Positions 1 through 64,000 of a DNA stretch of 64,000 nt are shown piece after piece (within the stretch, counting starts at the first letter, position 1; the number at the start of each line of letters is the position of its first letter). Made by a program: the position numbers and the translations under genes. The stretch is from IMG/VR virus record IMGVR_UViG_3300032227_000993; one strand, given 5' to 3'. This DNA is from a virus (taxonomy: Duplodnaviria; Caudoviricetes). The notes under the pieces were generated by a model, which searched no databases, was not told the origin of the DNA, and saw only the letters and a program-made list of their open reading frames with translations.

Positions 1-51
1 ACCCATGTCAACTATTTTACCCTGTGCTGTTCGGTACACTTTACTGGTCAT
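1..51 (-). CDS. 5' part of a hypothetical phage protein (MTSKVYRTAQGKIVDMG...), runs off the window
   Basis: Manual translation; AGGAG RBS upstream of the ATG at 51. Confidence 0.6.
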   Translation of the reverse strand, partial: MTSKVYRTAQGKIVDMG

Positions 52-78
52 TTTATCTCTCCTGAGGTCTACTGGTAT

Positions 79-597
79 TTAACGCAAAAATTCCGCTACA
101 TCTAATTTATAGAACATAGAGTCAATTTTATGCACTTTTAACTTGTACAGTATGTAACTGGCCACAGAACTGCCACGTCCTACACCCCAAATAACCCGAT
201 TCTCAGTCATCACATCCACCAAGTATTTTAGATAGCGCAATAAATCAAACAAATTGCGTTCTTGGTACAGTAGTAATTCGGCACCTACTCTTTGTAGTTC
301 TTGTTCAGAATCGCATAGGCCCAACACATAGGCCGCAATATCTAAATCTTTGTACTCCTGGGGCATATTCCACTGGGTCTGTTGTGCTGAATCCCAATCA
401 ACCACACTCACAGGTTCGTCAGTGAATGTATGCGGAATCCAATTGGGGAATTCATCAACCAATTTGGAGATATTTTCTATGTTGACAGTATTGTCAACAA
501 ACATACGATTTAATTCCACAGGTCGTCGCCCAGACATGAGTAAATCTACTATGTCTGATTCGTTGTAAATCTGTTCGCCAAACTTATTCTGTATCAT
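79..597 (-). CDS. DNA polymerase III alpha (DnaE)-like fragment (split polymerase piece)
   Basis: WGVGRGSSVASYILYKLKVHKIDS matches the DnaE GRGSxxGSLVxY motif; ends at EFLR just before the expected PDxDxD; start moved to MIQNK. Confidence 0.75.
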   Translation of the reverse strand: MIQNKFGEQIYNESDIVDLLMSGRRPVELNRMFVDNTVNIENISKLVDEFPNWIPHTFTDEPVSVVDWDSAQQTQWNMPQEYKDLDIAAYVLGLCDSEQELQRVGAELLLYQERNLFDLLRYLKYLVDVMTENRVIWGVGRGSSVASYILYKLKVHKIDSMFYKLDVAEFLR

Positions 598-1204
598 GTG
601 ATTTTCTAAAATTAGCAAATACAATGGTATTACCTGATTCATCAAGTTCTTCTGTGTTATCTTCCATGTCGGGCCAGGCCAAATCTAATTCACGCCACAC
701 ACTACTTTTGTGTATGCTCAACACCTTGTCTGTGTCTATTAAATCACTGTCGCAATGTACCAAATCACAAGTTTCCCACCAGGCTGACGGATTGATATCA
801 CTGATGTTTTCATTTTCACCATGTAGATAAACAATTCCATCGCCAATGGTAGAGCTCAATTCAACTTCGCCAATTAATAGCCGGCCTTCAACGATGGCTG
901 TTAACTTGGAGTATAGCATGATTCCCACAAGTTGATCAACCGGTTCGGTTGGCATGGTAGTGATATTTAAGCCAGCCATCACATACAGTTGGCATTGTTC
1001 AATTTCTTCATCACAGATAAAAATGGTATTTTCTAATTCGCCGTAGATAAAATGCTTGATACGGTTAAGTGCTACATTATGCTCAGCAGGGTCTTCTGTG
1101 GCTGTCATCATGTAAATCCTAACAGAATACTCGTTTAAGTGTAGACTGCCGTCGTAGTGTACTCCGGCCAAAAACTTTGTTGCGTATTGTATTCTTACAT
1201 TCAT
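584..1204 (-). CDS. hypothetical protein
   Basis: 206-aa ORF tightly packed with its neighbours, acidic. Confidence 0.7.
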   Translation of the reverse strand: MNVRIQYATKFLAGVHYDGSLHLNEYSVRIYMMTATEDPAEHNVALNRIKHFIYGELENTIFICDEEIEQCQLYVMAGLNITTMPTEPVDQLVGIMLYSKLTAIVEGRLLIGEVELSSTIGDGIVYLHGENENISDINPSAWWETCDLVHCDSDLIDTDKVLSIHKSSVWRELDLAWPDMEDNTEELDESGNTIVFANFRKSHDTE

Positions 1205-1425
1205 GAGATATCAATCATTCCGTCAAAGTCTGTACCGGTTTGGGTTTTGCGTAGTTTTTCTTGGTATTTGTTTTGATAAGTTTCAATGGCCATACGCAAT
1301 TGATTGCACAGATCGTGATTGCCCAAACGGTATGCTATTGATAGTTTTTTATTGAGTTCGGTTACCTTACCGCCAAGTTCTTCGGTAGTAAGGTCATCGA
1401 TGCTGGAGATTAACGGGTGTTCCAT
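1201..1425 (-). CDS. hypothetical coiled-coil protein, apparently leaderless
   Basis: 74-aa ORF; ATG 6 nt downstream of a consensus -10. Confidence 0.7.
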   Translation of the reverse strand: MEHPLISSIDDLTTEELGGKVTELNKKLSIAYRLGNHDLCNQLRMAIETYQNKYQEKLRKTQTGTDFDGMIDIS

Positions 1426-1431
1426 AGTCTA

Positions 1432-1460
1432 AGTATACTACAAGTAGACTGGAATGTCAA
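1432..1460 (-). promoter_or_regulatory. sigma70-type promoter TTGACA-17-TATACT
   Basis: Near-consensus hexamers with 17-nt spacer read from the sequence. Confidence 0.75.
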
Positions 1461-1469
1461 CTACTTTGG

Positions 1470-2360
1470 TTAGGCAAATACTGCGCCGTTGTTGCCCACG
1501 CAATACCATTCGTTATTGACATATCTTAGTGTGACGCCTTCGCCGGGGTTATTAAATGTAATAGTACCAGAAGCGCCGTCGTTCCAACCTGCGTTGGCCA
1601 CAGTAACAACCATAGTACTAGTAGCACCACCGCCCATAAGTAGTTCTTTGACCTGTCCATACACACCATCGGCCAAGGTAGCTGTCCATGGTGTTGTTGG
1701 AACAAATCTTGTGCCAGTCACAGCCAAACTGACAGCGGAACCAGTGGTGGCAAGCAATTCACCTGATGCGTTGTATGGCTGGAGCAACTGATTGGTTTCG
1801 TTGACCGTAATAGTGGTACCATTGTCAGTGCTGGTAAATGTAAATGTGTAAACTCCGGTGGCAGCAAAGGTGATAGTATTGGTGATTGCGTTCAAACCTT
1901 GGATACCAATGTTGTTTACGCTGACCGCTGCCGGCATGGTTACTGTATGAGCTACAGAATTTACTGTAATTTCTACAGATACAAAACCAAACTGTCCGGC
2001 CACTGGCCAATTGCTAAATGCCAGGCTAATTGGAGCCGATGTGCCAACTGTGTAGATGTGACCAGCTGCATAATCAATAGGAACAGAGCCAGACAAATTA
2101 CCCAATGCCACACGAGTGGCCGCAAAATTAGCAATTAACGCATTGGTCAATGCTGAATTTAACATATCGTTGTTTAAAGTTGTACCTGTCAAGGCAGCCT
2201 TCAATACCACTTTGTTTTGTAGATCTGTAATTTCGTTAGCAGCAAATTGGAAATTTGTACTGGTATTGGTAAAATTATCACGGAAGCCCTGACTGTTGTT
2301 GTCTTGGCCTGCTACGGGATAAGCACCGTTTATATTATTTGGGTTGATGTTACTGGTCAT
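1470..2360 (-). CDS. virion structural protein (tail/baseplate-associated)
   Basis: Beta-rich N/T/A/G composition, lies in the baseplate cluster, TAAATA late-type promoter at 2384-2389. Confidence 0.6.
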   Translation of the reverse strand: MTSNINPNNINGAYPVAGQDNNSQGFRDNFTNTSTNFQFAANEITDLQNKVVLKAALTGTTLNNDMLNSALTNALIANFAATRVALGNLSGSVPIDYAAGHIYTVGTSAPISLAFSNWPVAGQFGFVSVEITVNSVAHTVTMPAAVSVNNIGIQGLNAITNTITFAATGVYTFTFTSTDNGTTITVNETNQLLQPYNASGELLATTGSAVSLAVTGTRFVPTTPWTATLADGVYGQVKELLMGGGATSTMVVTVANAGWNDGASGTITFNNPGEGVTLRYVNNEWYCVGNNGAVFA

Positions 2361-2390
2361 TTTCTATCCTTGAATATTGCTATTATTTAG

Positions 2391-5195
2391 CTAATTTGTA
2401 GGCAACAATGTTAAAATATCTTTTCTTGGATACAGCAAATAACGATCAAATGCGTCGGTATTTGTGGTAATATCAGATGGGTCAACAAACTGCATGCTGT
2501 TTCCGTCAAATACAGTTGGTATTCCAGGAACCACAGTGATGTCCCAAAGGGCACCAACTCCAGTACCAAGCACATTGATGCCAGTGATGTCAGCATAGTC
2601 ATTGCCTGATGCAAACATATTTGCCGTACCATAACAGAATGCTGAAATAATAGCACCCGATCCAGACACAGTATTGACCACAAACATGACATCGTTCTCA
2701 GGACTTGTTCCGCCAACTGCGGTACCCAGCACTTTGATAATATTGCCCACAGCATAGCCTGTGCCGCCAGCACTATAGTTTTGTGTGGTTGTTCGATAAT
2801 GATATTGTCGATCAAATGTGGTCAGCAAGGGTGGGTGTGGAATCCATCGTGGTGTACTGGATACTGTTCCGCCAGAAACATACACGCCAGTACGATTACT
2901 ATTAAATGTAACCTGAGTTGATGTGCAAGAAGTAACATAGAATGTGCCGTTGAATATGGTTGGAATCACACCAGCAATCTTGATCATGTCGCCTGGGTTA
3001 AACGGTGCGGCCAACGCAGAAAACGACACTACTGTTTCTGTACCGTTGGCAACAATATTGGTAATATTCAATGAGATTGTGTCCGGGTCCCAGTTGACAG
3101 TCATGGAACGATCTAACTCATATCTATCAGCCTTGAAGTCAACCAAGTTTAATCGGTCTGTGCCAAAATTTTGTTGAATGTTGTAGGCAATTTGTCCGGC
3201 AGCTCCAGGGTTAACATAAGCAATCACCCAGGCAGGAGTAAATCCTAATACTCGACCATCTGCTTGTTTACTTGTCATCCATTGTGGAAGTATGTTACTT
3301 ACCTGTCCCACAGAGTCAATAACTTGTACTCGCATATTGTCAAGTGCGTTGGGGAACACCGTATCAACTTCTTGCAGAGTGTTGGCATCCACTGGATAAG
3401 GTAATACTACTTCCTTGCCCACTGGTTGGCCGTCATTGTTGACCAAGTTATCAATGACTTCACTGTACACAACTTCATAAATTACATTGCCCAGGGCATC
3501 CAATGCCTGAGCTGTTTTAATGTTACCTAATACTAAATTTTTCCAGTAATGATTGATTACCAAGGCCTCTACATAAGCATCTATAGTGGCCGCAGTTAAA
3601 CCATAGGCATGGTTGTAAACAACATTTTTAGCAACGCCAAAATTTGGATCGTCATTGCGATAGATCAGTGCTGGTGGAAATATTGTTGTATTCAGCAACA
3701 AACTGTTGACCAGTGCGCGATCATCATACGGAGGCATACATTCAATGTACAGATTGTTGTAGGGTTCTCCGTACACTTGATTCACACGAATTGTAAATGT
3801 TTTGTTGACACTGATTAGGCCATTGGCACTAAAAGCGTTGACAGTAAATGTGTAGCTTAGATCAAATGTTGTTGTGTTATTATCAAAAATAGTTGTGTTG
3901 TTATCCAAGCTAAAATTATCAAAAGACACTCGACCCACAATGTTGCCTGATGGCAGTAGGGTCAATCCCTGAGGAAGCCTTGAATTACTGCCCGATTTAA
4001 TTTGATATTGCAAAGCCAAGTTGGCAGTATTGGTAGCTGCCACATAAAATTCACTGGCAGAGCCGTTGTCAATAGATCCAAGATAAGACGGCGTCAACCA
4101 AGTGATGTTTGTGCTAATTGGCCCAACTGTTGTTAAACTGTACAGGTATGGACTGCTGATGATAGAAGGATTGTAATAATCGTACACTCGCACCGAGAAA
4201 TCGTATGTGAGTTCGGTCAGGCCCAGGTTTGGAATGGTTCCAAACAGCCAACCAGTTTCAGCGTTTAATTCAAGTCCAGGTGGCAAGTCAACACCCACAT
4301 AGCCCAAGGTTGTAGTATTGATGGTAGAGCCAACAAATTGATAAGCAAAGTAATTGTCATTACGAACTGTGCCAATACTGCCTTGTGGATTTAATAATAC
4401 TGGAGCTTCAGCAGAACTGATACTGGCAGTAAGGAATGTATTATCCGCAGTAATTTCAGTGGTAGATGCGTTGAAGACCGAGGTAGTCCATAAAAACATA
4501 CTAAAAGTTCTCAGCTGACTTGTACGGCCATCATTGAGTCTCAGGATAAATTCATAGTTGTAACTGGGACTATTGGTGTTGAAGTCAAATCCATATTGGT
4601 CAAATCCTTGGCCATTTCTACTAAAGCCAGCCAGTACAGAAATTACAGGGTTAAGTTCAATAAATCCAGAAATTAATCCGGCGTCACTAATGGTCAGCCC
4701 TGGGGGTAACTGTCCAGCAATCAAGGTAACAGGAGTGACTCCGGGAAGGGCATCAACCTGATACGCCAGTTGAAATCCGGGACTCAGTAATTCTCCAACA
4801 AAAAATTCTCCAAGTTCCCCAGGTGGAGTAATCCACTCAGGAGCAGCTTGTCCTGCCACAGTGATTGTAAATGTGCGATCAACCAGGCGATTAATCACAG
4901 TAACACCGCCTACTATTTTTGTAGTGTAGGCACGAATAGCAAATCTGCTGGTGATATCTACACCTTGGATGCTGACATCCTGCCCAGCAATAACAGTAGT
5001 GGATGGTATGCCAGTCAGTACGCCTGTGTTAGAATCGCAAACAATACCAGTAGGCAAACTGCCAGCGATGACTTGGTAATACACAGGATCGCCGCCGGGC
5101 TCATCAACAATAAGCGGAACTTGATAAAAAATTCCCTCAGGTACTGTGCCTAAGCTACCAGCAGGAGTAACCCAAATAGGCTGGACTGATGACAT
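2391..5195 (-). CDS. baseplate wedge-like protein with putative Ig (He_PIG) repeats
   Basis: Repeated W.TP.G.LG and LPPGL.L...G.I.G modules; 934 aa; adjacent to a gp9/gp10-like gene. Confidence 0.65.
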   Translation of the reverse strand: MSSVQPIWVTPAGSLGTVPEGIFYQVPLIVDEPGGDPVYYQVIAGSLPTGIVCDSNTGVLTGIPSTTVIAGQDVSIQGVDITSRFAIRAYTTKIVGGVTVINRLVDRTFTITVAGQAAPEWITPPGELGEFFVGELLSPGFQLAYQVDALPGVTPVTLIAGQLPPGLTISDAGLISGFIELNPVISVLAGFSRNGQGFDQYGFDFNTNSPSYNYEFILRLNDGRTSQLRTFSMFLWTTSVFNASTTEITADNTFLTASISSAEAPVLLNPQGSIGTVRNDNYFAYQFVGSTINTTTLGYVGVDLPPGLELNAETGWLFGTIPNLGLTELTYDFSVRVYDYYNPSIISSPYLYSLTTVGPISTNITWLTPSYLGSIDNGSASEFYVAATNTANLALQYQIKSGSNSRLPQGLTLLPSGNIVGRVSFDNFSLDNNTTIFDNNTTTFDLSYTFTVNAFSANGLISVNKTFTIRVNQVYGEPYNNLYIECMPPYDDRALVNSLLLNTTIFPPALIYRNDDPNFGVAKNVVYNHAYGLTAATIDAYVEALVINHYWKNLVLGNIKTAQALDALGNVIYEVVYSEVIDNLVNNDGQPVGKEVVLPYPVDANTLQEVDTVFPNALDNMRVQVIDSVGQVSNILPQWMTSKQADGRVLGFTPAWVIAYVNPGAAGQIAYNIQQNFGTDRLNLVDFKADRYELDRSMTVNWDPDTISLNITNIVANGTETVVSFSALAAPFNPGDMIKIAGVIPTIFNGTFYVTSCTSTQVTFNSNRTGVYVSGGTVSSTPRWIPHPPLLTTFDRQYHYRTTTQNYSAGGTGYAVGNIIKVLGTAVGGTSPENDVMFVVNTVSGSGAIISAFCYGTANMFASGNDYADITGINVLGTGVGALWDITVVPGIPTVFDGNSMQFVDPSDITTNTDAFDRYLLYPRKDILTLLPTN

Positions 5196-5198
5196 AGA

Positions 5199-7271
5199 TT
5201 AAAGTCTTCCGACAACTATTTCAATAACACCTGTAGTGCCTGTAAACGACTCTAAGGCTTTACCAATAACTGAACCAAACACAGGGTTACGTTCAGCACG
5301 GGCGGTTCCATCGCCGTTGCTTACCATCATGGCTCCTTTGGTAACCGATCCAGTTACGCTGGTTGGAACACGTCCTGTTAAGGCCACTATTACCATGTTA
5401 GGATCTACCGCAGCAGTATTCATGATGTAGGCAGGGTTGGTACTTACCACACCAGCAACGGTTGGATCAAGATCTACTGTGCTTTGTGTAACCTCTGCTG
5501 TGCCGCCAAAACTCAACACAGTTCCTGGAGCATAGGGTGTATCAGCAATGTACACTTCGGCCAAGTCGGCATACACAGCAGACGTTGCTTGAGCAAACAC
5601 AGTATTGAAGTAGTTGGTTGAGCTACCAATGTTACCTGTTAGGTTGGCTCCAGCATTTACAATGTTATTAACTGTGATAGTACCATTTCCAACTGATAAA
5701 TTACCAGCGGTAATATTGCCAGTGGCTGTGACAAATCCACCGGTTATCACGTTAGCGGCTGTTACGTTGCCACTTGAACTGATAGTGCCTGAGTTCAACG
5801 ATGTTAACGTGCCAACAGCGGTAATGGCTGTTTGACTTGCTGTGGCAATAGTGCCAACTAAACTGGCACCAGTTACATTGCCTGTTACAGATGAGCTGGA
5901 TCCAGTGATAATTCCACCCACTACACTGGCAGCCGCAACAGATCCGGTGGCACTAACCAGGCCAGCGGTAAGGATATTACCACCCGTGACGTTGCCCGTG
6001 GCACTGATCAATCCGCCAGTTAATACATTACCAGCAGTTACATTGGCAGTTGTGGTGACTGGTCCTGCCATGGATACCAAGTTACCTGTGTAGTTTGGAA
6101 GGTAAGCGGCCACTTGAGCATTGCCATAGCCGCCGGCAACAGTCACAGCATTGGTTACAAACGCTGTAGTGGCCAATTGAGTTGAGTTGGTTCCGTTGGC
6201 AGCCGTTACCGCTGATATATTGCCAGTTACAGTTAGGTTGCCAATGTTACCCGAAAAGGTTGGCAAGTAATTGGCCACATTTGAGTTGCCATAGTTAGAT
6301 CCACTAAAAGGATTGCCGTTGGCATAAAAATAATTGTCAGTGTAGATACCACCTGTGGTGAATACAAAATTGCCAGTGACTAAATTACCACCTGTGACGT
6401 TGCCCGTGGCACTCAAAGATGCCAGCGTACCCACCGAAGTAATGTTGGGTTGAGCATTTGTTGTAACTGTGGCGGCTGTGCCAGCGCCGACAGCATAAGT
6501 GGCATTGGCCACGGTTCCAGAAATATTAGCAGCAGTAATTGATGTAAGTCTTGCGCCTGATCCGGCAAAATTATTGGCATTGACAATGTTGGCATTGACA
6601 TTGCCATTAGATGTTATTAAATTGGCAGTGACATTTGATGCTGTGATTGGACCGGTCAACAACGGGTCATAAACAGCGTTGGCCCAGTCAATGGTAGTGG
6701 TAGGTTCTGCGACCACATTGCTAAACAGATTCCACGTGCCTGTGAGGTAGTTGCGTACCAATCCTGTGTGTTGATAAACTCCTGGATTGAAACTGGCGAC
6801 CAATCCCAAATCAACTGTGTTGGTGAAGTTGTTGGCGCCAATGTAAATTAATGGATCTGATACTACCAAACTTGTGATGTCATTGTAGGTGATGTTGCCA
6901 GAGATAATGGCATTACCAGTGACATTAAGATTACCGCCAATATTGGCATTACCAGTAGTGGTCAAAGTATTAGAACTTAACAATCCAGTGGCTAATAAAT
7001 TACTGCCGGATACGTTTCCGTTGCTGGTAAGTCTAGTGACTACAACACCAGTGGTTGTAAATACCGCAATATTGGCCACGTTTCCAACTGTGATGTTGGC
7101 GTTGCCGCTGGTTATTGGAATAGAAAAGTTAGTGGTTCCGCTGATAATAGCGTTGCCTGGGGTGCTAAAAAGCTGAGAAAAGTTATTGTTAACCTTTTCA
7201 AATGCGGTCCGTATTGGATCGCCATCTCCGTCGTTTGGTGCCGCACCTACATCAATAATATATTGGGTCAT
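5199..7271 (-). CDS. baseplate/tail fibre protein with T4 gp9/gp10-like N-terminus and C-terminal autocleaving chaperone (peptidase G2/S74-like) domain
   Basis: N-terminal IIDVGAAPNDGDGDPIRTAFEKVNNNF; C-terminal ADLAE...GTV...GVVSTNPAY...VALTGRVP. Confidence 0.7.
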   Translation of the reverse strand: MTQYIIDVGAAPNDGDGDPIRTAFEKVNNNFSQLFSTPGNAIISGTTNFSIPITSGNANITVGNVANIAVFTTTGVVVTRLTSNGNVSGSNLLATGLLSSNTLTTTGNANIGGNLNVTGNAIISGNITYNDITSLVVSDPLIYIGANNFTNTVDLGLVASFNPGVYQHTGLVRNYLTGTWNLFSNVVAEPTTTIDWANAVYDPLLTGPITASNVTANLITSNGNVNANIVNANNFAGSGARLTSITAANISGTVANATYAVGAGTAATVTTNAQPNITSVGTLASLSATGNVTGGNLVTGNFVFTTGGIYTDNYFYANGNPFSGSNYGNSNVANYLPTFSGNIGNLTVTGNISAVTAANGTNSTQLATTAFVTNAVTVAGGYGNAQVAAYLPNYTGNLVSMAGPVTTTANVTAGNVLTGGLISATGNVTGGNILTAGLVSATGSVAAASVVGGIITGSSSSVTGNVTGASLVGTIATASQTAITAVGTLTSLNSGTISSSGNVTAANVITGGFVTATGNITAGNLSVGNGTITVNNIVNAGANLTGNIGSSTNYFNTVFAQATSAVYADLAEVYIADTPYAPGTVLSFGGTAEVTQSTVDLDPTVAGVVSTNPAYIMNTAAVDPNMVIVALTGRVPTSVTGSVTKGAMMVSNGDGTARAERNPVFGSVIGKALESFTGTTGVIEIVVGRL

Positions 7272-7299
7272 AGCTATAGAATCCTCGTATAGCTATTTA
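7270..7299 (-). promoter_or_regulatory. late-type promoter TAAATA overlapping a 9-bp hairpin around the RBS of the tail gene
   Basis: ATAGCTATA-cgaggattc-TATAGCTAT on the minus strand; TAAATA at 7294-7299. Confidence 0.6.
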
Positions 7300-7337
7300 G
7301 CCAAGGATTAACTACAGCGGGTTTGGGTTATTTTGGC

Positions 7338-7664
7338 TTAGAAAGGGCTAAAACTACTGCCGCAACCGCAGGTAGTTGTGGCCTGCATGCCTGTTATTGT
7401 AAAGGAAGATCCATATGTGTCCTCTTTGTAGTCTACGGTAGCACCTTGTAAATAGCCGCCACTCATAGAATCCACAAGAACATGGATTCCGTCTTGTTCA
7501 AAGTCCCAATCATCTTCGGCTTGTTCTTCGTCTAGAGTAAATCCAGTCTGCATGCCTGAACAACCACCACCTTGAATAAACACCCGTAATTTAAGTTTAG
7601 GGTTCTTTTCTTCTGCTAAAATGTCTTTAATCTTGGTTGCTGCTGATTGTGTTATAGTAATCAT
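7338..7664 (-). CDS. erpA: A-type iron-sulfur cluster carrier (IscA/ErpA/HesB family)
   Basis: [12 protein letters not shown] and C-terminal TTCGCGSSF. Confidence 0.9.
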
Positions 7665-7665
7665 A

Positions 7666-8214
7666 TTAGATCCGTTCGGAACATACGTCCCAGTTGATAA
7701 TCTTCCAGATGTTATCTAGGTATTTTTCTTTGTCCCACTGGTATTCAAGGCTCCATGCATGCTCCCACCAGTCAACCAGTACACAGATATCTGTCCTAAC
7801 CTGATGATTCGGGATGGTTTTAATCGTGCCCGATGTGCTAAGATATACCCAACCTGATCCCTGGATGGCCATGGCCACTTTTTTAAATTCAGCTTTGAAG
7901 TCTTCATATGTTTTAAAGTTTGATTCGATAAGTTCCAACACAGCGCCTCGTGGCTTGTTAGCACCTTTGGGTGCTTGTAGCTGTGGGAAAAACTTGTTGT
8001 GTAGGAAACTACCAGCACGATTAAAAGTGGCATCACCTTCGCCGGCATTGTAGCGTTTGGCGTAGCCTTTGGCTAGATGCTCGTAGTGATACTCGATTGT
8101 GGCAGCACTCATCACAGGCTCCAAGTCCTTGTGAGTGTAGGGCAATGGTGTAGTTTCCAGTTTGGCTGGAACTGTGCTGGCTTCTACTATGTTTATTGTT
8201 TCGCGGATATCCAT
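7666..8214 (-). CDS. Fe/Mn superoxide dismutase with short N-terminal extension
   Basis: YHYEH..KGY, LHNKFF, GSGW, DWWEHAW metal-ligand motifs. Confidence 0.88.
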
Positions 8215-8222
8215 ACTATTAC

Positions 8223-8441
8223 TTATCTACGGCGACTGATTCGGCCACGAGTTAAATCGTAAGGGCTAATTTCTACTTCTACAACGTCACCTTCTAATAC
8301 CTTGATGTTATTTTGACGCATTCTACCAGACAAAGTAGCAAGAATTGGGGCTTCAAAATTCTCCAGCTTGACCCGATAATTGGTGTTGCGTAATACCTCA
8401 GTGATTACTCCGTCCAGTTTAATAATATTGTCTTTACTCAT
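8223..8441 (-). CDS. infA: translation initiation factor IF-1
   Basis: G.I.EVL.N..YRVKLEN...LA.LSGRMR.N.I.VL.GD.V.VE.SPYDLTRGRI. Confidence 0.95.
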   Translation of the reverse strand: MSKDNIIKLDGVITEVLRNTNYRVKLENFEAPILATLSGRMRQNNIKVLEGDVVEVEISPYDLTRGRISRRR

Positions 8442-8456
8442 TAATATTACTTATCA

Positions 8457-8852
8457 TTAACGGCGCATACTACTAATATCTTTGGCTTCATCATCGCTAA
8501 ACACCGGTACAGCATTGCTTTTGTGCATGGTACCTATACCTTTAATACGGGTGCCTGTGTAGGTATTATCTTTGACTGCTACACACGGAACCCAACCAGT
8601 ATCGCGACTGGCAATATGCGGAGTTTCACGTCCAGGAGGAGTTTTGGGCATGAAGTCCGTCATAGTTTTGCGTGGAGCATTGTGCGGGCCTGTGCTGAAC
8701 TTAGGAGCCATCTTGTCAAACTCAACCAGCTTGCGATCCCATTCAGCTTGTCGTTTTTGTGCTAACTTCTTGGCCTCACTGCTGGCCCACTTACGCTTGC
8801 CTTTTTGTTTGCCTGTGGTACTAAGCCACGGACCTTCAAGATGCATAGTCAT
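8457..8852 (-). CDS. hypothetical basic protein
   Basis: ORF with GAGGAG RBS before MTMH. Confidence 0.7.
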   Translation of the reverse strand: MTMHLEGPWLSTTGKQKGKRKWASSEAKKLAQKRQAEWDRKLVEFDKMAPKFSTGPHNAPRKTMTDFMPKTPPGRETPHIASRDTGWVPCVAVKDNTYTGTRIKGIGTMHKSNAVPVFSDDEAKDISSMRR

Positions 8853-8856
8853 AGTA

Positions 8857-9609
8857 TTACTCCTCAACCGTTGGACAGTTAGTCATGTTAATGGTGGTTA
8901 AATGCTCGTTTGGTACACACAACATATTTTGGTAATCAACAATGTAATAAGAATAATTTTCAATGGGACTCAGTGCCTGCTTGATTTCTTTGGCGCCTGT
9001 GATAAAGTATTCTACCCAGATGTAAGGGCGATACTTGGCAATAGATCCGAGTCCACCTGTCAGGGCTGGTATTTCAAAGCCCTCAACATCTAGCTTGATA
9101 AAATCCAACCTTGGTAACGCCATAGCATCGATACTGATAATGTCCACTACACGATCATTCATCCACCCATCTTCATCCACTGTAGTTTCATCCGATAACG
9201 AAACTGTACCAAAGTCTTGGGCTACACTATAATCTACCGCAGGTAATTGAGCTACACCTGGTTCTTTGCCAAGTCCATAATTATGTAAGAATACATTGTC
9301 TAGTCCATTAAGGGCTAGGCTGCCACTCAAGGCGTTGAACAATTGACGCTGAGGTTCAAAGCCTATGACTCTTCCACCTCGCGGTTTAATGCGCTGAGCC
9401 ACAGGCACAGTAAAGAATCCAATATTGGTACCACCATCCACCACAACACAATCATTGGGTAAGGTAGCTATGATGGCAAAGATATTGGCCAGTTCATCTT
9501 CGATGTGAGTGCGCCCGGTCTTGACCAGGGCCTCAGCTTGAAATGCGCAGGTACGGGCCACAATAAACTTGCCGTACACGCTGTCCAGTACTACAAAGTT
9601 ATCAATCAT
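8857..9609 (-). CDS. FkbM family methyltransferase
   Basis: VVVDGGTNIGFFT, GFEPQ, LDFIKLDVEGFE. Confidence 0.9.
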   Translation of the reverse strand: MIDNFVVLDSVYGKFIVARTCAFQAEALVKTGRTHIEDELANIFAIIATLPNDCVVVDGGTNIGFFTVPVAQRIKPRGGRVIGFEPQRQLFNALSGSLALNGLDNVFLHNYGLGKEPGVAQLPAVDYSVAQDFGTVSLSDETTVDEDGWMNDRVVDIISIDAMALPRLDFIKLDVEGFEIPALTGGLGSIAKYRPYIWVEYFITGAKEIKQALSPIENYSYYIVDYQNMLCVPNEHLTTINMTNCPTVEE

Positions 9610-9655
9610 CTAAGTCGCTATTGTTAATCATACTACTATTTTAACAAATTACGAA

Positions 9656-10339
9656 TTATTTGTCAACCTCTCCGTAGAACAAGTGTTGTCCTGTGCGCTT
9701 TATGTATGTTTTGGACTTGGCCCAAATAGGACGGATTCCAGCAGCATGAAAGTACATGGCCTTGTTGTATTTGGCGTGATATTCCGGATACTCGCCGTCG
9801 GCTAAGCGTTGGGCAATTTCGCGACTTTCTATCCAGCGTTCGTCATCGGACTTGGGCTTTTTTGCGTAGCCTGAACATACCCAAGAGAATTGGCAAACTG
9901 GAACCTGTTCGGTAACTGTGTGTACAGTTGTTACTTTTTCTGGAGGACCAAAATACCCTACACGGATCATTTCAGTTTTCTTGACTTCCTTGGTTTTGGT
10001 AACAACTGTGCGAGCCTTGACAACATCACAAACTGATTTACCAAAGCGTGGATCTTGGGCACGGTTGAGAGTAACAATGCCTACGGCGATTTTGCCTTCT
10101 GTGGGTTCTCCACGTGACTCATAAAATATGTTACGAGCCAAACACTCTACATCTCGGTCTGACAGGAATGGAGTGGCGATTAAGTTAACAGTACGCTCTA
10201 CAAAACTTGTAGCTTGTTCTACCACTTGACCGCTAAATGTTGTGTTGTCTGCCAACACAATCGTTTCTTGTTTTACTTCTGCTGCTTGAACTACGGTAAC
10301 GCCTACTGCTAATAATAACGATAATAAGATATTCTTCAT
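9656..10339 (-). CDS. cell wall hydrolase, SleB/Hydrolase_2 family, with signal peptide
   Basis: CLARNIFYESRGE..EGKIAVG.VTLNR, CQFSW, YFHA...P.W, GQHLFY; start at MKNILLSLLL with AGAGGA RBS. Confidence 0.9.
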   Translation of the reverse strand: MKNILLSLLLAVGVTVVQAAEVKQETIVLADNTTFSGQVVEQATSFVERTVNLIATPFLSDRDVECLARNIFYESRGEPTEGKIAVGIVTLNRAQDPRFGKSVCDVVKARTVVTKTKEVKKTEMIRVGYFGPPEKVTTVHTVTEQVPVCQFSWVCSGYAKKPKSDDERWIESREIAQRLADGEYPEYHAKYNKAMYFHAAGIRPIWAKSKTYIKRTGQHLFYGEVDK

Positions 10340-10612
10340 TGTCGTTCCTCTACAGCAATACTGTGCTGTTCCAGCGGAGCCCCCAATGGGCGCATTGACA
10401 ATAATGGTATGTGGAGAATCGTTAGATAACGAGACCTCGGCCTTCTTTGGCATTTACTCTTTTGTGTATCAACATCAATACACAATACCATATTGTCAAC
10501 GAAGAGACGTTCCGACGGTCTCTTTCGAAACAGACAACAAAATCATTGTCTGGTGCGTGACTTAGATTTGTATTCCGGACAAGCCCGTCCGGCACTACTG
10601 TTATTCTATTAC
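10340..10612 (-). ncRNA. candidate structured RNA / long 5' leader of the cell wall hydrolase gene
   Basis: At least five inverted repeats, including a 15-bp long-range stem (10395-10410 with 10485-10499); TAAGTA promoter at 10619-10624; no family recognised. Confidence 0.5.
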
Positions 10613-10691
10613 TAATAATACTTAGTGAGTTTTTACATTCATTGTATATTAAGTTAATGTTTTGTTAATTTTTTACCATAATATGCTACTA

Positions 10692-11273
10692 TTATCTATC
10701 TTCGGCCTTTAATGCGGCCCACATAGCGGTTTTTTCTTTAAGGTCAGCTTCTAACTTACGATATTGGTCGCCTACCTCTTTTAATTCTGTCCATTCTTTT
10801 TCTAATTCAGTGTTTGGAACTAGTATGTTTAATCTTTCTTCCAAGGCTTGTAGTGTGTCTACTAAACTTTTTCCGTTGATGTTGATGTCGGCATCTTTAC
10901 CTTCAAGGTTTAACTTGCCGCCGGTTATGGTATTACTAGCCCAAGGGCTTCCGCCCCCAGTACCAGTGGTATATGTGTATCCAGATCCAGTACTAAGGTT
11001 GTTAGCGGAAATAGAAGTGTTGGCGTACCTGGGCGCCACTGTAACTGATGTTGGTGTGTAAGTAGCTGTAGCGGCTGGGCTACTGATAATTACTGTACCC
11101 GAACCTGCGTTAGGAGGTACTGCCCCGTAGCCTGGGTGTAAGGATCCAGACTTTATTGCTGGCAATGGTCCAGCGGTTATGGTTCCTGTGTAGTAGCCTG
11201 GGTCTTCTGTGGTCACAGTTTCTGTTCCGTCACAGTTGTAGCTAATGTCGTATTTTTTTTCCGTAAGATCCAT
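10692..11273 (-). CDS. hypothetical protein (T/G-rich N-terminal part, coiled-coil C-terminus)
   Basis: 193-aa ORF. Confidence 0.6.
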   Translation of the reverse strand: MDLTEKKYDISYNCDGTETVTTEDPGYYTGTITAGPLPAIKSGSLHPGYGAVPPNAGSGTVIISSPAATATYTPTSVTVAPRYANTSISANNLSTGSGYTYTTGTGGGSPWASNTITGGKLNLEGKDADININGKSLVDTLQALEERLNILVPNTELEKEWTELKEVGDQYRKLEADLKEKTAMWAALKAEDR

Positions 11274-11419
11274 GTGCCATCTTTGTTATCAATCCATTCA
11301 AGTGTGTCGCCGACTTCCCAGCCGGCGGCTTCGCACACTTCATCGCCAAGATCCAAAATTAAGTCACCTGTTGCTGGATCCTTGACAATAGTTCTAGTCC
11401 AATTACTTGGCTGTGGCAA
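11213..11419 (-). CDS. AbrB/MazE-like swapped-hairpin small protein
   Basis: GDLILDLGDEVCEAAGWEVGDTLEW....GTWIL pattern. Confidence 0.55.
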   Translation of the reverse strand: MPQPSNWTRTIVKDPATGDLILDLGDEVCEAAGWEVGDTLEWIDNKDGTWILRKKNTTLATTVTEQKL

Positions 11420-11594
11420 GTGCTTCTTTCTCAGCAGTAATTTCTTTACGACGCTCTTTGATGCCTTTGCTCATTTCTTGTAAGGCCTTGCGAGCACGGG
11501 CGGCTGCAGCTTTTACACCTTTGCCTGTAAACTTTTCGTTTTCTGCGATGTAATTATTAAATGCTGTTACGATTGCGTCATGTTGTTGTGACAT
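11403..11594 (-). CDS. histone H1-like nucleoid protein (Hc1 family)
   Basis: KGVKAAAARARKAL.E..K..KERRKEI resembles chlamydial Hc1 KGNKAAAQRVR. Confidence 0.65.
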   Translation of the reverse strand: MSQQHDAIVTAFNNYIAENEKFTGKGVKAAAARARKALQEMSKGIKERRKEITAEKEALATAK

Positions 11595-11634
11595 TGTTAT
11601 TTCCTTTATAATTAAAATGTGTACTACAAGTTTA

Positions 11635-11662
11635 ATTATACACGATTTTTATCGTATGTCAA
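11635..11662 (-). promoter_or_regulatory. sigma70-type promoter TTGACA-16-TATAAT
   Basis: Perfect hexamers upstream of the Hc1-like gene. Confidence 0.7.
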
Positions 11663-11671
11663 ATTTTTAGG

Positions 11672-11914
11672 CTAGAACGAAATGTGTCGTTTTAGGTAAG
11701 TATCCCATATTAGGATATTATCCCAAGATTGGTTCCAGGTAACCACAAAGATCATTAGTGTATTATGATCAAAGATGTGCATCTTGTTGTCGTCAACTCG
11801 ACATTGTATTGACTTACTGGTATTAGACCATTTTTGTAAGTGATTGCGGGCTTCTGTGTCCCGCATGATGATGGTGTACAATGGGTCACCATTCTTATAT
11901 ATTGGCAAGGTCAT
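11672..11914 (-). CDS. hypothetical protein
   Basis: 80-aa ORF in an operon-like arrangement. Confidence 0.6.
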   Translation of the reverse strand: MTLPIYKNGDPLYTIIMRDTEARNHLQKWSNTSKSIQCRVDDNKMHIFDHNTLMIFVVTWNQSWDNILIWDTYLKRHISF

Positions 11915-11917
11915 TAA

Positions 11918-12676
11918 TTATTTACGCTCAATATCTTCTTCTCGGCAGTTGGTACCATATTGTATTTCTATTATGCGGCAAGGAGATCCAAATGGATTAG
12001 TTAACTGATGCCACGCGCCTACCTGTATTTTGTATTCTTGGTGTGTGCTTAATAGCATTGGCGGTAATTGGTATCCATCTTCGGTAATGGTATTAACTGC
12101 GCAGGCACCTTCCTCTACTATCCAGTACTCAGCTCGTTCATTGTGCTTTTGCATACTCAAGCTCTTACCTGAGTCTACTGTAAGTTCTTTAACTTTCATG
12201 CCAGGTGCTTCGTGTAGTACTCGATAGTAACCCCATTGACGTTCGGTCTTGGGTGCTTTCCATTCTTGTAAAATCCAACTGCTACTATTGGCCTTGTCCT
12301 CACCGCCTACCCCAAATACAAATTCTACACCAGGTACACTCATTTCTGGAATGTTGTCTTGTGTACGATCACCGCCATTGGCAAAAATAATATGCGCCTC
12401 TGGATAATGAGCGCGAACCTGTTCCAACAAGTGACAAGCGGTACCGTCACTGTCATCAAAAGTGTAAACTTCTTCAACTGCGGCTAGATTGTTGACTACG
12501 CATAAGCGTTCAGTCCAGGGCATGAAAGCACGGCCCTTTTTACGGGCCAGCCACTCGTCGCTGTTAATACCTACAATTAACATATCGCCCAGCAAACGTG
12601 CTTGTTTGATCAATTTAATGTGACCTGAGTGTAACGGATCGAATCCGCCACTACATACTACAATTTTTGTTTTCAT
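11918..12676 (-). CDS. cytidylyltransferase-like domain fused to a mannose-6-phosphate isomerase-type cupin
   Basis: SGGFDPLHSGH (HxGH), GINSDEWL.RKKG; RQWGYYRVL, LSMQKH..RAEYW cupin. Confidence 0.85.
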   Translation of the reverse strand: MKTKIVVCSGGFDPLHSGHIKLIKQARLLGDMLIVGINSDEWLARKKGRAFMPWTERLCVVNNLAAVEEVYTFDDSDGTACHLLEQVRAHYPEAHIIFANGGDRTQDNIPEMSVPGVEFVFGVGGEDKANSSSWILQEWKAPKTERQWGYYRVLHEAPGMKVKELTVDSGKSLSMQKHNERAEYWIVEEGACAVNTITEDGYQLPPMLLSTHQEYKIQVGAWHQLTNPFGSPCRIIEIQYGTNCREEDIERK

Positions 12677-12918
12677 TAATGTATAATTTTATTAGGACTT
12701 TCGTCTGGTAAAGAATTTAGTGCTTTGATGTACTTAGTAAACTTTTCATCTAATTCAATGATGTCATCGTCTTGGTCGGCCGCTCTTTCATTGCTCACGC
12801 CAATCAATCGCATGAGTCCGCCCATATGGATGTAATTAATGCCGTGCTTTTGTAGCACCAACATAATCTCCATGATTAGTTTGCGAGCTTCCCACTCTAG
12901 ATCTTTATCATCTGCCAT
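12676..12918 (-). CDS. hypothetical protein
   Basis: ORF abutting the next gene. Confidence 0.6.
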   Translation of the reverse strand: MADDKDLEWEARKLIMEIMLVLQKHGINYIHMGGLMRLIGVSNERAADQDDDIIELDEKFTKYIKALNSLPDESPNKIIH

Positions 12919-12958
12919 ACTATAATTTAGCACAGAAGATTTTAAAGATAAAAATTGG

Positions 12959-14374
12959 TCAGCGGGCCAGCAAGTCCGGTAGTACTAGTTTATGTACTGT
13001 AACTGTAGATGTGGCCACTTGCTGTGGTTCTAGGGCTGTTACCTTGGGAGCATTAGCGTCACGCTCAAAGTTACCAGCTACTACTTCTAAGTCCTGTACC
13101 GTTAAGTTGCCGGCCAATTGCTTGAGCTTTAGTGTAGCGGCTAGGTAAGTGTATTTGGCCTGTGCTAAATCTTTCTGGGCTGTAACCAGGACTTTTTCAG
13201 CCAATAGTACATCAACTGAAATACGCTCACCGGCCTGTACACTTTTACGCATGGCCTTGGTTAATTCGCTACCGGATTCAACAGCACGTTCTAATGCTGC
13301 TACCTTTTGACGGCTGGATACCACTAGGTCATATTGCCGACGTAATTCTGTAATCACACGACTGCGAACAGCTTCTGTATCAGCTTGTGCTTTTTCCCAA
13401 TTGGCATTGGCCTGTTTAGTTAGACCATATGTTTGTCCGCCGTTGCTCAATTGCCAAGTTGCTTGTACACCAACCATGGTGCTGTTGGCAGTTTGGTTAA
13501 TGGTAGAAACATAGTAAGAACTTTGTTGGTTGTATTGCGCAATAGCAGAGATGACCGGCGCATTGTTGCTTATCTGTTTGTTGTATTCTTGTTTGGCCGC
13601 TTCTTCGCTATTTTTGGCCGCAGCAATCTCTGCGTTGTTAGATAACGCTGTGTCTTGCCATTGGTCAAATGTCATTGCGACCGGAGAAACTTTAAAGTTT
13701 GTGCTTAATTTTTTAACTTCGGCAGCCGAGTTTAATTTAACACCCATCATTGCTTCTAGTTTACGACGAGCATTTTCTAAGTTGTCTTTGGCTTCGATAA
13801 CCTGTACATCAGCTAACTCAAAACTTGCCTTGGTTTCTAGCACTTCGGTCACTGTGCCATCACCGGCCCGAAGTCTACGTTCATTGATGGTCACTTGCTC
13901 TCGGTACGCATCACGTTGTGCTGTGTAGTAAGTAATTTGATCACGATAAAATAATACTTCTGTGTAGGCCTGTGTAGTACGCACCAATAACTCTTGTGAG
14001 TTGTGTACAAACTTGGACCGGGCCATGTCTGCTTGTGCGTAGCCTTGTTTGGCACTGGCCCAGGCATTCAAGTTGATCAATGCTTGTGTAAGTTGTACAC
14101 CACCGTTGGTACTTGGATAGGTCATGTTATTTGTTGAATAACCTGTTTGACTAATCCTAGTGGCGTTGCTTGCTTGATAAAAGTTAGCAGATATCTGTGG
14201 TAACAAACCAGCACGACCAATAATCTTGTTAGCATCTCCGGCTTCAAACTCTTTGGTCGCTACCTTGTATGCTGGATCGTTCACAAGGGCTAGGTCATAT
14301 GCCTGCATCAAATCTAGGGCATTGGCATTAGACATTAGCAACGCGGTTGATACAGCTAACAGTGACTTCTTCAT
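12959..14374 (-). CDS. type I secretion outer membrane protein (TolC/PrtF/AprF family)
   Basis: Sec signal MKKSLLAVSTALLMSNANA, then LDL.QAY..AL.NDP, GRAGLLPQI; GER..VDVL.AE near the C-terminus. Confidence 0.92.
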   Translation of the reverse strand: MKKSLLAVSTALLMSNANALDLMQAYDLALVNDPAYKVATKEFEAGDANKIIGRAGLLPQISANFYQASNATRISQTGYSTNNMTYPSTNGGVQLTQALINLNAWASAKQGYAQADMARSKFVHNSQELLVRTTQAYTEVLFYRDQITYYTAQRDAYREQVTINERRLRAGDGTVTEVLETKASFELADVQVIEAKDNLENARRKLEAMMGVKLNSAAEVKKLSTNFKVSPVAMTFDQWQDTALSNNAEIAAAKNSEEAAKQEYNKQISNNAPVISAIAQYNQQSSYYVSTINQTANSTMVGVQATWQLSNGGQTYGLTKQANANWEKAQADTEAVRSRVITELRRQYDLVVSSRQKVAALERAVESGSELTKAMRKSVQAGERISVDVLLAEKVLVTAQKDLAQAKYTYLAATLKLKQLAGNLTVQDLEVVAGNFERDANAPKVTALEPQQVATSTVTVHKLVLPDLLAR

Positions 14375-14375
14375 A

Positions 14376-15374
14376 TTATTCCTCGCGTAGTGCTGAATGA
14401 GCACGGTCTACAACAGGTTTAAACAAATAGGATAATAATGTGCGTTCACCAGTTACCACAAACACTTCAGTTGGCATACCCGGACGTACTTGATTACTTG
14501 CTAATAACTTCTTACCAGCAGGAGTTACCTCTACTTGTATCTTGTAATAAGACATTCCTGACTTGGGATCTTGTGTAGTATTGGCCGCTACCCTAGTAAC
14601 TGTTGCTGGAATACTAGGAGTGGTACTTTGATTAAATGCCGGAAACATTACTTCAACTGGAAGACCCTTGTGTACCTTGTCAATCATGTTGGTCGGCAAG
14701 TGTGCTTCTACTACCAAGGGCATATTTTGCGGGACCACTTCCATTACCTTGGTACCTGCTTGGATAACTGCGCCTGGATTGTACACTTCCAAATTGGCCA
14801 CTGTACCACTCACCGGAGCCTTGAGTTCTGCGTTGGCAAGATCAAAGTCACTAGCTGGTAGTTTGGCCTGTTCTTCGGCCAAGGCTGAACTGACCTGCGA
14901 ATAGTTGCGTTCTGCGTCAATCAACTTGTTGCGTGACATATAACCGTCTTTGGCCAGTTCACGATAACCTGCTAACTGTTCTTTGATCAAGACCAGTTGG
15001 CGTTGTTTACTAGCAATAGATTCACGGAGTGCTGTGTTCTGTGCTGTTTGCTGTGTAGCGTTCATACGAGCTAGGACTTGTCCTGCCACGACTTGGTCGC
15101 CTTCTTTGACCAGGATTTCTTTAACGATGCCGCCTTGTGCTGACTGGATAGTTTGACGATGACCGTCTGTGATGACTACGCCTGCGGCTGGTACACCTTT
15201 GTCTAACGGAGCAAGACCTGCCCACAGCATAAAGCCGCCAAATCCTACAGCTACAACCAACATACCAACACGAGCGTAATGTGTTTCATCTTGCTCGATA
15301 TCTTTGTTAACAGTAGCTTCTGCTACCACATTAAACTTGTGTTTGAGCCAGTTTTTAGATTGTGTTTTTAACAT
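14376..15374 (-). CDS. type I secretion membrane fusion protein (HlyD/PrtE/AprE family), shortened
   Basis: TM GMLVVAVGFGGFMLWA, APLDKGV.A.G, GGIVKEILVKEGD.V..GQVL, APVSGTV, G.RTLLSYLFKP. Confidence 0.92.
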   Translation of the reverse strand: MLKTQSKNWLKHKFNVVAEATVNKDIEQDETHYARVGMLVVAVGFGGFMLWAGLAPLDKGVPAAGVVITDGHRQTIQSAQGGIVKEILVKEGDQVVAGQVLARMNATQQTAQNTALRESIASKQRQLVLIKEQLAGYRELAKDGYMSRNKLIDAERNYSQVSSALAEEQAKLPASDFDLANAELKAPVSGTVANLEVYNPGAVIQAGTKVMEVVPQNMPLVVEAHLPTNMIDKVHKGLPVEVMFPAFNQSTTPSIPATVTRVAANTTQDPKSGMSYYKIQVEVTPAGKKLLASNQVRPGMPTEVFVVTGERTLLSYLFKPVVDRAHSALREE

Positions 15375-15378
15375 ATTA

Positions 15379-17079
15379 TTACTCACTTGGTTGTGCCTCA
15401 CGGTTTAAATTCATAATGTCCGACAATACCTTGTCTGTGGTACCAAATGCTGTCATCATACCGCCGTGTAAGACCATTAGCTGTGTGGTCTCTTGGATAA
15501 TGTCCGGACGATGTGTGATCAATACAACTGTAGTGCCAGCCAAACGCAACTGTCTAATGGCGTTTGTCAAGGCTGACTCACCCACTTGGTCCAAGTTTGA
15601 ATTGGGTTCGTCTAGAACAACCAAAGCTGGATCATTGTAAAGAGCACGGGCCAGGGCTACACGTTGTTTCTCTCCGCCTGATAGACCTGTACCATCTACG
15701 CCAATTGTAGTATCGTAACCGTTGGGCATACGCAAGATCATATCGTGTACTCCAGCCAGTGTTGCGGCTTTAACTACTGCTTGAGAATCAATGTTGCCAA
15801 ACCTAGCAATGTTCTCACTGATAGTACCAGCAAATAGCTCAATGTCTTGTGGCAAGTAACCAATGTTGGGTCCTAACTCATCCTTGTTCCACTTGCTAAT
15901 ATCCGCACCATCTAGTCGTACTGTACCAATTGTTGGAGCACCAATGCCTACCAACAACCTAGCTAATGTAGATTTACCTGCGCCCGACTGACCAATAATG
16001 CCCAAGCAATCACCTGCGTCAATACCAAAGTTCAAGTTCTTTAATACTGCAGCTGTGGTACCTACTGGCGCCGCTGTTACGCCTTCTACATTCAATCGAC
16101 CTACGGGTTTAGGTAATGTCATGCCCGGCCTACGAGCTGGGTTTTTAGATAACAATAGATCCAGTCGCTTGTAGGCACTGACCACGCCAGCCCATTGACG
16201 CCATACTCCAATGATTTGTTCTACTGGGGCAAGTGTACGTCCCAACAAAATACTAGCAGCAATCATCATACCCGAAGTTACTTGGCCTTTGATCACTAGC
16301 CATGCTGCTACACCAAGTATCAAACTCTGTGCCGCGGTGCGAACAAATTTGGTAACAGCCGCAATCTTGTGAGCTCGTTGGCTAGCAGTTTGTTGCAAGG
16401 ATAAAAACTTGCTGTGTTCACTGTACCAACGTTGGCGCATATTAGGTAACATACCCATGGCATCGATCACTTCTGCGTTACGCAACGTATTACCAGCCAT
16501 GTTGGTAGATCTCACACTGGCATCACTTGCTTCAGTCAAGGCCTTGTGAGATACCAACTCGTTAATCCAAGCAAGACCTACCAGCAATATTGTACTCAGT
16601 AAAGCAAATACGCCTAGCCATGGATTAAAAATAAAGATAATAGCAAGATAAATTGGAAACCAAGGAGCGTCAAAAAACGCAAACACACCTGTGCCAGTTA
16701 CAAACTGCCTGATAGTGCTCAAGTCATTCAAGGCTTGTCCAGCATTTACTCCATCTTTGGTCAAGTTCTGTTCAAACGCCGCGGTGTAAACACGTTGATT
16801 TAATTCAACGTCTATCTTGGCACCTACTCGTAACACGACCATGCTGCGAAAATATTCAATAACAGAAGTTAGTGCGTAAAGACCTGCGGCCATCACAGTA
16901 AGCATGACCAATGTGTATTGATTATGACTTGCTAACACTCTATCATAAACTTCCATCATGTACATGGATGGAACCAAAAGCAAAATGTTAATTACCACAG
17001 TAAAGATACCGATAGCATAAAACACCTGCTTGAATTTGTAAAGTGTTTGAACTATTTCGTTTTGATTATTTTCGCGCAT
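15379..17079 (-). CDS. type I secretion ABC transporter (PrtD/AprD family)
   Basis: YMMEVYDRVL.S; Walker A GQSGAGKST; LSGGEKQR; Walker B VLDEPNSNLD; ITHR. Confidence 0.95.
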   Translation of the reverse strand: MRENNQNEIVQTLYKFKQVFYAIGIFTVVINILLLVPSMYMMEVYDRVLASHNQYTLVMLTVMAAGLYALTSVIEYFRSMVVLRVGAKIDVELNQRVYTAAFEQNLTKDGVNAGQALNDLSTIRQFVTGTGVFAFFDAPWFPIYLAIIFIFNPWLGVFALLSTILLVGLAWINELVSHKALTEASDASVRSTNMAGNTLRNAEVIDAMGMLPNMRQRWYSEHSKFLSLQQTASQRAHKIAAVTKFVRTAAQSLILGVAAWLVIKGQVTSGMMIAASILLGRTLAPVEQIIGVWRQWAGVVSAYKRLDLLLSKNPARRPGMTLPKPVGRLNVEGVTAAPVGTTAAVLKNLNFGIDAGDCLGIIGQSGAGKSTLARLLVGIGAPTIGTVRLDGADISKWNKDELGPNIGYLPQDIELFAGTISENIARFGNIDSQAVVKAATLAGVHDMILRMPNGYDTTIGVDGTGLSGGEKQRVALARALYNDPALVVLDEPNSNLDQVGESALTNAIRQLRLAGTTVVLITHRPDIIQETTQLMVLHGGMMTAFGTTDKVLSDIMNLNREAQPSE

Positions 17080-17091
17080 GATTGTCTTCTA

Positions 17092-18183
17092 TTAAAGAGC
17101 ATTAAGGGTAGCGGCAATTTGTCCTGACACTGGACTAGACCATAAGTCAACACCCAATCTGGCCATTTGCTGATAGCCGGGACCACTGGTAACATACCAA
17201 GGATCATATTCACCAATGGTAACACCCTTGACTCCAGCATTTTTTGACACATTGACAAAGGCCTGATAAGCCATTACCTGCTCTTGATGATTGGTTTGTA
17301 TGCTATTGAGCGCACCTGGGTTAGAAAGGAATAACTGCCATGCTGATGTGCCTGTGCCTACGCCGGCTTGTGCTTCATCGTTGTAGTGGGCAATAAATGT
17401 TTTGTTACCATAAGCATCGGCCATATTTTTTAACAGTTGTGCGTGACCTGTAGCGTTCCAACCTGCTTCGATTTGTGCCACACTAGTGCCGGTACCGATG
17501 GGTGGTTTGACTTGATAATCTACAATATTGACCATGCCAAACACTGAGTTATTGTAAAATGCTTCGTAGCCAACTGGTCCGCTGTAGGCAGATTTAACTG
17601 CGGCGATCACTGGGGCAAAATATGCTTGAGCATTGGCACCAGTATCAAATCCCAAGTTATTACTGCCAACAAAAAAGCCATCTACCTTGTGTGCTTGTGC
17701 TTGTGCCGCAAGACCTTTGTCATAAGCCGCTACGTTGGCCCATACTTGGCTGGCACTAACCCCGGCAGCCAACGGTGAGCTTGAAGTAAACGCAGGGTCA
17801 GCTGCGTTGACTGATCCGTCTGGGTTAACACCAATGTCCACACTGGCCTTGATGTAAACTTTAAGACCAATATTTTTAGCATAGTCTACAATAGACCAAA
17901 AGTCTTTTGGTAACGGATGGCCAGCACTATCAATGCTGCCATCTTTGGCGTTGACGGAAACCTGAGCGGCCATGGTCACAGTATTGTACCCTTCGGCCTT
18001 TAGCTGTGCCAACTTTGGGTTGATGTTACCGGCTGTATTGGCTCCGCCCATTTCGTAACGTATATCTAAGTAAGTATTTTTAATTGCCATTCCTGGACTC
18101 CCTGTTTGAGGACCGGCCGAAGAACCTCCGCCGCTGCTACCACCCCCAAAAAGACTTCCAAAGAAATCAAAAAAACCGGACAT
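17092..18183 (-). CDS. putative T1SS passenger, GH113/GTA-TIM-like barrel protein
   Basis: First gene of the T1SS operon; no Cys, no Sec signal; AK..GLKVYIK..VD, Y...AA.A....V..F.VG pattern of GH113-like barrels. Confidence 0.6.
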   Translation of the reverse strand: MSGFFDFFGSLFGGGSSGGGSSAGPQTGSPGMAIKNTYLDIRYEMGGANTAGNINPKLAQLKAEGYNTVTMAAQVSVNAKDGSIDSAGHPLPKDFWSIVDYAKNIGLKVYIKASVDIGVNPDGSVNAADPAFTSSSPLAAGVSASQVWANVAAYDKGLAAQAQAHKVDGFFVGSNNLGFDTGANAQAYFAPVIAAVKSAYSGPVGYEAFYNNSVFGMVNIVDYQVKPPIGTGTSVAQIEAGWNATGHAQLLKNMADAYGNKTFIAHYNDEAQAGVGTGTSAWQLFLSNPGALNSIQTNHQEQVMAYQAFVNVSKNAGVKGVTIGEYDPWYVTSGPGYQQMARLGVDLWSSPVSGQIAATLNAL

Positions 18184-18204
18184 GATAGTTCCTTCATTGT
18201 TTGA

Positions 18205-18228
18205 AACGGGGGCCTAAGCCCCCTGTTT
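18205..18228 (-). terminator. GC-rich hairpin (GGGGGC-TTAG-GCCCCC) with weak U tract
   Basis: Inverted repeat between 18230..18562 and the T1SS operon. Confidence 0.45.
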
Positions 18229-18229
18229 G

Positions 18230-18562
18230 TTAAGCTGCAACCTTGGCTTTTGCTTTGGTTGCTACCTTGGCACCTGCGACTTTGATTTCGCCTTTCTTAG
18301 CGATCTTGGTCTTTTCTGCTAGTTTAGCAGATACTGCGTAACCTGCGTCACCTAAGGTAAATGCTTCACCTTGGGCTTGTAGATACTGTAGTGCCTCGAG
18401 CTTGGTCATTGGCTGTGGAAGCTCAATGAGATTGATGTTAGTACAATTATTTTTGTTAAGGATCTTGATACGAGCTACCAAGTCATTAGCAAAACGAGCC
18501 TTGACTGTACCGTCAGGGTTAGTTGCTGTACCTGCTACTGTAAACATTTTTTCTGATGCCAT
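18230..18562 (-). CDS. hypothetical phage protein, paralog of 51576..51986
   Basis: Shared T.AG....G..K.R.A....R...L...TK.EA...L pattern. Confidence 0.65.
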   Translation of the reverse strand: MASEKMFTVAGTATNPDGTVKARFANDLVARIKILNKNNCTNINLIELPQPMTKLEALQYLQAQGEAFTLGDAGYAVSAKLAEKTKIAKKGEIKVAGAKVATKAKAKVAA

Positions 18563-18629
18563 TTTGTGTTGCCTTTCTAAGTTGCCTATTAAGTTGATTT
18601 AAACTGCCTTTACTACAAACTACACCACT

Positions 18630-18658
18630 ATTGTAGCTGAATTCGATTATGATGTCAA
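18630..18658 (-). promoter_or_regulatory. sigma70-type promoter TTGACA-17-TACAAT
   Basis: Near-consensus hexamers; nearest promoter upstream of the T1SS operon. Confidence 0.7.
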
Positions 18659-18691
18659 CCACTTTAGTTCTTTTGGTTATCCAAACCGACC

Positions 18692-18820
18692 TTATTTGGC
18701 CTGCTCTTGGATGACCGTTTTGGTTTGGTCAATACCTTTATCTACCATTCGAGCGATGCCACTTAGCCCTACGGATGAGATAGCGATACCAACAACTACT
18801 CCTACCAAAAACTTAGTCAT
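18692..18820 (-). CDS. small membrane protein
   Basis: MTKFLVGVVVGIAISSVG, GAGGAG RBS. Confidence 0.55.
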   Translation of the reverse strand: MTKFLVGVVVGIAISSVGLSGIARMVDKGIDQTKTVIQEQAK

Positions 18821-18958
18821 TGTCTGTCTCCTCTTGTTGTTCAACAATGTAATTGATATCGTACTTGGCGCACCAATCTGCGTACTCACGCTCGAATTGG
18901 GCATATTCCTTTCGGTCCAATTCAGAATCGGTCAACTTCTTTTCTTTTAATTGGGTCA

Positions 18959-19138
18959 TTATGCTACCTCTTTCTGTTCTTCGATTAATTTGTGTGCCAA
19001 ATTCAATGCCATCATAACACCTAAGAAAACTAATCTACGCTCTTTATCGTCACCAGTACAATTTTGAGTCATTTCCATTAGTTCGTCAAAACTATTTGGT
19101 GTAGCAAATAAACCACTACGTGGAATTGGGTTTGTCAT
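18959..19138 (-). CDS. hypothetical protein
   Basis: TAATG coupling with the upstream gene. Confidence 0.55.
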   Translation of the reverse strand: MTNPIPRSGLFATPNSFDELMEMTQNCTGDDKERRLVFLGVMMALNLAHKLIEEQKEVA

Positions 19139-19524
19139 TATTTTGTCCTCACGTAAGGTTTGTTCCAAGCACCAACATGGATATCGAAATAATATGCTGT
19201 GTCAAAGTAATCTGTCATAGCATCAGAGCGATCATACCATCCTTCGCCTTTACGGAAGCCTTCGCCACGACTTGGAGCAGTCTTGACAATGTCAACCACT
19301 TCACGCAAGAACTTTTCATGCGGACCATAGTTGCCCAAATGGTATTGATTAATTTGAATGTAGCCGCGACCGTTGGGATCAACAAAGTCTGCCGGACCAC
19401 TTTTAATAGTTACTCCCACTGACAAACTGCCAGCGCCTTTGCGTACACCAAACTTGAATTTAGGAAACTTTTCTTTAAGTTCCTTACGAATTTGTGCTAC
19501 GTCTTGAGCATTAATGTAAGCCAT
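19138..19524 (-). CDS. LPD29-like (large polyvalent protein-associated domain) early protein
   Basis: IRKELKEKFPKFKFGVR....S.SV.V.IKSGP pattern; follows an early promoter cassette. Confidence 0.5.
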   Translation of the reverse strand: MAYINAQDVAQIRKELKEKFPKFKFGVRKGAGSLSVGVTIKSGPADFVDPNGRGYIQINQYHLGNYGPHEKFLREVVDIVKTAPSRGEGFRKGEGWYDRSDAMTDYFDTAYYFDIHVGAWNKPYVRTK

Positions 19525-19540
19525 CTTTTAACTCCTTTTT

Positions 19541-19586
19541 ATTAACTATGCTGCTAGTATAGCAAAAAAGGATTTAATGGTCAACC
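19541..19586 (-). promoter_or_regulatory. early promoter cassette copy 1 (GGTTGACC-17-TATACT-AGCAGCATAG)
   Basis: One of five copies sharing -35, -10 and initial transcribed sequence. Confidence 0.75.
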
Positions 19587-19601
19587 GTTTGGTAAACCCG
19601 C

Positions 19602-19625
19602 AAAAAAGCCCCGGTTACAGGGCTT
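19602..19625 (-). terminator. intrinsic terminator AAGCCC-loop-GGGCTT-TTTT
   Basis: Hairpin plus T tract downstream of the GT4 gene. Confidence 0.6.
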
Positions 19626-19638
19626 TAGAGTGTTGTTT

Positions 19639-20634
19639 TTAGACAACAGATACTAGATTTCGTTTGAATATACGCCAGCACTCAGCCCAGGTCCATTTTT
19701 GGCTGGCTTTTTTAATCCGATCATTGTTTAGGGCTAAACAGTTGCGAACGGACTGTGCTAGGTCGGTATCTAGGTATCCTGTGACACCATTTTTGATGAT
19801 GTCAATGGGTCCTGCTACAGGATAGGCAGCCACTGGACAGCCTTGAGCTAGTGCTTCGATGATGACTACTCCAAAGGTGTCAGCCACACTAGGAAACACA
19901 AACACATCAGCCAGGGCATATTGATCAACCAAGTCTTGACCATGCAGATACCCTAAGAACTCGGCTCGAGGCAATTTGCGTTCTAGTTCGGCACGATACG
20001 GACCATCGCCCACTATGATTAGGTCATAGTCGTCTTGAAACTGAATCAAATCGTCCAGTCCTTTTTCTTTTGATAGTCTACCCACTGACAATAACCTTGG
20101 GCGAGTGCGGTAAGTGCTTCGAGCTACTCGAGGTTGGATAGTTCTATCCGCACCACGAGTCCATACTACAAGATTCTTAAATCCACGACTTTCAAGATCA
20201 ACTCGCATACTTTCTGTGGTAACTAGAACACGCTCACTGTGGCGATGGAACCAACGCATATACCAATAGGTCCAGGCCACAGGAATACCATACAACTTGT
20301 TTAGGAATTCAGGAAACTTGGTATGGTAACTGGTGTTGTAGGGAATACGGTTGCGTTCGCACCACCAACGAGCAAACAGGCCTACTGGGCCTTCTGTAGC
20401 GATGTGAATATAATCCGGCTGTATCGCCTTAATTTTTTTACTGATACCATGCGGCCAGCACAAGCGAACTTCAGGATAACCAGGGCAAGCACAATTAGGG
20501 AACTGCCCGGGATCACAATAAACAATACGATACCCAGCGCGGCCAGCATGATCTTCCAGGTTCTTGAAAGTTGTGACCACTCCGTTGACTTGATGTCGTA
20601 CATTGTCTGTGATTACGAGGATTGTTTTTGGCAT
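19639..20634 (-). CDS. glycosyltransferase family 4
   Basis: NGVVTT, HIATEGPVG, SYHTKFPE, VGRLSKEKG, DVFVFPS..DTFG.V.IEALA.G.PV. Confidence 0.92.
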   Translation of the reverse strand: MPKTILVITDNVRHQVNGVVTTFKNLEDHAGRAGYRIVYCDPGQFPNCACPGYPEVRLCWPHGISKKIKAIQPDYIHIATEGPVGLFARWWCERNRIPYNTSYHTKFPEFLNKLYGIPVAWTYWYMRWFHRHSERVLVTTESMRVDLESRGFKNLVVWTRGADRTIQPRVARSTYRTRPRLLSVGRLSKEKGLDDLIQFQDDYDLIIVGDGPYRAELERKLPRAEFLGYLHGQDLVDQYALADVFVFPSVADTFGVVIIEALAQGCPVAAYPVAGPIDIIKNGVTGYLDTDLAQSVRNCLALNNDRIKKASQKWTWAECWRIFKRNLVSVV

Positions 20635-20789
20635 GAGGTAGTTATCTTAAAAGAGTCAAACTTTAACCAATATTTTACACTTTGTTGGGCCTGAACGCAA
20701 GCCTGTTCGGTGGCAAATTCAATAGTCATTCTACCCGGCACGTCTTTTGGATTGTTTATGTTTACTGCTAGTATTATCAACAGCCACAT
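20613..20789 (-). CDS. small hypothetical protein not in the ORF track (MWLLIILAVNINNPKDVPG...)
   Basis: Manual translation, 58 aa, GGAG RBS, fills the intergenic gap. Confidence 0.55.
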   Translation of the reverse strand: MWLLIILAVNINNPKDVPGRMTIEFATEQACVQAQQSVKYWLKFDSFKITTSCQKQSS

Positions 20790-21543
20790 CGTCTGTCTCC
20801 TTGGTCCAGGTTACAATTTCCCAGGATCCATTATGATTCTCGACCAGGGCAGTCATGGATTCTACCCAATCTCCATCGTTCATGTAAGTAATGCCATCTA
20901 TGGTTTTAATTTCTGCATGATGTATGTGTCCGCAAATCACACCATCATAGCCACGCTTACGACAATAAACAACAAGATTTTTTTCAAATTGAAATACAAA
21001 GTCTGCGGCTTTTTTTACGCGACCTTTGAGATACTTGCTCAAACTCCAGTAGCCAAAGCCCATACGATGACGTATCCAATTGAATTTGCTATTAAGACCC
21101 AGCACAAAGTCGTAGGCTTTGTCACCTAGGAAAGCCAGCCAAGGAGCAAGACGTGTAATGCCATCAAACAAGTCACCATGAGTGACCAGATAGTGTTTAG
21201 TGTCTACACCAATATGTTCTGCTTGATTTACCACTTCAATCAGGCCAAAGCCAATGCCTAAGGGTATTAATGGGCGAAGGAATTCGTCGTGATTGCCTGC
21301 CACATACACCACACGGGTTCCACGTTTGGCGTGGCCCATGACTCGACGAACCACATTGGTATGGCTTTGTTTCCAACGCCACTTGTTCTGTTGAATACGC
21401 CAGGCATCAATGATGTCGCCTACAAGATACAATGTTTCGCAGGTGTTGTGCTTGAGAAAATTATTAAGCGCCTCGGCTTTGCAGTCACGAGTACCTAAGT
21501 GAACATCTGAGATAAAAATTGATCGGTAAGTTTTCTCTGGCAT
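20731..21543 (-). CDS. UDP-2,3-diacylglucosamine diphosphatase-like metallophosphoesterase (LpxH/YbbF family)
   Basis: ISDVHLG, LVGDIID, YVAGNHDE, THGD.FD, ICGHIH, NDGDW. Confidence 0.88.
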   Translation of the reverse strand: MPEKTYRSIFISDVHLGTRDCKAEALNNFLKHNTCETLYLVGDIIDAWRIQQNKWRWKQSHTNVVRRVMGHAKRGTRVVYVAGNHDEFLRPLIPLGIGFGLIEVVNQAEHIGVDTKHYLVTHGDLFDGITRLAPWLAFLGDKAYDFVLGLNSKFNWIRHRMGFGYWSLSKYLKGRVKKAADFVFQFEKNLVVYCRKRGYDGVICGHIHHAEIKTIDGITYMNDGDWVESMTALVENHNGSWEIVTWTKETDDVAVDNTSSKHKQSKRRAG

Positions 21544-21588
21544 AGCAATATTTAAGCAAATACCAGAGAAAACCCTGTTACACTTGTG

Positions 21589-21747
21589 TTACACCGTAAC
21601 TACGTGCCATTTTGAATCAAATGTTTTGCCTTGGGCCCGGTGTTTAAAGATTTTGGCAAACTCTTTTTTCTTGAGTTCTTGAACCTTTTTGACGTCGTGG
21701 TCAAGACAAGCCTTGTACATTTTGGCAACCAATTTCTTCTGTTTCAT
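21589..21747 (-). CDS. small basic protein not in the ORF track (MKQKKLVAKMYKAC...)
   Basis: 52 aa, GGAGG RBS, TTGACT-17-TACAGT promoter upstream. Confidence 0.6.
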   Translation of the reverse strand: MKQKKLVAKMYKACLDHDVKKVQELKKKEFAKIFKHRAQGKTFDSKWHVVTV

Positions 21748-21819
21748 AGCCTATCCTCCTTTTGTAATAATACTGTAACATAGTATGTATCAAAAGTCAA
21801 CCAGAAAATTGTGACAAAG

Positions 21820-21840
21820 AAAAAGGACCGAAGTCCTTTT
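21820..21840. terminator. bidirectional intrinsic terminator
   Basis: AAAAAGGAC-CGAA-GTCCTTTT. Confidence 0.65.
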
Positions 21841-21906
21841 GGGTTCTGGTTACGAGCTCCAGAGACACTCTATCTTTGTGTCCGGTTAAGTTATTTAAGA
21901 TGTAAA

Positions 21907-22206
21907 TTATGACAATCGTATTACTGCCATCAATGCCTCTTGATGATTCCAAAATGCCCAATACCAACGTTGATGTGTATCATTGTCCAAAAATACTGCC
22001 CGGGTTTGATAGCCCAGATCATTGATGCGGTTATCCATGGCTTCCCAGTTGGTAAATCTTTTGTCACCCGCAATACGATTGCGATCCACAGGATCTACTA
22101 CCAGCACACTATCCGGTGGATTGTTCACAAAACAATTTTGTTGCCGTTCTTTCTCGTAGTAAGGAATGTGCAGGTTTAACCAGTCCTGCCAAGCTATTAC
22201 CTGCAC
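21907..22206 (-). CDS. hypothetical protein
   Basis: 99-aa ORF. Confidence 0.6.
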   Translation of the reverse strand: MQVIAWQDWLNLHIPYYEKERQQNCFVNNPPDSVLVVDPVDRNRIAGDKRFTNWEAMDNRINDLGYQTRAVFLDNDTHQRWYWAFWNHQEALMAVIRLS

Positions 22207-22220
22207 TATCCTGTACCTGA

Positions 22221-22658
22221 TTAAGAGTTAGCTTTGTGAGCTTCTAATGTCTTGGTGAACTTGTTGGCATGACTGCGTTCTGCTTTGGCCAAGGTTTCAA
22301 ACCAGTCAGCAACTTCGTCAAAGCCTTCGTCACGTGCTGTCTTGGCCATACCTGGGTACATATCTGTGTACTCATGTGTTTCGCCTGAGATAGCAGCTTC
22401 CAATGCTTCGGTAACTGTTTTAGCTGGCATACCTGTGCCTGGCTCACCTGCTCCGCCTTCGATCAAATATTCCATGTGACCGTGTGCGTGACCAGTTTCG
22501 CCTTCTGCTGTAGAACGAAATACTGCGGCTACATCTGGTGCGCCAGCGATATCGGCCATGTTCGCGAAATACAAATAACGACGGTTGGCTTGGCTTTCAC
22601 CAGCAAATGCTTCTTTCAAACTTTCTTCGGTACGTGTACCTTTGATACTTTTTGCCAT
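22221..22658 (-). CDS. rubrerythrin (short ferritin-like, no rubredoxin domain)
   Basis: [47 protein letters not shown]. Confidence 0.92.
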
Positions 22659-22681
22659 TTTACTTCTCCTTTGTTAAAAAA

Positions 22682-22810
22682 TTATTGTAACACATATTCA
22701 TCTTTATAGCAACCACATTCGGGACAGATATGATTGTCCGACAGTTCGGCAAATACGCCTTCGATTGCTTCATCATGAACATGACCACATACTTGACATA
22801 CGTAATTCAT
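22682..22810 (-). CDS. rubredoxin (42 aa, missed by the ORF track)
   Basis: MNYVCQVCGHVHDE...ICPECGCYKDEY: two CxxC motifs; AAAAGGAAA RBS; directly upstream of rubrerythrin. Confidence 0.85.
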   Translation of the reverse strand: MNYVCQVCGHVHDEAIEGVFAELSDNHICPECGCYKDEYVLQ

Positions 22811-23130
22811 AGTTTTTTCCTTTTGATTAATTGTGCTGCTGAATAATATTGTACTATTATTTACACTATTAGTCTACAGTTTTTAATAGGAATTATCTAT
22901 TAACTTGCGAATATTTTTTAATGGCCAAAGAAAAAGGGCATTAGCCCCATTTCTCATGATACCGTTCCAAAGCCCGTTTGCGGGCCAAAACTAATCTAAG
23001 TTTAATTTCGTCTGATAGGTCTTTACCAACAACCTGTCCTGTGATATTAACTAATTCAGGACGACGATAACCAATCTGAAACTCTGGACGTTCGTCATAG
23101 TAGTCATCGTCGTTGTCCTCAAGGCGAAGA

Positions 23131-23310
23131 TTACTTAGCGGCTTTAACTTCCTTGGCAGGTGCTGTTTTGGCTTCGCTTTTTGCAGGCACAGTCACCTTG
23201 GCCGGTGCTGTGGCAGCAGGCTTGACTTCTTCTTTCTTGGCCGGTGCTGGATCTGCGGCAAAAGCTGTCAATGCAAATGCGGATGCTACGATTGTGATCA
23301 ATTGTTTCAT
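23131..23310 (-). CDS. small secreted Ala/Pro/Lys-rich protein (Asr-like composition)
   Basis: MKQLITIVASAFALTAFA signal peptide followed by APAK repeats; manual translation. Confidence 0.7.
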   Translation of the reverse strand: MKQLITIVASAFALTAFAADPAPAKKEEVKPAATAPAKVTVPAKSEAKTAPAKEVKAAK

Positions 23311-23465
23311 TTTGTATTTCCTTTTAGGTTAAGTATGCTGGAGTGATTACAACGACCACTTCTACGTTTATCGCAATTAGGACATTTCATTCGTAAGTTA
23401 CACTCATTTACTGAGTAACCTGGTCGAGAGTTGGTTTTTTGCGGTTTGTTATTGGTGATTGTCAT
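23307..23465 (-). CDS. small Cys/His-containing protein (CPNC...CNH)
   Basis: 52 aa, GGAGG RBS, ATGA overlap with the next gene. Confidence 0.5.
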   Translation of the reverse strand: MTITNNKPQKTNSRPGYSVNECNLRMKCPNCDKRRSGRCNHSSILNLKGNTK

Positions 23466-23543
23466 AATGCCTCCTAGCATACTATATTAACGCTTAAGAG
23501 TTTGATTAAGTTGACACAATTTGGCAATATTGTTCAAATATTT

Positions 23544-23735
23544 TTAGTGTACTGGATTGCCTTCAAATCCTTCAAAAACAGAACAGCCACGCTCAGCGGC
23601 CATATCCATCAGTTTTTCCATGGCAGCATCTGCTACCAACTCAAACATCTCGTCAATTTCATCTTGAGTCAAATGTTCTTCACCAATCTGTCCCTTGAAT
23701 ACAGCTTCTGCTACCATCAGTCTATCTTCAGTCAT
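23544..23735 (-). CDS. hypothetical protein
   Basis: Acidic ORF; probable start MTEDRL. Confidence 0.55.
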   Translation of the reverse strand: MTEDRLMVAEAVFKGQIGEEHLTQDEIDEMFELVADAAMEKLMDMAAERGCSVFEGFEGNPVH

Positions 23736-23907
23736 TTTGGATCTCTCGGAATCTTTCACTAAATGCTTCTAACAAACAGGAGTATTCTTGTTTGGTAGCT
23801 TCATTCTCATAGTAAACAGTCAAGCCCACTGGAGTTTGAACTACTTCGTTAACTGTAAAAATATTGTCTTGCCCGTCGGTAAAACGTGTTTTGTATGGTG
23901 TTGTCAT
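23728..23907 (-). CDS. hypothetical protein not in the ORF track (MTTPYKTRFTDG...)
   Basis: 59 aa, TAATG coupling. Confidence 0.6.
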   Translation of the reverse strand: MTTPYKTRFTDGQDNIFTVNEVVQTPVGLTVYYENEATKQEYSCLLEAFSERFREIQND

Positions 23908-24257
23908 TATTGTGCCCGTGCCAATCTTGCGGCTCGGTGATTTTCCCAGCTGGCATTGAGATCCGGCGCTTTGTTCATGACAAGGTCATAGAAGCGATCA
24001 TTAATACCATGCAGGCCAATTTCTTCAGACTTTTCATAAAAGTTGTAGTCTACGGTCCATTTAGGAATAATAGTTACCTGCGCCTCGCCATCATGTAGGA
24101 TAGGTAACTGTTGCCATTGAAATAACAAACGCTTTACATTGTTGGCCCAATAAACTTTGGCCCACATGGACTTTGATTCATTTTCCATTTTACGAGCATG
24201 GTCTAACCTATTGCCCAAAACTTCCATTTCTTCACCAAAATAACGATATGATTTCAT
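23907..24257 (-). CDS. hypothetical protein
   Basis: AAGGAG RBS; TTGACA-17-TAAAAT promoter near 24283-24313. Confidence 0.65.
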   Translation of the reverse strand: MKSYRYFGEEMEVLGNRLDHARKMENESKSMWAKVYWANNVKRLLFQWQQLPILHDGEAQVTIIPKWTVDYNFYEKSEEIGLHGINDRFYDLVMNKAPDLNASWENHRAARLARAQ

Positions 24258-24316
24258 TGTGACTCCTTGTTAACTCAATAAAAATATTTTACGACAAAAT
24301 AGATTTTGTGTCAACC

Positions 24317-24562
24317 TTATGACCATTTAAGCACAAAGGCAAAGTAGTCTTTGCCGTCGTCAAAATAGAATATGTACCGCCCAGGGCGGGCATAGCTGGA
24401 AGGCTCAATCAACTGCCAGCGCCATTCCTTGACCATTTCTGCCTTGGACCATGTTAATACTTCTTCAATCACACCATAGGGTTTGATTATTTCGCAGGCG
24501 TAGTTAAAGCTATCTCGTTCTCGTATATGGTATTGGTCATCGGCCAGTGCTGTCATTAACAT
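24317..24562 (-). CDS. hypothetical protein
   Basis: W-rich small phage protein ending F.LKWS. Confidence 0.6.
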   Translation of the reverse strand: MLMTALADDQYHIRERDSFNYACEIIKPYGVIEEVLTWSKAEMVKEWRWQLIEPSSYARPGRYIFYFDDGKDYFAFVLKWS

Positions 24563-24831
24563 TAGGTGGCTACCTCACTGAATCTCAATCTAAAAATCAA
24601 GGCATCGGCAGCTGATTCAAATATCCATATCATCCTTTCTGCGGATATGTCGGTAATGTATCTTTCTCCAGGCAACCCAAATTGTTCAATTCCATAAATG
24701 CAAAGTTGATCCCAATAGTCCATTGAGTCAGGCCCTTGACCCCAACGCACAGTCACAGGATAGGCATATTTAGGATCTGTCAATGTAGGTCCGTTTAATG
24801 TAATCTTCGGCATTGAGCCAACTGAACTCAT
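24562..24831 (-). CDS. hypothetical protein
   Basis: Similar style to its neighbour (W...FG......W.F....DA..F.L.F). Confidence 0.55.
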   Translation of the reverse strand: MSSVGSMPKITLNGPTLTDPKYAYPVTVRWGQGPDSMDYWDQLCIYGIEQFGLPGERYITDISAERMIWIFESAADALIFRLRFSEVAT

Positions 24832-25007
24832 AGTACAGTATATTATCTGTTATGCCAAAGTAGTTGCAAAAACTTTGGCCGTAGCGAAGTCCTTTCATGA
24901 TATCAAAGGATGCGGCTTTTTGCCACTGTTCAAATTCGGTCACTGTGATACTCCGAGCTGGTTGCCAGTTGCGTGTGCCTGCTTCGTTTGCCAAATGCTC
25001 AAATACG

Positions 25008-25514
25008 TTATGACCAAACATCGTTGCCTTCCAAGTCCACTTCAATCCATGTGTAATCGCCCAACCACTTGACGCGGCAAATATACTCGTAATATTCCGG
25101 CGGGGTAGTAGTCCACTCGTGCGGTCCTGTCTGTACCAGTATTGTGCCACCACGTCTGCTATCACGTGCTAACCAATAACATTGCCCGTGATAGATTTGG
25201 AATGTGTATTTGGCCGCGTGTACCAAGTCTGTAATATCTACTCGCTTGCGTACTTCATCAGCTTGGCGTTGCAGCACCGACACCAACTCCATGATACGCT
25301 TGTACTCTTGGTTGGCGAACATTCTCGAAACATTCACCATAATGTCTTTTTGTTTTGTAATAGGAATCAAATCAAATGCTGGTCCACCAACTTCGGTAGG
25401 ATAAGGTGTCACATTCTTGTTGAAGAACTGGATCAACTCTCCAGAGCTGGTGCTGTCATAGCTGTCTCTACCGTCAGCTGAGTTGGGTTTGTCTTTGTTG
25501 CTCATTAGTCCCAA
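25008..25514 (-). CDS. DUF2452-like protein
   Basis: PYPTEVGGPAF...L..Q.....A.Y.F....G..Y.L pattern. Confidence 0.5.
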   Translation of the reverse strand: MGLMSNKDKPNSADGRDSYDSTSSGELIQFFNKNVTPYPTEVGGPAFDLIPITKQKDIMVNVSRMFANQEYKRIMELVSVLQRQADEVRKRVDITDLVHAAKYTFQIYHGQCYWLARDSRRGGTILVQTGPHEWTTTPPEYYEYICRVKWLGDYTWIEVDLEGNDVWS

Positions 25515-26161
25515 AGCGCCTCAAAGTACCGACCAAATAATCTAAATCCGTTTGCCTTTCGAGCCTGCCAAGCATCATGCCCGGCTTTGTCATACTTGAT
25601 CTTGCCAAAGTCTGTTTCCCATGGTGCCTTGTCATAATCACAATCACTATGATCAAAGAACTTGCCATCAGCATCATCGATTGTTTTTTGTTCAAAGGCC
25701 CAGATCATTTCATTGAGTACCCAGTCCCAACGCTCGTGTAAGGTAGAGTCTTCGTTGTCGATAGAGTGTAACTCGTTGGTATTAAATCCACGATCTTTAA
25801 GCTTCTTTTTACGCCGCTTGTACGCTTCAGATTGCAAGTGTACCGGCACGTCTTCGTCGTCAACCATGGGGCTGCCGTGTTTGGCTTTTTGTAGTAACTT
25901 TAGACTAGGCAAAATGATATCGGCCAGTGTATGATCTAAACTCCATATGTCCCAGCGGTCGATCTTGACATACACAATACGTGGGTGAATCTTATCCAGG
26001 AACCATTGCCATGCTTCACACACAGGACCAACCAGCTTGTTAAAACGTTTGACCCAGGGCTCGTCATAATCTATTTCGCGCCAAAAGCATAACTTCTCTG
26101 CGATACTGTAGGGGCTGACCCAGTGGTTCCTGTATTTGCTAGTCCAAACTTTCATTACCAA
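25505..26161 (-). CDS. conserved hypothetical phage protein
   Basis: 218 aa; D.W..D.TLA.IILP.L...W.WVL.EMIWAF...G..LFG.Y...LWD. Confidence 0.7.
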   Translation of the reverse strand: MVMKVWTSKYRNHWVSPYSIAEKLCFWREIDYDEPWVKRFNKLVGPVCEAWQWFLDKIHPRIVYVKIDRWDIWSLDHTLADIILPSLKLLQKAKHGSPMVDDEDVPVHLQSEAYKRRKKKLKDRGFNTNELHSIDNEDSTLHERWDWVLNEMIWAFEQKTIDDADGKFFDHSDCDYDKAPWETDFGKIKYDKAGHDAWQARKANGFRLFGRYFEALWD

Positions 26162-26337
26162 CTCCCGTCATCTATCCATACACGAATGGTCAAACATAAC
26201 CATCTAACTGATCCAGACCACTCGTTTGGTCCGCACCATTCATTGTAATCTCTTTGTGCTCGGGGGAGCAGGGGCCAGTGAATAGGATTCAGCGTGAATA
26301 CGACTGCAGCGCCTGAATACTTAAACCATGCTATCAT
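26155..26337 (-). CDS. hypothetical protein
   Basis: Overlap-coupled small ORF. Confidence 0.5.
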   Translation of the reverse strand: MIAWFKYSGAAVVFTLNPIHWPLLPRAQRDYNEWCGPNEWSGSVRWLCLTIRVWIDDGSW

Positions 26338-26708
26338 ATGACCAGTGCTCCAATGATGCCCACGTAGGTCAAGTAATGTAGTCCTTGGTCAGCACCCAAG
26401 TAAACCCAAAATTCATGATCCTTTGGAGTGTACCTTTGGCTAAGATTGGTTTTGACCCAGTCGATATGATAGTGTACCAGGCCGTCGATCAGGCCAAATA
26501 CCACCGCGGCCACATGAGCATCCAATCTCCAAGGCAACACCACGAGTAAAACTATCATGGTGCCCACAGCGTGTTCAGCCGCATGAGCCAGGCCGCCGGC
26601 TGCTCCATAGGAGCCTTTGTCCTTGAGCATTTTACCATTTTGTAATACAAAATCACAGATAAAATGTTTGACACCAAATAGTGCCAGTAAGATTATTATG
26701 GTTGTCAT
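26334..26708 (-). CDS. DUF3307 family membrane protein
   Basis: KHFICDFVLQ...KG......H...H, H..IDW.K, DQ.LH. Confidence 0.75.
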   Translation of the reverse strand: MTTIIILLALFGVKHFICDFVLQNGKMLKDKGSYGAAGGLAHAAEHAVGTMIVLLVVLPWRLDAHVAAVVFGLIDGLVHYHIDWVKTNLSQRYTPKDHEFWVYLGADQGLHYLTYVGIIGALVI

Positions 26709-27049
26709 TTACTTACAAGTTCCTCAAATTCTTTGATAATTTCTGGATCAGTGTTGTTGGCAATAACTGCTACTCGGTCTGGATATGCTATCTTAAATGC
26801 TTCTAACATGGCATTGATATCTTTACCTTGACAAACAAACTGATGGTCTTCTTTGCGATAACAATAGTATGTATCATTGTCTTTTTCTACCACGATACAA
26901 ATAAAAGAGTCTGATACATTTTTGATAGCGGCATGAATGTGTTGATCCAAGGTATTCATGACCAACTTGATACGATAGGCCAGATACAGCATTACCAAGC
27001 CTGCGCCTAACAAAATACCCACCGCAATCGCCACAATTGATTCGCTCAT
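26705..27049 (-). CDS. membrane-anchored hypothetical protein
   Basis: N-terminal TM segment. Confidence 0.6.
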   Translation of the reverse strand: MSESIVAIAVGILLGAGLVMLYLAYRIKLVMNTLDQHIHAAIKNVSDSFICIVVEKDNDTYYCYRKEDHQFVCQGKDINAMLEAFKIAYPDRVAVIANNTDPEIIKEFEELVSK

Positions 27050-27474
27050 TTTATCTGTCTTTCTTTAAAATATTCTTCGTGTTGTACCCAACGGTTACCC
27101 TTTAAAAATCCCCACTCTCTCAGTTGCGGACCCGGAAAAAACATGGTCCAGCAGTCTACCCCGGGTTCCAGCTCAATTCTGTGATAATCAGTGCTGTGTC
27201 CAAAACGCACCTGTCCAGCACCCTTCCATTGTGGAGTTGGATTGTGTCGAGTGTATTCCCAATAACCGCCACGCAAGATAATGGTCATGTAAGGCCACGG
27301 GTGATCATGCAGGTCATCTGGGTCCGATTTAAGGAACTTGTGCACAAACACATTAAACGGGAACCAAGAACGATCTTTGAGGAAAATGTAGTATCTTTCC
27401 AAATAGGGTTCGTTATCTTCGCGATCCAAAATAACACGATGGCGACCTAAACGCTGGAATAGTTTCTTAAGCAT
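27046..27474 (-). CDS. cupin-fold protein, apparently leaderless
   Basis: LHDHPW..MTIILRGGY.E, H...H cupin motifs; ATG 6 nt after a TTGACA-17-TACAAT promoter (27481-27509). Confidence 0.65.
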   Translation of the reverse strand: MLKKLFQRLGRHRVILDREDNEPYLERYYIFLKDRSWFPFNVFVHKFLKSDPDDLHDHPWPYMTIILRGGYWEYTRHNPTPQWKGAGQVRFGHSTDYHRIELEPGVDCWTMFFPGPQLREWGFLKGNRWVQHEEYFKERQIK

Positions 27475-27573
27475 ACAGCTATTGTACAGCCTATTGATTT
27501 GTTTGTCAAGGCGAAGCGGGCCTTGCACCCGCTTCTAATCGTTAAACACTACCGAATGGAGTGTTTGGGATGA

Positions 27574-27846
27574 TTATACTAAGCCAACAGCAAGAGCTTT
27601 GTAACCAGCAGCGATCAATTGACGACTTGGCTTGGTCAATGCGTATTCTGTTACTTGTACGCCATTGCCAGCTTTACGGCTGATAGTTGCCACAGCAAAA
27701 CCGTTGGCACGAATACGGCTGATTTCTGCGCCTAAATTCTTAACGCCAAAACGTTTTTGAGCAGAACTAGCTGTCAAAGTGTCGCCTTGTTGCAATGCTA
27801 CTTGTACCTTGAAGGTCTTGGTTTCTTTTGAATATTGATATTTCAT
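27574..27846 (-). CDS. winged helix-turn-helix DNA-binding protein
   Basis: G..LTA..A..RFGV.NL.A.IS.IR..G..V pattern. Confidence 0.65.
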   Translation of the reverse strand: MKYQYSKETKTFKVQVALQQGDTLTASSAQKRFGVKNLGAEISRIRANGFAVATISRKAGNGVQVTEYALTKPSRQLIAAGYKALAVGLV

Positions 27847-27951
27847 CGTTTTTCCTTTAAGTTAATAAACGTAGCTGTTTTTACGCAGCATACGCATAGT
27901 ATACACTACCCTGCTGTAAAACACAACATGGTTAGGTTAAGCATTTTACCA

Positions 27952-27957
27952 TAAATA
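27952..27957 (+). promoter_or_regulatory. late-type promoter TAAATA heading the plus-strand tail/adhesin island
   Basis: Same hexamer precedes other structural genes (2384, 7294, 29523). Confidence 0.55.
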
Positions 27958-27985
27958 ACTAAAATGGCTAACAAGGATCTCCTAA

Positions 27986-29509
27986 ATGTCTCAATACGTA
28001 ATTAACATCGGCGCAGCGGCAAACGACGGCACGGGCGACCCGTTACGCCTGGCTTTTAACGACACAAATTTAAACTTTGATCAAATTTTTGCGGCTGGTC
28101 CTGTGGACAGCAACATCCAAATTGCCAACAATACCATCCTTACCACCAATACCAATGGTAATTTGATCTTGGCCACCAACGGCACGGGCACCATTAGAGC
28201 TGCGGCCAACTTCCTTCCAGATATCGCAAATGTCCGGATGATCGGAACTGCTTCTAATCGTTTTAACACCATTTACGCACAGTATCTTAATGTATTGAGC
28301 ACCACGGTTTCTGGTAATTTGACTGTTTCCGGCAACTTGTTTGTGACCGGCAACACCATCACTGTGAATCAAGCCAACCTAAACGTGGCCAATACCCTGA
28401 TTACTCTGGCCGCAGGTGCCAACACAGCGGCTCAGGCCAATGGTGGCGGTATTTTCTTGGCCGGTGCCAATGCCAACATCACCTATTCACAGCTGACCGA
28501 TTCTTGGAATATGAATATTGCACTGGCTGTCAGCGACACAGTCACAGCCACTGCCTTTGTTGGTGATGGTTCACAGTTGTCCAATATCAACTCGGTAATC
28601 AATGCCAACGACTTGATAGGCGATACGCTATCTGCCAACGTGCTGGACAGTTCGCTGGTGTCAGTTGGCGTATTGAATTCGTTATCAGTACAGGGTAATA
28701 TTGTTTCGTCTGGCAACATCAACGGCACACTATTTGGTGACGGCGGTAATATTTCCAACATCACCGGTGCCATTGTCACTGGTAATGTGCCTTCAGCCAA
28801 CTTCGCCTACTATGCGTCCACAGCAGGCACAGCCAATCTGGCCTATGTGGCTCAACAAGCAACCAATGCCGACGATGCGCTTCGTGCTATTGTAGCTGTT
28901 CGTGCCAATGTGGCCAATTTTGCCTTGCAAAGCGCCAATGCCAACGTGGCCAACTTGGCGCTTTACTCTTACACATCCAACACAGCCAACGTGGCCGGTA
29001 CCGCATATCAGTTGGCACCCACTGCCAATCTATCATTAACCGGCAACGTGGTCATTGGAGGCAACATCACTGCTGGTGGTATTAAAACCAACGGTTATTA
29101 CTATGCCAATGGCGCACCTTTTACCAGTGGTAACTCTACTCCAGGTGGCAACACCGGTCAAGTACAATTCAACAACGCAGGGGCATTTGATGGCGACTCA
29201 GGCTTGACTTACTCACCAAGCCTAAACACCTTGACAGTCAGCAATACTGTGGCCACTACAAACTTGACGTCAGTCAACATCCAAGCCACTGACGCTACTA
29301 TCTATGCCAACGTGGTTGCCAATGTTGTGTTGGCCACAAACGATGTGTATGGCAAAAGATTAACAGCAACAAACGGCATGGTTCTTAACGCAAGGACCAT
29401 CACTGAGGATTATGAATTAGACGGATACAACGCTGGTAGCGTGGGCCCGATCACGATTGCGTCTGGAGTTGTTGTAGACATTACAGATGGCAACTGGGTA
29501 ATATCCTAA
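27986..29509 (+). CDS. tail fibre/baseplate protein with gp9/gp10-like N-terminus (paralog of 5199..7271)
   Basis: VINIGAAANDGTGDPLRLAF. Confidence 0.7.
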   Translation: MSQYVINIGAAANDGTGDPLRLAFNDTNLNFDQIFAAGPVDSNIQIANNTILTTNTNGNLILATNGTGTIRAAANFLPDIANVRMIGTASNRFNTIYAQYLNVLSTTVSGNLTVSGNLFVTGNTITVNQANLNVANTLITLAAGANTAAQANGGGIFLAGANANITYSQLTDSWNMNIALAVSDTVTATAFVGDGSQLSNINSVINANDLIGDTLSANVLDSSLVSVGVLNSLSVQGNIVSSGNINGTLFGDGGNISNITGAIVTGNVPSANFAYYASTAGTANLAYVAQQATNADDALRAIVAVRANVANFALQSANANVANLALYSYTSNTANVAGTAYQLAPTANLSLTGNVVIGGNITAGGIKTNGYYYANGAPFTSGNSTPGGNTGQVQFNNAGAFDGDSGLTYSPSLNTLTVSNTVATTNLTSVNIQATDATIYANVVANVVLATNDVYGKRLTATNGMVLNARTITEDYELDGYNAGSVGPITIASGVVVDITDGNWVIS

Positions 29510-29556
29510 TAGCAAATAACGGTAAATATTAAAAAATACAGGAATAGGACTTAAAA

Positions 29557-32500
29557 ATGACAATTAGACTCGACAGTGACTTAGGAATAAGCGCAACTGG
29601 TAATATTACTACAGATAATTATTTTATTGGTAATGGATCGCAACTCACAGGCATTGCTGCTTCGTATGGCAACGCCAATGTAACGACCTTACTAAGCGGT
29701 GGTACATTCACCGGCAATATTATTCCAGCTGGCAATGCTACACAGAGCCTGGGTAATGCCACTAATCAATGGAAAGACTTATGGGTCAGCAATGCCACTA
29801 TCTACATCAACAGTATTCCCTTGGGAGTAGGCAACACAGGTGTGCTACAGTTCGACGGTAACGATATTGTCACGTCCGGTCCTAATGTAATTAACACAGG
29901 TAATGTTGAAACTTCAGGTGATGTGATTGGAGGCAATTTGGTCATAGCCACTGGTGGGTTGACCTTTGCTGATGGGTCTGTACAAACAAGTGCTTACGGC
30001 AATGCCAATGTTGAAGCCTATTTGCCTTCAAGCAATACTATTATCAGTATCAACAGTAATATTGCCAATACAAACAGTAATGTTGCTAATTTGTCATTAG
30101 AAGTAGCTAATCTTGCTACCTCAAGTTCTTTGGCCAACACCAACGCCAATGTGGCCAACTTGACTACAGATTTAGGCAATACCAATAGCAACGTGACCAA
30201 CTTATCTAATGCGTTGGGCAATACCAATGGCAATGTGGCCAACCTTGTTACTATCACAACCAACACAGATAGTAATGTGGCCAATTTGACTACAGATTTG
30301 GCCAATACCAATAGTAATGTTAGTAATTTAACCAGCACCGTTAGTGACCAAGGCAATGCCATTGCTAACTTGCAAGGCTCAACTTATTCTAATGCCAATG
30401 CTTCGGGTTTCTTGGCAGCCTTTGGGTCCAACACAATCAGTACCACGGGCAATATCACTGTTGGCGATGTTACTTTGAATAACCTTTACTCGCCCAACTA
30501 TTTTGCTAATGCCATAGCGTTTGCTAATGCTACTGGTTATGTCACTACCAGTAGTTTATTCAAGTACAATCCTGGCACAGAAGTCCTCACAGTAGGCGCC
30601 ATATCTACCACAGGTAACATCACTGGCAATTACATTATTGGCAATGGTAGCTTGTTGTCTAACATCACTGGTGCCAATGTAACAGGTGAAGTGGCTGTGG
30701 CCAACACAGTGAGCAATCCTACACAATCAAATATTACAGCCTTAGGCACTATAACATCGTTGACTGCCAATGGCATACAAGTTAACGGACAGTTTACTGC
30801 CAATGGCAACGCACAGTTTAACGACAATGTTTACTTTGCCGGCAATGTTTCTCTTGCTGGTAATATTACACAGATTAGTGGTAACTCGGGTCAGTTCTTT
30901 GGAAACACAGTAACAGGTTTTGACGCCCTCTATGCTGGCTTACCTTCTGGTTACACATTGTTGCCGCAGGAAGTAATTAACTTTACTACTAACTACGATG
31001 GCTACTCACAAGTGTTGGCTCGTAATATTAATACAGGTTCACAATCAACTACAGACTTTGTGGCAACATCTGACAACGGTACTGACGTTGCTAACTTTGT
31101 TGACTTAGGTGTTGCTGGATCAGGGTACAACGGCGCAGTAGCCAATAATAGTTTAGGAACTTCTGTATTCCCTAACGACTCTTACCTGTATGCTCAAGGC
31201 AATACCAACGGTGGTAACTTAATTCTAGGTTCTAACCAAGCCAACGGTGTTGTTCGTATTATTGCTAACGGTCAAAGTAATATTGCCAATGTTGTTGCTA
31301 CATTTAGCAGTAGCGGTATTAAACTTCCTGATACAATAACTATTGGTCCTGACTCAGGTAACTCCTACTTAACATTAGACAGATTTGGTATTACTGCTAA
31401 TACACAAATGGTTCTAGCGGCGGCCAACGCATCCAGCGGCAACAACTCGTCAGTCTTGTTTGACAAAAACGGTGGCGGCATTACCTTACAGTTAGAAACT
31501 AATGTTGGTCCTTCCCAAGCACTATGGAGATTCTACTCTGGTAACTTGACATTCCCAGATGGCTCCTCACAAACTACAGCATACGGCAATGCCAATGTAG
31601 CCGCTTACTTGCCAACATACACTGGCAACTTAACTGCTGGTAATCTTTTTGCTGGCGCCAACGGAGCAGTCTTAAACGACGGCGCTACTACTACATTTAC
31701 AGGTGGCTGGAATGGCGCCAACGGCTACATTGGTGGCATTTCGATGCAGGCCATTGGCGATATAACTATCGAAGCCGCTAATCAGTTAACAGTATCAGCC
31801 GGCAATACAGCATACTTTACTGTTACATCTGGAAACGGCGTTTCTCTTGAAAGTAATCTTGTAGCAACTAACGGAAATTACAACATCACTGGATTTGATA
31901 CTGTTAGTGCTAACATTATTAGTGCTACTGGTAATATTACTGCTCGATCTGGAACCGCGTTTACTGAAATATCACCTGCGTACATACAGTTAGGCAACGA
32001 GCAAGGAGCTACACCGTATATTGATTTTAATAGTAGTACTGCTCTTGGCGATTACGATTCAAGAATTATTGCATCAGGCGGCAGTAATATTGGTGTTCCT
32101 GGTCAAGGCAATTTGGAGATTATTGCCAGCACACTAACAATAACAGGTGCAAACTTATTAGCTACTGGAAACATTAGTGCTACTGGTAATATTACCGGTG
32201 ACTATGCCTTGTTTAACGATATTCAGTTAAACGACTTATCAGCTAATGCTATTTTGTACACAGATGCTAACCGAAACGTTTGGAATACAGACTTTAGTTA
32301 CGACTCTACCAATAACACAATGTCAGGTGGTAATATTAGTGTCACTGGAAATGTAACAGCTGGTTACTTTATTGGTGACGGTAGTTTATTAACTGGTTTA
32401 CCTGCTGGTTACAGCGATGCCAACGTGGTTACCTTGTTAAGTGCCTTTGGTAGCAACACAATATCTACATCGGGCAATGTTAGCACTGGTAATATTGTAA

Positions 32501-32913
32501 CAGGTACTGGCACAGGCGGTAACATCACAGGTGTTAACATCATGTCAGCCAACGTGTTTATTGGAGACGGTGGTAACTTAACTAACTTGCCTTCCTCTGG
32601 TCTAGTAGTTGACTCAATGACTTCGGGTGCTAACATTACTGCTTCAGTAAACGATACACAGTACAACGTAACAGCCTTAGCTGTAAGTGCTAACGTAACT
32701 GCTCCTACTGGTGTTGCGCAAGACGGTCAGAAGTTAACTTATCGTATCGTTGACAACGGTACTCCACAAGCATTATCATGGGATCCTATCTATCAAGTTA
32801 TTGGCGTTACATTGCCAACAACTACAGTAGCCAGCAAATATGTTTATGTTGGTGTAATTTACAACGATCAAGATACAACGTGGGATGTAGTATCAGTGGC
32901 ACAGCAGGCTTAA
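29557..32913 (+). CDS. long tail fibre-like protein with heptad coiled-coil segment
   Basis: 1118 aa, N/G/T/S-rich; 14-residue NTNSNVANL repeats near 30055-30370. Confidence 0.7.
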   Translation: MTIRLDSDLGISATGNITTDNYFIGNGSQLTGIAASYGNANVTTLLSGGTFTGNIIPAGNATQSLGNATNQWKDLWVSNATIYINSIPLGVGNTGVLQFDGNDIVTSGPNVINTGNVETSGDVIGGNLVIATGGLTFADGSVQTSAYGNANVEAYLPSSNTIISINSNIANTNSNVANLSLEVANLATSSSLANTNANVANLTTDLGNTNSNVTNLSNALGNTNGNVANLVTITTNTDSNVANLTTDLANTNSNVSNLTSTVSDQGNAIANLQGSTYSNANASGFLAAFGSNTISTTGNITVGDVTLNNLYSPNYFANAIAFANATGYVTTSSLFKYNPGTEVLTVGAISTTGNITGNYIIGNGSLLSNITGANVTGEVAVANTVSNPTQSNITALGTITSLTANGIQVNGQFTANGNAQFNDNVYFAGNVSLAGNITQISGNSGQFFGNTVTGFDALYAGLPSGYTLLPQEVINFTTNYDGYSQVLARNINTGSQSTTDFVATSDNGTDVANFVDLGVAGSGYNGAVANNSLGTSVFPNDSYLYAQGNTNGGNLILGSNQANGVVRIIANGQSNIANVVATFSSSGIKLPDTITIGPDSGNSYLTLDRFGITANTQMVLAAANASSGNNSSVLFDKNGGGITLQLETNVGPSQALWRFYSGNLTFPDGSSQTTAYGNANVAAYLPTYTGNLTAGNLFAGANGAVLNDGATTTFTGGWNGANGYIGGISMQAIGDITIEAANQLTVSAGNTAYFTVTSGNGVSLESNLVATNGNYNITGFDTVSANIISATGNITARSGTAFTEISPAYIQLGNEQGATPYIDFNSSTALGDYDSRIIASGGSNIGVPGQGNLEIIASTLTITGANLLATGNISATGNITGDYALFNDIQLNDLSANAILYTDANRNVWNTDFSYDSTNNTMSGGNISVTGNVTAGYFIGDGSLLTGLPAGYSDANVVTLLSAFGSNTISTSGNVSTGNIVTGTGTGGNITGVNIMSANVFIGDGGNLTNLPSSGLVVDSMTSGANITASVNDTQYNVTALAVSANVTAPTGVAQDGQKLTYRIVDNGTPQALSWDPIYQVIGVTLPTTTVASKYVYVGVIYNDQDTTWDVVSVAQQA

Positions 32914-32924
32914 CAGGATAACAC

Positions 32925-34934
32925 ATGGCAAGTAGATTTTGGGTAGGTGGAACAGGTACTTGGTCGGCAAGTAACACTACAAACTGGGCGGCAACGTCAG
33001 GCGGTGCTGGTGGACAGTCGGTACCTGGACCTAGCGATACAGTTACTTTTGACGGCGCTTCTGGAACTTCGTTTACTGTAACCATTGAATCGGGCTACAA
33101 TCCCTCAGTTACTAGTGTGGCCGGTGGCTCTGCTACTGTTACACTTGACATAAACAATCAAACGCTAACAGTACAAACATTTACCTTTAGCAACCCAACT
33201 AATGTGGCTCGTACCCTAGCGTTTGGTTCAACTGGACAAATCACAGTCACCGGCAACGGGGCTTCAGTGTTTAGTGTACAGACTGATACCGGTCTCACTA
33301 CCACAGGGTCCAGAAATGTGGTCTTTACCTATAGCGGCGGTGTGGGCACTAGAACTATTGGTACCAATACATTTGCAAACCTTAATAGCAACAGCTTAAA
33401 CTATTACGTCCAGGGCGGTACTGATATAGTTACCTTTGGTGGAGCATCAGGGATCATAGTTAGAAATCTTGACATGACCGGTTTTAGTGGAACCTTTAGC
33501 ACTAACATTGTTCGGGCCGCTGGCAACGTGACCTTCAGTCCTACTATGACCCTTACTGCAGTTTCTACAACTTTTAACTTTTCAGGCAGTTCTGGTGCTA
33601 CACAAACCTTTACCTCAGCTGGACTGAGTCTTCCTGTGGGAATTACTGTCAATCCTACCGGAGGTGGTACTGTGGTGTTTGCCGATGATGTTACTATGCC
33701 TGCTACTCAAACATTGACTTTATCATCTGGCACATTAAATCTCAACAATCGCACAGTTTCAGTTGGCAGATTTAACGCCAGCGGCGCTACAGCTAGAGCA
33801 TTAGCACTTGGCACTAGTAGTGTACTGAATATCACCGGTGACAATGTCACCGTATGGAATGCGGCAAACGCTACCAACTTTAGCTACACCGGTGTAGGAA
33901 GTGTAAACTTTACCTACAGCGGTAGTGCAGGAACACGTGGCATACAACACGGAACCACTGGTGGCGGAACAGTAGCAACAAAACCTCCTCCAATGTATGT
34001 TACAGGCGGATCGGATATTTTAGATCCAAAGATTGCTGGCAGTTGGTACGGCGATATAGATTACACTGGGTACACTGGTGTATTAGCAAATCTACTAACA
34101 AATATTGCTGGCAATTTAATACTTGGTACTGGCATGACTGCCAACGCTGGTGCTAATGCTTACACCTTCGCAGGTAATACTACACAAACTATTGTTACCA
34201 ACGGAGTTACTACAGATTTTCCCATAACTATTGCTCAGCCCGCCGGCGGCACGTTTTCACTTGGCGAGCCATTGGCAATCGGCAATGCTCGCACACTAAC
34301 AATAACTGCCGGCAACTTGGTTACCAATGGATACAACATTACCGCTGGTAAATTTGCTGGCACAGGCAGTAGCACTCGTATTATTAATATTAGTAATAGC
34401 AATGTAACACTTAACAGTTCCGGTGTTCCTGTTTGGAATATGACCGCATCGGGTAATGCTACATTGCAAGCCGCTAACTCCACTATTATTTTTGCCAACA
34501 GTTCAACTACAGTTAGAAGCATAGCTTGCGGCAACGGGTTAACTTATGGCAACATGGTAATAAGCGGGGCTAATGTTGCTCAGTTTAATTTTAGTGGTAG
34601 TGGTACATTTAATACTATTTCAACAGATAAATCTGTAAACCAAGCTATCTACTTTGATTCAGATACTACTACTACAGTTACTAACTGGGACATAGTAGGA
34701 ACAGCCAATGCTACTGTAACTCTCTCAGCAACTGGAGTTACTCCATTTAATTTAGTTAAAGCAGGTGGTGGCACAGTTGATGTTAGTTATCATAATATCA
34801 GCTATTCAAATGCTAGTCCTAGCAACACTTGGTATGCGTTGTATACCAATAACAATACCAACGGCGGCACTAACACAGGTTGGATATTTGAACTGCCAGC
34901 GGCAACAAGTAGCAACTTCTTTTTAGTATTTTAA
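32925..34934 (+). CDS. beta-helix adhesin/tailspike-like virion protein
   Basis: FWVGGTGTW...NW..SGG..G.SVP..SD.V.FD start; T/G/N/S-rich. Confidence 0.6.
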   Translation: MASRFWVGGTGTWSASNTTNWAATSGGAGGQSVPGPSDTVTFDGASGTSFTVTIESGYNPSVTSVAGGSATVTLDINNQTLTVQTFTFSNPTNVARTLAFGSTGQITVTGNGASVFSVQTDTGLTTTGSRNVVFTYSGGVGTRTIGTNTFANLNSNSLNYYVQGGTDIVTFGGASGIIVRNLDMTGFSGTFSTNIVRAAGNVTFSPTMTLTAVSTTFNFSGSSGATQTFTSAGLSLPVGITVNPTGGGTVVFADDVTMPATQTLTLSSGTLNLNNRTVSVGRFNASGATARALALGTSSVLNITGDNVTVWNAANATNFSYTGVGSVNFTYSGSAGTRGIQHGTTGGGTVATKPPPMYVTGGSDILDPKIAGSWYGDIDYTGYTGVLANLLTNIAGNLILGTGMTANAGANAYTFAGNTTQTIVTNGVTTDFPITIAQPAGGTFSLGEPLAIGNARTLTITAGNLVTNGYNITAGKFAGTGSSTRIINISNSNVTLNSSGVPVWNMTASGNATLQAANSTIIFANSSTTVRSIACGNGLTYGNMVISGANVAQFNFSGSGTFNTISTDKSVNQAIYFDSDTTTTVTNWDIVGTANATVTLSATGVTPFNLVKAGGGTVDVSYHNISYSNASPSNTWYALYTNNNTNGGTNTGWIFELPAATSSNFFLVF

Positions 34935-34944
34935 GGCGAACAAC

Positions 34945-35085
34945 ATGGACATTATTATTGAAACAGGCGTAACTATAGAACAAGGTGTTAGTATTGGTCA
35001 GTTCGCTGTAAACATACCAGGTTACTTAGCTACACAAGACGATAACCAATTGGTCACCGAGAGTGGTGATAATTTAGTAACATAG
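34945..35085 (+). CDS. small structural accessory protein not in the ORF track (MDIIIETGVTIEQGVSIG...)
   Basis: 46 aa, manual translation; LATQDDNQLVTESG pattern. Confidence 0.55.
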   Translation: MDIIIETGVTIEQGVSIGQFAVNIPGYLATQDDNQLVTESGDNLVT

Positions 35086-35108
35086 AAATTAATTAAGGAA
35101 AGATTTAA

Positions 35109-38100
35109 ATGTCAAATATAAAAATTACCCAGTTACCAGAACTGGCCCCAACACCACTATCAGGATCAGATGTATTTCCTGTTGTTAGCGGAAACGTTAC
35201 ATACCAAGTTACAGCTAATGCTATTGCTGATTTTGCTGGTGGCGGTGCTAACACAGGCAACGTTACATTTGACAATCAGATTGTGATTGGTACTGGCGAT
35301 AGTGGAGGTGGGGGTGGATTATACCTTGCTCCCGGTGATAGCGAATTAGCAAATCTACAATACTTTAGAGTACGTGGCGGTGATGTTCCATCTCACTTGC
35401 ATTTTGATACTGGCAACGTTGATTATTACGATCAGTATTTTGGAGATGACGGCAAGTATGTTAAATTAGAAGCTGGTACGGCCGGCAACATAGTGATCGG
35501 CACAGACAACAATGTACAGAATTGGATATTCGACAATACTGGTAACACAACTATTCCCGGCAACATACAAACTGTTACAACAGGATTTCCATTTACGTCT
35601 AACATCAGTGGCATTAATACCGGAAGTCCAACTGTATTAGTTACTGTAATTGATGCTGTTTTTGGTGCGCCTGAAACTGGACAAGTAACAATCTCTGGTG
35701 TGGTCGGAACTACAGAAGCAAACAACACTTGGTATTACCTGTCTATAGATCCTAGTAACTTTCAACTGTACTACGATGCCGCATTACAAAACCCAGTAAA
35801 CGGAACTAGCTGGACTGCCTATATTAGTGGAGGTTTGGCATTTGCCGCTGGCTACAGCGACTTGGGCATCACCGGTGGCAATGTATCTATAACTACTAAC
35901 ACAGACAATACTTGGACGTTTGATAATGCTGGTAACTTAACATTACCAGGCAATGCGTTTGCTGTCAACTATGCCAACGGAACTCCTGTTACAATTGGTA
36001 GCGGCGGTTCAGCGAACTCAATCAGTAATGGCACAAGTAATGTAGCTATTCCTTCAGCTAACAGCAACGTTGTTGTTGGCATAGCTGGCTCGGATATGTT
36101 TACATTTGGCACAGATGGTAACTTAACATTTTTACACGGTGGCAAGATTGCTGAAGTCGTAAGCCCTGTTCCAGGTAACTACGCACTCGCATTAAGTGGT
36201 ACCGGGGTAACAGATCCTGATCAACAGTTATTAGTTTATCCAACTAGTTTAGATGAAGGACACTTACACTTAACTTCGGGCAATCTTTACAATGTTGAAT
36301 TGTTCTTGGGTAACGATGATTTGTATGTTAAGTTAGCTAACACAGGTAATGTTATTATTAATACTAACGACGGTGTTGGTAATACAGCACAATGGGCATT
36401 TGGTATTGACGGTATTACCACATTCCCTAACAATACTATTCTCAACACTACCGGTGATGATCTTTTCATAACAACAACTGACAGCAATGGTATTGTAAAT
36501 TCATCTATAGAGTTAGCACCAACTAGTGAATTAACACGCATAGAACAGTGGAGCGGTCAAAACAGTATGAGCTTTACTACTGCTGACTGGGCTACTGGTG
36601 TTTACACAGTTGATAGCGGGTTAGGTGCGGTCCAATTTACTGGTGCTGCCAACATTGTTAACTTTGTTAACTCATTAAATGCTGCCGATGTTGGTCACAT
36701 TTTCTTGAGTGTCAACGGCGGACCACAGTTAGTTTGGGACGGCACTAGTACCGGCGGTGATAACATCACGTTTAACACACCGACACTACCAGCCGTTGAT
36801 CCTACTACAGTAACTACATTTGATTATTATTACAGTTTCAAGTCAGGTTTTGAAATAGATTATGATTCTTCAGAAGTTAATATCTATGCCAATGATGCTG
36901 ATATTAATTTAAGCACCACAAATCAGAAAGATATTCTGTTGAACTCTTCACGCGATATGATCGTAGCAGGAAACGGAGCAGTAGCATTAACAAATTTTAG
37001 CAACATTGACGGAATAACTATTAATACTGATACCAATGGCACATCGCGTCAATGGACATTTGATGCTGGTGGTAACTTACGTGTGCCACAAGGTGGCTAC
37101 ATTGGTGCCGCTGGTGTCAAGGGTGACGGAACAATGCTCACCGGCGGCAAAGGTAACATTGCCAGCTTGACCAGTTTCTACGCCAATGCCAATGCTTTAA
37201 ACTACTCTAGTTGCGTTACTGTCAATGCCGATGGTACCTTAAACATTACCACCTACGGTGATGGCACAGGTCTTGCTGGACAATGGACATTTGACAGCAA
37301 TGGTACATTAACATTACCAGGCGAAGGTGTTGTTAGATCCAACAACGATACCATTAGTTTAGAATCCTGGGACACAGCCAACAGCCTTGGTTATGGAATG
37401 TATATTGGCACTACAGGCGGATTGTATTTCCAACAAGCTACCAATCCAAACTGGTTAAGCATTGCTCCTAACGCAAGTAACGTTGAGATTGCCGCAGGTG
37501 TAGCCAATACTGGTGAAGCCGGACATAGCATAAGCATTGCTTCCGGCTCTGCAGACCAAGGTACTTACAATACTAGTCCTGGCGGCAACATAAACATCAC
37601 TGGTGGCTTAGGCGCATTCAACGATGGCGGTGGCGGTGGCCCTGGTGGTAGCGTTAATATCACTGCTGGTAATAGTAGTGACCCAGCTGGTGTTGCCGGT
37701 AATGTTGTTGTAAACTCTGGAACTAATACTTGGACATTTGATAATACAGGTAACTTATCTGCTCCTGGTACTATTACTGCCAACACATTTATTTCCAACG
37801 CATTTAATGTTGTCACAGCCGGCAACTTGTTGGTTAGTTCACAGTACGGTCTTGGCACAGTTGGTACAATCTTAGAACAAGACGGCTTACTTGAACTTAT
37901 CGGTAACAGTACAGGCGGTTGTGTTGTAGTAGGTTGGAATAGTAGCTATGGTAATCTAAGCAATGTTGCTCAGATGTATTTTAGTCCAGCAGGAAGCACT
38001 GGTAACATTGTTGTGACCACAGGCGACCTTGGTAACACATCTTATGCTTGGACATACGATAACACCGGTAACTTGACATTGCCGGGTAACACTTTTGCTG

Positions 38101-38438
38101 TCAACTATGCCAACGGAACTCCTGTTAGTATTGGCGGTGGTTCAAGTGTAGCAGAGGCTCCGTTTAGTATTCAGTCAGTAGACTTTAATGCCACGGCAGG
38201 CAATCGATATGGTATTGCCACAGGCGGCGGTTCAGTAACCGCTACGTTGCCGGCTACACCCGCTACAGGCGACGCTGTTTACTTTGCTGATGCAGCTGGT
38301 GCTTACTCTACCAACGCATTTATTGTCAGTCCCAACGGTGGAACCATTATGGGTGTATCAGGTTCAATGACTGTTACTACTAACGGACAGAGCTTTGGCT
38401 TGTTCTACAACGGTTCAACTTGGCGCACATACAGCTAA
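35109..38438 (+). CDS. modular tail fibre protein
   Basis: IKITQLPEL..LSG.D.FPVV start; about seven W.FD..GNLT.P linkers. Confidence 0.72.
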   Translation: MSNIKITQLPELAPTPLSGSDVFPVVSGNVTYQVTANAIADFAGGGANTGNVTFDNQIVIGTGDSGGGGGLYLAPGDSELANLQYFRVRGGDVPSHLHFDTGNVDYYDQYFGDDGKYVKLEAGTAGNIVIGTDNNVQNWIFDNTGNTTIPGNIQTVTTGFPFTSNISGINTGSPTVLVTVIDAVFGAPETGQVTISGVVGTTEANNTWYYLSIDPSNFQLYYDAALQNPVNGTSWTAYISGGLAFAAGYSDLGITGGNVSITTNTDNTWTFDNAGNLTLPGNAFAVNYANGTPVTIGSGGSANSISNGTSNVAIPSANSNVVVGIAGSDMFTFGTDGNLTFLHGGKIAEVVSPVPGNYALALSGTGVTDPDQQLLVYPTSLDEGHLHLTSGNLYNVELFLGNDDLYVKLANTGNVIINTNDGVGNTAQWAFGIDGITTFPNNTILNTTGDDLFITTTDSNGIVNSSIELAPTSELTRIEQWSGQNSMSFTTADWATGVYTVDSGLGAVQFTGAANIVNFVNSLNAADVGHIFLSVNGGPQLVWDGTSTGGDNITFNTPTLPAVDPTTVTTFDYYYSFKSGFEIDYDSSEVNIYANDADINLSTTNQKDILLNSSRDMIVAGNGAVALTNFSNIDGITINTDTNGTSRQWTFDAGGNLRVPQGGYIGAAGVKGDGTMLTGGKGNIASLTSFYANANALNYSSCVTVNADGTLNITTYGDGTGLAGQWTFDSNGTLTLPGEGVVRSNNDTISLESWDTANSLGYGMYIGTTGGLYFQQATNPNWLSIAPNASNVEIAAGVANTGEAGHSISIASGSADQGTYNTSPGGNINITGGLGAFNDGGGGGPGGSVNITAGNSSDPAGVAGNVVVNSGTNTWTFDNTGNLSAPGTITANTFISNAFNVVTAGNLLVSSQYGLGTVGTILEQDGLLELIGNSTGGCVVVGWNSSYGNLSNVAQMYFSPAGSTGNIVVTTGDLGNTSYAWTYDNTGNLTLPGNTFAVNYANGTPVSIGGGSSVAEAPFSIQSVDFNATAGNRYGIATGGGSVTATLPATPATGDAVYFADAAGAYSTNAFIVSPNGGTIMGVSGSMTVTTNGQSFGLFYNGSTWRTYS
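35958..35991 (+). repeat. 34-bp exact direct repeat, copy 1 (copy 2 at 38094-38127)
   Basis: TTTGCTGTCAACTATGCCAACGGAACTCCTGTTA occurs twice, 2136 bp apart, in frame. Confidence 0.9.
38094..38127 (+). repeat. 34-bp exact direct repeat, copy 2
   Basis: Identical to 35958-35991. Confidence 0.9.
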
Positions 38439-38455
38439 CAGGAAATACTCGCTAA

Positions 38456-38725
38456 ATGGCCAACCTTAATTCATTTATTCAAATCGGGGCAAACACCGGT
38501 AACTTTGTAGGTAACATTACAAGTGCTAACATTGTTTCAACAGGAATTGTTAGCGCAACAGGAAATGTTCGCGGTGCTAACTTTAATACTGTTGGCGATG
38601 TTAATGCTACGGGAAATATAACAGCAAATACCTACACAGGTAATGGATCTCAATTGACTGGAGTGGCAAATGTTTCCTCAGTTAAACAAGTATTGGGGCT
38701 CACAATGATATACGGAGGAAGATAA
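38456..38725 (+). CDS. small tail-associated protein; N-terminus shared with 40310..41914
   Basis: M.NL.SFI.IGANT.NFVG. Confidence 0.6.
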   Translation: MANLNSFIQIGANTGNFVGNITSANIVSTGIVSATGNVRGANFNTVGDVNATGNITANTYTGNGSQLTGVANVSSVKQVLGLTMIYGGR

Positions 38726-38726
38726 T

Positions 38727-39083
38727 ATGGCAGCGCCAAACATAGCAAATTTAACAACCATAACAGGTCGAACATCGGGGCTGGCTGTACCAGCAACACC
38801 CACAGCCATTGTGACCAACACAGCCGCTAGTGGTCAAGTTTACAAACTAAATGCTCTTTTTGTGAGCAATGTAGATGGCACAGCCAACTTCACCATCACA
38901 GTGGATGTTTACAAAGGCGGCACAACCGCTTACAGAATTGGATATTTAATAGTAGTGCCAGCTGGTGCTACATTGGATGTGTTATCTAGAATAGTTTACT
39001 TAGAAGAAGGCGACAGTCTAAGATTGACAGCCAGCGTAGTTAACAAATTAGAAGCAGTTTGTAGTTATGAGGTTATGAGCTAA
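38727..39083 (+). CDS. small virion structural protein
   Basis: MAAPNIANLTTITG...VPA.ATL....YLEEGDSL. Confidence 0.6.
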   Translation: MAAPNIANLTTITGRTSGLAVPATPTAIVTNTAASGQVYKLNALFVSNVDGTANFTITVDVYKGGTTAYRIGYLIVVPAGATLDVLSRIVYLEEGDSLRLTASVVNKLEAVCSYEVMS

Positions 39084-39991
39084 TGAGTACCTTTCCATCA
39101 CAAACTTCAGCTAGTGGAGTATGGACCTTGACCCAACAGCGTACGGCTGATATGGGAGACAATTGGCCCTTACAGTATCCAAGTCAGGTTGAATATCTCA
39201 TAGTTGCTGGTGGCGGTGGCGGTGGGTACAGCAATGGCTCGGGTGGTGGTGGCGCAGGTGGATTTTTAACTGGTACATCATCTGTAGTAGCCGCGACCAC
39301 ATACACAGTAACCGTTGGAGCAGGTGGAGCAGGTGCCACTTATTCAGCTGGTGGTCTAGGTGGCAATTCCGTATTTAATAGTCAGACTGCCCTGGGCGGT
39401 GGTTATGGCGGTTGGAGTGATACTGCTGGTAACGAAAACGGCAGTACAGGTGGATCAGGTGGTGGTGCTGGTAGTTATAATTCTATAGAAGGAACTGGCG
39501 GTGCTGGAACTCCTGGGCAAGGCAACTCTGGCGGTGTTGCTCAAACCGACGGAGCTACATGGCGTGTGGGCGGTGGTGGCGGCGGAGCAGCGTTTCAAGG
39601 TGGTAATGCGGTGCCTGTTGCTCCATATTATGGTGGGCAAGGTGGTGAGGGATTACAATCAAGTATTACAGGCACAGCCATTTATTATTCGGGCGGTGGC
39701 GGTGGTGGCGCAGGCGGTAGCACTAGTACAGGAGGTGTTGGTGGCCAAGGTGGCGGTGGCGCTGGCTCCACTACTGCAGGAGTTGCTGGCCAAACCAATA
39801 CTGGCGGCGGTGGTGGAGGATCTGGCTACTTGGCCAATGGTGGTGCCGGTGGATCAGGCATAGTTGTGTTACGCTATCCAGATATCTTTGCTCCAGCAGC
39901 CAATGTCACAGGCAGTCCTACCTACACAGTCACCGGTGGATATAGAATCTACAAATTTACCGGTACCGGTACAATTCTTTTTGCTAACTAG
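39083..39991 (+). CDS. glycine-rich domain tail/receptor-binding protein
   Basis: VEYLIVAGGGGGG, GGGGAGG, GGSGIVVLRY, YRIYKFTGTG. Confidence 0.7.
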   Translation: MSTFPSQTSASGVWTLTQQRTADMGDNWPLQYPSQVEYLIVAGGGGGGYSNGSGGGGAGGFLTGTSSVVAATTYTVTVGAGGAGATYSAGGLGGNSVFNSQTALGGGYGGWSDTAGNENGSTGGSGGGAGSYNSIEGTGGAGTPGQGNSGGVAQTDGATWRVGGGGGGAAFQGGNAVPVAPYYGGQGGEGLQSSITGTAIYYSGGGGGGAGGSTSTGGVGGQGGGGAGSTTAGVAGQTNTGGGGGGSGYLANGGAGGSGIVVLRYPDIFAPAANVTGSPTYTVTGGYRIYKFTGTGTILFAN

Positions 39992-39999
39992 GAAATACA

Positions 40000-40296
40000 A
40001 TGGCACATTTCGCAAAACTTGATGACGCCAATACTGTAACACAGGTTATAGTTGTTGATAATAGAGAACTACTTGATGTAAACAATCAGGAACAAGAGTC
40101 TATTGGCGTAGGATTTTTAACTCGCATATTTGGACACGCCAATTGGAAACAGACCAGTTACAATGGCACCTTCCGTAAAAACTATGCTGGCATTGGCTCT
40201 ACTTATGACTCAGGTCGTGACGCATTTATAGCACCCAATCCAGGCGATGGCTACACACTCGACGAAACAACTTGTCGTTGGGTCAAAGAAGAATAA
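40000..40296 (+). CDS. small conserved tail-associated protein (possible fibre chaperone)
   Basis: MAHFAKLD...V.QVIVV, WKQTSYNGTFRKNYAGIG.TYD...DAFIAP. Confidence 0.65.
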   Translation: MAHFAKLDDANTVTQVIVVDNRELLDVNNQEQESIGVGFLTRIFGHANWKQTSYNGTFRKNYAGIGSTYDSGRDAFIAPNPGDGYTLDETTCRWVKEE

Positions 40297-40309
40297 CTAG
40301 GAAAATAAA

Positions 40310-41914
40310 ATGTCAGATTTAAGCTCGTTCATAAACATAGGCGCTAATACCGCAAACTTCGTAGGCGATGTTACCGCAACTAACTTAGGTAACATATCTG
40401 CTATCGATCTTAACGGCAATGCTAGTGCAGTATTAGCCGGCGATGGAAGTTGGGTAGCACAAAGTGGCGGTGGCGGTAACTCCATCTCTAACGGCAATAG
40501 TAATGTAAGTATTTCTGTAGCTGATGGTCCAATATTAATGTTTGATGGTGGTGTTCCTATGGCAAATATTGGCGTTACTAATATTGCTATTGGCGCCAAC
40601 GCACAAAGCCAGGGTGGCTTTGGAGCTAATACTATTGCTATTGGCGCATTAGCAGGTAATCTAAGTCAAGGACAACGAAGTGTTGCTATTGGTCAACTTG
40701 CCGGTGCTAATACACAAGGTAATTTTGCTGTAGCAGTAGGACGTACAGCTGGACAAACATTACAAGGTCAAAGTGCCGTAGCAATTGGATCTGGAACTGG
40801 CGCAACAAGTCAGGGACAACAAGCGGTTGCTATCGGTGACTCGGCTGGCGCAACAAGCCAAAGTGCCAGTGCTGTTGCTATTGGACGCGGAGCAGGTCAA
40901 GGAAGTCAAGGTAATAATGCTGTAGCGATTGGTAGTGCCCCGGCTGGATCTAATCAAGGTGCTGGCGCTGTTGCTATTGGATTTATAGCAGGCCAAACAA
41001 GTCAAGGTGGTAATGCTGTGGCTATTGGATATCAAGCAGGCACAACAACCCAAGGGTCACAAGCTATTGCCATTGGATATCTTGCTGGTAATAATTCTCA
41101 AGGTATTAACAGTATTGCTATTGGAGCACAAGCTGGTAACTCTAGTTCTGCTAATAACAGTATTATCTTAAATGCCAGCGGTAACGACCTTGCTTCTGTC
41201 AACAGCGGCTTCTATGTTAATCCTGTTCGCAACGATGCCGGCAACGTTGCTCAAGTAGTTACTTTCAATACCGCAACGAACGAGTTAACTTATGCTAATA
41301 CTATTAGTGTGGCCGGTAACGTTACAAGTGCTGATACTGTAGTAGGCAGTAATTTACGATCTACTAACTCTGTTGGCGACGAAGGCGGACAGCTTGACTT
41401 GGCCACAGCCGCGGCTAACAGTACACTATCTGGCACTAGTGTAACTTTTGACGTTTTTCAAAATAAGTTCAGAGTGTTTGAAAGTGGCGGCACATTCCGC
41501 GGCGGCTACTTAGATATTGCTAACTGTGCCGCTGGCGTTGGAACTCCTATTGTAAACCGTACATCAGCTATTGCCGCGGCCAACACCAAGGTCACTTTTG
41601 GCAAGCTCACAGCACAAGTTGGTGGTTCGCCTACTCGCTTGTATATTGGCGCCGCAACTGCTAACTTCCTAGGGGCCGGTCAGAGTCAAACAATGTCGTC
41701 AGGCTCTATGGCTGTGGGCAGTTGGATCAACGTGCCTATCTCAACAGGCACAGGTAATGAGTTTGCTATGTCAGGCGCACTAAGTTCTAACGGTGATACT
41801 GCTGTGCTAAACATCACTGATCAAACTGCTGGTACAGGCACATGGCGAGTTACTGGATTGATTGCTAATACCGCCTCCAACCTTTACAGCATCACTATTG
41901 AGCAGATAGCTTAA
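40310..41914 (+). CDS. adhesin-like tail protein with YadA-head-like AVAIG repeats
   Basis: About 11 tandem 16-residue G..AVAIG..AG...Q repeats. Confidence 0.7.
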   Translation: MSDLSSFINIGANTANFVGDVTATNLGNISAIDLNGNASAVLAGDGSWVAQSGGGGNSISNGNSNVSISVADGPILMFDGGVPMANIGVTNIAIGANAQSQGGFGANTIAIGALAGNLSQGQRSVAIGQLAGANTQGNFAVAVGRTAGQTLQGQSAVAIGSGTGATSQGQQAVAIGDSAGATSQSASAVAIGRGAGQGSQGNNAVAIGSAPAGSNQGAGAVAIGFIAGQTSQGGNAVAIGYQAGTTTQGSQAIAIGYLAGNNSQGINSIAIGAQAGNSSSANNSIILNASGNDLASVNSGFYVNPVRNDAGNVAQVVTFNTATNELTYANTISVAGNVTSADTVVGSNLRSTNSVGDEGGQLDLATAAANSTLSGTSVTFDVFQNKFRVFESGGTFRGGYLDIANCAAGVGTPIVNRTSAIAAANTKVTFGKLTAQVGGSPTRLYIGAATANFLGAGQSQTMSSGSMAVGSWINVPISTGTGNEFAMSGALSSNGDTAVLNITDQTAGTGTWRVTGLIANTASNLYSITIEQIA

Positions 41915-42260
41915 TCTGTTTAACGTGTTTACAATCGCCCTTTTGCCATTTGGCGGAAGGGCAAGTACAGGCCCATGATCCGTGATCATCAGTTACTGTA
42001 TAGATAGCACCATTACTGCCTGGCACCCGGTACTGCTGACCCGGTGACTCAATTACTTCCATGGCCCGAGGAGCAAACGACCAAGTATTGGCAATTTCTT
42101 TGAACTTGCGACGACTGGCACTAAACGGCAAGGGATTGGTAAACTCAGTGACTTCACCTGTGCTCTGTTTAACATAACCAAACATTTTGTCTTTGGCATC
42201 TGAGACAAAGTAAACGTGATTGGGAACAGCCCAATCGGTTAGTTCTTGTATAGTTTTCAT
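41895..42260 (-). CDS. SWIM zinc finger protein
   Basis: GS.G..Y.V......W.CTCP......CKH. Confidence 0.75.
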   Translation of the reverse strand: MKTIQELTDWAVPNHVYFVSDAKDKMFGYVKQSTGEVTEFTNPLPFSASRRKFKEIANTWSFAPRAMEVIESPGQQYRVPGSNGAIYTVTDDHGSWACTCPSAKWQKGDCKHVKQIKLSAQ

Positions 42261-42604
42261 CCTGTTACCTTTTCATTAGGCCTGAAGTCTCGGACCATTT
42301 TAACCAGCTTGTCTCTATGGAACATAATAGTTTCTACCACACGATCAACAGCTACTTGATCCCCGTAGCCACCAATGTGCCAGCTGTACTCGCCCATGGG
42401 TGTCCAACGTCCGCATTTCCAATCATAAATGGTTGCTATAGTGCCATCTTCAAACTTCAATGCCCATTCGCAACTGCTCTTGTCCAGATCAGCATTTGGG
42501 CCTACATCAGGAGCTCCAAAGATCTCTACCAGTTCGGCATAGGTAATCACAAACTCACCACGTAGTCCGGTCATATTAGCATTAGCGCCTTTAGTAAACT
42601 TCAT
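42257..42604 (-). CDS. hypothetical protein
   Basis: 115-aa ORF. Confidence 0.65.
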   Translation of the reverse strand: MKFTKGANANMTGLRGEFVITYAELVEIFGAPDVGPNADLDKSSCEWALKFEDGTIATIYDWKCGRWTPMGEYSWHIGGYGDQVAVDRVVETIMFHRDKLVKMVRDFRPNEKVTG

Positions 42605-42677
42605 AACGTAAATCCTATAATCAATAACACACTACAAACAATTAACAAATAAATTCTATTTTTATCTTCGTAGGTCA

Positions 42678-43073
42678 TTAGAATTCCTCTTCTTCTTCGA
42701 GCTCTTCTGCCGGATCAGTATCAATGACTACACTACCAATTCTAATAATACCACCACTACTAAATGTTGAGAAGTCCTGTACAAATTCAATTACACGACC
42801 ACTGCCTAAATTCTCAATCTCTGACGGGGCAATATCTTTAACATTAATACAGCCAATTAAGCCAGCGTCTACCGGATACTCGTTGCCTTGCTCGTCTCGG
42901 TAAGTGCCATCGCCCCACTTAGTAGTAAATGTAGCAAAACGAGTGCCATCTTTGAGATTAAACTCACCGTCTAGGACATTGTTGCCGCTACAAGTCAAAC
43001 TACAGAACTCGTCCCATTCAGGATGCATGACATAGCACAAGTCGCCGATGTAATAAGTGCCTGCTTTCATCAT
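42678..43073 (-). CDS. conserved hypothetical phage protein
   Basis: G.YYIGDLCYV, T.WGDG.Y, VDAGLIG. Confidence 0.65.
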   Translation of the reverse strand: MMKAGTYYIGDLCYVMHPEWDEFCSLTCSGNNVLDGEFNLKDGTRFATFTTKWGDGTYRDEQGNEYPVDAGLIGCINVKDIAPSEIENLGSGRVIEFVQDFSTFSSGGIIRIGSVVIDTDPAEELEEEEEF

Positions 43074-43239
43074 GATTAAACCTCTACCATTTCCCAAGCC
43101 CTAGCATCTGAGCTGATTTTGACTTCTTTACCAGTAATGCGTCCTTGTTCAGCCATTGCTTCCAGTTCGTAAACTTCAGGAATCAAGCCTGTGGCAATGT
43201 AACGCACTACACCTTTATTGACCACTATGCGATCGAAGT

Positions 43240-43431
43240 TCATACTTGAGCTACCTCCCAAGCAAGAATACGACGTTCTATTTCCATATCAATGATGCGA
43301 GCAATGGCCATTTCTTCTTTGGTCAAACTATCACGATGGATTGTAAATGTATCAATCAACCCTTCAAGTTCCTTGGTTGGCATACCGCGGACTCGAGCAC
43401 GATACTGATCTACTGTTAAATATTTTTTCAT
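43240..43431 (-). CDS. hypothetical protein
   Basis: Coupled small ORF. Confidence 0.55.
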   Translation of the reverse strand: MKKYLTVDQYRARVRGMPTKELEGLIDTFTIHRDSLTKEEMAIARIIDMEIERRILAWEVAQV

Positions 43432-43587
43432 TATTCTTGCTCCTCTTCTTTTTCCAATGCTTCTTGTGCGTCGATATTATCGTTCCACATTTTAATAAAT
43501 GCTTCTTCGGAACCAAAGTTTTCAACAACCAATTCTTTAACTGCTGTAGCAAACTGGTCTCTAGTTAATATTTTCATTGCCGACTCC

Positions 43588-43866
43588 TTATTCTGACAAG
43601 TTCATAATACGTGAGTCATATTCCATAAAACTCACTTCCATTGGTACAAACACTTCTTGACCGTTACGTGTTTGGCCTTCAGCTTCTTGCATTTCACCGC
43701 CATACACATCATTCTTTACTTTGATTTTAAATGCCTTGTAGCCTTTTTCATTGGTAATTTCTAACACAACGCCTTCAACATAACAATCCATACGACCACG
43801 CATGGGCTTGAAGTCATAGGCACGAATGTAATCACCAACTGCGGCTACTTTTTCGAATTTCAACAT
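43588..43866 (-). CDS. hypothetical early protein
   Basis: AAAAAGGAG RBS, follows an early promoter cassette. Confidence 0.65.
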   Translation of the reverse strand: MLKFEKVAAVGDYIRAYDFKPMRGRMDCYVEGVVLEITNEKGYKAFKIKVKNDVYGGEMQEAEGQTRNGQEVFVPMEVSFMEYDSRIMNLSE

Positions 43867-43880
43867 TTTTGCTCCTTTTT

Positions 43881-43926
43881 ATTAACTATGCTGCTAGTTT
43901 AACAGGCCTGGAATATTCGGTCAACC
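43881..43926 (-). promoter_or_regulatory. early promoter cassette copy 2 (GGTTGACC-17-TAAACT-AGCAGCATAG)
   Basis: Long identity with copy 1 extending through the RBS. Confidence 0.75.
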
Positions 43927-43941
43927 TGATTGTTTGGCCGT

Positions 43942-43963
43942 AAAAAAGCCCGTCTAGCGGGCT
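43942..43963 (-). terminator. intrinsic terminator AGCCCG-CTAGA-CGGGCT-TTTTT
   Basis: Hairpin plus T tract after the nuclease gene. Confidence 0.6.
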
Positions 43964-43990
43964 CAAAAAGTGTTGTTTTTAGACTACAGA

Positions 43991-45124
43991 TCAGGCTAAT
44001 TCTTGCCAACTAAGGAATTGCGCATTTTTAAGTGATTGAACACGTGCAGTAGGGGATGTTTCCCAAATTCCGTTAGCGTATCTAATGTGGATTTCTACCT
44101 GTGCGTTTTCCTGTGAGTCTGGCATACCAATCTCGGCGATAAACTTCATGGTAGCACCATCAGGAGCTGCGAACTTGACATCTTTCAATGTTAGGTCAGC
44201 CACATCATCAATGCTGGGCACATAGTAAACGTGACTAGGATTTACATAAAAGAATGGACGTTTCACAAATTTGACCAGCTTGGCAGCATTGCCTGATTGA
44301 CTCAGGTGCTGTTTGATAATTCGTGTAAACTGTTTGGAAATAGATTTAACCAACGGAGCCATTAGGCCTTTTTGTGTGGCAAAATTGGCCACAAACCAAT
44401 CACCAAAGGCACGCTGCCAATAGGCATTCTTTTCCATGTCGGCCATGATCTCTTGGCTGGTTCCTACTTTTTGGTTCTTGCCCGAGCAGGTAAACTGTTT
44501 GGTTTTGGGATCATACACAACATAGTATCGTTCAGTATCTTTGCCGCCAATTTTGGTGCCTGGATTCTTTTGTGCCAGCCCCAGTACCTGGGTGAACACA
44601 CCTTTTTTCCAGCTTAGGTATTCGTTACGGGCATATCGTAAAAAGGCATCGCCACCTACTTCTAAGCCTAAATCCTTTGGACTGGGATTGTTTAGGGTAA
44701 TGCCTGACTTTTCTTTGACACTACAGCCTGATACTGTGGATCCTACAAACTCTACATCAGCACTGGTTTCTGCGTTTTGATTCTTGCCGCCGGCCCAGTT
44801 AAATTGATCTACCACTTCGCCCAGTTCAATCAACTTGTTGACCACAATGGGTTTGACTGTGGAGTTTCCATATTCAACCCAGCGATTCAACATTTCAGGA
44901 ATGTAAGCAGGTGCTACCAATTTCTTGATATCAGCGTAGGTTTGCTCAGGATTTGCCAACATGGTGGCCGGGATAGATTTCTCAGGCCGATTAGGATCAA
45001 ACCTAGCAGGATCTGCGTTGCAAAATGATAGCAGCAGGCCTATTTCTGAATTGTAGCGAACAGCATCGGATTTGCCGCCTTCGTCTAACTGCTGATGGGG
45101 ATCAAGAACTTCAAAAATTTTCAT
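43991..45124 (-). CDS. putative PD-(D/E)xK restriction endonuclease-like protein
   Basis: SADVEF...GCSVKEK resembles the AD...SxK nuclease core; adjacent to two MTases. Confidence 0.5.
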   Translation of the reverse strand: MKIFEVLDPHQQLDEGGKSDAVRYNSEIGLLLSFCNADPARFDPNRPEKSIPATMLANPEQTYADIKKLVAPAYIPEMLNRWVEYGNSTVKPIVVNKLIELGEVVDQFNWAGGKNQNAETSADVEFVGSTVSGCSVKEKSGITLNNPSPKDLGLEVGGDAFLRYARNEYLSWKKGVFTQVLGLAQKNPGTKIGGKDTERYYVVYDPKTKQFTCSGKNQKVGTSQEIMADMEKNAYWQRAFGDWFVANFATQKGLMAPLVKSISKQFTRIIKQHLSQSGNAAKLVKFVKRPFFYVNPSHVYYVPSIDDVADLTLKDVKFAAPDGATMKFIAEIGMPDSQENAQVEIHIRYANGIWETSPTARVQSLKNAQFLSWQELA

Positions 45125-45149
45125 AGTACTGTATTTAGCTGGTTTAGCC

Positions 45150-46121
45150 TTAACAATGCCAAATGTAAATTTTGTCCTGTTTTTTCTTGCCTTTTGCTTG
45201 GCCCAGCTGCTGTAGTAAATCTTCTTCGGCGTGACATGGAGTTAATCCATATTTAACAGCATCATCGTACATTTTAGGGCTTACATTTAAACATACTGTA
45301 CCGCCCGGACGAATATGCTTGACGCATTTTTCGTACAATGGAATAAAGAAGCCTTCGTAAAAGGCTTGGTCATTCGACCACGGCTTCATTTTACGGTACA
45401 ATTCCATATTAATGTAGGGTGGACTGGTCAACACAAAGTCGTAGTCAATCTTAGAAAAATCTACGTCTAAACAACTATCCCATAACATGGTCAAATTACT
45501 AGGGCTCTTTTCTTCAAATAATGGATTGTCAACAAAATTAAAATCATTTAAATATGACATCATTCCATCATAAGCTGGCTTCATTTCTGTATTGGTATCA
45601 ATGCCCACGTAATCAATACCCAGGCTCCAAGCACCCAGCATACGCCCGCCCCAACCAGCTGTGGGATCTAATACCCTGGTTGCTCCATATTTCTTGTACA
45701 GGTATTTGGCTGTAATGGCTTTAAACATGACGATACTGCCTGTGTTGATCCGGTAGGCTTCAAACACATTGTTGGCAGGAACCTTGCCGCCTCTATTTCT
45801 TTTACGGGTTTGTTCTATTAATTGAGTCCGTTTCGCAGGATCAGCCCAGATATCATAAATGGTGTCTCTAGGTCGCCCACCACGTTCTCTAGTACAATGT
45901 AGCAGATTGGGAAATTGGAAATGATATAGAAATGGATTGCCAGCAAAGTTATTGGCATTTTCCAGGCCATCGTATCTATTTAAATTCTCTAGGTCTTTTC
46001 GCAACTGTTCATCGCTGATACGCTTATGATTAACGATATCATCAATGGTCAATGATTCTAAATTATCATTAACAGTTCTGGCCTTTTTGGGCTTGGGAGC
46101 AATAATAAAGGCGTTGGTCAT
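45150..46121 (-). CDS. amino-DNA methyltransferase (SPPY type, N4-C or N6-A)
   Basis: VLDPTAGWGGR (motif I), TSPPY (motif IV). Confidence 0.85.
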   Translation of the reverse strand: MTNAFIIAPKPKKARTVNDNLESLTIDDIVNHKRISDEQLRKDLENLNRYDGLENANNFAGNPFLYHFQFPNLLHCTRERGGRPRDTIYDIWADPAKRTQLIEQTRKRNRGGKVPANNVFEAYRINTGSIVMFKAITAKYLYKKYGATRVLDPTAGWGGRMLGAWSLGIDYVGIDTNTEMKPAYDGMMSYLNDFNFVDNPLFEEKSPSNLTMLWDSCLDVDFSKIDYDFVLTSPPYINMELYRKMKPWSNDQAFYEGFFIPLYEKCVKHIRPGGTVCLNVSPKMYDDAVKYGLTPCHAEEDLLQQLGQAKGKKKQDKIYIWHC

Positions 46122-47077
46122 TCTTCAAATAGTCCATTTCCAAAAGATCGTGTGGGAGTGTAGGATAATATTAATACTTCTCTATTGATTTTCGCAGATC
46201 TATCTACAGTATTAACACCTGCGCCTGCCCATTTTCTGTATTTCTTATTTAATTCAATAATGGTCTTTCCTTGGGCCCAACGTTCCAATATTTCGTTCTT
46301 TCTTTTTCCTGACTGTAGTGTATTACTTATGGCCCAGGCACAAGGCAACTGATCAATCCAGGCCAATAACGCCCGCTCGTCCTGTTCGCTCCATCCTGAA
46401 TAACGGAATCCACTGGCCAGATAAGGAGGATCTAAATAAACGAAATCATCAACAGTAGGCCGAATACTAGCATAACTGCCTGTGACGAAATGGTAACGCC
46501 CACCATTTAATCGATTCACGTGCTCTTGAAACTTTTGATTACAGCGAATTGAATAATCTAATGGCCCCACTGTGCCAGATAAATGGCCTGTGACCAAATC
46601 GGTACTAACATTACTATTCCTGCCATAAATGGTAGCAATCATGTAAGCACAAGATTCACTTAATCCTGTGTACATTTTATTATTAAAATCCATTAATAAT
46701 TGAGCATAACCAGCCTTGTTTAATTGATCTAAATGTAAATTGGGAATAGTTCGACCCATCCATTGTACTGTGCCAATATTGGGATTATTCCGTAAGTATT
46801 GCGAACGTGGAACTACAGAACTATTGGTTAGGCCATAATGGCCAATTAATCTAGTTAATTCTGTATGGAAGCCAGGATCAGTTAAATTGGTGTACAAACG
46901 ACTTAGATAAGGATTAATTTCTGTGCCAACTATTCGGGGATAATCAACACTTAATGCCACCACAGCCGAACCACAAAAGGCATCATAAAAGGTGCCCGAA
47001 ATGGTGGTAGGAAAATATGGAAGGATCTGATCAATTAATTTGCTCTTGTGACCGATATAATTTAATAAGCTATCCAT
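46118..47077 (-). CDS. Dam-like (D12 class) N6-adenine DNA methyltransferase
   Basis: NYIGHKSKL, YDAFCGSAVV, FVYLDPPY. Confidence 0.88.
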   Translation of the reverse strand: MDSLLNYIGHKSKLIDQILPYFPTTISGTFYDAFCGSAVVALSVDYPRIVGTEINPYLSRLYTNLTDPGFHTELTRLIGHYGLTNSSVVPRSQYLRNNPNIGTVQWMGRTIPNLHLDQLNKAGYAQLLMDFNNKMYTGLSESCAYMIATIYGRNSNVSTDLVTGHLSGTVGPLDYSIRCNQKFQEHVNRLNGGRYHFVTGSYASIRPTVDDFVYLDPPYLASGFRYSGWSEQDERALLAWIDQLPCAWAISNTLQSGKRKNEILERWAQGKTIIELNKKYRKWAGAGVNTVDRSAKINREVLILSYTPTRSFGNGLFEE

Positions 47078-47095
47078 TACTCTATTTTACACTTT

Positions 47096-47898
47096 TTATT
47101 GGACATTGTCAAGCTCAGCGTAATGTCTAGATATGATTTCGTAAAACCGCTTGGTAAAGACCACACCGTCTGACCTAATGCCTAAATAGCCATGCGGCCG
47201 TCTGCGACCCGAACTATCCGACCGACAGATACCGGATTTTCTGCGTGGAGTCCGGCCTGCCCGATACAGCTCAATGGTTTCGGCCATTTCTTCAGCAATT
47301 GATAGCCAATCCTCCTGTAATTGTGTAGCCCAGGCTGGATCATCTGCCTCAAACACAAACACGCTGTCTATCTGATTGCCCAGCTGTCGACTTACCTTGC
47401 GATAACTGGCTATTATTGCTTGCTGTACCTTGTGATAAAACCGGCTAGCCCGGTAGTCCCGAACAATGTCATAATCACCTAGGGATTTATCACGTGCAGC
47501 AAAGATAGCTCCTACAGTCAATACCTGCGCCAGCCGATGATCAGCCACTGTTTCAATCAGCTTTAGATCGCCATAACGGAAATCCGGCTCACTTAGGCCA
47601 TTAAATGATCCATTTAAGACCGTTTCCAGCATACGCCCACGGAAATGGGTATCTGACTCACCCAGATGCCACTCGGGATGTTCGCTTACAAGAGCATCAA
47701 AGATGGTAAAACCCTGATCAATAAACAAGGCTCGTAGCACATCTCTAGCTTGATGTGCTGCAGCCAGGCTGGCATCTGCAGGATCGGGAATGGTCAAAGA
47801 ATCTTTCGCACTAAAATAGCTGGCTTTTCTAGCACGTGAGGATTCAATTAGTCCTAGCATGGTTTGATAATCATCTGCGGGTATTTTTGCTTGTGCCA
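47096..47898 (-). CDS. MutH/Sau3AI-family endonuclease
   Basis: LNGSFNGLSEPDF..GDLK, S.FY.K, L.EDW..I; start MAQAK 8 nt after the -10 of promoter 47907-47934. Confidence 0.6.
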
Positions 47899-48182
47899 TA
47901 ACAGTTATTGTAACACAAGACAGCACAAAGTCAACCTGTACCGGACCAACGCAGTGCAAACAACACAGCAGTGGCCCGATCCGGAAAACTGTATCTAACA
48001 TAGGGCCGCTGATCCTGCTCAAAAGACTCGTGTTGATATGTGACATGATTGGCAGATAACCACCCAACAATGGAAATAAATCCACGCGATAAAGGCAATT
48101 CAACTGAATAAGGATACGGATCGGTCACAGCACTTTCCTAAAAACAACAAGCCGTCAAGGCCTGCAACGATGATGTGGCCTG

Positions 48183-48368
48183 TTAAGAATACCCGAGCGC
48201 ACACCATGTAGCTACAGCGGGATCATCTATTTCAAACGCCATGAATCCGGTATCTGCTAGAGACTCAGGGTGATAAACACGCGATGAGCAGAACTCAGTG
48301 CCTGTACGCTGTAAGTATGACCATAACTGATATGACTGGTCACCACGAAGAACGACGACAGCGGGCAC
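48183..48368 (+). CDS. ORF-track call of uncertain reality
   Basis: 61 aa; lies against the local minus-strand trend. Confidence 0.3.
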
Positions 48369-48520
48369 GGTGAGAATTACAGGTTGAACACTCTAGTGAC
48401 AGCTACGCAGACAGCTACTGTAGCAAGCCCTGCGGCAACGCTGACCGCAATACCTGCGATAACGTCTAGGGTTGATAACTTTAATAACATAATGACTCCT
48501 TTTTAATAGTTCGTGTAGCT

Positions 48521-48549
48521 ATTGTACAGGATAAGTGGATTCTAGTCAA
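48521..48549 (-). promoter_or_regulatory. sigma70-type promoter TTGACT-17-TACAAT
   Basis: Read from the sequence; drives a 37-aa hydrophobic ORF with AAGGAG RBS. Confidence 0.65.
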
Positions 48550-48961
48550 CCGTTGGATAACATAACCGCCCGGACGGGGCTAAAAGGTTCAAAAAGGGTA
48601 GAGCCGGCCCTGTGCACACGTCGGAGCCTGTGTAGAAATGGTTGGATCCATTTTGGGTCTTGGCCGAGGAGCAGAATCAGTTCAAAACCTGGGGTTCTCT
48701 GGCGTGATCTGTTTGAAAACGCTGTGCATATCGCCTTCTTCTCTACATCACCTTAAAAACACTCGTTTTAACACCTTGTACTACCGTATCCTACACTAAC
48801 CACCCAGAACCGTTGTCACAATCCCCGGATAGTGTCCGACTGTATTACCCACTATCTCAACACTGCAGGGGAACCGTAAGGACTGTGGGACGGCTCTTAA
48901 ACCGCCGCTACAGCCCCGGCCCGGAATCGCTCAACTTCTTGCATGCAGTAAAACCGTGATA

Positions 48962-49171
48962 TTAACCGCAGGTAACTGTACGGCCCTGTTGGATACAACG
49001 CTGTCCTTTATCATTTGTAACCCATACCGGAGCACGATAGGGTTCTCTCGGTGGTTGCTGTGCAGGTACCGAATCCTGGGTAACCTTACCAGCTGTGAGA
49101 TCCTGCGTCGTCACTACCGCAAGAGTGCCTATGGCTATCACTACCACGATGACTTGTACGAGCTGTTTCAT
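48962..49171 (-). CDS. small secreted or membrane hypothetical protein
   Basis: Hydrophobic N-terminus. Confidence 0.55.
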   Translation of the reverse strand: MKQLVQVIVVVIAIGTLAVVTTQDLTAGKVTQDSVPAQQPPREPYRAPVWVTNDKGQRCIQQGRTVTCG

Positions 49172-49329
49172 CTGTATGCCTCTTCCTTGTACACGTGATA
49201 TGCTGTTAATGCACTCTGTGGATATGCCAGGGGTTGCTGCTCAATATCTTCTACCAGCTCACCCAGGTTACGAAACCCTAAGAATTCTACTTCTTTTACT
49301 AGTACTCGGATTGCGGTTTCAAGTTTCAT
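49168..49329 (-). CDS. hypothetical protein not in the ORF track (MKLETAIRVLVKE...)
   Basis: 53 aa, overlap-coupled on both sides. Confidence 0.6.
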   Translation of the reverse strand: MKLETAIRVLVKEVEFLGFRNLGELVEDIEQQPLAYPQSALTAYHVYKEEAYR

Positions 49330-49541
49330 ACCAACTCCGGGTAACAAGTGTTAAGGATAATATCGCGGACACGTTCACGATCTACCGAATCTCCGCAGAA
49401 TTCTTGACCGGGATAGTTGTCTTCTAAACGTGTCTTGTACAGCTGAGTGGCCAGGTTGATTTGTTCTGCGGTAAAACCGTAGGGGTAAATCGCATCCGGG
49501 CCGGAGCCATAAAAGCTCAACAAGTAACTGGTAAAGTTCAT
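49326..49541 (-). CDS. hypothetical early protein
   Basis: GGAG RBS, TAATG coupling. Confidence 0.65.
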   Translation of the reverse strand: MNFTSYLLSFYGSGPDAIYPYGFTAEQINLATQLYKTRLEDNYPGQEFCGDSVDRERVRDIILNTCYPELV

Positions 49542-49708
49542 TATACCAACTCCTGTTGATCCAATTGATCCGTTATGCTGTCGGCCATACGGCCCAGATC
49601 CCGGACATCGCGGCCGCTTAAGAACGTAGAGCTACCTTTCGTAATCTCCGCATCGATCGCGGCCCGTAACAAGCGGGCCTGCTGGGGTGTTAGTTCTAGT
49701 AGAATCAT
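49541..49708 (-). CDS. hypothetical early protein not in the ORF track (MILLELTPQQARLL...)
   Basis: 55 aa, AGGAG RBS, first gene after cassette copy 3. Confidence 0.6.
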   Translation of the reverse strand: MILLELTPQQARLLRAAIDAEITKGSSTFLSGRDVRDLGRMADSITDQLDQQELV

Positions 49709-49727
49709 TGTATTGCTCCTGTGTTTT

Positions 49728-49770
49728 AACTATGCTGCTAGTTTAACAGGGCCGGAATTGTAGGTCAACC
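49728..49770 (-). promoter_or_regulatory. early promoter cassette copy 3
   Basis: GGTTGACC-17-TAAACT-AGCAGCATAG. Confidence 0.75.
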
Positions 49771-49871
49771 GGGGCGCTAAGTGCTTGTTTTTAAAGGGTT
49801 TATTTGTGTGCTGGCCGTGTAGTACAGGGTGTCTAGGCGGCCTACACAGTGCACAGGCTATGCTCCTTATG

Positions 49872-49900
49872 AGTATAACATACGTAAAGGTTAAAGTCAA
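49872..49900 (-). promoter_or_regulatory. sigma70-type promoter TTGACT-17-TATACT
   Basis: Tandem promoter in a non-coding region. Confidence 0.65.
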
Positions 49901-49960
49901 GCGGGCAATCTAGCCTTACGAGCCCGTCGGAGTAGGGCTGTGCACAGGGTAAAACTCTAC

Positions 49961-49989
49961 AGTATAGCAGGTTATTATTTGTTTGTCAA
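49961..49989 (-). promoter_or_regulatory. sigma70-type promoter TTGACA-17-TATACT
   Basis: Tandem promoter in a non-coding region. Confidence 0.7.
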
Positions 49990-50300
49990 CCGGGCTGGGG
50001 CTCCGTTTGTGGACTATTCGGCCGGGTAGATCGGGTGGTAGGCCTGAGGGTAGGGGTCTAAATACTTCGGGGGGGGTAGGTCTAAAGGTAGTTACATACC
50101 CCGTAGTTTAGTGTAGGGGCGTCGGCCGATGAAATCGTTTAACCCAACCTTTTCCGCACTATTAAAACTACCCCTGGTTCACAAAAACCCCCAAAATCAA
50201 AAATTTTTTTGCGCAATTTTTTCTCTATTGTGTGCATATAGAGGGGTCGTGTAGCTACAGCGTATTTTAGGGTCGGGCGAGAACGATAGACGACTGAGTG
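49990..50300. other. non-coding segment with a G8 run, phased A/T tracts and palindromes; candidate terminus/pac site or origin
   Basis: G8 at 50069-50076; A/T tracts at 50183-50222. Confidence 0.35.
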
Positions 50301-50304
50301 AGTC

Positions 50305-50499
50305 TTAGCGTTGATGCCCAGCTTCAGGCGGCAGTTGTAAAATGTCTAGGATTGTAGCATACTCATAGCCCTGTGGATCATACTGTGTACGATAAGTCCT
50401 GTACAAGGGTCTACGGTAAATTCTACACAACCATACACGTTGACCTGTACGAGTCAACTCAACAGGGCGCCACGCAAACCAGGCCTGCCAGCTATGCAA
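50305..50499 (-). CDS. hypothetical protein
   Basis: W..WFAWRPV.....VWL..I.R pattern. Confidence 0.6.
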   Translation of the reverse strand: MHSWQAWFAWRPVELTRTGQRVWLCRIYRRPLYRTYRTQYDPQGYEYATILDILQLPPEAGHQR

Positions 50500-50812
50500 C
50501 CAGCACTTCCTTCAACAGGCTGTGTACGTCTGCTCGTACTGCTTGATCCGTGGCCCCACAGGCTATGACCCTGGTCACGCACCTGTCACGTTCAAACCAG
50601 TTAGTACCCTGTCCTTGATACACCTGTATCACTGTGCTGTCGTCGTAACGCAGCAAGTCCACGGTTGTTGTCTCATTCAGGTGTAGTGTAGTGCGCTCAT
50701 CCTGCCCTGCATACTCTAAGGTCTGCCACTGCTGGCGTAGCATCAACAACAACCACTCGGGTTCACCGTAGTAGTCTTGTATGGCCTGTCGAATTGGTTC
50801 CCATGAATTCAT
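50492..50812 (-). CDS. hypothetical protein
   Basis: Coupled ORF. Confidence 0.55.
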   Translation of the reverse strand: MNSWEPIRQAIQDYYGEPEWLLLMLRQQWQTLEYAGQDERTTLHLNETTTVDLLRYDDSTVIQVYQGQGTNWFERDRCVTRVIACGATDQAVRADVHSLLKEVLVA

Positions 50813-51129
50813 GCTATCAATCCTTTGAGTGCCGCTACAGTAAGATGCTGTTCAATGCCCGTTAGTATTAAAGTATTGCCACTCGCTGTAATATGACGCC
50901 CTGTGACGATTCTAGTTTCACCCATGTGTACATAGGTGTTGCGGTATTCGATGCGAATCTTTTTGGGTGTAATCCGAATCACTCGCCCTATGGTCACACC
51001 TGTTGCCCGGCTCCATGTAAATGCCACTATGTGGTCTAGTTTAACTTCACGGCCCAGTCGATCCAAATGTTGCGTCATCGCTGCGGCCCCTTGAGGGTGA
51101 GTGTTGTTAGGAATAAGGGCAAGACTCAT
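50809..51129 (-). CDS. hypothetical protein (SH3-like)
   Basis: D.LGREV...VAF.......IG.V..ITPK.I.I. Confidence 0.55.
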   Translation of the reverse strand: MSLALIPNNTHPQGAAAMTQHLDRLGREVKLDHIVAFTWSRATGVTIGRVIRITPKKIRIEYRNTYVHMGETRIVTGRHITASGNTLILTGIEQHLTVAALKGLIA

Positions 51130-51137
51130 ACCGGCCC

Positions 51138-51545
51138 TTATTCAATATGCCATAAATGCTCTGGCAAGTCTACCACATTATCGTAGGTGTTTAAATGGTC
51201 GCCGTTGATCTTGGTAACTACTGAGTGGCAGTTGCCGCACAAGCATTCCAAATTGCTCACCGCGTTGTTTTTCTTGTTGCCGTCTCTGTGATGTATATCT
51301 AGCTGTACAGGGTCGATAATGGTGGCAGTGCAAAACCAGCCATATCGCCCATCCACGTTGGCGCAACCTTGATCCATTTTCCAATCATCAACCACGGCTT
51401 TTTTACTAGTACGATGTGCGTTGCAGAATCGTTTCCATTTGAAGCCCACAGTACCGTTTACCTTGCGATATTTTTCATGATAGTCTACTCGACTGGTACA
51501 CCCTGGGTATGCACAACAGGGCGCATACGTGCTGTAGATAGCCAT
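51138..51545 (-). CDS. HNH endonuclease with Zn-binding cysteines
   Basis: LDIHHRDGNKKNN..SNLECLCGNCH. Confidence 0.85.
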   Translation of the reverse strand: MAIYSTYAPCCAYPGCTSRVDYHEKYRKVNGTVGFKWKRFCNAHRTSKKAVVDDWKMDQGCANVDGRYGWFCTATIIDPVQLDIHHRDGNKKNNAVSNLECLCGNCHSVVTKINGDHLNTYDNVVDLPEHLWHIE

Positions 51546-51575
51546 TACATCTGCTCCTTTTGGTTAGAGATCCGA

Positions 51576-51986
51576 TTACTCACCATCGTATGACAAATCA
51601 GCGTGAGCCCGATTCCAAGCGTCGCGTACCTTTTTAGCTTCACGTGCTGTCATGGGTTCACTTACTTCTACTTGCGCACCTGTGAGTTGGCGTATGGCTT
51701 CTGTAGGCACTCGAACTACCACAGTCTTTTTAGCCTTAAACGGGTTACCGTCTTTAGCCTTAGACACCAACACAGCCACAATCTCAGCGTCGTTAGATTC
51801 AAAGTCAGTGGCCAACAGTTGCTTGGCCGCTTCGCTTTTGGTTGCTACCGGGCTGATTGACACAATCTTAACATCTGCGTCAGTGCGGGCCAGTTGATGT
51901 ACACGACCTTCTGTGGTTGCTGTACGAAACTTCAGCTCACCGTTCAAGCGACTAACACCTGCGTATGTGATCATATCTTTACTCAT
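51576..51986 (-). CDS. hypothetical early protein, paralog of 18230..18562
   Basis: Shared N-terminal domain pattern. Confidence 0.65.
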   Translation of the reverse strand: MSKDMITYAGVSRLNGELKFRTATTEGRVHQLARTDADVKIVSISPVATKSEAAKQLLATDFESNDAEIVAVLVSKAKDGNPFKAKKTVVVRVPTEAIRQLTGAQVEVSEPMTAREAKKVRDAWNRAHADLSYDGE

Positions 51987-52017
51987 TTACTGCTCCTTTT
52001 GTGTTGTTTAAAATTTG

Positions 52018-52060
52018 TACTATGCTGCTAGTTTAACAGCGATTGATTTAATGGTCAACC
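52018..52060 (-). promoter_or_regulatory. early promoter cassette copy 4
   Basis: GGTTGACC-17-TAAACT-AGCAGCATAG. Confidence 0.75.
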
Positions 52061-52062
52061 TA

Positions 52063-52404
52063 TTACAGACCGTACTGTTTGATGTAACTACGGCAGTTGC
52101 GTTCTGCGTTGGAAACTTCGTTGAAACTGCCGGGTTCGTTACGGTTAATACGAGCAGTATTATCTTTCATCAGGGCTATGGCCTGTTGGCTGGCTTGTGG
52201 GTTGTATTTTAGGGCCGCCTGCATAATGCGCATGGCATGATTTTTTAAGTTTTCTTTGGCACCAGGATCTGTAGCATAGGCCTGTAATGTACCATAAACA
52301 CCGGCGCATACTGTGAGTCCTTCGCCTGGGGGCATATTGGCCTGTGCTAGGCCTGAGCCAGTGATACCAATTGCCACTAATAATGCACGTGTTGTTCGAT
52401 TCAT
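52063..52404 (-). CDS. secreted hypothetical protein
   Basis: Signal peptide MNRTTRALLVAIGITGSGLAQA; Cys pair. Confidence 0.7.
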   Translation of the reverse strand: MNRTTRALLVAIGITGSGLAQANMPPGEGLTVCAGVYGTLQAYATDPGAKENLKNHAMRIMQAALKYNPQASQQAIALMKDNTARINRNEPGSFNEVSNAERNCRSYIKQYGL

Positions 52405-52434
52405 TTTGTATTCCTTTGTTTGGTTTAAATTTGT

Positions 52435-52477
52435 TACTATGCTGCTAGTTTAAGAGAAACCAAATAAAAGGTCAACC
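52435..52477 (-). promoter_or_regulatory. early promoter cassette copy 5
   Basis: GGTTGACC-17-TAAACT-AGCAGCATAG. Confidence 0.75.
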
Positions 52478-52491
52478 TGGCCCGTTTTACA

Positions 52492-52513
52492 GGTGTTGTA
52501 AAAAGACAACACC
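52492..52513. promoter_or_regulatory. palindromic operator-like site GGTGTTGT-N6-ACAACACC
   Basis: Related sites at 19631-19648 and 43971-43988, each upstream of a promoter cassette. Confidence 0.5.
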
Positions 52514-52536
52514 TGGGTTCAGCGTGTAAATACAGG

Positions 52537-53658
52537 ATGAAATGCAAATTCCTACAGAACGGTATTGCTATAGGATATGATCACATAGTCAAACCCTGTT
52601 GTACCTGGCTTGTTACTCCCGAATACGCTGAAACAAATCACCTGAGTCGGGTTGATCTTAGTACCTGGCACGACAGTCCGGCCCTGGTTGATGCTAGACA
52701 TCAGTTGGCGCAAGATCAATGGCCTGCGGCCTGTGCCAACTGTGAGCGAGTTGAATCGCAAGGTAGACAGGACAGTATTCGCGGTGGCGGAGCCAGTGCC
52801 TACGGTCATTATGATCAGCAGGACATTACCTTAGAGATAAGACCTGGTAATGTGTGTAACTTTGCTTGTCAAACCTGTTGGCCAGCGGCCAGTACTAGAG
52901 TAGCCGAATACCACGGCCGTGCTGGCTTGATTGATATCAAGTCAGTGGATAGTACAAGCCTTGATGACTACGATTTTTTACTACCCATTGCTGATCGTAT
53001 CCGCGATGTGGTTGTGCTGGGTGGCGAGCCCTTTTACGATCGATCGTGCCGTAAGTTTTTGGCCTGGGCACAGGAGAACTTGACTGCCAACCTGTTGATT
53101 TTTACCAATGGGTCCGCGGTTGACTTTGAGTTCTTGGCCAACTATCGCGGTGTAGTAACTTTGGTGTTTAGTTTAGATGCTGTGGGCCGCCCAGCTGAAT
53201 ACATACGTTACGGTACTGAGTGGGACAAGGTCAAGTCCAACTATCTTCGTGCTAGAACTTTACCCAATGTTCGTGTCAGAGTCAACATCACTGTATCGGT
53301 CTACAACTACCTGTACCTGGAAGAACTTGTGAACTTCTTAACTCCGGACTGGCCCAGTGTAGTCACGTTTGGTACTGCTTACCAACCTTACTTGAAAGAA
53401 GTATCAGTACCCGATGTTGCAAGGCCTGCCATTGTCAACAGCTTGACTAGAACCGTGGAACACCTTAGGCTGGCCGATATCGAGTCTGGTCAAAAATCCA
53501 ATGCTGTCAATGCTGTTACTGCCACTATTAATAACTTGCTTGACTTGCCGCACGACCCTGACGCATTGTGTCAGCTGACCAGTTTTGTTCACAGTATGGA
53601 TCAAGTCAAACACATTAGCATACTGGACTACTGCCCCGAATTAACTTTTATCAAGTAA
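52537..53658 (+). CDS. radical SAM protein with N-terminal Cys-rich (SPASM/twitch-like) region
   Basis: GNVCNFACQTC (CxxxCxxC), LGGEPF, TNG, SLD. Confidence 0.88.
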   Translation: MKCKFLQNGIAIGYDHIVKPCCTWLVTPEYAETNHLSRVDLSTWHDSPALVDARHQLAQDQWPAACANCERVESQGRQDSIRGGGASAYGHYDQQDITLEIRPGNVCNFACQTCWPAASTRVAEYHGRAGLIDIKSVDSTSLDDYDFLLPIADRIRDVVVLGGEPFYDRSCRKFLAWAQENLTANLLIFTNGSAVDFEFLANYRGVVTLVFSLDAVGRPAEYIRYGTEWDKVKSNYLRARTLPNVRVRVNITVSVYNYLYLEELVNFLTPDWPSVVTFGTAYQPYLKEVSVPDVARPAIVNSLTRTVEHLRLADIESGQKSNAVNAVTATINNLLDLPHDPDALCQLTSFVHSMDQVKHISILDYCPELTFIK

Positions 53659-54801
53659 AAAGTCAACCAAGTTGCTCATGTAGTTGCCGGTATTTTTCTT
53701 AGCACTGATCAACCTGGACAAGTCAGGCTCGGTACGATTGATCAACGCTACACTAAACTCACTATCAAACATCTGCCGGCTGACCGCTTGTTTATCTAAT
53801 CTCAGCATGGTTTTGGTTATGGCCAAGTCTCGTAACGGAGTGTAGGTTAAGGTATGCCCCAAGTGCCAGTGTTGCCAATCGTTAACAATGGTATTGCAAA
53901 TGCTGTGTATTAATTGACCGTGATCGGCAATGGGTTCTTCTTGAGTAGCAAATACATCCAGGTAGCGTCGAAAGTATTCTGAATGCAAACAGTCAGACGA
54001 CTGTAATACTGCCAAGATGTCGATATCATTGGCCCTGGCATAACGCTGGATAGTTGTGGGGCTGCGCAACATAAACTCGTCGCCTGGAGCTCCTGAAGTC
54101 AACACACAAGCATCCGTCCAGTGATGTAATTGTCTATATGCCCAGTAGTTTTTTTGTACGGTACTAAAGTTCATCAACCAAAAACGATCGTAATCCATAT
54201 GCTGGCATTTAATCAACTCAACTGGCGCATTTAATCTACGGAAATAACTGTACACTAACAAACTATCAACACCTCCGGACAAGTGTACACGAACTGGTGC
54301 TGTGTTGTGCTTGACAAAACATCTAGTACGATCAAGCAAAATACTATCTACTGTGTCCAAGGCATCTGCCCAAGACATAATGCTGGTATCGATCTCACCG
54401 ATCACATCAAACTTATCTTCGGTCGTATGGTAGTTAGCATCCGCTCGAATTAAACTGTCGGTCCAGGCAGTACGCCCGCCGGGTACTAGATTGGTTATTT
54501 CACCGTCTTTGATGTAGATGGGAAAGGATCTGTAGCGGTCACTTTTGATGTTTAGTGTATTGGTCTGTGTATCTACTACAATGGCACAGAAGTTGCCCAA
54601 CAGCTTGGGTTCGTGTTGGGTGACAATTTGATCTAGTAATGTATCCAGCGGACCTGAATCAGCGTAGCCTTTGTAGACCACTTGGTACTGGCCCAAGACC
54701 CGTTGCTGCCAGCCTTCGTCGGTGCTGACAGTAAAACTAGGACTCAGCTGATAAGTCTTACTAAAGTTATCGTGTGGCCCAGATGATATAGCAAAAAACA
54801 T
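53641..54801 (-). CDS. asparagine-synthase-like ATP pyrophosphatase (amidoligase)
   Basis: HLSGGVDS PP-loop, SGAPGDEF, TPLRD. Confidence 0.7.
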   Translation of the reverse strand: MFFAISSGPHDNFSKTYQLSPSFTVSTDEGWQQRVLGQYQVVYKGYADSGPLDTLLDQIVTQHEPKLLGNFCAIVVDTQTNTLNIKSDRYRSFPIYIKDGEITNLVPGGRTAWTDSLIRADANYHTTEDKFDVIGEIDTSIMSWADALDTVDSILLDRTRCFVKHNTAPVRVHLSGGVDSLLVYSYFRRLNAPVELIKCQHMDYDRFWLMNFSTVQKNYWAYRQLHHWTDACVLTSGAPGDEFMLRSPTTIQRYARANDIDILAVLQSSDCLHSEYFRRYLDVFATQEEPIADHGQLIHSICNTIVNDWQHWHLGHTLTYTPLRDLAITKTMLRLDKQAVSRQMFDSEFSVALINRTEPDLSRLISAKKNTGNYMSNLVDFLLDKS

Positions 54802-55088
54802 CAGTCAACAACAGCAAGGACTTCGTCGGCATCCAGCACTAGATACTCAACTCCTGATACCGTGACCTTGAGACCCGAGCCGGGAGCAAACAATACTCGC
54901 TCGTTGACTTTGATATCAATGGGCACAATGCTACCATCCTTGGCAGCCTGTCCTGGTCCTACAGCCACAATGGTGCCGCGGTTCACTTGCTCGGCACCGG
55001 AGTCAGGAATGTAAAACCCTGCTGAAGTGTAGGTTTCAACAGGATCGCAATCAACAAGTACACGATTGTGCATGGGTCTAAAGTTCAT
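54801..55088 (-). CDS. groES: co-chaperonin GroES
   Basis: RPMHNRVLV, T.AG.YIPD, G.IVAVGPG, V...VL.....G.KV. Confidence 0.9.
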   Translation of the reverse strand: MNFRPMHNRVLVDCDPVETYTSAGFYIPDSGAEQVNRGTIVAVGPGQAAKDGSIVPIDIKVNERVLFAPGSGLKVTVSGVEYLVLDADEVLAVVD

Positions 55089-55090
55089 GG

Positions 55091-55684
55091 TTAAACTCGC
55101 TTGCTAACAATCTTATCAGCTAGGCCATAGGCCACAGCTTCTTCGGCACTCATAAAGAAATCACGTTCCATATCAGCACTCAGCTCTTCGAATGTTTTAC
55201 CCGCAGAGTTATGATCTACATAAATCTGGGTAAGATAGCGTTTGGTCTTTAAGATCTCTTGTGCCTGTATCTGTATGTCTGTGGCTTGCCCTCTAGCACC
55301 ACCCGATGGTTGATGTATCATGTGACGAGCCTTGGGCAGGATCAGTCGCTTGCCCGGAGTACCTGCCTGTGCCAAACAACTACCCATGCTACAGGCCTGG
55401 CCCATGACAATGGTGCTGACATCGCACTTGATAAACTGCATGGTATCGTAGATGGCCATACCTGCTGTGACTACACCACCCGGTGAGTTGATGTAAAACA
55501 GGATATCGCGATCTGGATCTTCTGCTTCTAAGTAAAGTAACTGTGCCACCAACAAACTGGCAGTATGTTCGTTGACATCGGTATCCAACATCACAATACG
55601 GTCCTTCATCAAGCGACTGTAAATGTCGTAACTTCTTTCGCCCTTTGCGGTTTGCTCAACCACCATAGGTATTAAACTTGGCAT
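55091..55684 (-). CDS. clpP: ATP-dependent Clp protease proteolytic subunit
   Basis: [53 protein letters not shown]. Confidence 0.96.
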
Positions 55685-55712
55685 ATCAATCCTTTATTGT
55701 TGTTTAGTGTAT

Positions 55713-55741
55713 AGTATAGCAGGAGTGTTGACTATTGTCAA
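55713..55741 (-). promoter_or_regulatory. sigma70-type promoter TTGACA-17-TATACT
   Basis: Upstream of clpP-groES. Confidence 0.7.
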
Positions 55742-55750
55742 CGGTTTTGA

Positions 55751-56326
55751 TTACTTCTTTAAATCTGAAATGTAGTCGCAAATACCTAGTTTGAGTGCTT
55801 CGTCGGCTGATAGGTAAATGTCTGATGCTGGTAACAGTTTGGTCAAGATGGTTTCTTCTGACAAGCCAGTCGCTGCTTTGTAATGCTCCAACATACGCTG
55901 TTGGATAAGACTATGTTCTTTGGCAATGGCAAATAATTCGTGATGCTTGCCTTCGTGATAGTTTGAATATTGATGACTTAGGATACTAGTGTTGGGTGTA
56001 AGCACTCTACGTCCTTTGTGCCCTGCCAAAAAGATCAACAGTCCCGAACTGGCGATACAACCCAAGCCCACAGTTTTAACAGGAATTGCGCTGGAGTTTA
56101 TTACATCGATAAGAGCAAAGGCATCTTCTACACTACCACCTTCGCTACAGATCATTAGTAGCAGTTCTTTTTTCTTCTTTTTGGCCACATGATTTTCTAC
56201 CAAAACCCACTCAATGATGGGCTTGACAGTTTCATCAGTAACTTCGCCCATAAAGACGTAGATACCTGCTTCTTGTAACAAGCGCGATGGGTCTTTTTCT
56301 GAATTATCGTTGTCGAGTACGGCCAT
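55751..56326 (-). CDS. second, divergent ClpP-like protease subunit
   Basis: CSEGGSV, GLGCIASSG, ILSHQ, YLSADEALKLGICD. Confidence 0.85.
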   Translation of the reverse strand: MAVLDNDNSEKDPSRLLQEAGIYVFMGEVTDETVKPIIEWVLVENHVAKKKKKELLLMICSEGGSVEDAFALIDVINSSAIPVKTVGLGCIASSGLLIFLAGHKGRRVLTPNTSILSHQYSNYHEGKHHELFAIAKEHSLIQQRMLEHYKAATGLSEETILTKLLPASDIYLSADEALKLGICDYISDLKK

Positions 56327-56358
56327 GATCTAATATTTATCTACGCATATTATGAGTT

Positions 56359-57414
56359 CTAAATTACTCGGATTTCCACCCGTGTAGCTTGGTTTAGCAC
56401 CCTGAGATTAGGGTTCAAAATTATCAAGTTATCCCCAGTCCATCTTGCTCCGTTGATTAATAGCCCGTTGTAAGCACAGGAATTTCCTCGATGCCCTAGG
56501 GTAAAAATTGCTGGATTATGATACTGTATAGGATCTGGGGTTAAGGTACGTATTTTAAAAGTATCCAGATACAGCACTTCGCCCGATTCTGATAGTAATC
56601 GCATTTCCAGTTGTGGATTACTGTACACCAACTTATTGACTATCAAGGGCCATTTGTGCTGATCATCATAGTAGGCTGTGCCGCCACCGTTGAAGAATCC
56701 TGGAGTATCTACTGTAATCCTACTGGCGCAACCATTCTTGTTTTGAGTTGCTTTTAGGGTATCCCACAATGACTTGATGTAGTCCTGATTTAATCTAATT
56801 GTGTAAGGAACAATCAGTACAGTTTGGCGATTGCTGTCGTGCTCAACTTTGGTTTTTCCTATTTGGATATCAAATGCCCTGCGTGGATAGTCACGCAATA
56901 CTGCGGCAATCAATTGATCACCTGTTTGGCGCTCTTGGTTGAATGATTGTACACTTACTGCGGCACTGGCACCTTCTACTGTTCCGGCCTGTTTGCTTTC
57001 GTTTAGCAGTCGGTTGGCAATGGTAGAACGCTTGAGCCAAACCTTCATGGTAGTTTTAACACCAATGTCAGCGGGCTCTTGTTTTACGATTTCGTATTTG
57101 GTTACATGGGCCGAAGCATACGAAATGATTTCGTCACGGGTTATGCGGTTGTTGTTGACTTCTGTTTCTGAAGCAATGATAGTTCCCACAGCTTGTTCAG
57201 CCGCAATACGGAAGCCATTGTTCCTGGCTTCGCTGACATCTCGCCCTTGGCCCTGTACTTCGATGTAGTAGGTCTTATCTCCTTCAAAGATAATCCATTG
57301 ACCCAAAGATAATGCCACTCCCAAAGGATTGGGCATAAGCATGGCGCCGGTAATAAGTTGTGCCTGTACAGCAAATGATACTGTACAGGCCAGTACTGCT
57401 AATGTGCGTCGCAC
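56359..57414 (-). CDS. exported protein with LPP20/FlgT-N-like domain
   Basis: Signal peptide; VQGQG....EA......A.EQAVG..I.SET. Confidence 0.5.
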   Translation of the reverse strand: MRRTLAVLACTVSFAVQAQLITGAMLMPNPLGVALSLGQWIIFEGDKTYYIEVQGQGRDVSEARNNGFRIAAEQAVGTIIASETEVNNNRITRDEIISYASAHVTKYEIVKQEPADIGVKTTMKVWLKRSTIANRLLNESKQAGTVEGASAAVSVQSFNQERQTGDQLIAAVLRDYPRRAFDIQIGKTKVEHDSNRQTVLIVPYTIRLNQDYIKSLWDTLKATQNKNGCASRITVDTPGFFNGGGTAYYDDQHKWPLIVNKLVYSNPQLEMRLLSESGEVLYLDTFKIRTLTPDPIQYHNPAIFTLGHRGNSCAYNGLLINGARWTGDNLIILNPNLRVLNQATRVEIRVI

Positions 57415-57416
57415 AA

Positions 57417-58139
57417 TTACATCGCCATCATTTTGCCAACTTGGATGCGTACTGCGTTGTTCTTTTTATCCCAACGCATTACAACCATTACAGCCTTGCC
57501 ATCATTGATAATGCTACCTTCTTTGAGATACAAGCCCGATAAAATACCGCGGTTGTTTGATGTGATAGTAGTACGAAGTCTAGAAGCAATCTTGAGTGCG
57601 TTGTTGCGCTCGGCAGTATTTTCCTTGCTGTCTGTAGTACCGTTGGCCATCTTTTGACTTACCTCGGCATCTACCGCTACCAAGTCATCTGCTGTACCAG
57701 TATTGCCTTCGGAAGCACCTGGTTTGTTAGTGGTAAACTTGTTGACGTTGTTGTCTTTGGCGTGTTCCAAATTCTCAGAGATCATGGTAACTGATACTGT
57801 AGAGGTAATGGTTTCTTTGTAGATAAAGTCAATCAGTGACTTCTTGGCTTCTAATTCAGCCACACGATATGCTTCGCGCTCGGCGTTTTGTGAGTTGCCC
57901 CAGGTTGCGGCATAGCCAGTGACCTCAATGGCTTCCACATTACCAAGTAGGCTGTAGATAACCTTGACGCCTTGTTTCTTGAACTCTGAAGCAGCTAGAC
58001 GTTGATCTGCGATTGGCGTTGTAGCACTTGCGCCTGGATCAATTGTTCCGCCTGCGGATAGATTAGTTGGAGTAGAGCTACAACCAATTAGAGTTGCGGC
58101 CAAACCGGACATTGCTACAATTAAAATACGCTTTTTCAT
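57417..58139 (-). CDS. lipoprotein, LPP20-like
   Basis: Lipobox LIGC at residue 20; AYRVAELEAK..L..FI. Confidence 0.6.
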   Translation of the reverse strand: MKKRILIVAMSGLAATLIGCSSTPTNLSAGGTIDPGASATTPIADQRLAASEFKKQGVKVIYSLLGNVEAIEVTGYAATWGNSQNAEREAYRVAELEAKKSLIDFIYKETITSTVSVTMISENLEHAKDNNVNKFTTNKPGASEGNTGTADDLVAVDAEVSQKMANGTTDSKENTAERNNALKIASRLRTTITSNNRGILSGLYLKEGSIINDGKAVMVVMRWDKKNNAVRIQVGKMMAM

Positions 58140-58215
58140 TTGCTACACCTTTGTTAAGTTACTGTACATACAGTTTACAGTATTAGTGGTTATTAGTCAA
58201 ACCTTTTGGTAAAAC

Positions 58216-58243
58216 AAAAAAGGTTCCGGGTAGGAACCTTTTT
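58216..58243. terminator. bidirectional intrinsic terminator
   Basis: AAAAAAGGTTCC-GGGTA-GGAACCTTTTT. Confidence 0.7.
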
Positions 58244-58263
58244 GTAATGATCTTAAATAAATC

Positions 58264-58653
58264 TTAGATCAAAGCTGGGCCAAACTTGTTTTCTACTGCT
58301 GTGTCACCTGGCACAATCATTAACGCAATAATTGCCGCCGCAGATAAGATGTTTAGTAACGGAACAAATAATGTAACTCCGATAACGATTGCCCACGCAC
58401 CTGGGTATCCGATGTCTCGAATTCTTTGACCCATTACAGCCAAATTAACAATGATAATAGCAACACCGCCGGCCATAACAAGCATTGTTAAGAATGTACC
58501 AAATCCACCCAGACTGCTAGATGACATAATAAGCACAATGCCTGCGATCTGAACTGCGAATTGTGCGAGGAAGTACAAAATAAATGACTTACGGTTACGA
58601 CGTGCTGAAAACAACTCTTTATTAAAAATTGAACTCAATACTGGCTTACTCAT
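58264..58653 (-). CDS. DUF805 family membrane protein
   Basis: R..RKSF, QRIRDIG..G.W, G....NKFGP. Confidence 0.8.
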   Translation of the reverse strand: MSKPVLSSIFNKELFSARRNRKSFILYFLAQFAVQIAGIVLIMSSSSLGGFGTFLTMLVMAGGVAIIIVNLAVMGQRIRDIGYPGAWAIVIGVTLFVPLLNILSAAAIIALMIVPGDTAVENKFGPALI

Positions 58654-58733
58654 GTTTACTGCTCCTTTTTAAAATTAAAAATTTACTACAGTTACTACTT
58701 TACTACAAAAAGATTTAAAGGTCAACTGGTCAT

Positions 58734-58763
58734 AAAAAAACCCTACACTAAGTAGGGTTTTTT
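58734..58763. terminator. bidirectional intrinsic terminator
   Basis: AAAAAACCCTAC-ACTAA-GTAGGGTTTTTT. Confidence 0.7.
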
Positions 58764-58782
58764 GTTAGTGTGTACTAACTTA

Positions 58783-59028
58783 TTACTTGATTGCTTTAGT
58801 AAATTGGTTTGTAAACTCTTCAGTTTGCTTTTTAGCAATAGCTGAAATAGAGTTAAAAGCTTCTACTTGAGCGCGAGCAAAGTTACTTACATCGGATGTA
58901 AAATCAACCAAAGTCTTGCTGAGCTCTTTTGGCTCTACATAAGCTAATACAGCTTGTGTGTTCTTTTCAGCTTGGTCAATAAACTTAGCTGGTGCGAATG
59001 CGTCTTGCAATGTTTTAAATAATTCCAT
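58783..59028 (-). CDS. helical hypothetical protein, possibly phasin-like
   Basis: Amphipathic helical 81 aa; AAGGAG RBS. Confidence 0.4.
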   Translation of the reverse strand: MELFKTLQDAFAPAKFIDQAEKNTQAVLAYVEPKELSKTLVDFTSDVSNFARAQVEAFNSISAIAKKQTEEFTNQFTKAIK

Positions 59029-59151
59029 GGTAAATCTCCTTTAAATTAAGCGAGTTTCTGCGTTAGCCCGACCATCGGCACTAACTTGTTTCTCTACTTT
59101 ATTTATCTATTTTATGCGGCAACGCACAAAAAAGCAAGTGCTTTGGACAAA

Positions 59152-59718
59152 TTAGTTTTGTTTAAGTTCGGATACAATTTCGGCATGGTTATTGATTAAC
59201 CAAGTGTAAATGGGGGTGCTGACCTGAATATGCTGTTGACCGTTTTCGCCCATGAATTCGGCCCAGTTTTGGGCACCAACTTTGTCGTCGGCAAAAAATA
59301 CATCTTGCCCTTCCAAGCAATAGTTGATGGGCAAGTCTTCTATGTAGAGTTTTGTCTTGATCATGGCCGTGGCCAGTTGATCAACAGCATAGTTAAAAGT
59401 ATGTGTGTCATTCTTACCCATTAACTTGATGGTTATTGTATGATCCACATCTTCGTGGTCATCGGGTAATTCAGCATTGACAATGATAACGCTAGAACAC
59501 AGCGGGCTACTGGCAATCAACCTAGTGGCATCATACCATGCTTCCACTGTGAGTGTTTCGTAAGGCATATCAAACAGCTTGTGAGATTCTGCTGCTGGCA
59601 CCCATGTTTCCCAGTTGATCATACTGCCTGGTTCAACCGTCAGCAGCAATTTAAATTTTGATACTGTATTGGCCTTGCCTGGATACTGCGCAGGATCTAA
59701 ATTACTTGATGTAGACAT
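59152..59718 (-). CDS. hypothetical protein
   Basis: Start MSTSSN after a GAAGGAG RBS. Confidence 0.6.
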   Translation of the reverse strand: MSTSSNLDPAQYPGKANTVSKFKLLLTVEPGSMINWETWVPAAESHKLFDMPYETLTVEAWYDATRLIASSPLCSSVIIVNAELPDDHEDVDHTITIKLMGKNDTHTFNYAVDQLATAMIKTKLYIEDLPINYCLEGQDVFFADDKVGAQNWAEFMGENGQQHIQVSTPIYTWLINNHAEIVSELKQN

Positions 59719-60727
59719 TAGATTCTCCTTCGCGGTAAAGATCAGCGGTGACGCAATGTATGCCGCCGTCCCAAAAGAATCTATGACGGAACGGTGTGAT
59801 GATAGGCTCAATGTTTTTTGTTTTAAAAAATTCAAACATTTCTTTGTTGTAGTTGTTGACTAGGATCGTATTCTGATTGATCTGTAACATATTAACATCA
59901 AACACAGTTTCAGCCACATACCCTAGCCAGTTGCCCAACCATGTGTCTACAAAATTAGCAAACTCAGGATTATTGTCCTCTTCGGGTATCCACCACTTGT
60001 CAACGTTGCTGTGTTTAAATTTGCGCCAATCGGGTATGGCATTCCAACTTTGATTTTCAATAAACTTAACTTCCCAACCTGGAAATGTGTCTGTGTAGTT
60101 CTCATGATGGTAAGAGCTAACTATCAGCCCTGGACGCACAGGACAAAACACAGCGTCGTTGTGGCCGCCAATCATCACAGGAACAATGGTATGGTCTGGA
60201 AATAACTCGCCCATGTAATCGCCTAACCAAGGATGATCTCTACAGTCTACGATCAAGTGTTGCCCTACAACAGTAACCAAGGGAGCATCAAATGGCAATC
60301 CTGTATTGCGTACAAGTTGGCTTTGATTGATACCCAAACCTGCTATCAAATCTTCAGCCCAGCTCAATTCATCGTTAGACTCAACCATGGTGTTGCCTAC
60401 AATCAGCATACTGTCACGAGGCTGCATGGGAGGGCGAGGTATTAGTGTAAAACTATGCGCATTGTCATAGGTTAGTCGACCATCTGTGTTGACGTAATTC
60501 ATAATGTCTAGTGATGGATCAACATAAGGGCGTTCTACTTTTACACCAAGGTCTTGTAATACTCGAACCAAGTTTACATAATCCTCTTCGGTTTCTCTAG
60601 CAATCTTTTGTAAGGAATCGCGGATACGGCCATCCTTGATTGGTTCGTAAAAGGAGGGCGCATACGATGTTCCTACCCATGCGTGTCGTAGTGGATCCCA
60701 AGGGGCGTTAAAATTAATCGGGTTCAT
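59702..60727 (-). CDS. amidinotransferase (glycine/inosamine-phosphate amidinotransferase family)
   Basis: WDPL...VG, PRD..L.VG, GHND, C-terminal GGIHCVTAD with catalytic Cys. Confidence 0.85.
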   Translation of the reverse strand: MNPINFNAPWDPLRHAWVGTSYAPSFYEPIKDGRIRDSLQKIARETEEDYVNLVRVLQDLGVKVERPYVDPSLDIMNYVNTDGRLTYDNAHSFTLIPRPPMQPRDSMLIVGNTMVESNDELSWAEDLIAGLGINQSQLVRNTGLPFDAPLVTVVGQHLIVDCRDHPWLGDYMGELFPDHTIVPVMIGGHNDAVFCPVRPGLIVSSYHHENYTDTFPGWEVKFIENQSWNAIPDWRKFKHSNVDKWWIPEEDNNPEFANFVDTWLGNWLGYVAETVFDVNMLQINQNTILVNNYNKEMFEFFKTKNIEPIITPFRHRFFWDGGIHCVTADLYREGESNVYIK

Positions 60728-61862
60728 TGAATAGATAGTCTAGACTATTTCCGTAAGTTGTAGTTAATTCTTTATTGGTCAAAAAAGGTAACGATGGTGT
60801 GCGTATCTGACTGCCATCGGCTAGTACACCTATCCAACGCTGATCGTTAACGGCACATTTCTTTGCAATGTAATCTGTAACTTGTGCGCTGTGTGTTTTA
60901 ATCTTAGTTTCGTGCCAATCATCTAATCCATCAAACCTGAAACAATAATCTTTCAAGTACTGCTTCCATGACTTGTAGGAGTTGGTAGGTAGTACATCTT
61001 CAATGTTCCAGTAGATGTAATTTTCGTATTCGTCACAATCAAAGAATCCCTGGAAGCGATCAAGATCAAAGTCCTTGTAATTAAAGAACCAAGGTAACTT
61101 CTGCCACATAACTGAGTTTACTTTACAGGTAGTGTAAAACCACCAGCGAGCGTGTAGTACTGTTTGAATAGGTCGGTCGGCCAGCGTAAAGTGTTGTTCA
61201 CAGAATTCAATAAATTTAGAGTTGGGATTTTTAGATAAAAAGAAATCCTTCCACGGCATACTTAATCCATCATACCCGTATGCTTCAAGAAAACTTTCGT
61301 CAATGCTGGCATTAAGTTCATCACCGCCGTCGCCTGTGACAAACAAACCATCATACTGTTCTGTAAGATAAGTCGTTCCGCTGATATCTACTAATTCTAC
61401 TTCAGCAAAGTTTTTTAAAAAACCCAGGTATTCAGGATGCTCGTAAGTTGAATAAGGAGAATACAAAATGCGTAGCTGTGTTCTATCAGCAAGATGCTTA
61501 AGCAAAGCAGTTGCTGCTGTTGTAGAATCAATACCACCTGACCAGAATAAGTTAATTTTTAAATTAGATTTTTCTATTGATTTAACCCGTGCCTCTAGTG
61601 CTTGCTCTAAAGTCCACTGTTGAGTAGGTGCTGTCCAAGGCCGACGTATCAAGTTATTAAACGGTAATTTAGATCCGCCTGATCTATCTACCGGCATTCC
61701 TCTAGGGTTAGATGAAAATACCGAATTAATATTAACGATATTGTTGTAGCTGGGATAGTTATCAAGTTTAAACAAATATCCAGCAGGAGTGTGCTTTACC
61801 TGTTTACAGACTAGAAATTTTTTAAAATACTCTTCGTTCCATGCGACTAACTGGCTAGGCAT
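60714..61862 (-). CDS. asparagine-synthase-like ATP pyrophosphatase
   Basis: FWSGGIDS PP-loop, TGDGGDEL. Confidence 0.7.
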   Translation of the reverse strand: MPSQLVAWNEEYFKKFLVCKQVKHTPAGYLFKLDNYPSYNNIVNINSVFSSNPRGMPVDRSGGSKLPFNNLIRRPWTAPTQQWTLEQALEARVKSIEKSNLKINLFWSGGIDSTTAATALLKHLADRTQLRILYSPYSTYEHPEYLGFLKNFAEVELVDISGTTYLTEQYDGLFVTGDGGDELNASIDESFLEAYGYDGLSMPWKDFFLSKNPNSKFIEFCEQHFTLADRPIQTVLHARWWFYTTCKVNSVMWQKLPWFFNYKDFDLDRFQGFFDCDEYENYIYWNIEDVLPTNSYKSWKQYLKDYCFRFDGLDDWHETKIKTHSAQVTDYIAKKCAVNDQRWIGVLADGSQIRTPSLPFLTNKELTTTYGNSLDYLFNEPD

Positions 61863-62130
61863 TGCGACTACCTACTTTTTTAAGTTCGGAGGCAATCAAC
61901 GAATCTAAGAAATCAAACGGGTCGTCAGTTTCAAGTAATTCAATTTTTTCTATTATTTGTTGCTCGTAGGCGCAGAGTTGTTTCAGCATACGAAACCTAC
62001 GCATCTTAATTGTAGGATTGGTTGCGTTAGCAATTAGTTCTTCAAGGAGTTTATTTTTTAAAACAACCGATTTATCAAGAAATGACTTCAGGGCAATCAG
62101 TTGGAAAAATAACTGGTTTGTAGTGGGCAT
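61855..62130 (-). CDS. hypothetical protein
   Basis: ATG 5 nt after TAAATA. Confidence 0.6.
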   Translation of the reverse strand: MPTTNQLFFQLIALKSFLDKSVVLKNKLLEELIANATNPTIKMRRFRMLKQLCAYEQQIIEKIELLETDDPFDFLDSLIASELKKVGSRNA

Positions 62131-62167
62131 GGAGATATTTAAGCAATCTATCTACTGCTTGAATATT

Positions 62168-62881
62168 TTATTGAACTTCGTTACGGATTGACAATAATTT
62201 TAAATTTTTAAATATTTGTATGTACAACCAACCAAGATCAAATTCAAACCACTTGCGGCTTAGTTTAGGATCAGCTGGGTTAGCATGATGATTGTTGTGT
62301 AGTTCTTCGCCGCCAATAACAATACCCCACGGTACTAAGTTAGTAGATTTATCTTTGGTATCAGTATTACGATAGCCAAACCAATGTCCGTAACCGTTGA
62401 CTACACCAGCAGCCCAAAACGGAATCCAAATCATCTGTACACCCCACACTAACCAGCCCCATAGGTGAAAGAAATACAAGTCTATTAATAGCATGATAAG
62501 GATGCCTAATCTGCTATGCTTGCTGTACAAATTACGCTCGAGCCAATCGTCAGGGGTGCCGACTCCGTATGACTGTACCATAGCACGATCTTTGCCAGCC
62601 TGGTTGTACAGTAATGCTCCCTTCCACATGACAGTATTGATACCTTGTACGTGTGGGGAATGTGGATCGCCGTCTTGCTCGGTGAATCTGTGATGCTTAC
62701 GGTGGATAGCTACCCATTGCTTTGTGACCATGCCAGTTGTTAGCCAAAGCCAGAAGCGCATAAAGTGTTCTAGGATAGGATTAAAAGTAATACTACGATG
62801 TGCTTGTCCACGATGTAAATAAACAGTAACACAGATAATAGTGATGTGCGTCATCACCAACGTTGCGATAAGTGCGTTCAT
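62168..62881 (-). CDS. membrane fatty acid desaturase (DesA/delta-9 type)
   Basis: His boxes HRGQAH, HRKHH, HNNHH. Confidence 0.92.
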   Translation of the reverse strand: MNALIATLVMTHITIICVTVYLHRGQAHRSITFNPILEHFMRFWLWLTTGMVTKQWVAIHRKHHRFTEQDGDPHSPHVQGINTVMWKGALLYNQAGKDRAMVQSYGVGTPDDWLERNLYSKHSRLGILIMLLIDLYFFHLWGWLVWGVQMIWIPFWAAGVVNGYGHWFGYRNTDTKDKSTNLVPWGIVIGGEELHNNHHANPADPKLSRKWFEFDLGWLYIQIFKNLKLLSIRNEVQ

Positions 62882-62899
62882 AGTATTATACTTATCGTA

Positions 62900-63457
62900 T
62901 TATCCGTTAATCTCAGCAAAAGGACGCCAAGCGTTACGAAGATTCATAAAGAATATGTTCTTATTAGCGGTCATGGCTTCCTGTGCGTAGGTGAGCAAAC
63001 TAGGGGGCGGAACATGGGTTATAGATTCTACATCACCGTAATTTTCGTGTAGTTCCAATCCGTGTTTAGAAGCCAAATGCTTCATGGCATTATTGCGGTT
63101 TAGGCAATGTAGGTACAGCGTATCAAACCCACGATTTTGTATCCACGTAATAGCTTCCGACATTAACTGATCTGCTATGCCCTGATGACGATGGTCTTCT
63201 GCTACCATGATACCAAACTCCATATCCTTATCAGATATACGGGCCATATGAATAACACCCACCCATTTATCACCTTGTGCAGCTACCAAAAAGTAGTGCT
63301 CTTCAGGATTGCTTGCAATACCGTCCACTAGTGAGTTAATAAACGTAGGGCTAACTGCGATACCAAAATAAGTGGCCAGCGTTTCTGCTGATTGCTCACG
63401 CAACCAATTGCCATACAGTTCAAAATCCTGTATGGGTAAGAAACGTGTGGCTATCAT
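62900..63457 (-). CDS. GNAT family acetyltransferase
   Basis: EFGIMVAEDHRHQGIA.QLM, N.AM..LA.K.G. Confidence 0.85.
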   Translation of the reverse strand: MIATRFLPIQDFELYGNWLREQSAETLATYFGIAVSPTFINSLVDGIASNPEEHYFLVAAQGDKWVGVIHMARISDKDMEFGIMVAEDHRHQGIADQLMSEAITWIQNRGFDTLYLHCLNRNNAMKHLASKHGLELHENYGDVESITHVPPPSLLTYAQEAMTANKNIFFMNLRNAWRPFAEING

Positions 63458-63573
63458 TATCTGTAGCAGGCCTGTGCTTCTTTGATTTTGCCGTTACGGG
63501 CTAGGTTAGCTGCATACTTGGCTTTACCGCAAGCATAGAAAAAACTGTAGATTGAATTGATAATTTTTGACAT
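63457..63573 (-). CDS. small hypothetical protein
   Basis: AGGAG RBS, TAATG coupling. Confidence 0.55.
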   Translation of the reverse strand: MSKIINSIYSFFYACGKAKYAANLARNGKIKEAQACYR

Positions 63574-63701
63574 TTTGTGTCTCCTTTTGTTTATGTAGAT
63601 ACTCATGGTTTCTACTGAGTATTTATGCTGTGTTGCCACAAAGATTATTAAAGTCTCATTGCAATAGTAGGCATACTAAATACACTACAAGGAGAATTAC
63701 T

Positions 63702-63875
63702 ATGTTAAAATTTATCACTAACTTATTCAATAAGAAACCGGTGGCGCCTACTGCTCCTACCCCTTACAAGATCGAGACTCCGGTTGCTGAATCTAAGCCA
63801 GTTAAAGTGGCCAAACCTAAGGCAGAAAAGAAACCTGCTGTTAAAAAAACAACTACTCGTAAGCCTAAGGCTTAA
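63702..63875 (+). CDS. small Lys/Pro/Ala-rich basic protein
   Basis: TAAATA promoter, AAGGAG RBS, KPAVKKTTTRKPKA tail. Confidence 0.65.
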   Translation: MLKFITNLFNKKPVAPTAPTPYKIETPVAESKPVKVAKPKAEKKPAVKKTTTRKPKA

Positions 63876-64000
63876 TGTTGTAGGAAGTATCGTACAAGTC
63901 CGACACCATCAATAACGACTAGGAACACGGAATTGGCCATTAGGCCAAAACTCCGTCTAGTCCAGCAAGCCCAGGCGCTTGCTACACATCCTGAAATAAA
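63872..64000 (-). CDS. 3' end of a membrane protein, truncated by the window edge
   Basis: ...WACWTRRSFGLMANSVFLVVIDGVGLVRYFLQH*. Confidence 0.5.
   Translation of the reverse strand, partial: FISGCVASAWACWTRRSFGLMANSVFLVVIDGVGLVRYFLQH

What the first reader, a model, noticed from the sequence alone, without database searches (positions are those of the whole stretch)
12959..18183. Complete phage-encoded type I secretion system with its own passenger
Seen: four contiguous co-oriented genes (passenger, PrtD-type ABC, HlyD adaptor, TolC) separated by 12, 4 and 1 nt. All ABC motifs are intact, TolC has a Sec signal, and there are no frameshifts or transposase/integrase remnants. Both flanks are ordinary phage genes, and the nearest promoter is a sigma70 consensus at 18630-18658. 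Established: passenger-prtD-prtE-prtF is the canonical Apr/Prt/Has/Lip exporter layout of bacterial chromosomes and plasmids. I know of no characterised lytic phage that builds its own trans-envelope T1SS. Inference: the infected cell secretes a phage protein before lysis, for example to mask receptors, exclude superinfection, alter biofilm or grazing, or condition neighbouring cells.
Basis: partly seen in the sequence, partly recalled or inferred. Interest (0 to 1): 0.92.

Follow-up and report, generated by a model that had tools for sequence, protein, structure and literature searches.

The report
Jumbo phage carries complete type-I secretion system
A clade of uncultured freshwater jumbo phages has kept, under purifying selection, all three parts of a bacterial type I secretion machine, usually with a sugar-hydrolase-like protein that is probably its cargo, so infected cells probably export a phage protein before they lyse.

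Summary
On the minus strand, 12959-18183 encodes a GH113-like TIM-barrel protein, a PrtD-type ABC exporter, a HlyD-family adaptor and a TolC-family channel, 12, 4 and 1 nt apart. All three machine parts score above NCBIfam's curated cut-offs.

It is not an assembly chimera. The same junctions recur in independent assemblies and samples. The eleven phage-context ABC proteins group together, ten as one fully supported clade. The block's GC tracks each phage's own GC. dN/dS among phage copies is 0.04-0.2 for all four genes.

The nearest bacterial systems (65-72% ABC identity) are in Polynucleobacter, where only 23 of 201 species genomes have such an exporter.

The cargo reading is supported but unproven. 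The barrel protein has no signal peptide, is acidic and has no cysteine. It sits beside this exporter in phages, in Polynucleobacter islands and in one divergent contig. Wider relatives carry RTX repeats and end in Asp-hydrophobic tails. Against it: no RTX repeats or such tail here, two phage relatives lack the gene, and the canonical acid/base glutamate is missing.

I found no paper and no credible phage record with a complete T1SS. Function (surface-glycan remodelling or masking) is inference. This scan had read the same stretch before, and noted a partial phage-borne peptide exporter in another genome.

The parts
18630..18658 (-). Sigma-70-like promoter (TTGACA, 17 nt, TACAAT), the likely start of the transcription unit
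   Evidence: 11 of 12 consensus positions; no T4-type late motif TATAAATA anywhere in the window.
18230..18562 (-). 110-aa protein with a Lys/Ala-rich tail. It lies upstream of the block in every phage relative whose upstream region is covered, directly before the ABC gene where the barrel gene is missing. Probably a DNA-binding protein, not cargo.
   Evidence: No Pfam or PHROG match.
18208..18223 (.). G+C-rich hairpin (6 G-C pairs) between the 110-aa gene and the barrel gene. The T tail on the coding strand is weak, so it is a candidate leaky terminator or attenuator.
17092..18183 (-). Candidate cargo: 363-aa GH113-like (beta/alpha)8 barrel. Residues 1-31 (18091-18183) are a hydrophobic or amphipathic peptide plus a Gly/Ser/Pro linker, present in only some relatives. 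Asn175 stands where the clan GH-A acid/base Glu should be. Glu270 is at the nucleophile-equivalent position. Glu325 on strand 8 is invariant.
15379..17079 (-). PrtD/AprD-type ABC exporter: a half-transporter without an N-terminal peptidase or C39-like domain, with all ATPase motifs intact
14376..15374 (-). HlyD-family periplasmic adaptor, 332 aa, with one N-terminal membrane helix and a shortened helical hairpin
12959..14374 (-). TolC-family outer-membrane channel, 471 aa, with a Sec-type signal peptide
12676..12933 (-). 85-aa acidic protein directly downstream, conserved after TolC in four phage relatives (in L001 after an inserted lyase gene). Function unknown.
11918..12676 (-). 252-aa fusion of a cytidylyltransferase-like domain and a cupin (nucleotide-sugar enzyme), on the same strand and abutting the 85-aa gene. 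Not present at this position in relatives; L001 has a polysaccharide-lyase lipoprotein after TolC instead.
11635..11662 (-). Next sigma-70 consensus promoter (12 of 12), marking the likely downstream end of the unit

Best explanation
This is a working type I secretion cassette that lives in a clade of uncultured freshwater jumbo phages.

The cassette is related to the type I systems of Polynucleobacter-like Burkholderiaceae. In most phage copies it keeps one cognate substrate gene, a GH113-like TIM-barrel protein that lacks RTX repeats.

Proposed mechanism, in order (all steps are inferred from homology unless marked):
1. Host RNA polymerase starts at a consensus sigma-70 promoter early in infection. 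It reads through a weak hairpin into the barrel gene, the ABC gene, the adaptor gene and the TolC gene.
2. The ABC dimer and the membrane-anchored adaptor assemble in the inner membrane.
3. The phage's own TolC is exported by Sec and inserted into the outer membrane by the host.
4. The barrel protein has no signal peptide (shown). It is threaded through the channel C-terminus first, in one ATP-driven step.
5. Outside the cell it binds or remodels a surface polysaccharide of the host. This could destroy or mask receptors, or loosen capsule or matrix, before lysis.

The phage carries all three machine parts because most candidate hosts lack this exporter (inference).

My odds: cassette functional and phage-resident about 0.9; barrel protein is a cargo about 0.65; it acts on surface glycans about 0.4.
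For: Machine identity:
- All three parts score above curated cut-offs and the ATPase motifs are intact.

Phage residence:
- Virion, tail-fibre and lysis-type genes lie in the same window, with homologues in jumbo and other large phages.
- The identical ABC protein lies on a 361-kb contig.
- One 13.3-kb contig at flat depth crosses both junctions, and contigs from other samples cross single junctions.
- The same gene order and flanks are seen at about 76% nucleotide identity in an IMG/VR contig and in three further contigs.

Long residence and selection:
- Ten phage ABC proteins form one clade with 100% support.
- The block's GC follows each phage's GC.
- dN/dS is 0.04-0.2 with dS of 0.7 or more for all four genes.

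Cargo:
- The protein has no signal peptide, pI 4.5-5.5 and 0-1 Cys across the family.
- Its C-terminus is strongly conserved.
- It sits next to this T1SS in phages, in Polynucleobacter islands that also hold an RTX protein, and in a divergent contig.
- Wider relatives are either lipoproteins, or signal-less proteins with RTX repeats and C-termini such as DDFIL or ADFEVV.
- An ESM Atlas cluster of 124 proteins combines GH113, CBM60 and RTX.

Glycan theme:
- The fold is closest to GH113 mannanases.
- The neighbours include a GT4 glycosyltransferase and a nucleotide-sugar enzyme.
- A polysaccharide-lyase lipoprotein follows TolC in a relative.
- A homologous bacterial T1SS lies inside an O-antigen-type cluster.

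Host need:
- A PrtD-type ABC passes the family cut-off in only 23 of 201 Polynucleobacter species genomes.
Against: - Nothing here shows expression or secretion. No RNA run holds the stretch.
- The barrel protein has no RTX repeat and does not end in the Asp-plus-hydrophobic motif of Apr/Prt substrates.
- Two phage relatives keep the three machine genes with no barrel gene at the locus.
- The canonical acid/base Glu is replaced by Asn, Asp or Ser. The nucleophile-equivalent Glu varies in the wider family. Hydrolase activity is therefore doubtful.
- One relative has a frameshift in the adaptor gene.
- The host is only inferred.
- The adaptor model is of low confidence.
Confidence: 0.6

Rival explanations
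1. The phage T1SS works, but its main cargo is something else: another phage protein encoded elsewhere in the 361-kb genome, or a host protein. The adjacent barrel protein would then be an optional extra substrate or an unrelated neighbour.
For: Two phage lineages keep 109-aa gene, ABC, HlyD and TolC with no barrel gene between them. The barrel protein lacks RTX repeats and the classical C-terminal motif. The Polynucleobacter islands also hold an RTX protein and an unknown 496-aa protein as alternative substrates.
Against: No other ORF in the 64-kb window has an RTX repeat or shares the barrel protein's ends. The barrel-T1SS linkage recurs in three lineages. The barrel gene is under the same purifying selection as the machine. 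The rest of the genome could not be searched.
Confidence: 0.2
2. The cassette is a passively carried host-derived moron with no role in lytic infection, and it is on the way to decay.
For: It is clearly of bacterial type. One relative has a frameshifted adaptor. The barrel gene has been lost in two lineages.
Against: dN/dS is 0.04-0.2 at near-saturated dS in all four genes across phage copies. The phage clade is monophyletic, with 12-17% ABC divergence inside it. GC is ameliorated to each phage (94). The single frameshift leaves both halves stop-free and conserved, so it may be a sequencing error.
Confidence: 0.06
3. The three-part pump serves another purpose than protein secretion. It could act in efflux, or could replace the host's TolC-type channel during takeover, for example to exclude other phages or expel toxic compounds.
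For: Tripartite ABC-adaptor-TolC pumps include efflux systems. The adaptor hairpin is short, closer to that of efflux adaptors.
Against: The ABC protein scores 744 bits on the PrtD protein-exporter model, far above every other ABC model that matched, including MsbA at 195 bits. The adaptor passes the T1SS HlyD model. Homologous bacterial loci hold RTX proteins.
Confidence: 0.05
4. Artefact: host DNA was misjoined to phage DNA during metagenome assembly, or the element is not a phage.
For: The window comes from a metagenome. The nearest homologues of the block are bacterial. I did not see the capsid or terminase genes myself.
Against: Identical junctions occur in at least five independent assemblies from different studies. 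A single 13.3-kb contig at flat depth 18.8 spans both junctions, and contigs from other samples cross single junctions. The phage copies are only 56-72% identical to the nearest bacterial ones. The window holds virion, tail-fibre and endolysin-type genes.
Confidence: 0.02

Closest known systems
AprDEF / PrtDEF / HasDEF-type type I secretion systems of Pseudomonas, Dickeya and Serratia
   Same: The same three components in the same gene order, with a substrate gene upstream. The ABC protein has no N-terminal peptidase domain. It shares 54% identity with an AprD-like gene found in an unverified Pseudomonas phage record that probably holds host DNA.
   Different: Here the system is carried by a lytic-type jumbo phage. 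The adaptor is roughly 70-100 residues shorter in its helical hairpin. The candidate substrate has no RTX repeats and no Asp-hydrophobic C-terminus.
Accessory T1SS islands of Polynucleobacter (uncharacterised, found here)
   Same: These are the closest homologues of all four genes: ABC 70-72%, adaptor 56%, TolC 57-58%, barrel protein 57-64%. They have the same short adaptor and barrel paralogues that also lack the acid/base Glu.
   Different: The bacterial islands also hold a canonical GH113 paralogue with both catalytic Glu residues, an RTX protein and a 496-aa unknown protein. The direction of transfer between phage and bacterium is unresolved.
T1SS-secreted polysaccharide-active enzymes of bacteria (Rhizobium PlyA/PlyB via PrsDE, Sinorhizobium ExsH, Azotobacter AlgE epimerases); cited from my own knowledge, not checked here
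   Same: Glycan-active proteins exported by a PrtD-type T1SS to act on the producer's own surface or matrix polysaccharide.
   Different: Those enzymes carry RTX-type repeats and are chromosomal. This protein has a bare barrel and doubtful catalytic residues.
GH113 beta-mannanases (AaManA, AxMan113A, BaMan113A)
   Same: The same (beta/alpha)8 fold, with TM-score 0.62-0.74, and weak sequence similarity.
   Different: The Pfam score is 26.5 against a cut-off of 27. The acid/base Glu is replaced by Asn175. Identity is only 14-17%.
Filamentous-phage export apparatus (pI/pXI with the pIV secretin); from my own knowledge
   Same: The best-known case of a phage encoding its own trans-envelope channel, including an outer-membrane pore.
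   Different: That apparatus extrudes virions and is of the type II-secretion or secretin kind. It does not secrete a soluble protein and is not a T1SS.

Membership tests
Type I secretion system (PrtD subgroup) | ABC half-transporter of the PrtD/AprD family with intact ATPase motifs and no C39 or C39-like N-terminal domain | tested here: met
   TIGR01842 scores 743.6 bits against a cut-off of 510, covering model positions 2-543 with protein residues 14-554. Walker A, signature, Walker B and H-loop are all found.
Type I secretion system (PrtD subgroup) | HlyD-family membrane-fusion adaptor with an N-terminal membrane anchor | tested here: met
   TIGR01843 scores 277.2 bits against a cut-off of 208.65, but in three separate stretches. 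A hydrophobic helix lies at about residues 35-56. The hairpin is roughly 70-100 residues shorter than in AprE or the model, a trait shared with the bacterial relatives.
Type I secretion system (PrtD subgroup) | TolC-family outer-membrane channel | tested here: met
   TIGR01844 scores 258.1 bits against a cut-off of 225.15, with two OEP repeats. A signal peptide is visible by eye; no predictor was run.
Type I secretion system (PrtD subgroup) | Substrate with an uncleaved C-terminal secretion signal and no N-terminal Sec signal | tested here: inconclusive
   The protein has no Sec signal, is acidic, has no cysteine and has a conserved C-terminus. No sequence test defines a T1SS signal. The Asp-hydrophobic end motif is absent here but present in distant RTX-bearing relatives.
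Type I secretion system (PrtD subgroup) | RTX (GGxGxD) calcium-binding repeats in the substrate; typical of the group but not universal | tested here: not met
   No RTX-like motif occurs in any ORF of the window. Relatives P0138, P0140, P0151 and P0164 do pass PF00353.
Type I secretion system (PrtD subgroup) | ATP-dependent one-step export of the substrate | not testable with these tools
   This needs reconstitution or infection experiments. The complex prediction gave no answer.
Glycoside hydrolase family 113 / clan GH-A | (beta/alpha)8 barrel fold | tested here: met
   The model has pLDDT 80.6 and pTM 0.81. Foldseek gives E 6e-15 and TM-score up to 0.74 to GH113 structures. AlphaFold DB and ESM Atlas searches agree.
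Glycoside hydrolase family 113 / clan GH-A | Sequence match above Pfam's gathering score for PF22612 | tested here: not met
   The score is 26.5 bits against a cut-off of 27. The canonical bacterial paralogue scores 60.5.
Glycoside hydrolase family 113 / clan GH-A | Catalytic Glu/Glu pair: acid/base after strand 4 and nucleophile after strand 7 (PMC9032380) | tested here: not met
   The acid/base position holds Asn175 here, and Asn, Asp or Ser across the family. The nucleophile-equivalent residue is Glu270 here, Glu in 12 of 14 close homologues, and variable in the wider family.
Jumbo (T4-like) tailed phage | Virion and tail genes, and a genome over 200 kb | tested here: inconclusive
   The window holds virion-structural, baseplate and tail-fibre-like genes and an endolysin-type gene, with homologues in jumbo and other large phages. 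The contig is 361,177 bp long. Capsid, neck and baseplate genes are named only in earlier unchecked notes, because no whole genome was available to me.

The most novel reading that the evidence does not exclude
A lytic jumbo phage brings a complete trans-envelope secretion machine into hosts that mostly lack one. The living infected cell then releases a phage-encoded, non-canonical glycan-binding or glycan-remodelling protein before lysis. This would be an extracellular effector stage of phage infection that alters the host surface, or the shared matrix, for the benefit of the progeny.
Probability: 0.4. Interest if true: 0.88.

Novelty: new variant of a known kind. Interest (0 to 1): 0.78.

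Why it matters
As far as I know, lytic phages have not been shown to build a secretion system of their own for soluble proteins. Here a complete three-part exporter has been kept under purifying selection in a clade of freshwater jumbo phages. This suggests that some infections include a secretory phase in which the infected cell acts on its surroundings before it bursts.

If confirmed, three consequences follow:
- It adds a new class of auxiliary function to phage biology.
- It offers a compact T1SS with a short adaptor and a substrate without RTX repeats, useful for studying how substrates are recognised.
- It opens questions about how viruses reshape surface glycans and receptor availability in abundant freshwater bacteria such as Polynucleobacter.

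Tried and rejected
- Whole-genome access: none is held for this window. I could not search the rest of the 361-kb genome for capsid or terminase genes, or for other cargos.
- Megablast of the block against 50,697 phage records: no match.
- Scan of reference genomes for the barrel family: nothing found. It was also absent from 5 + 201 Polynucleobacter species genomes, so it is a rare accessory gene there.
- IMG/VR scans with the TolC and ABC alignments found only the one relative already known, plus one unrelated 13-kb contig with a 44%-identical ABC protein and a 438-aa adaptor. I did not pursue that contig.
- Complex prediction of the ABC protein with the last 80 residues of the barrel protein: no answer. 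It counts neither for nor against binding.
- Adaptor structure: poor model with pLDDT 58. Only the hairpin helices are usable.
- I first took Glu325 for the nucleophile. Alignment with the canonical paralogue showed that it sits on strand 8 and that Glu270 is the nucleophile equivalent.
- Search for other window ORFs sharing the barrel protein's N- or C-terminal peptides: none.
- The N-terminal peptide as a double-glycine leader: rejected, because the ABC protein has no peptidase domain.
- Barrel tree rooted on the canonical paralogues: the outgroup branch is too long to give a direction of transfer.
- Five literature searches found no paper on a phage-encoded T1SS. The Aeromonas phage Z90 paper mentions hlyD only among host genes.


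Full report
**What is there**

Four co-oriented genes lie on the minus strand. With their ATG starts they occupy these positions:

| Position | Length | Product |
|---|---|---|
| 17092-18183 | 363 aa | GH113-like barrel protein |
| 15379-17079 | 566 aa | PrtD-type ABC exporter |
| 14376-15374 | 332 aa | HlyD-family adaptor |
| 12959-14374 | 471 aa | TolC-family channel |

Gene callers on relatives use the same starts.
- NCBIfam places the last three above curated cut-offs: PrtD-type ABC exporter 743.6 bits (cut-off 510), HlyD-family adaptor 277.2 (208.65), TolC-family channel 258.1 (225.15).
- The ABC protein has Walker A, signature, Walker B and H-loop motifs and no N-terminal peptidase domain.
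- TolC starts with a Sec-type signal, judged by eye.
- The adaptor has one N-terminal membrane helix.

A consensus sigma-70-like promoter lies at 18658-18630. It is followed first by a 110-aa gene for a Lys/Ala-rich protein and a G+C-rich hairpin (18208-18223), and only then by the four genes. The next strong promoter is at 11662-11635. The unit therefore probably also covers an 85-aa gene, a 252-aa nucleotide-sugar enzyme fusion and an 80-aa gene. No T4-type late promoter motif occurs in the window. Early transcription by the host polymerase is the simplest reading, but it is an inference.

**Is it really in a phage?**

- No whole genome is held for this window.
- The window holds a virion structural protein, baseplate and tail-fibre-like proteins and a SleB-type cell-wall hydrolase. 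Homologues of two large proteins occur in jumbo and other large phages: Phosso, Atu_ph07 and RaK2 for one, and large Pseudomonas and Campylobacter phages for the other.
- The identical ABC protein lies on a contig of 361,177 bp.
- Earlier, unchecked notes of this scan place T4-type capsid, neck and baseplate genes elsewhere in the same genome.
- The block and both flanks recur at about 76% nucleotide identity in an IMG/VR contig. They recur in contigs from other studies and, near-identically, in a 56-kb contig.
- In one run a single 13.3-kb contig at flat depth spans 9500-21379. Contigs from other samples and another study cross the individual junctions.
- A chimera is therefore very unlikely.

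**History**

- Among the 120 best ABC homologues, the ten in phage context form one clade with 100% support. An eleventh, P0075, is sister to it and has the same 109-aa upstream gene.
- Identity within the clade falls to 83%.
- The block's GC follows each phage's own GC: 45.1 against 43.6%, 39.8 against 37.9%, and 41.7 against 39.4%.
- Pairwise dN/dS among phage copies is 0.04-0.2 for all four genes, with dS of 0.7 or more.
- The cassette is therefore old in this lineage and kept by selection.
- One relative has a single frameshift in the adaptor gene. Both halves are conserved and free of stops, so it is either a recent lesion or a sequencing error.

**Relatives in bacteria**

- The closest bacterial versions share 70-72% (ABC), 56% (adaptor), 57-58% (TolC) and 57-64% (barrel protein) identity.
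- They lie in a chromosomal island between imuB/phasin and dnaX-ybaB-recR. The recR gene there is 96% identical to that of Polynucleobacter.
- These islands hold two kinds of barrel paralogue, an RTX protein and an unknown 496-aa protein.
- The barrel family was not found in 206 Polynucleobacter species genomes.
- A PrtD-type ABC protein passes the family cut-off in 23 of 201. Four that I checked are 65-68% identical to the phage protein.
- Another abundant bacterial homologue sits inside an O-antigen-type cluster.
- The host is thus probably Polynucleobacter or a close freshwater relative. The runs that hold the stretch and carry an environment label are freshwater or lake metagenomes. This is inference.
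- The direction of transfer is unresolved.

**The candidate cargo**

- The model is a (beta/alpha)8 barrel with pLDDT 80.6. It is closest to GH113 mannanases, with Foldseek E 6e-15 and TM-score up to 0.74. AlphaFold DB and ESM Atlas searches agree.
- Pfam's GH113 model falls just short, at 26.5 bits against 27.
- Clan GH-A enzymes use a Glu/Glu pair (PMC9032380). The canonical Polynucleobacter paralogue has both, as TNE after strand 4 and FTELG after strand 7.
- The phage protein has Ser174-Asn175 at the acid/base site. Glu270 is at the nucleophile-equivalent site. That position is Glu in 12 of 14 close homologues and varies in the wider family.
- Asp180 and Glu325, in an E-Y/F-x-P-W motif on strand 8, are invariant in the close family and frequent in the wider family.
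- Classical retaining hydrolysis is therefore doubtful. The protein may be a glycan-binding pseudoenzyme or a non-canonical enzyme.

Evidence for export:
- The whole family has no signal peptide, pI 4.5-5.5 and 0-1 cysteine.
- The C-terminus is strongly conserved.
- The gene sits beside this T1SS in three separate lineages, including a divergent contig with its own promoter.
- An exhaustive profile search found 146 relatives. Those I inspected are either lipoproteins, or signal-less proteins with a C-terminal extension. Many extensions carry RTX repeats above Pfam's cut-off and end in DDFIL, EDFIL, ADFEVV or NDFTII, the classical Apr/Prt-type end.
- The domain family is thus extracytoplasmic, and some members are hallmark T1SS substrates.

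Evidence against a fixed machine-cargo pair:
- The phage protein has no RTX repeat and ends in TLNAL.
- Two phage lineages keep the machine with no barrel gene at the locus.

An N-terminal extension, a hydrophobic FDFxGxxFGG peptide plus a Gly/Ser/Pro linker, is present in seven family members including the most divergent one. It is absent from two phage relatives and from the bacterial copies. Its role is unknown.

**The adaptor**

At 330-337 aa it is shorter than AprE or the 422-position family model. The loss falls in the helical hairpin. The structural model is poor overall (pLDDT 58), but it shows two hairpin helices of about 46 and 28 residues at pLDDT 73-87. The bacterial relatives share this trait, so it marks a T1SS subfamily rather than a phage defect.

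**Mechanism proposed**

- Shown: gene content, intact motifs, conservation, selection and linkage.
- Inferred: early transcription, assembly of the ABC dimer and adaptor in the inner membrane, Sec-dependent export of the phage TolC and its insertion by the host, and C-terminus-first export of the barrel protein.
- More weakly inferred: action on a host surface polysaccharide. The grounds are the fold, the neighbouring glycosyltransferase and nucleotide-sugar genes, a polysaccharide-lyase lipoprotein after TolC in a relative, and the O-antigen context of a bacterial homologue.
- The rarity of this exporter among candidate hosts would explain why the phage carries all three parts.

**Novelty**

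- Only six of 50,697 phage records contain a TolC homologue. All six are dubious: an UNVERIFIED record, a bacterial contig, multi-contig assemblies labelled as one Acinetobacter phage, and fragments of 1.8 and 2.1 kb.
- Five full-text searches found no report of a phage-encoded T1SS.
- This scan had read the same stretch before in an overlapping window. It had also noted, unchecked, a phage-borne double-glycine peptide exporter without TolC in another genome.
- The machine itself is a known kind. The carrier, the short adaptor and the barrel substrate without RTX repeats make it a new variant.

Noticed in passing
window 18230-18562 (-), with promoter 18658-18630 and hairpin 18208-18223: A 110-aa protein with a Lys/Ala-rich C-terminal tail, histone-H1- or Hc1-like in composition. 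It has a near-consensus sigma-70 promoter and a G+C-rich hairpin after it. It lies upstream of the T1SS block in every phage relative whose upstream region is covered, including those without the barrel gene. No Pfam or PHROG match.
   Followed up: partly
window 18091-18183 (-): residues 1-31 of the barrel protein: An N-terminal FDFxGxxFGG peptide plus a Gly/Ser/Pro linker. It is conserved in 7 of the 21 barrel-family proteins compared, including the most divergent one (L099), and is missing in L001, L093 and all bacterial copies. Function unknown. Because T1SS substrates emerge C-terminus first, it could be a surface-retention or membrane tether.
   Followed up: partly
L001 14185-15075 (+): In the IMG/VR relative, a 296-aa lipoprotein (lipobox LTAC) with a polysaccharide-lyase domain (PF14099, 46.8 bits) directly follows TolC. 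The window has no such gene; after its 85-aa gene it carries a cytidylyltransferase-cupin fusion instead.
   Followed up: partly
L093 11706-12703 (+): The adaptor gene of this 88%-identical relative carries one frameshift after the motif APLDKGV. Both halves are otherwise conserved and free of stops, so it is a recent lesion or a sequencing error.
   Followed up: partly
contigs of P0023 (110 kb) and P0075 (4.3 kb); no DNA held: Two phage lineages have 109-aa gene, ABC, HlyD and TolC with no barrel gene between them.
   Followed up: partly
L003 16441-17442 (-), L004 15289-16290 (-), L090 6289-7290 (+): The Polynucleobacter T1SS islands hold a canonical GH113 paralogue with both catalytic Glu residues, next to barrel paralogues that lack the acid/base Glu, a 345-aa RTX protein and an unknown 496-aa protein. 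This is an uncharacterised bacterial secretion island.
   Followed up: partly
L091/L092 10001-14423 (+): A homologous T1SS (ABC 69% identical, adaptor 365 aa) is found identically on at least 24 freshwater contigs. It is embedded in an O-antigen-type cluster with Wzm/Wzt, several glycosyltransferases and GDP-sugar enzymes. Its cargo is unknown.
   Followed up: no
window 7338-8214 (-) and 22221-22658 (-): An oxidative-stress and iron set: Fe/Mn superoxide dismutase, an ErpA/IscA-type Fe-S protein and rubrerythrin. Relatives also carry AhpC, CMD and rubredoxin genes near the block.
   Followed up: no
window 62168-62881 (-), 46118-47077 (-), 52537-53658 (+): A fatty-acid desaturase, a D12-class adenine methyltransferase and a weak radical-SAM match among otherwise family-less ORFs.
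   Followed up: no
L089 7746-10708 (+), IMG/VR contig of 13 kb: Another viral-labelled contig has a PrtD-like ABC protein (44% identical) followed by a 438-aa HlyD adaptor. I did not establish whether it is phage or host flank.
   Followed up: no
L094 (OQ572413.1, 'UNVERIFIED: Pseudomonas phage Y12'): This unannotated 61-kb record contains AprD/AprE/AprF-like genes (54%, about 41-52% and 38% identical). It is most likely Pseudomonas host DNA in the record.
   Followed up: no
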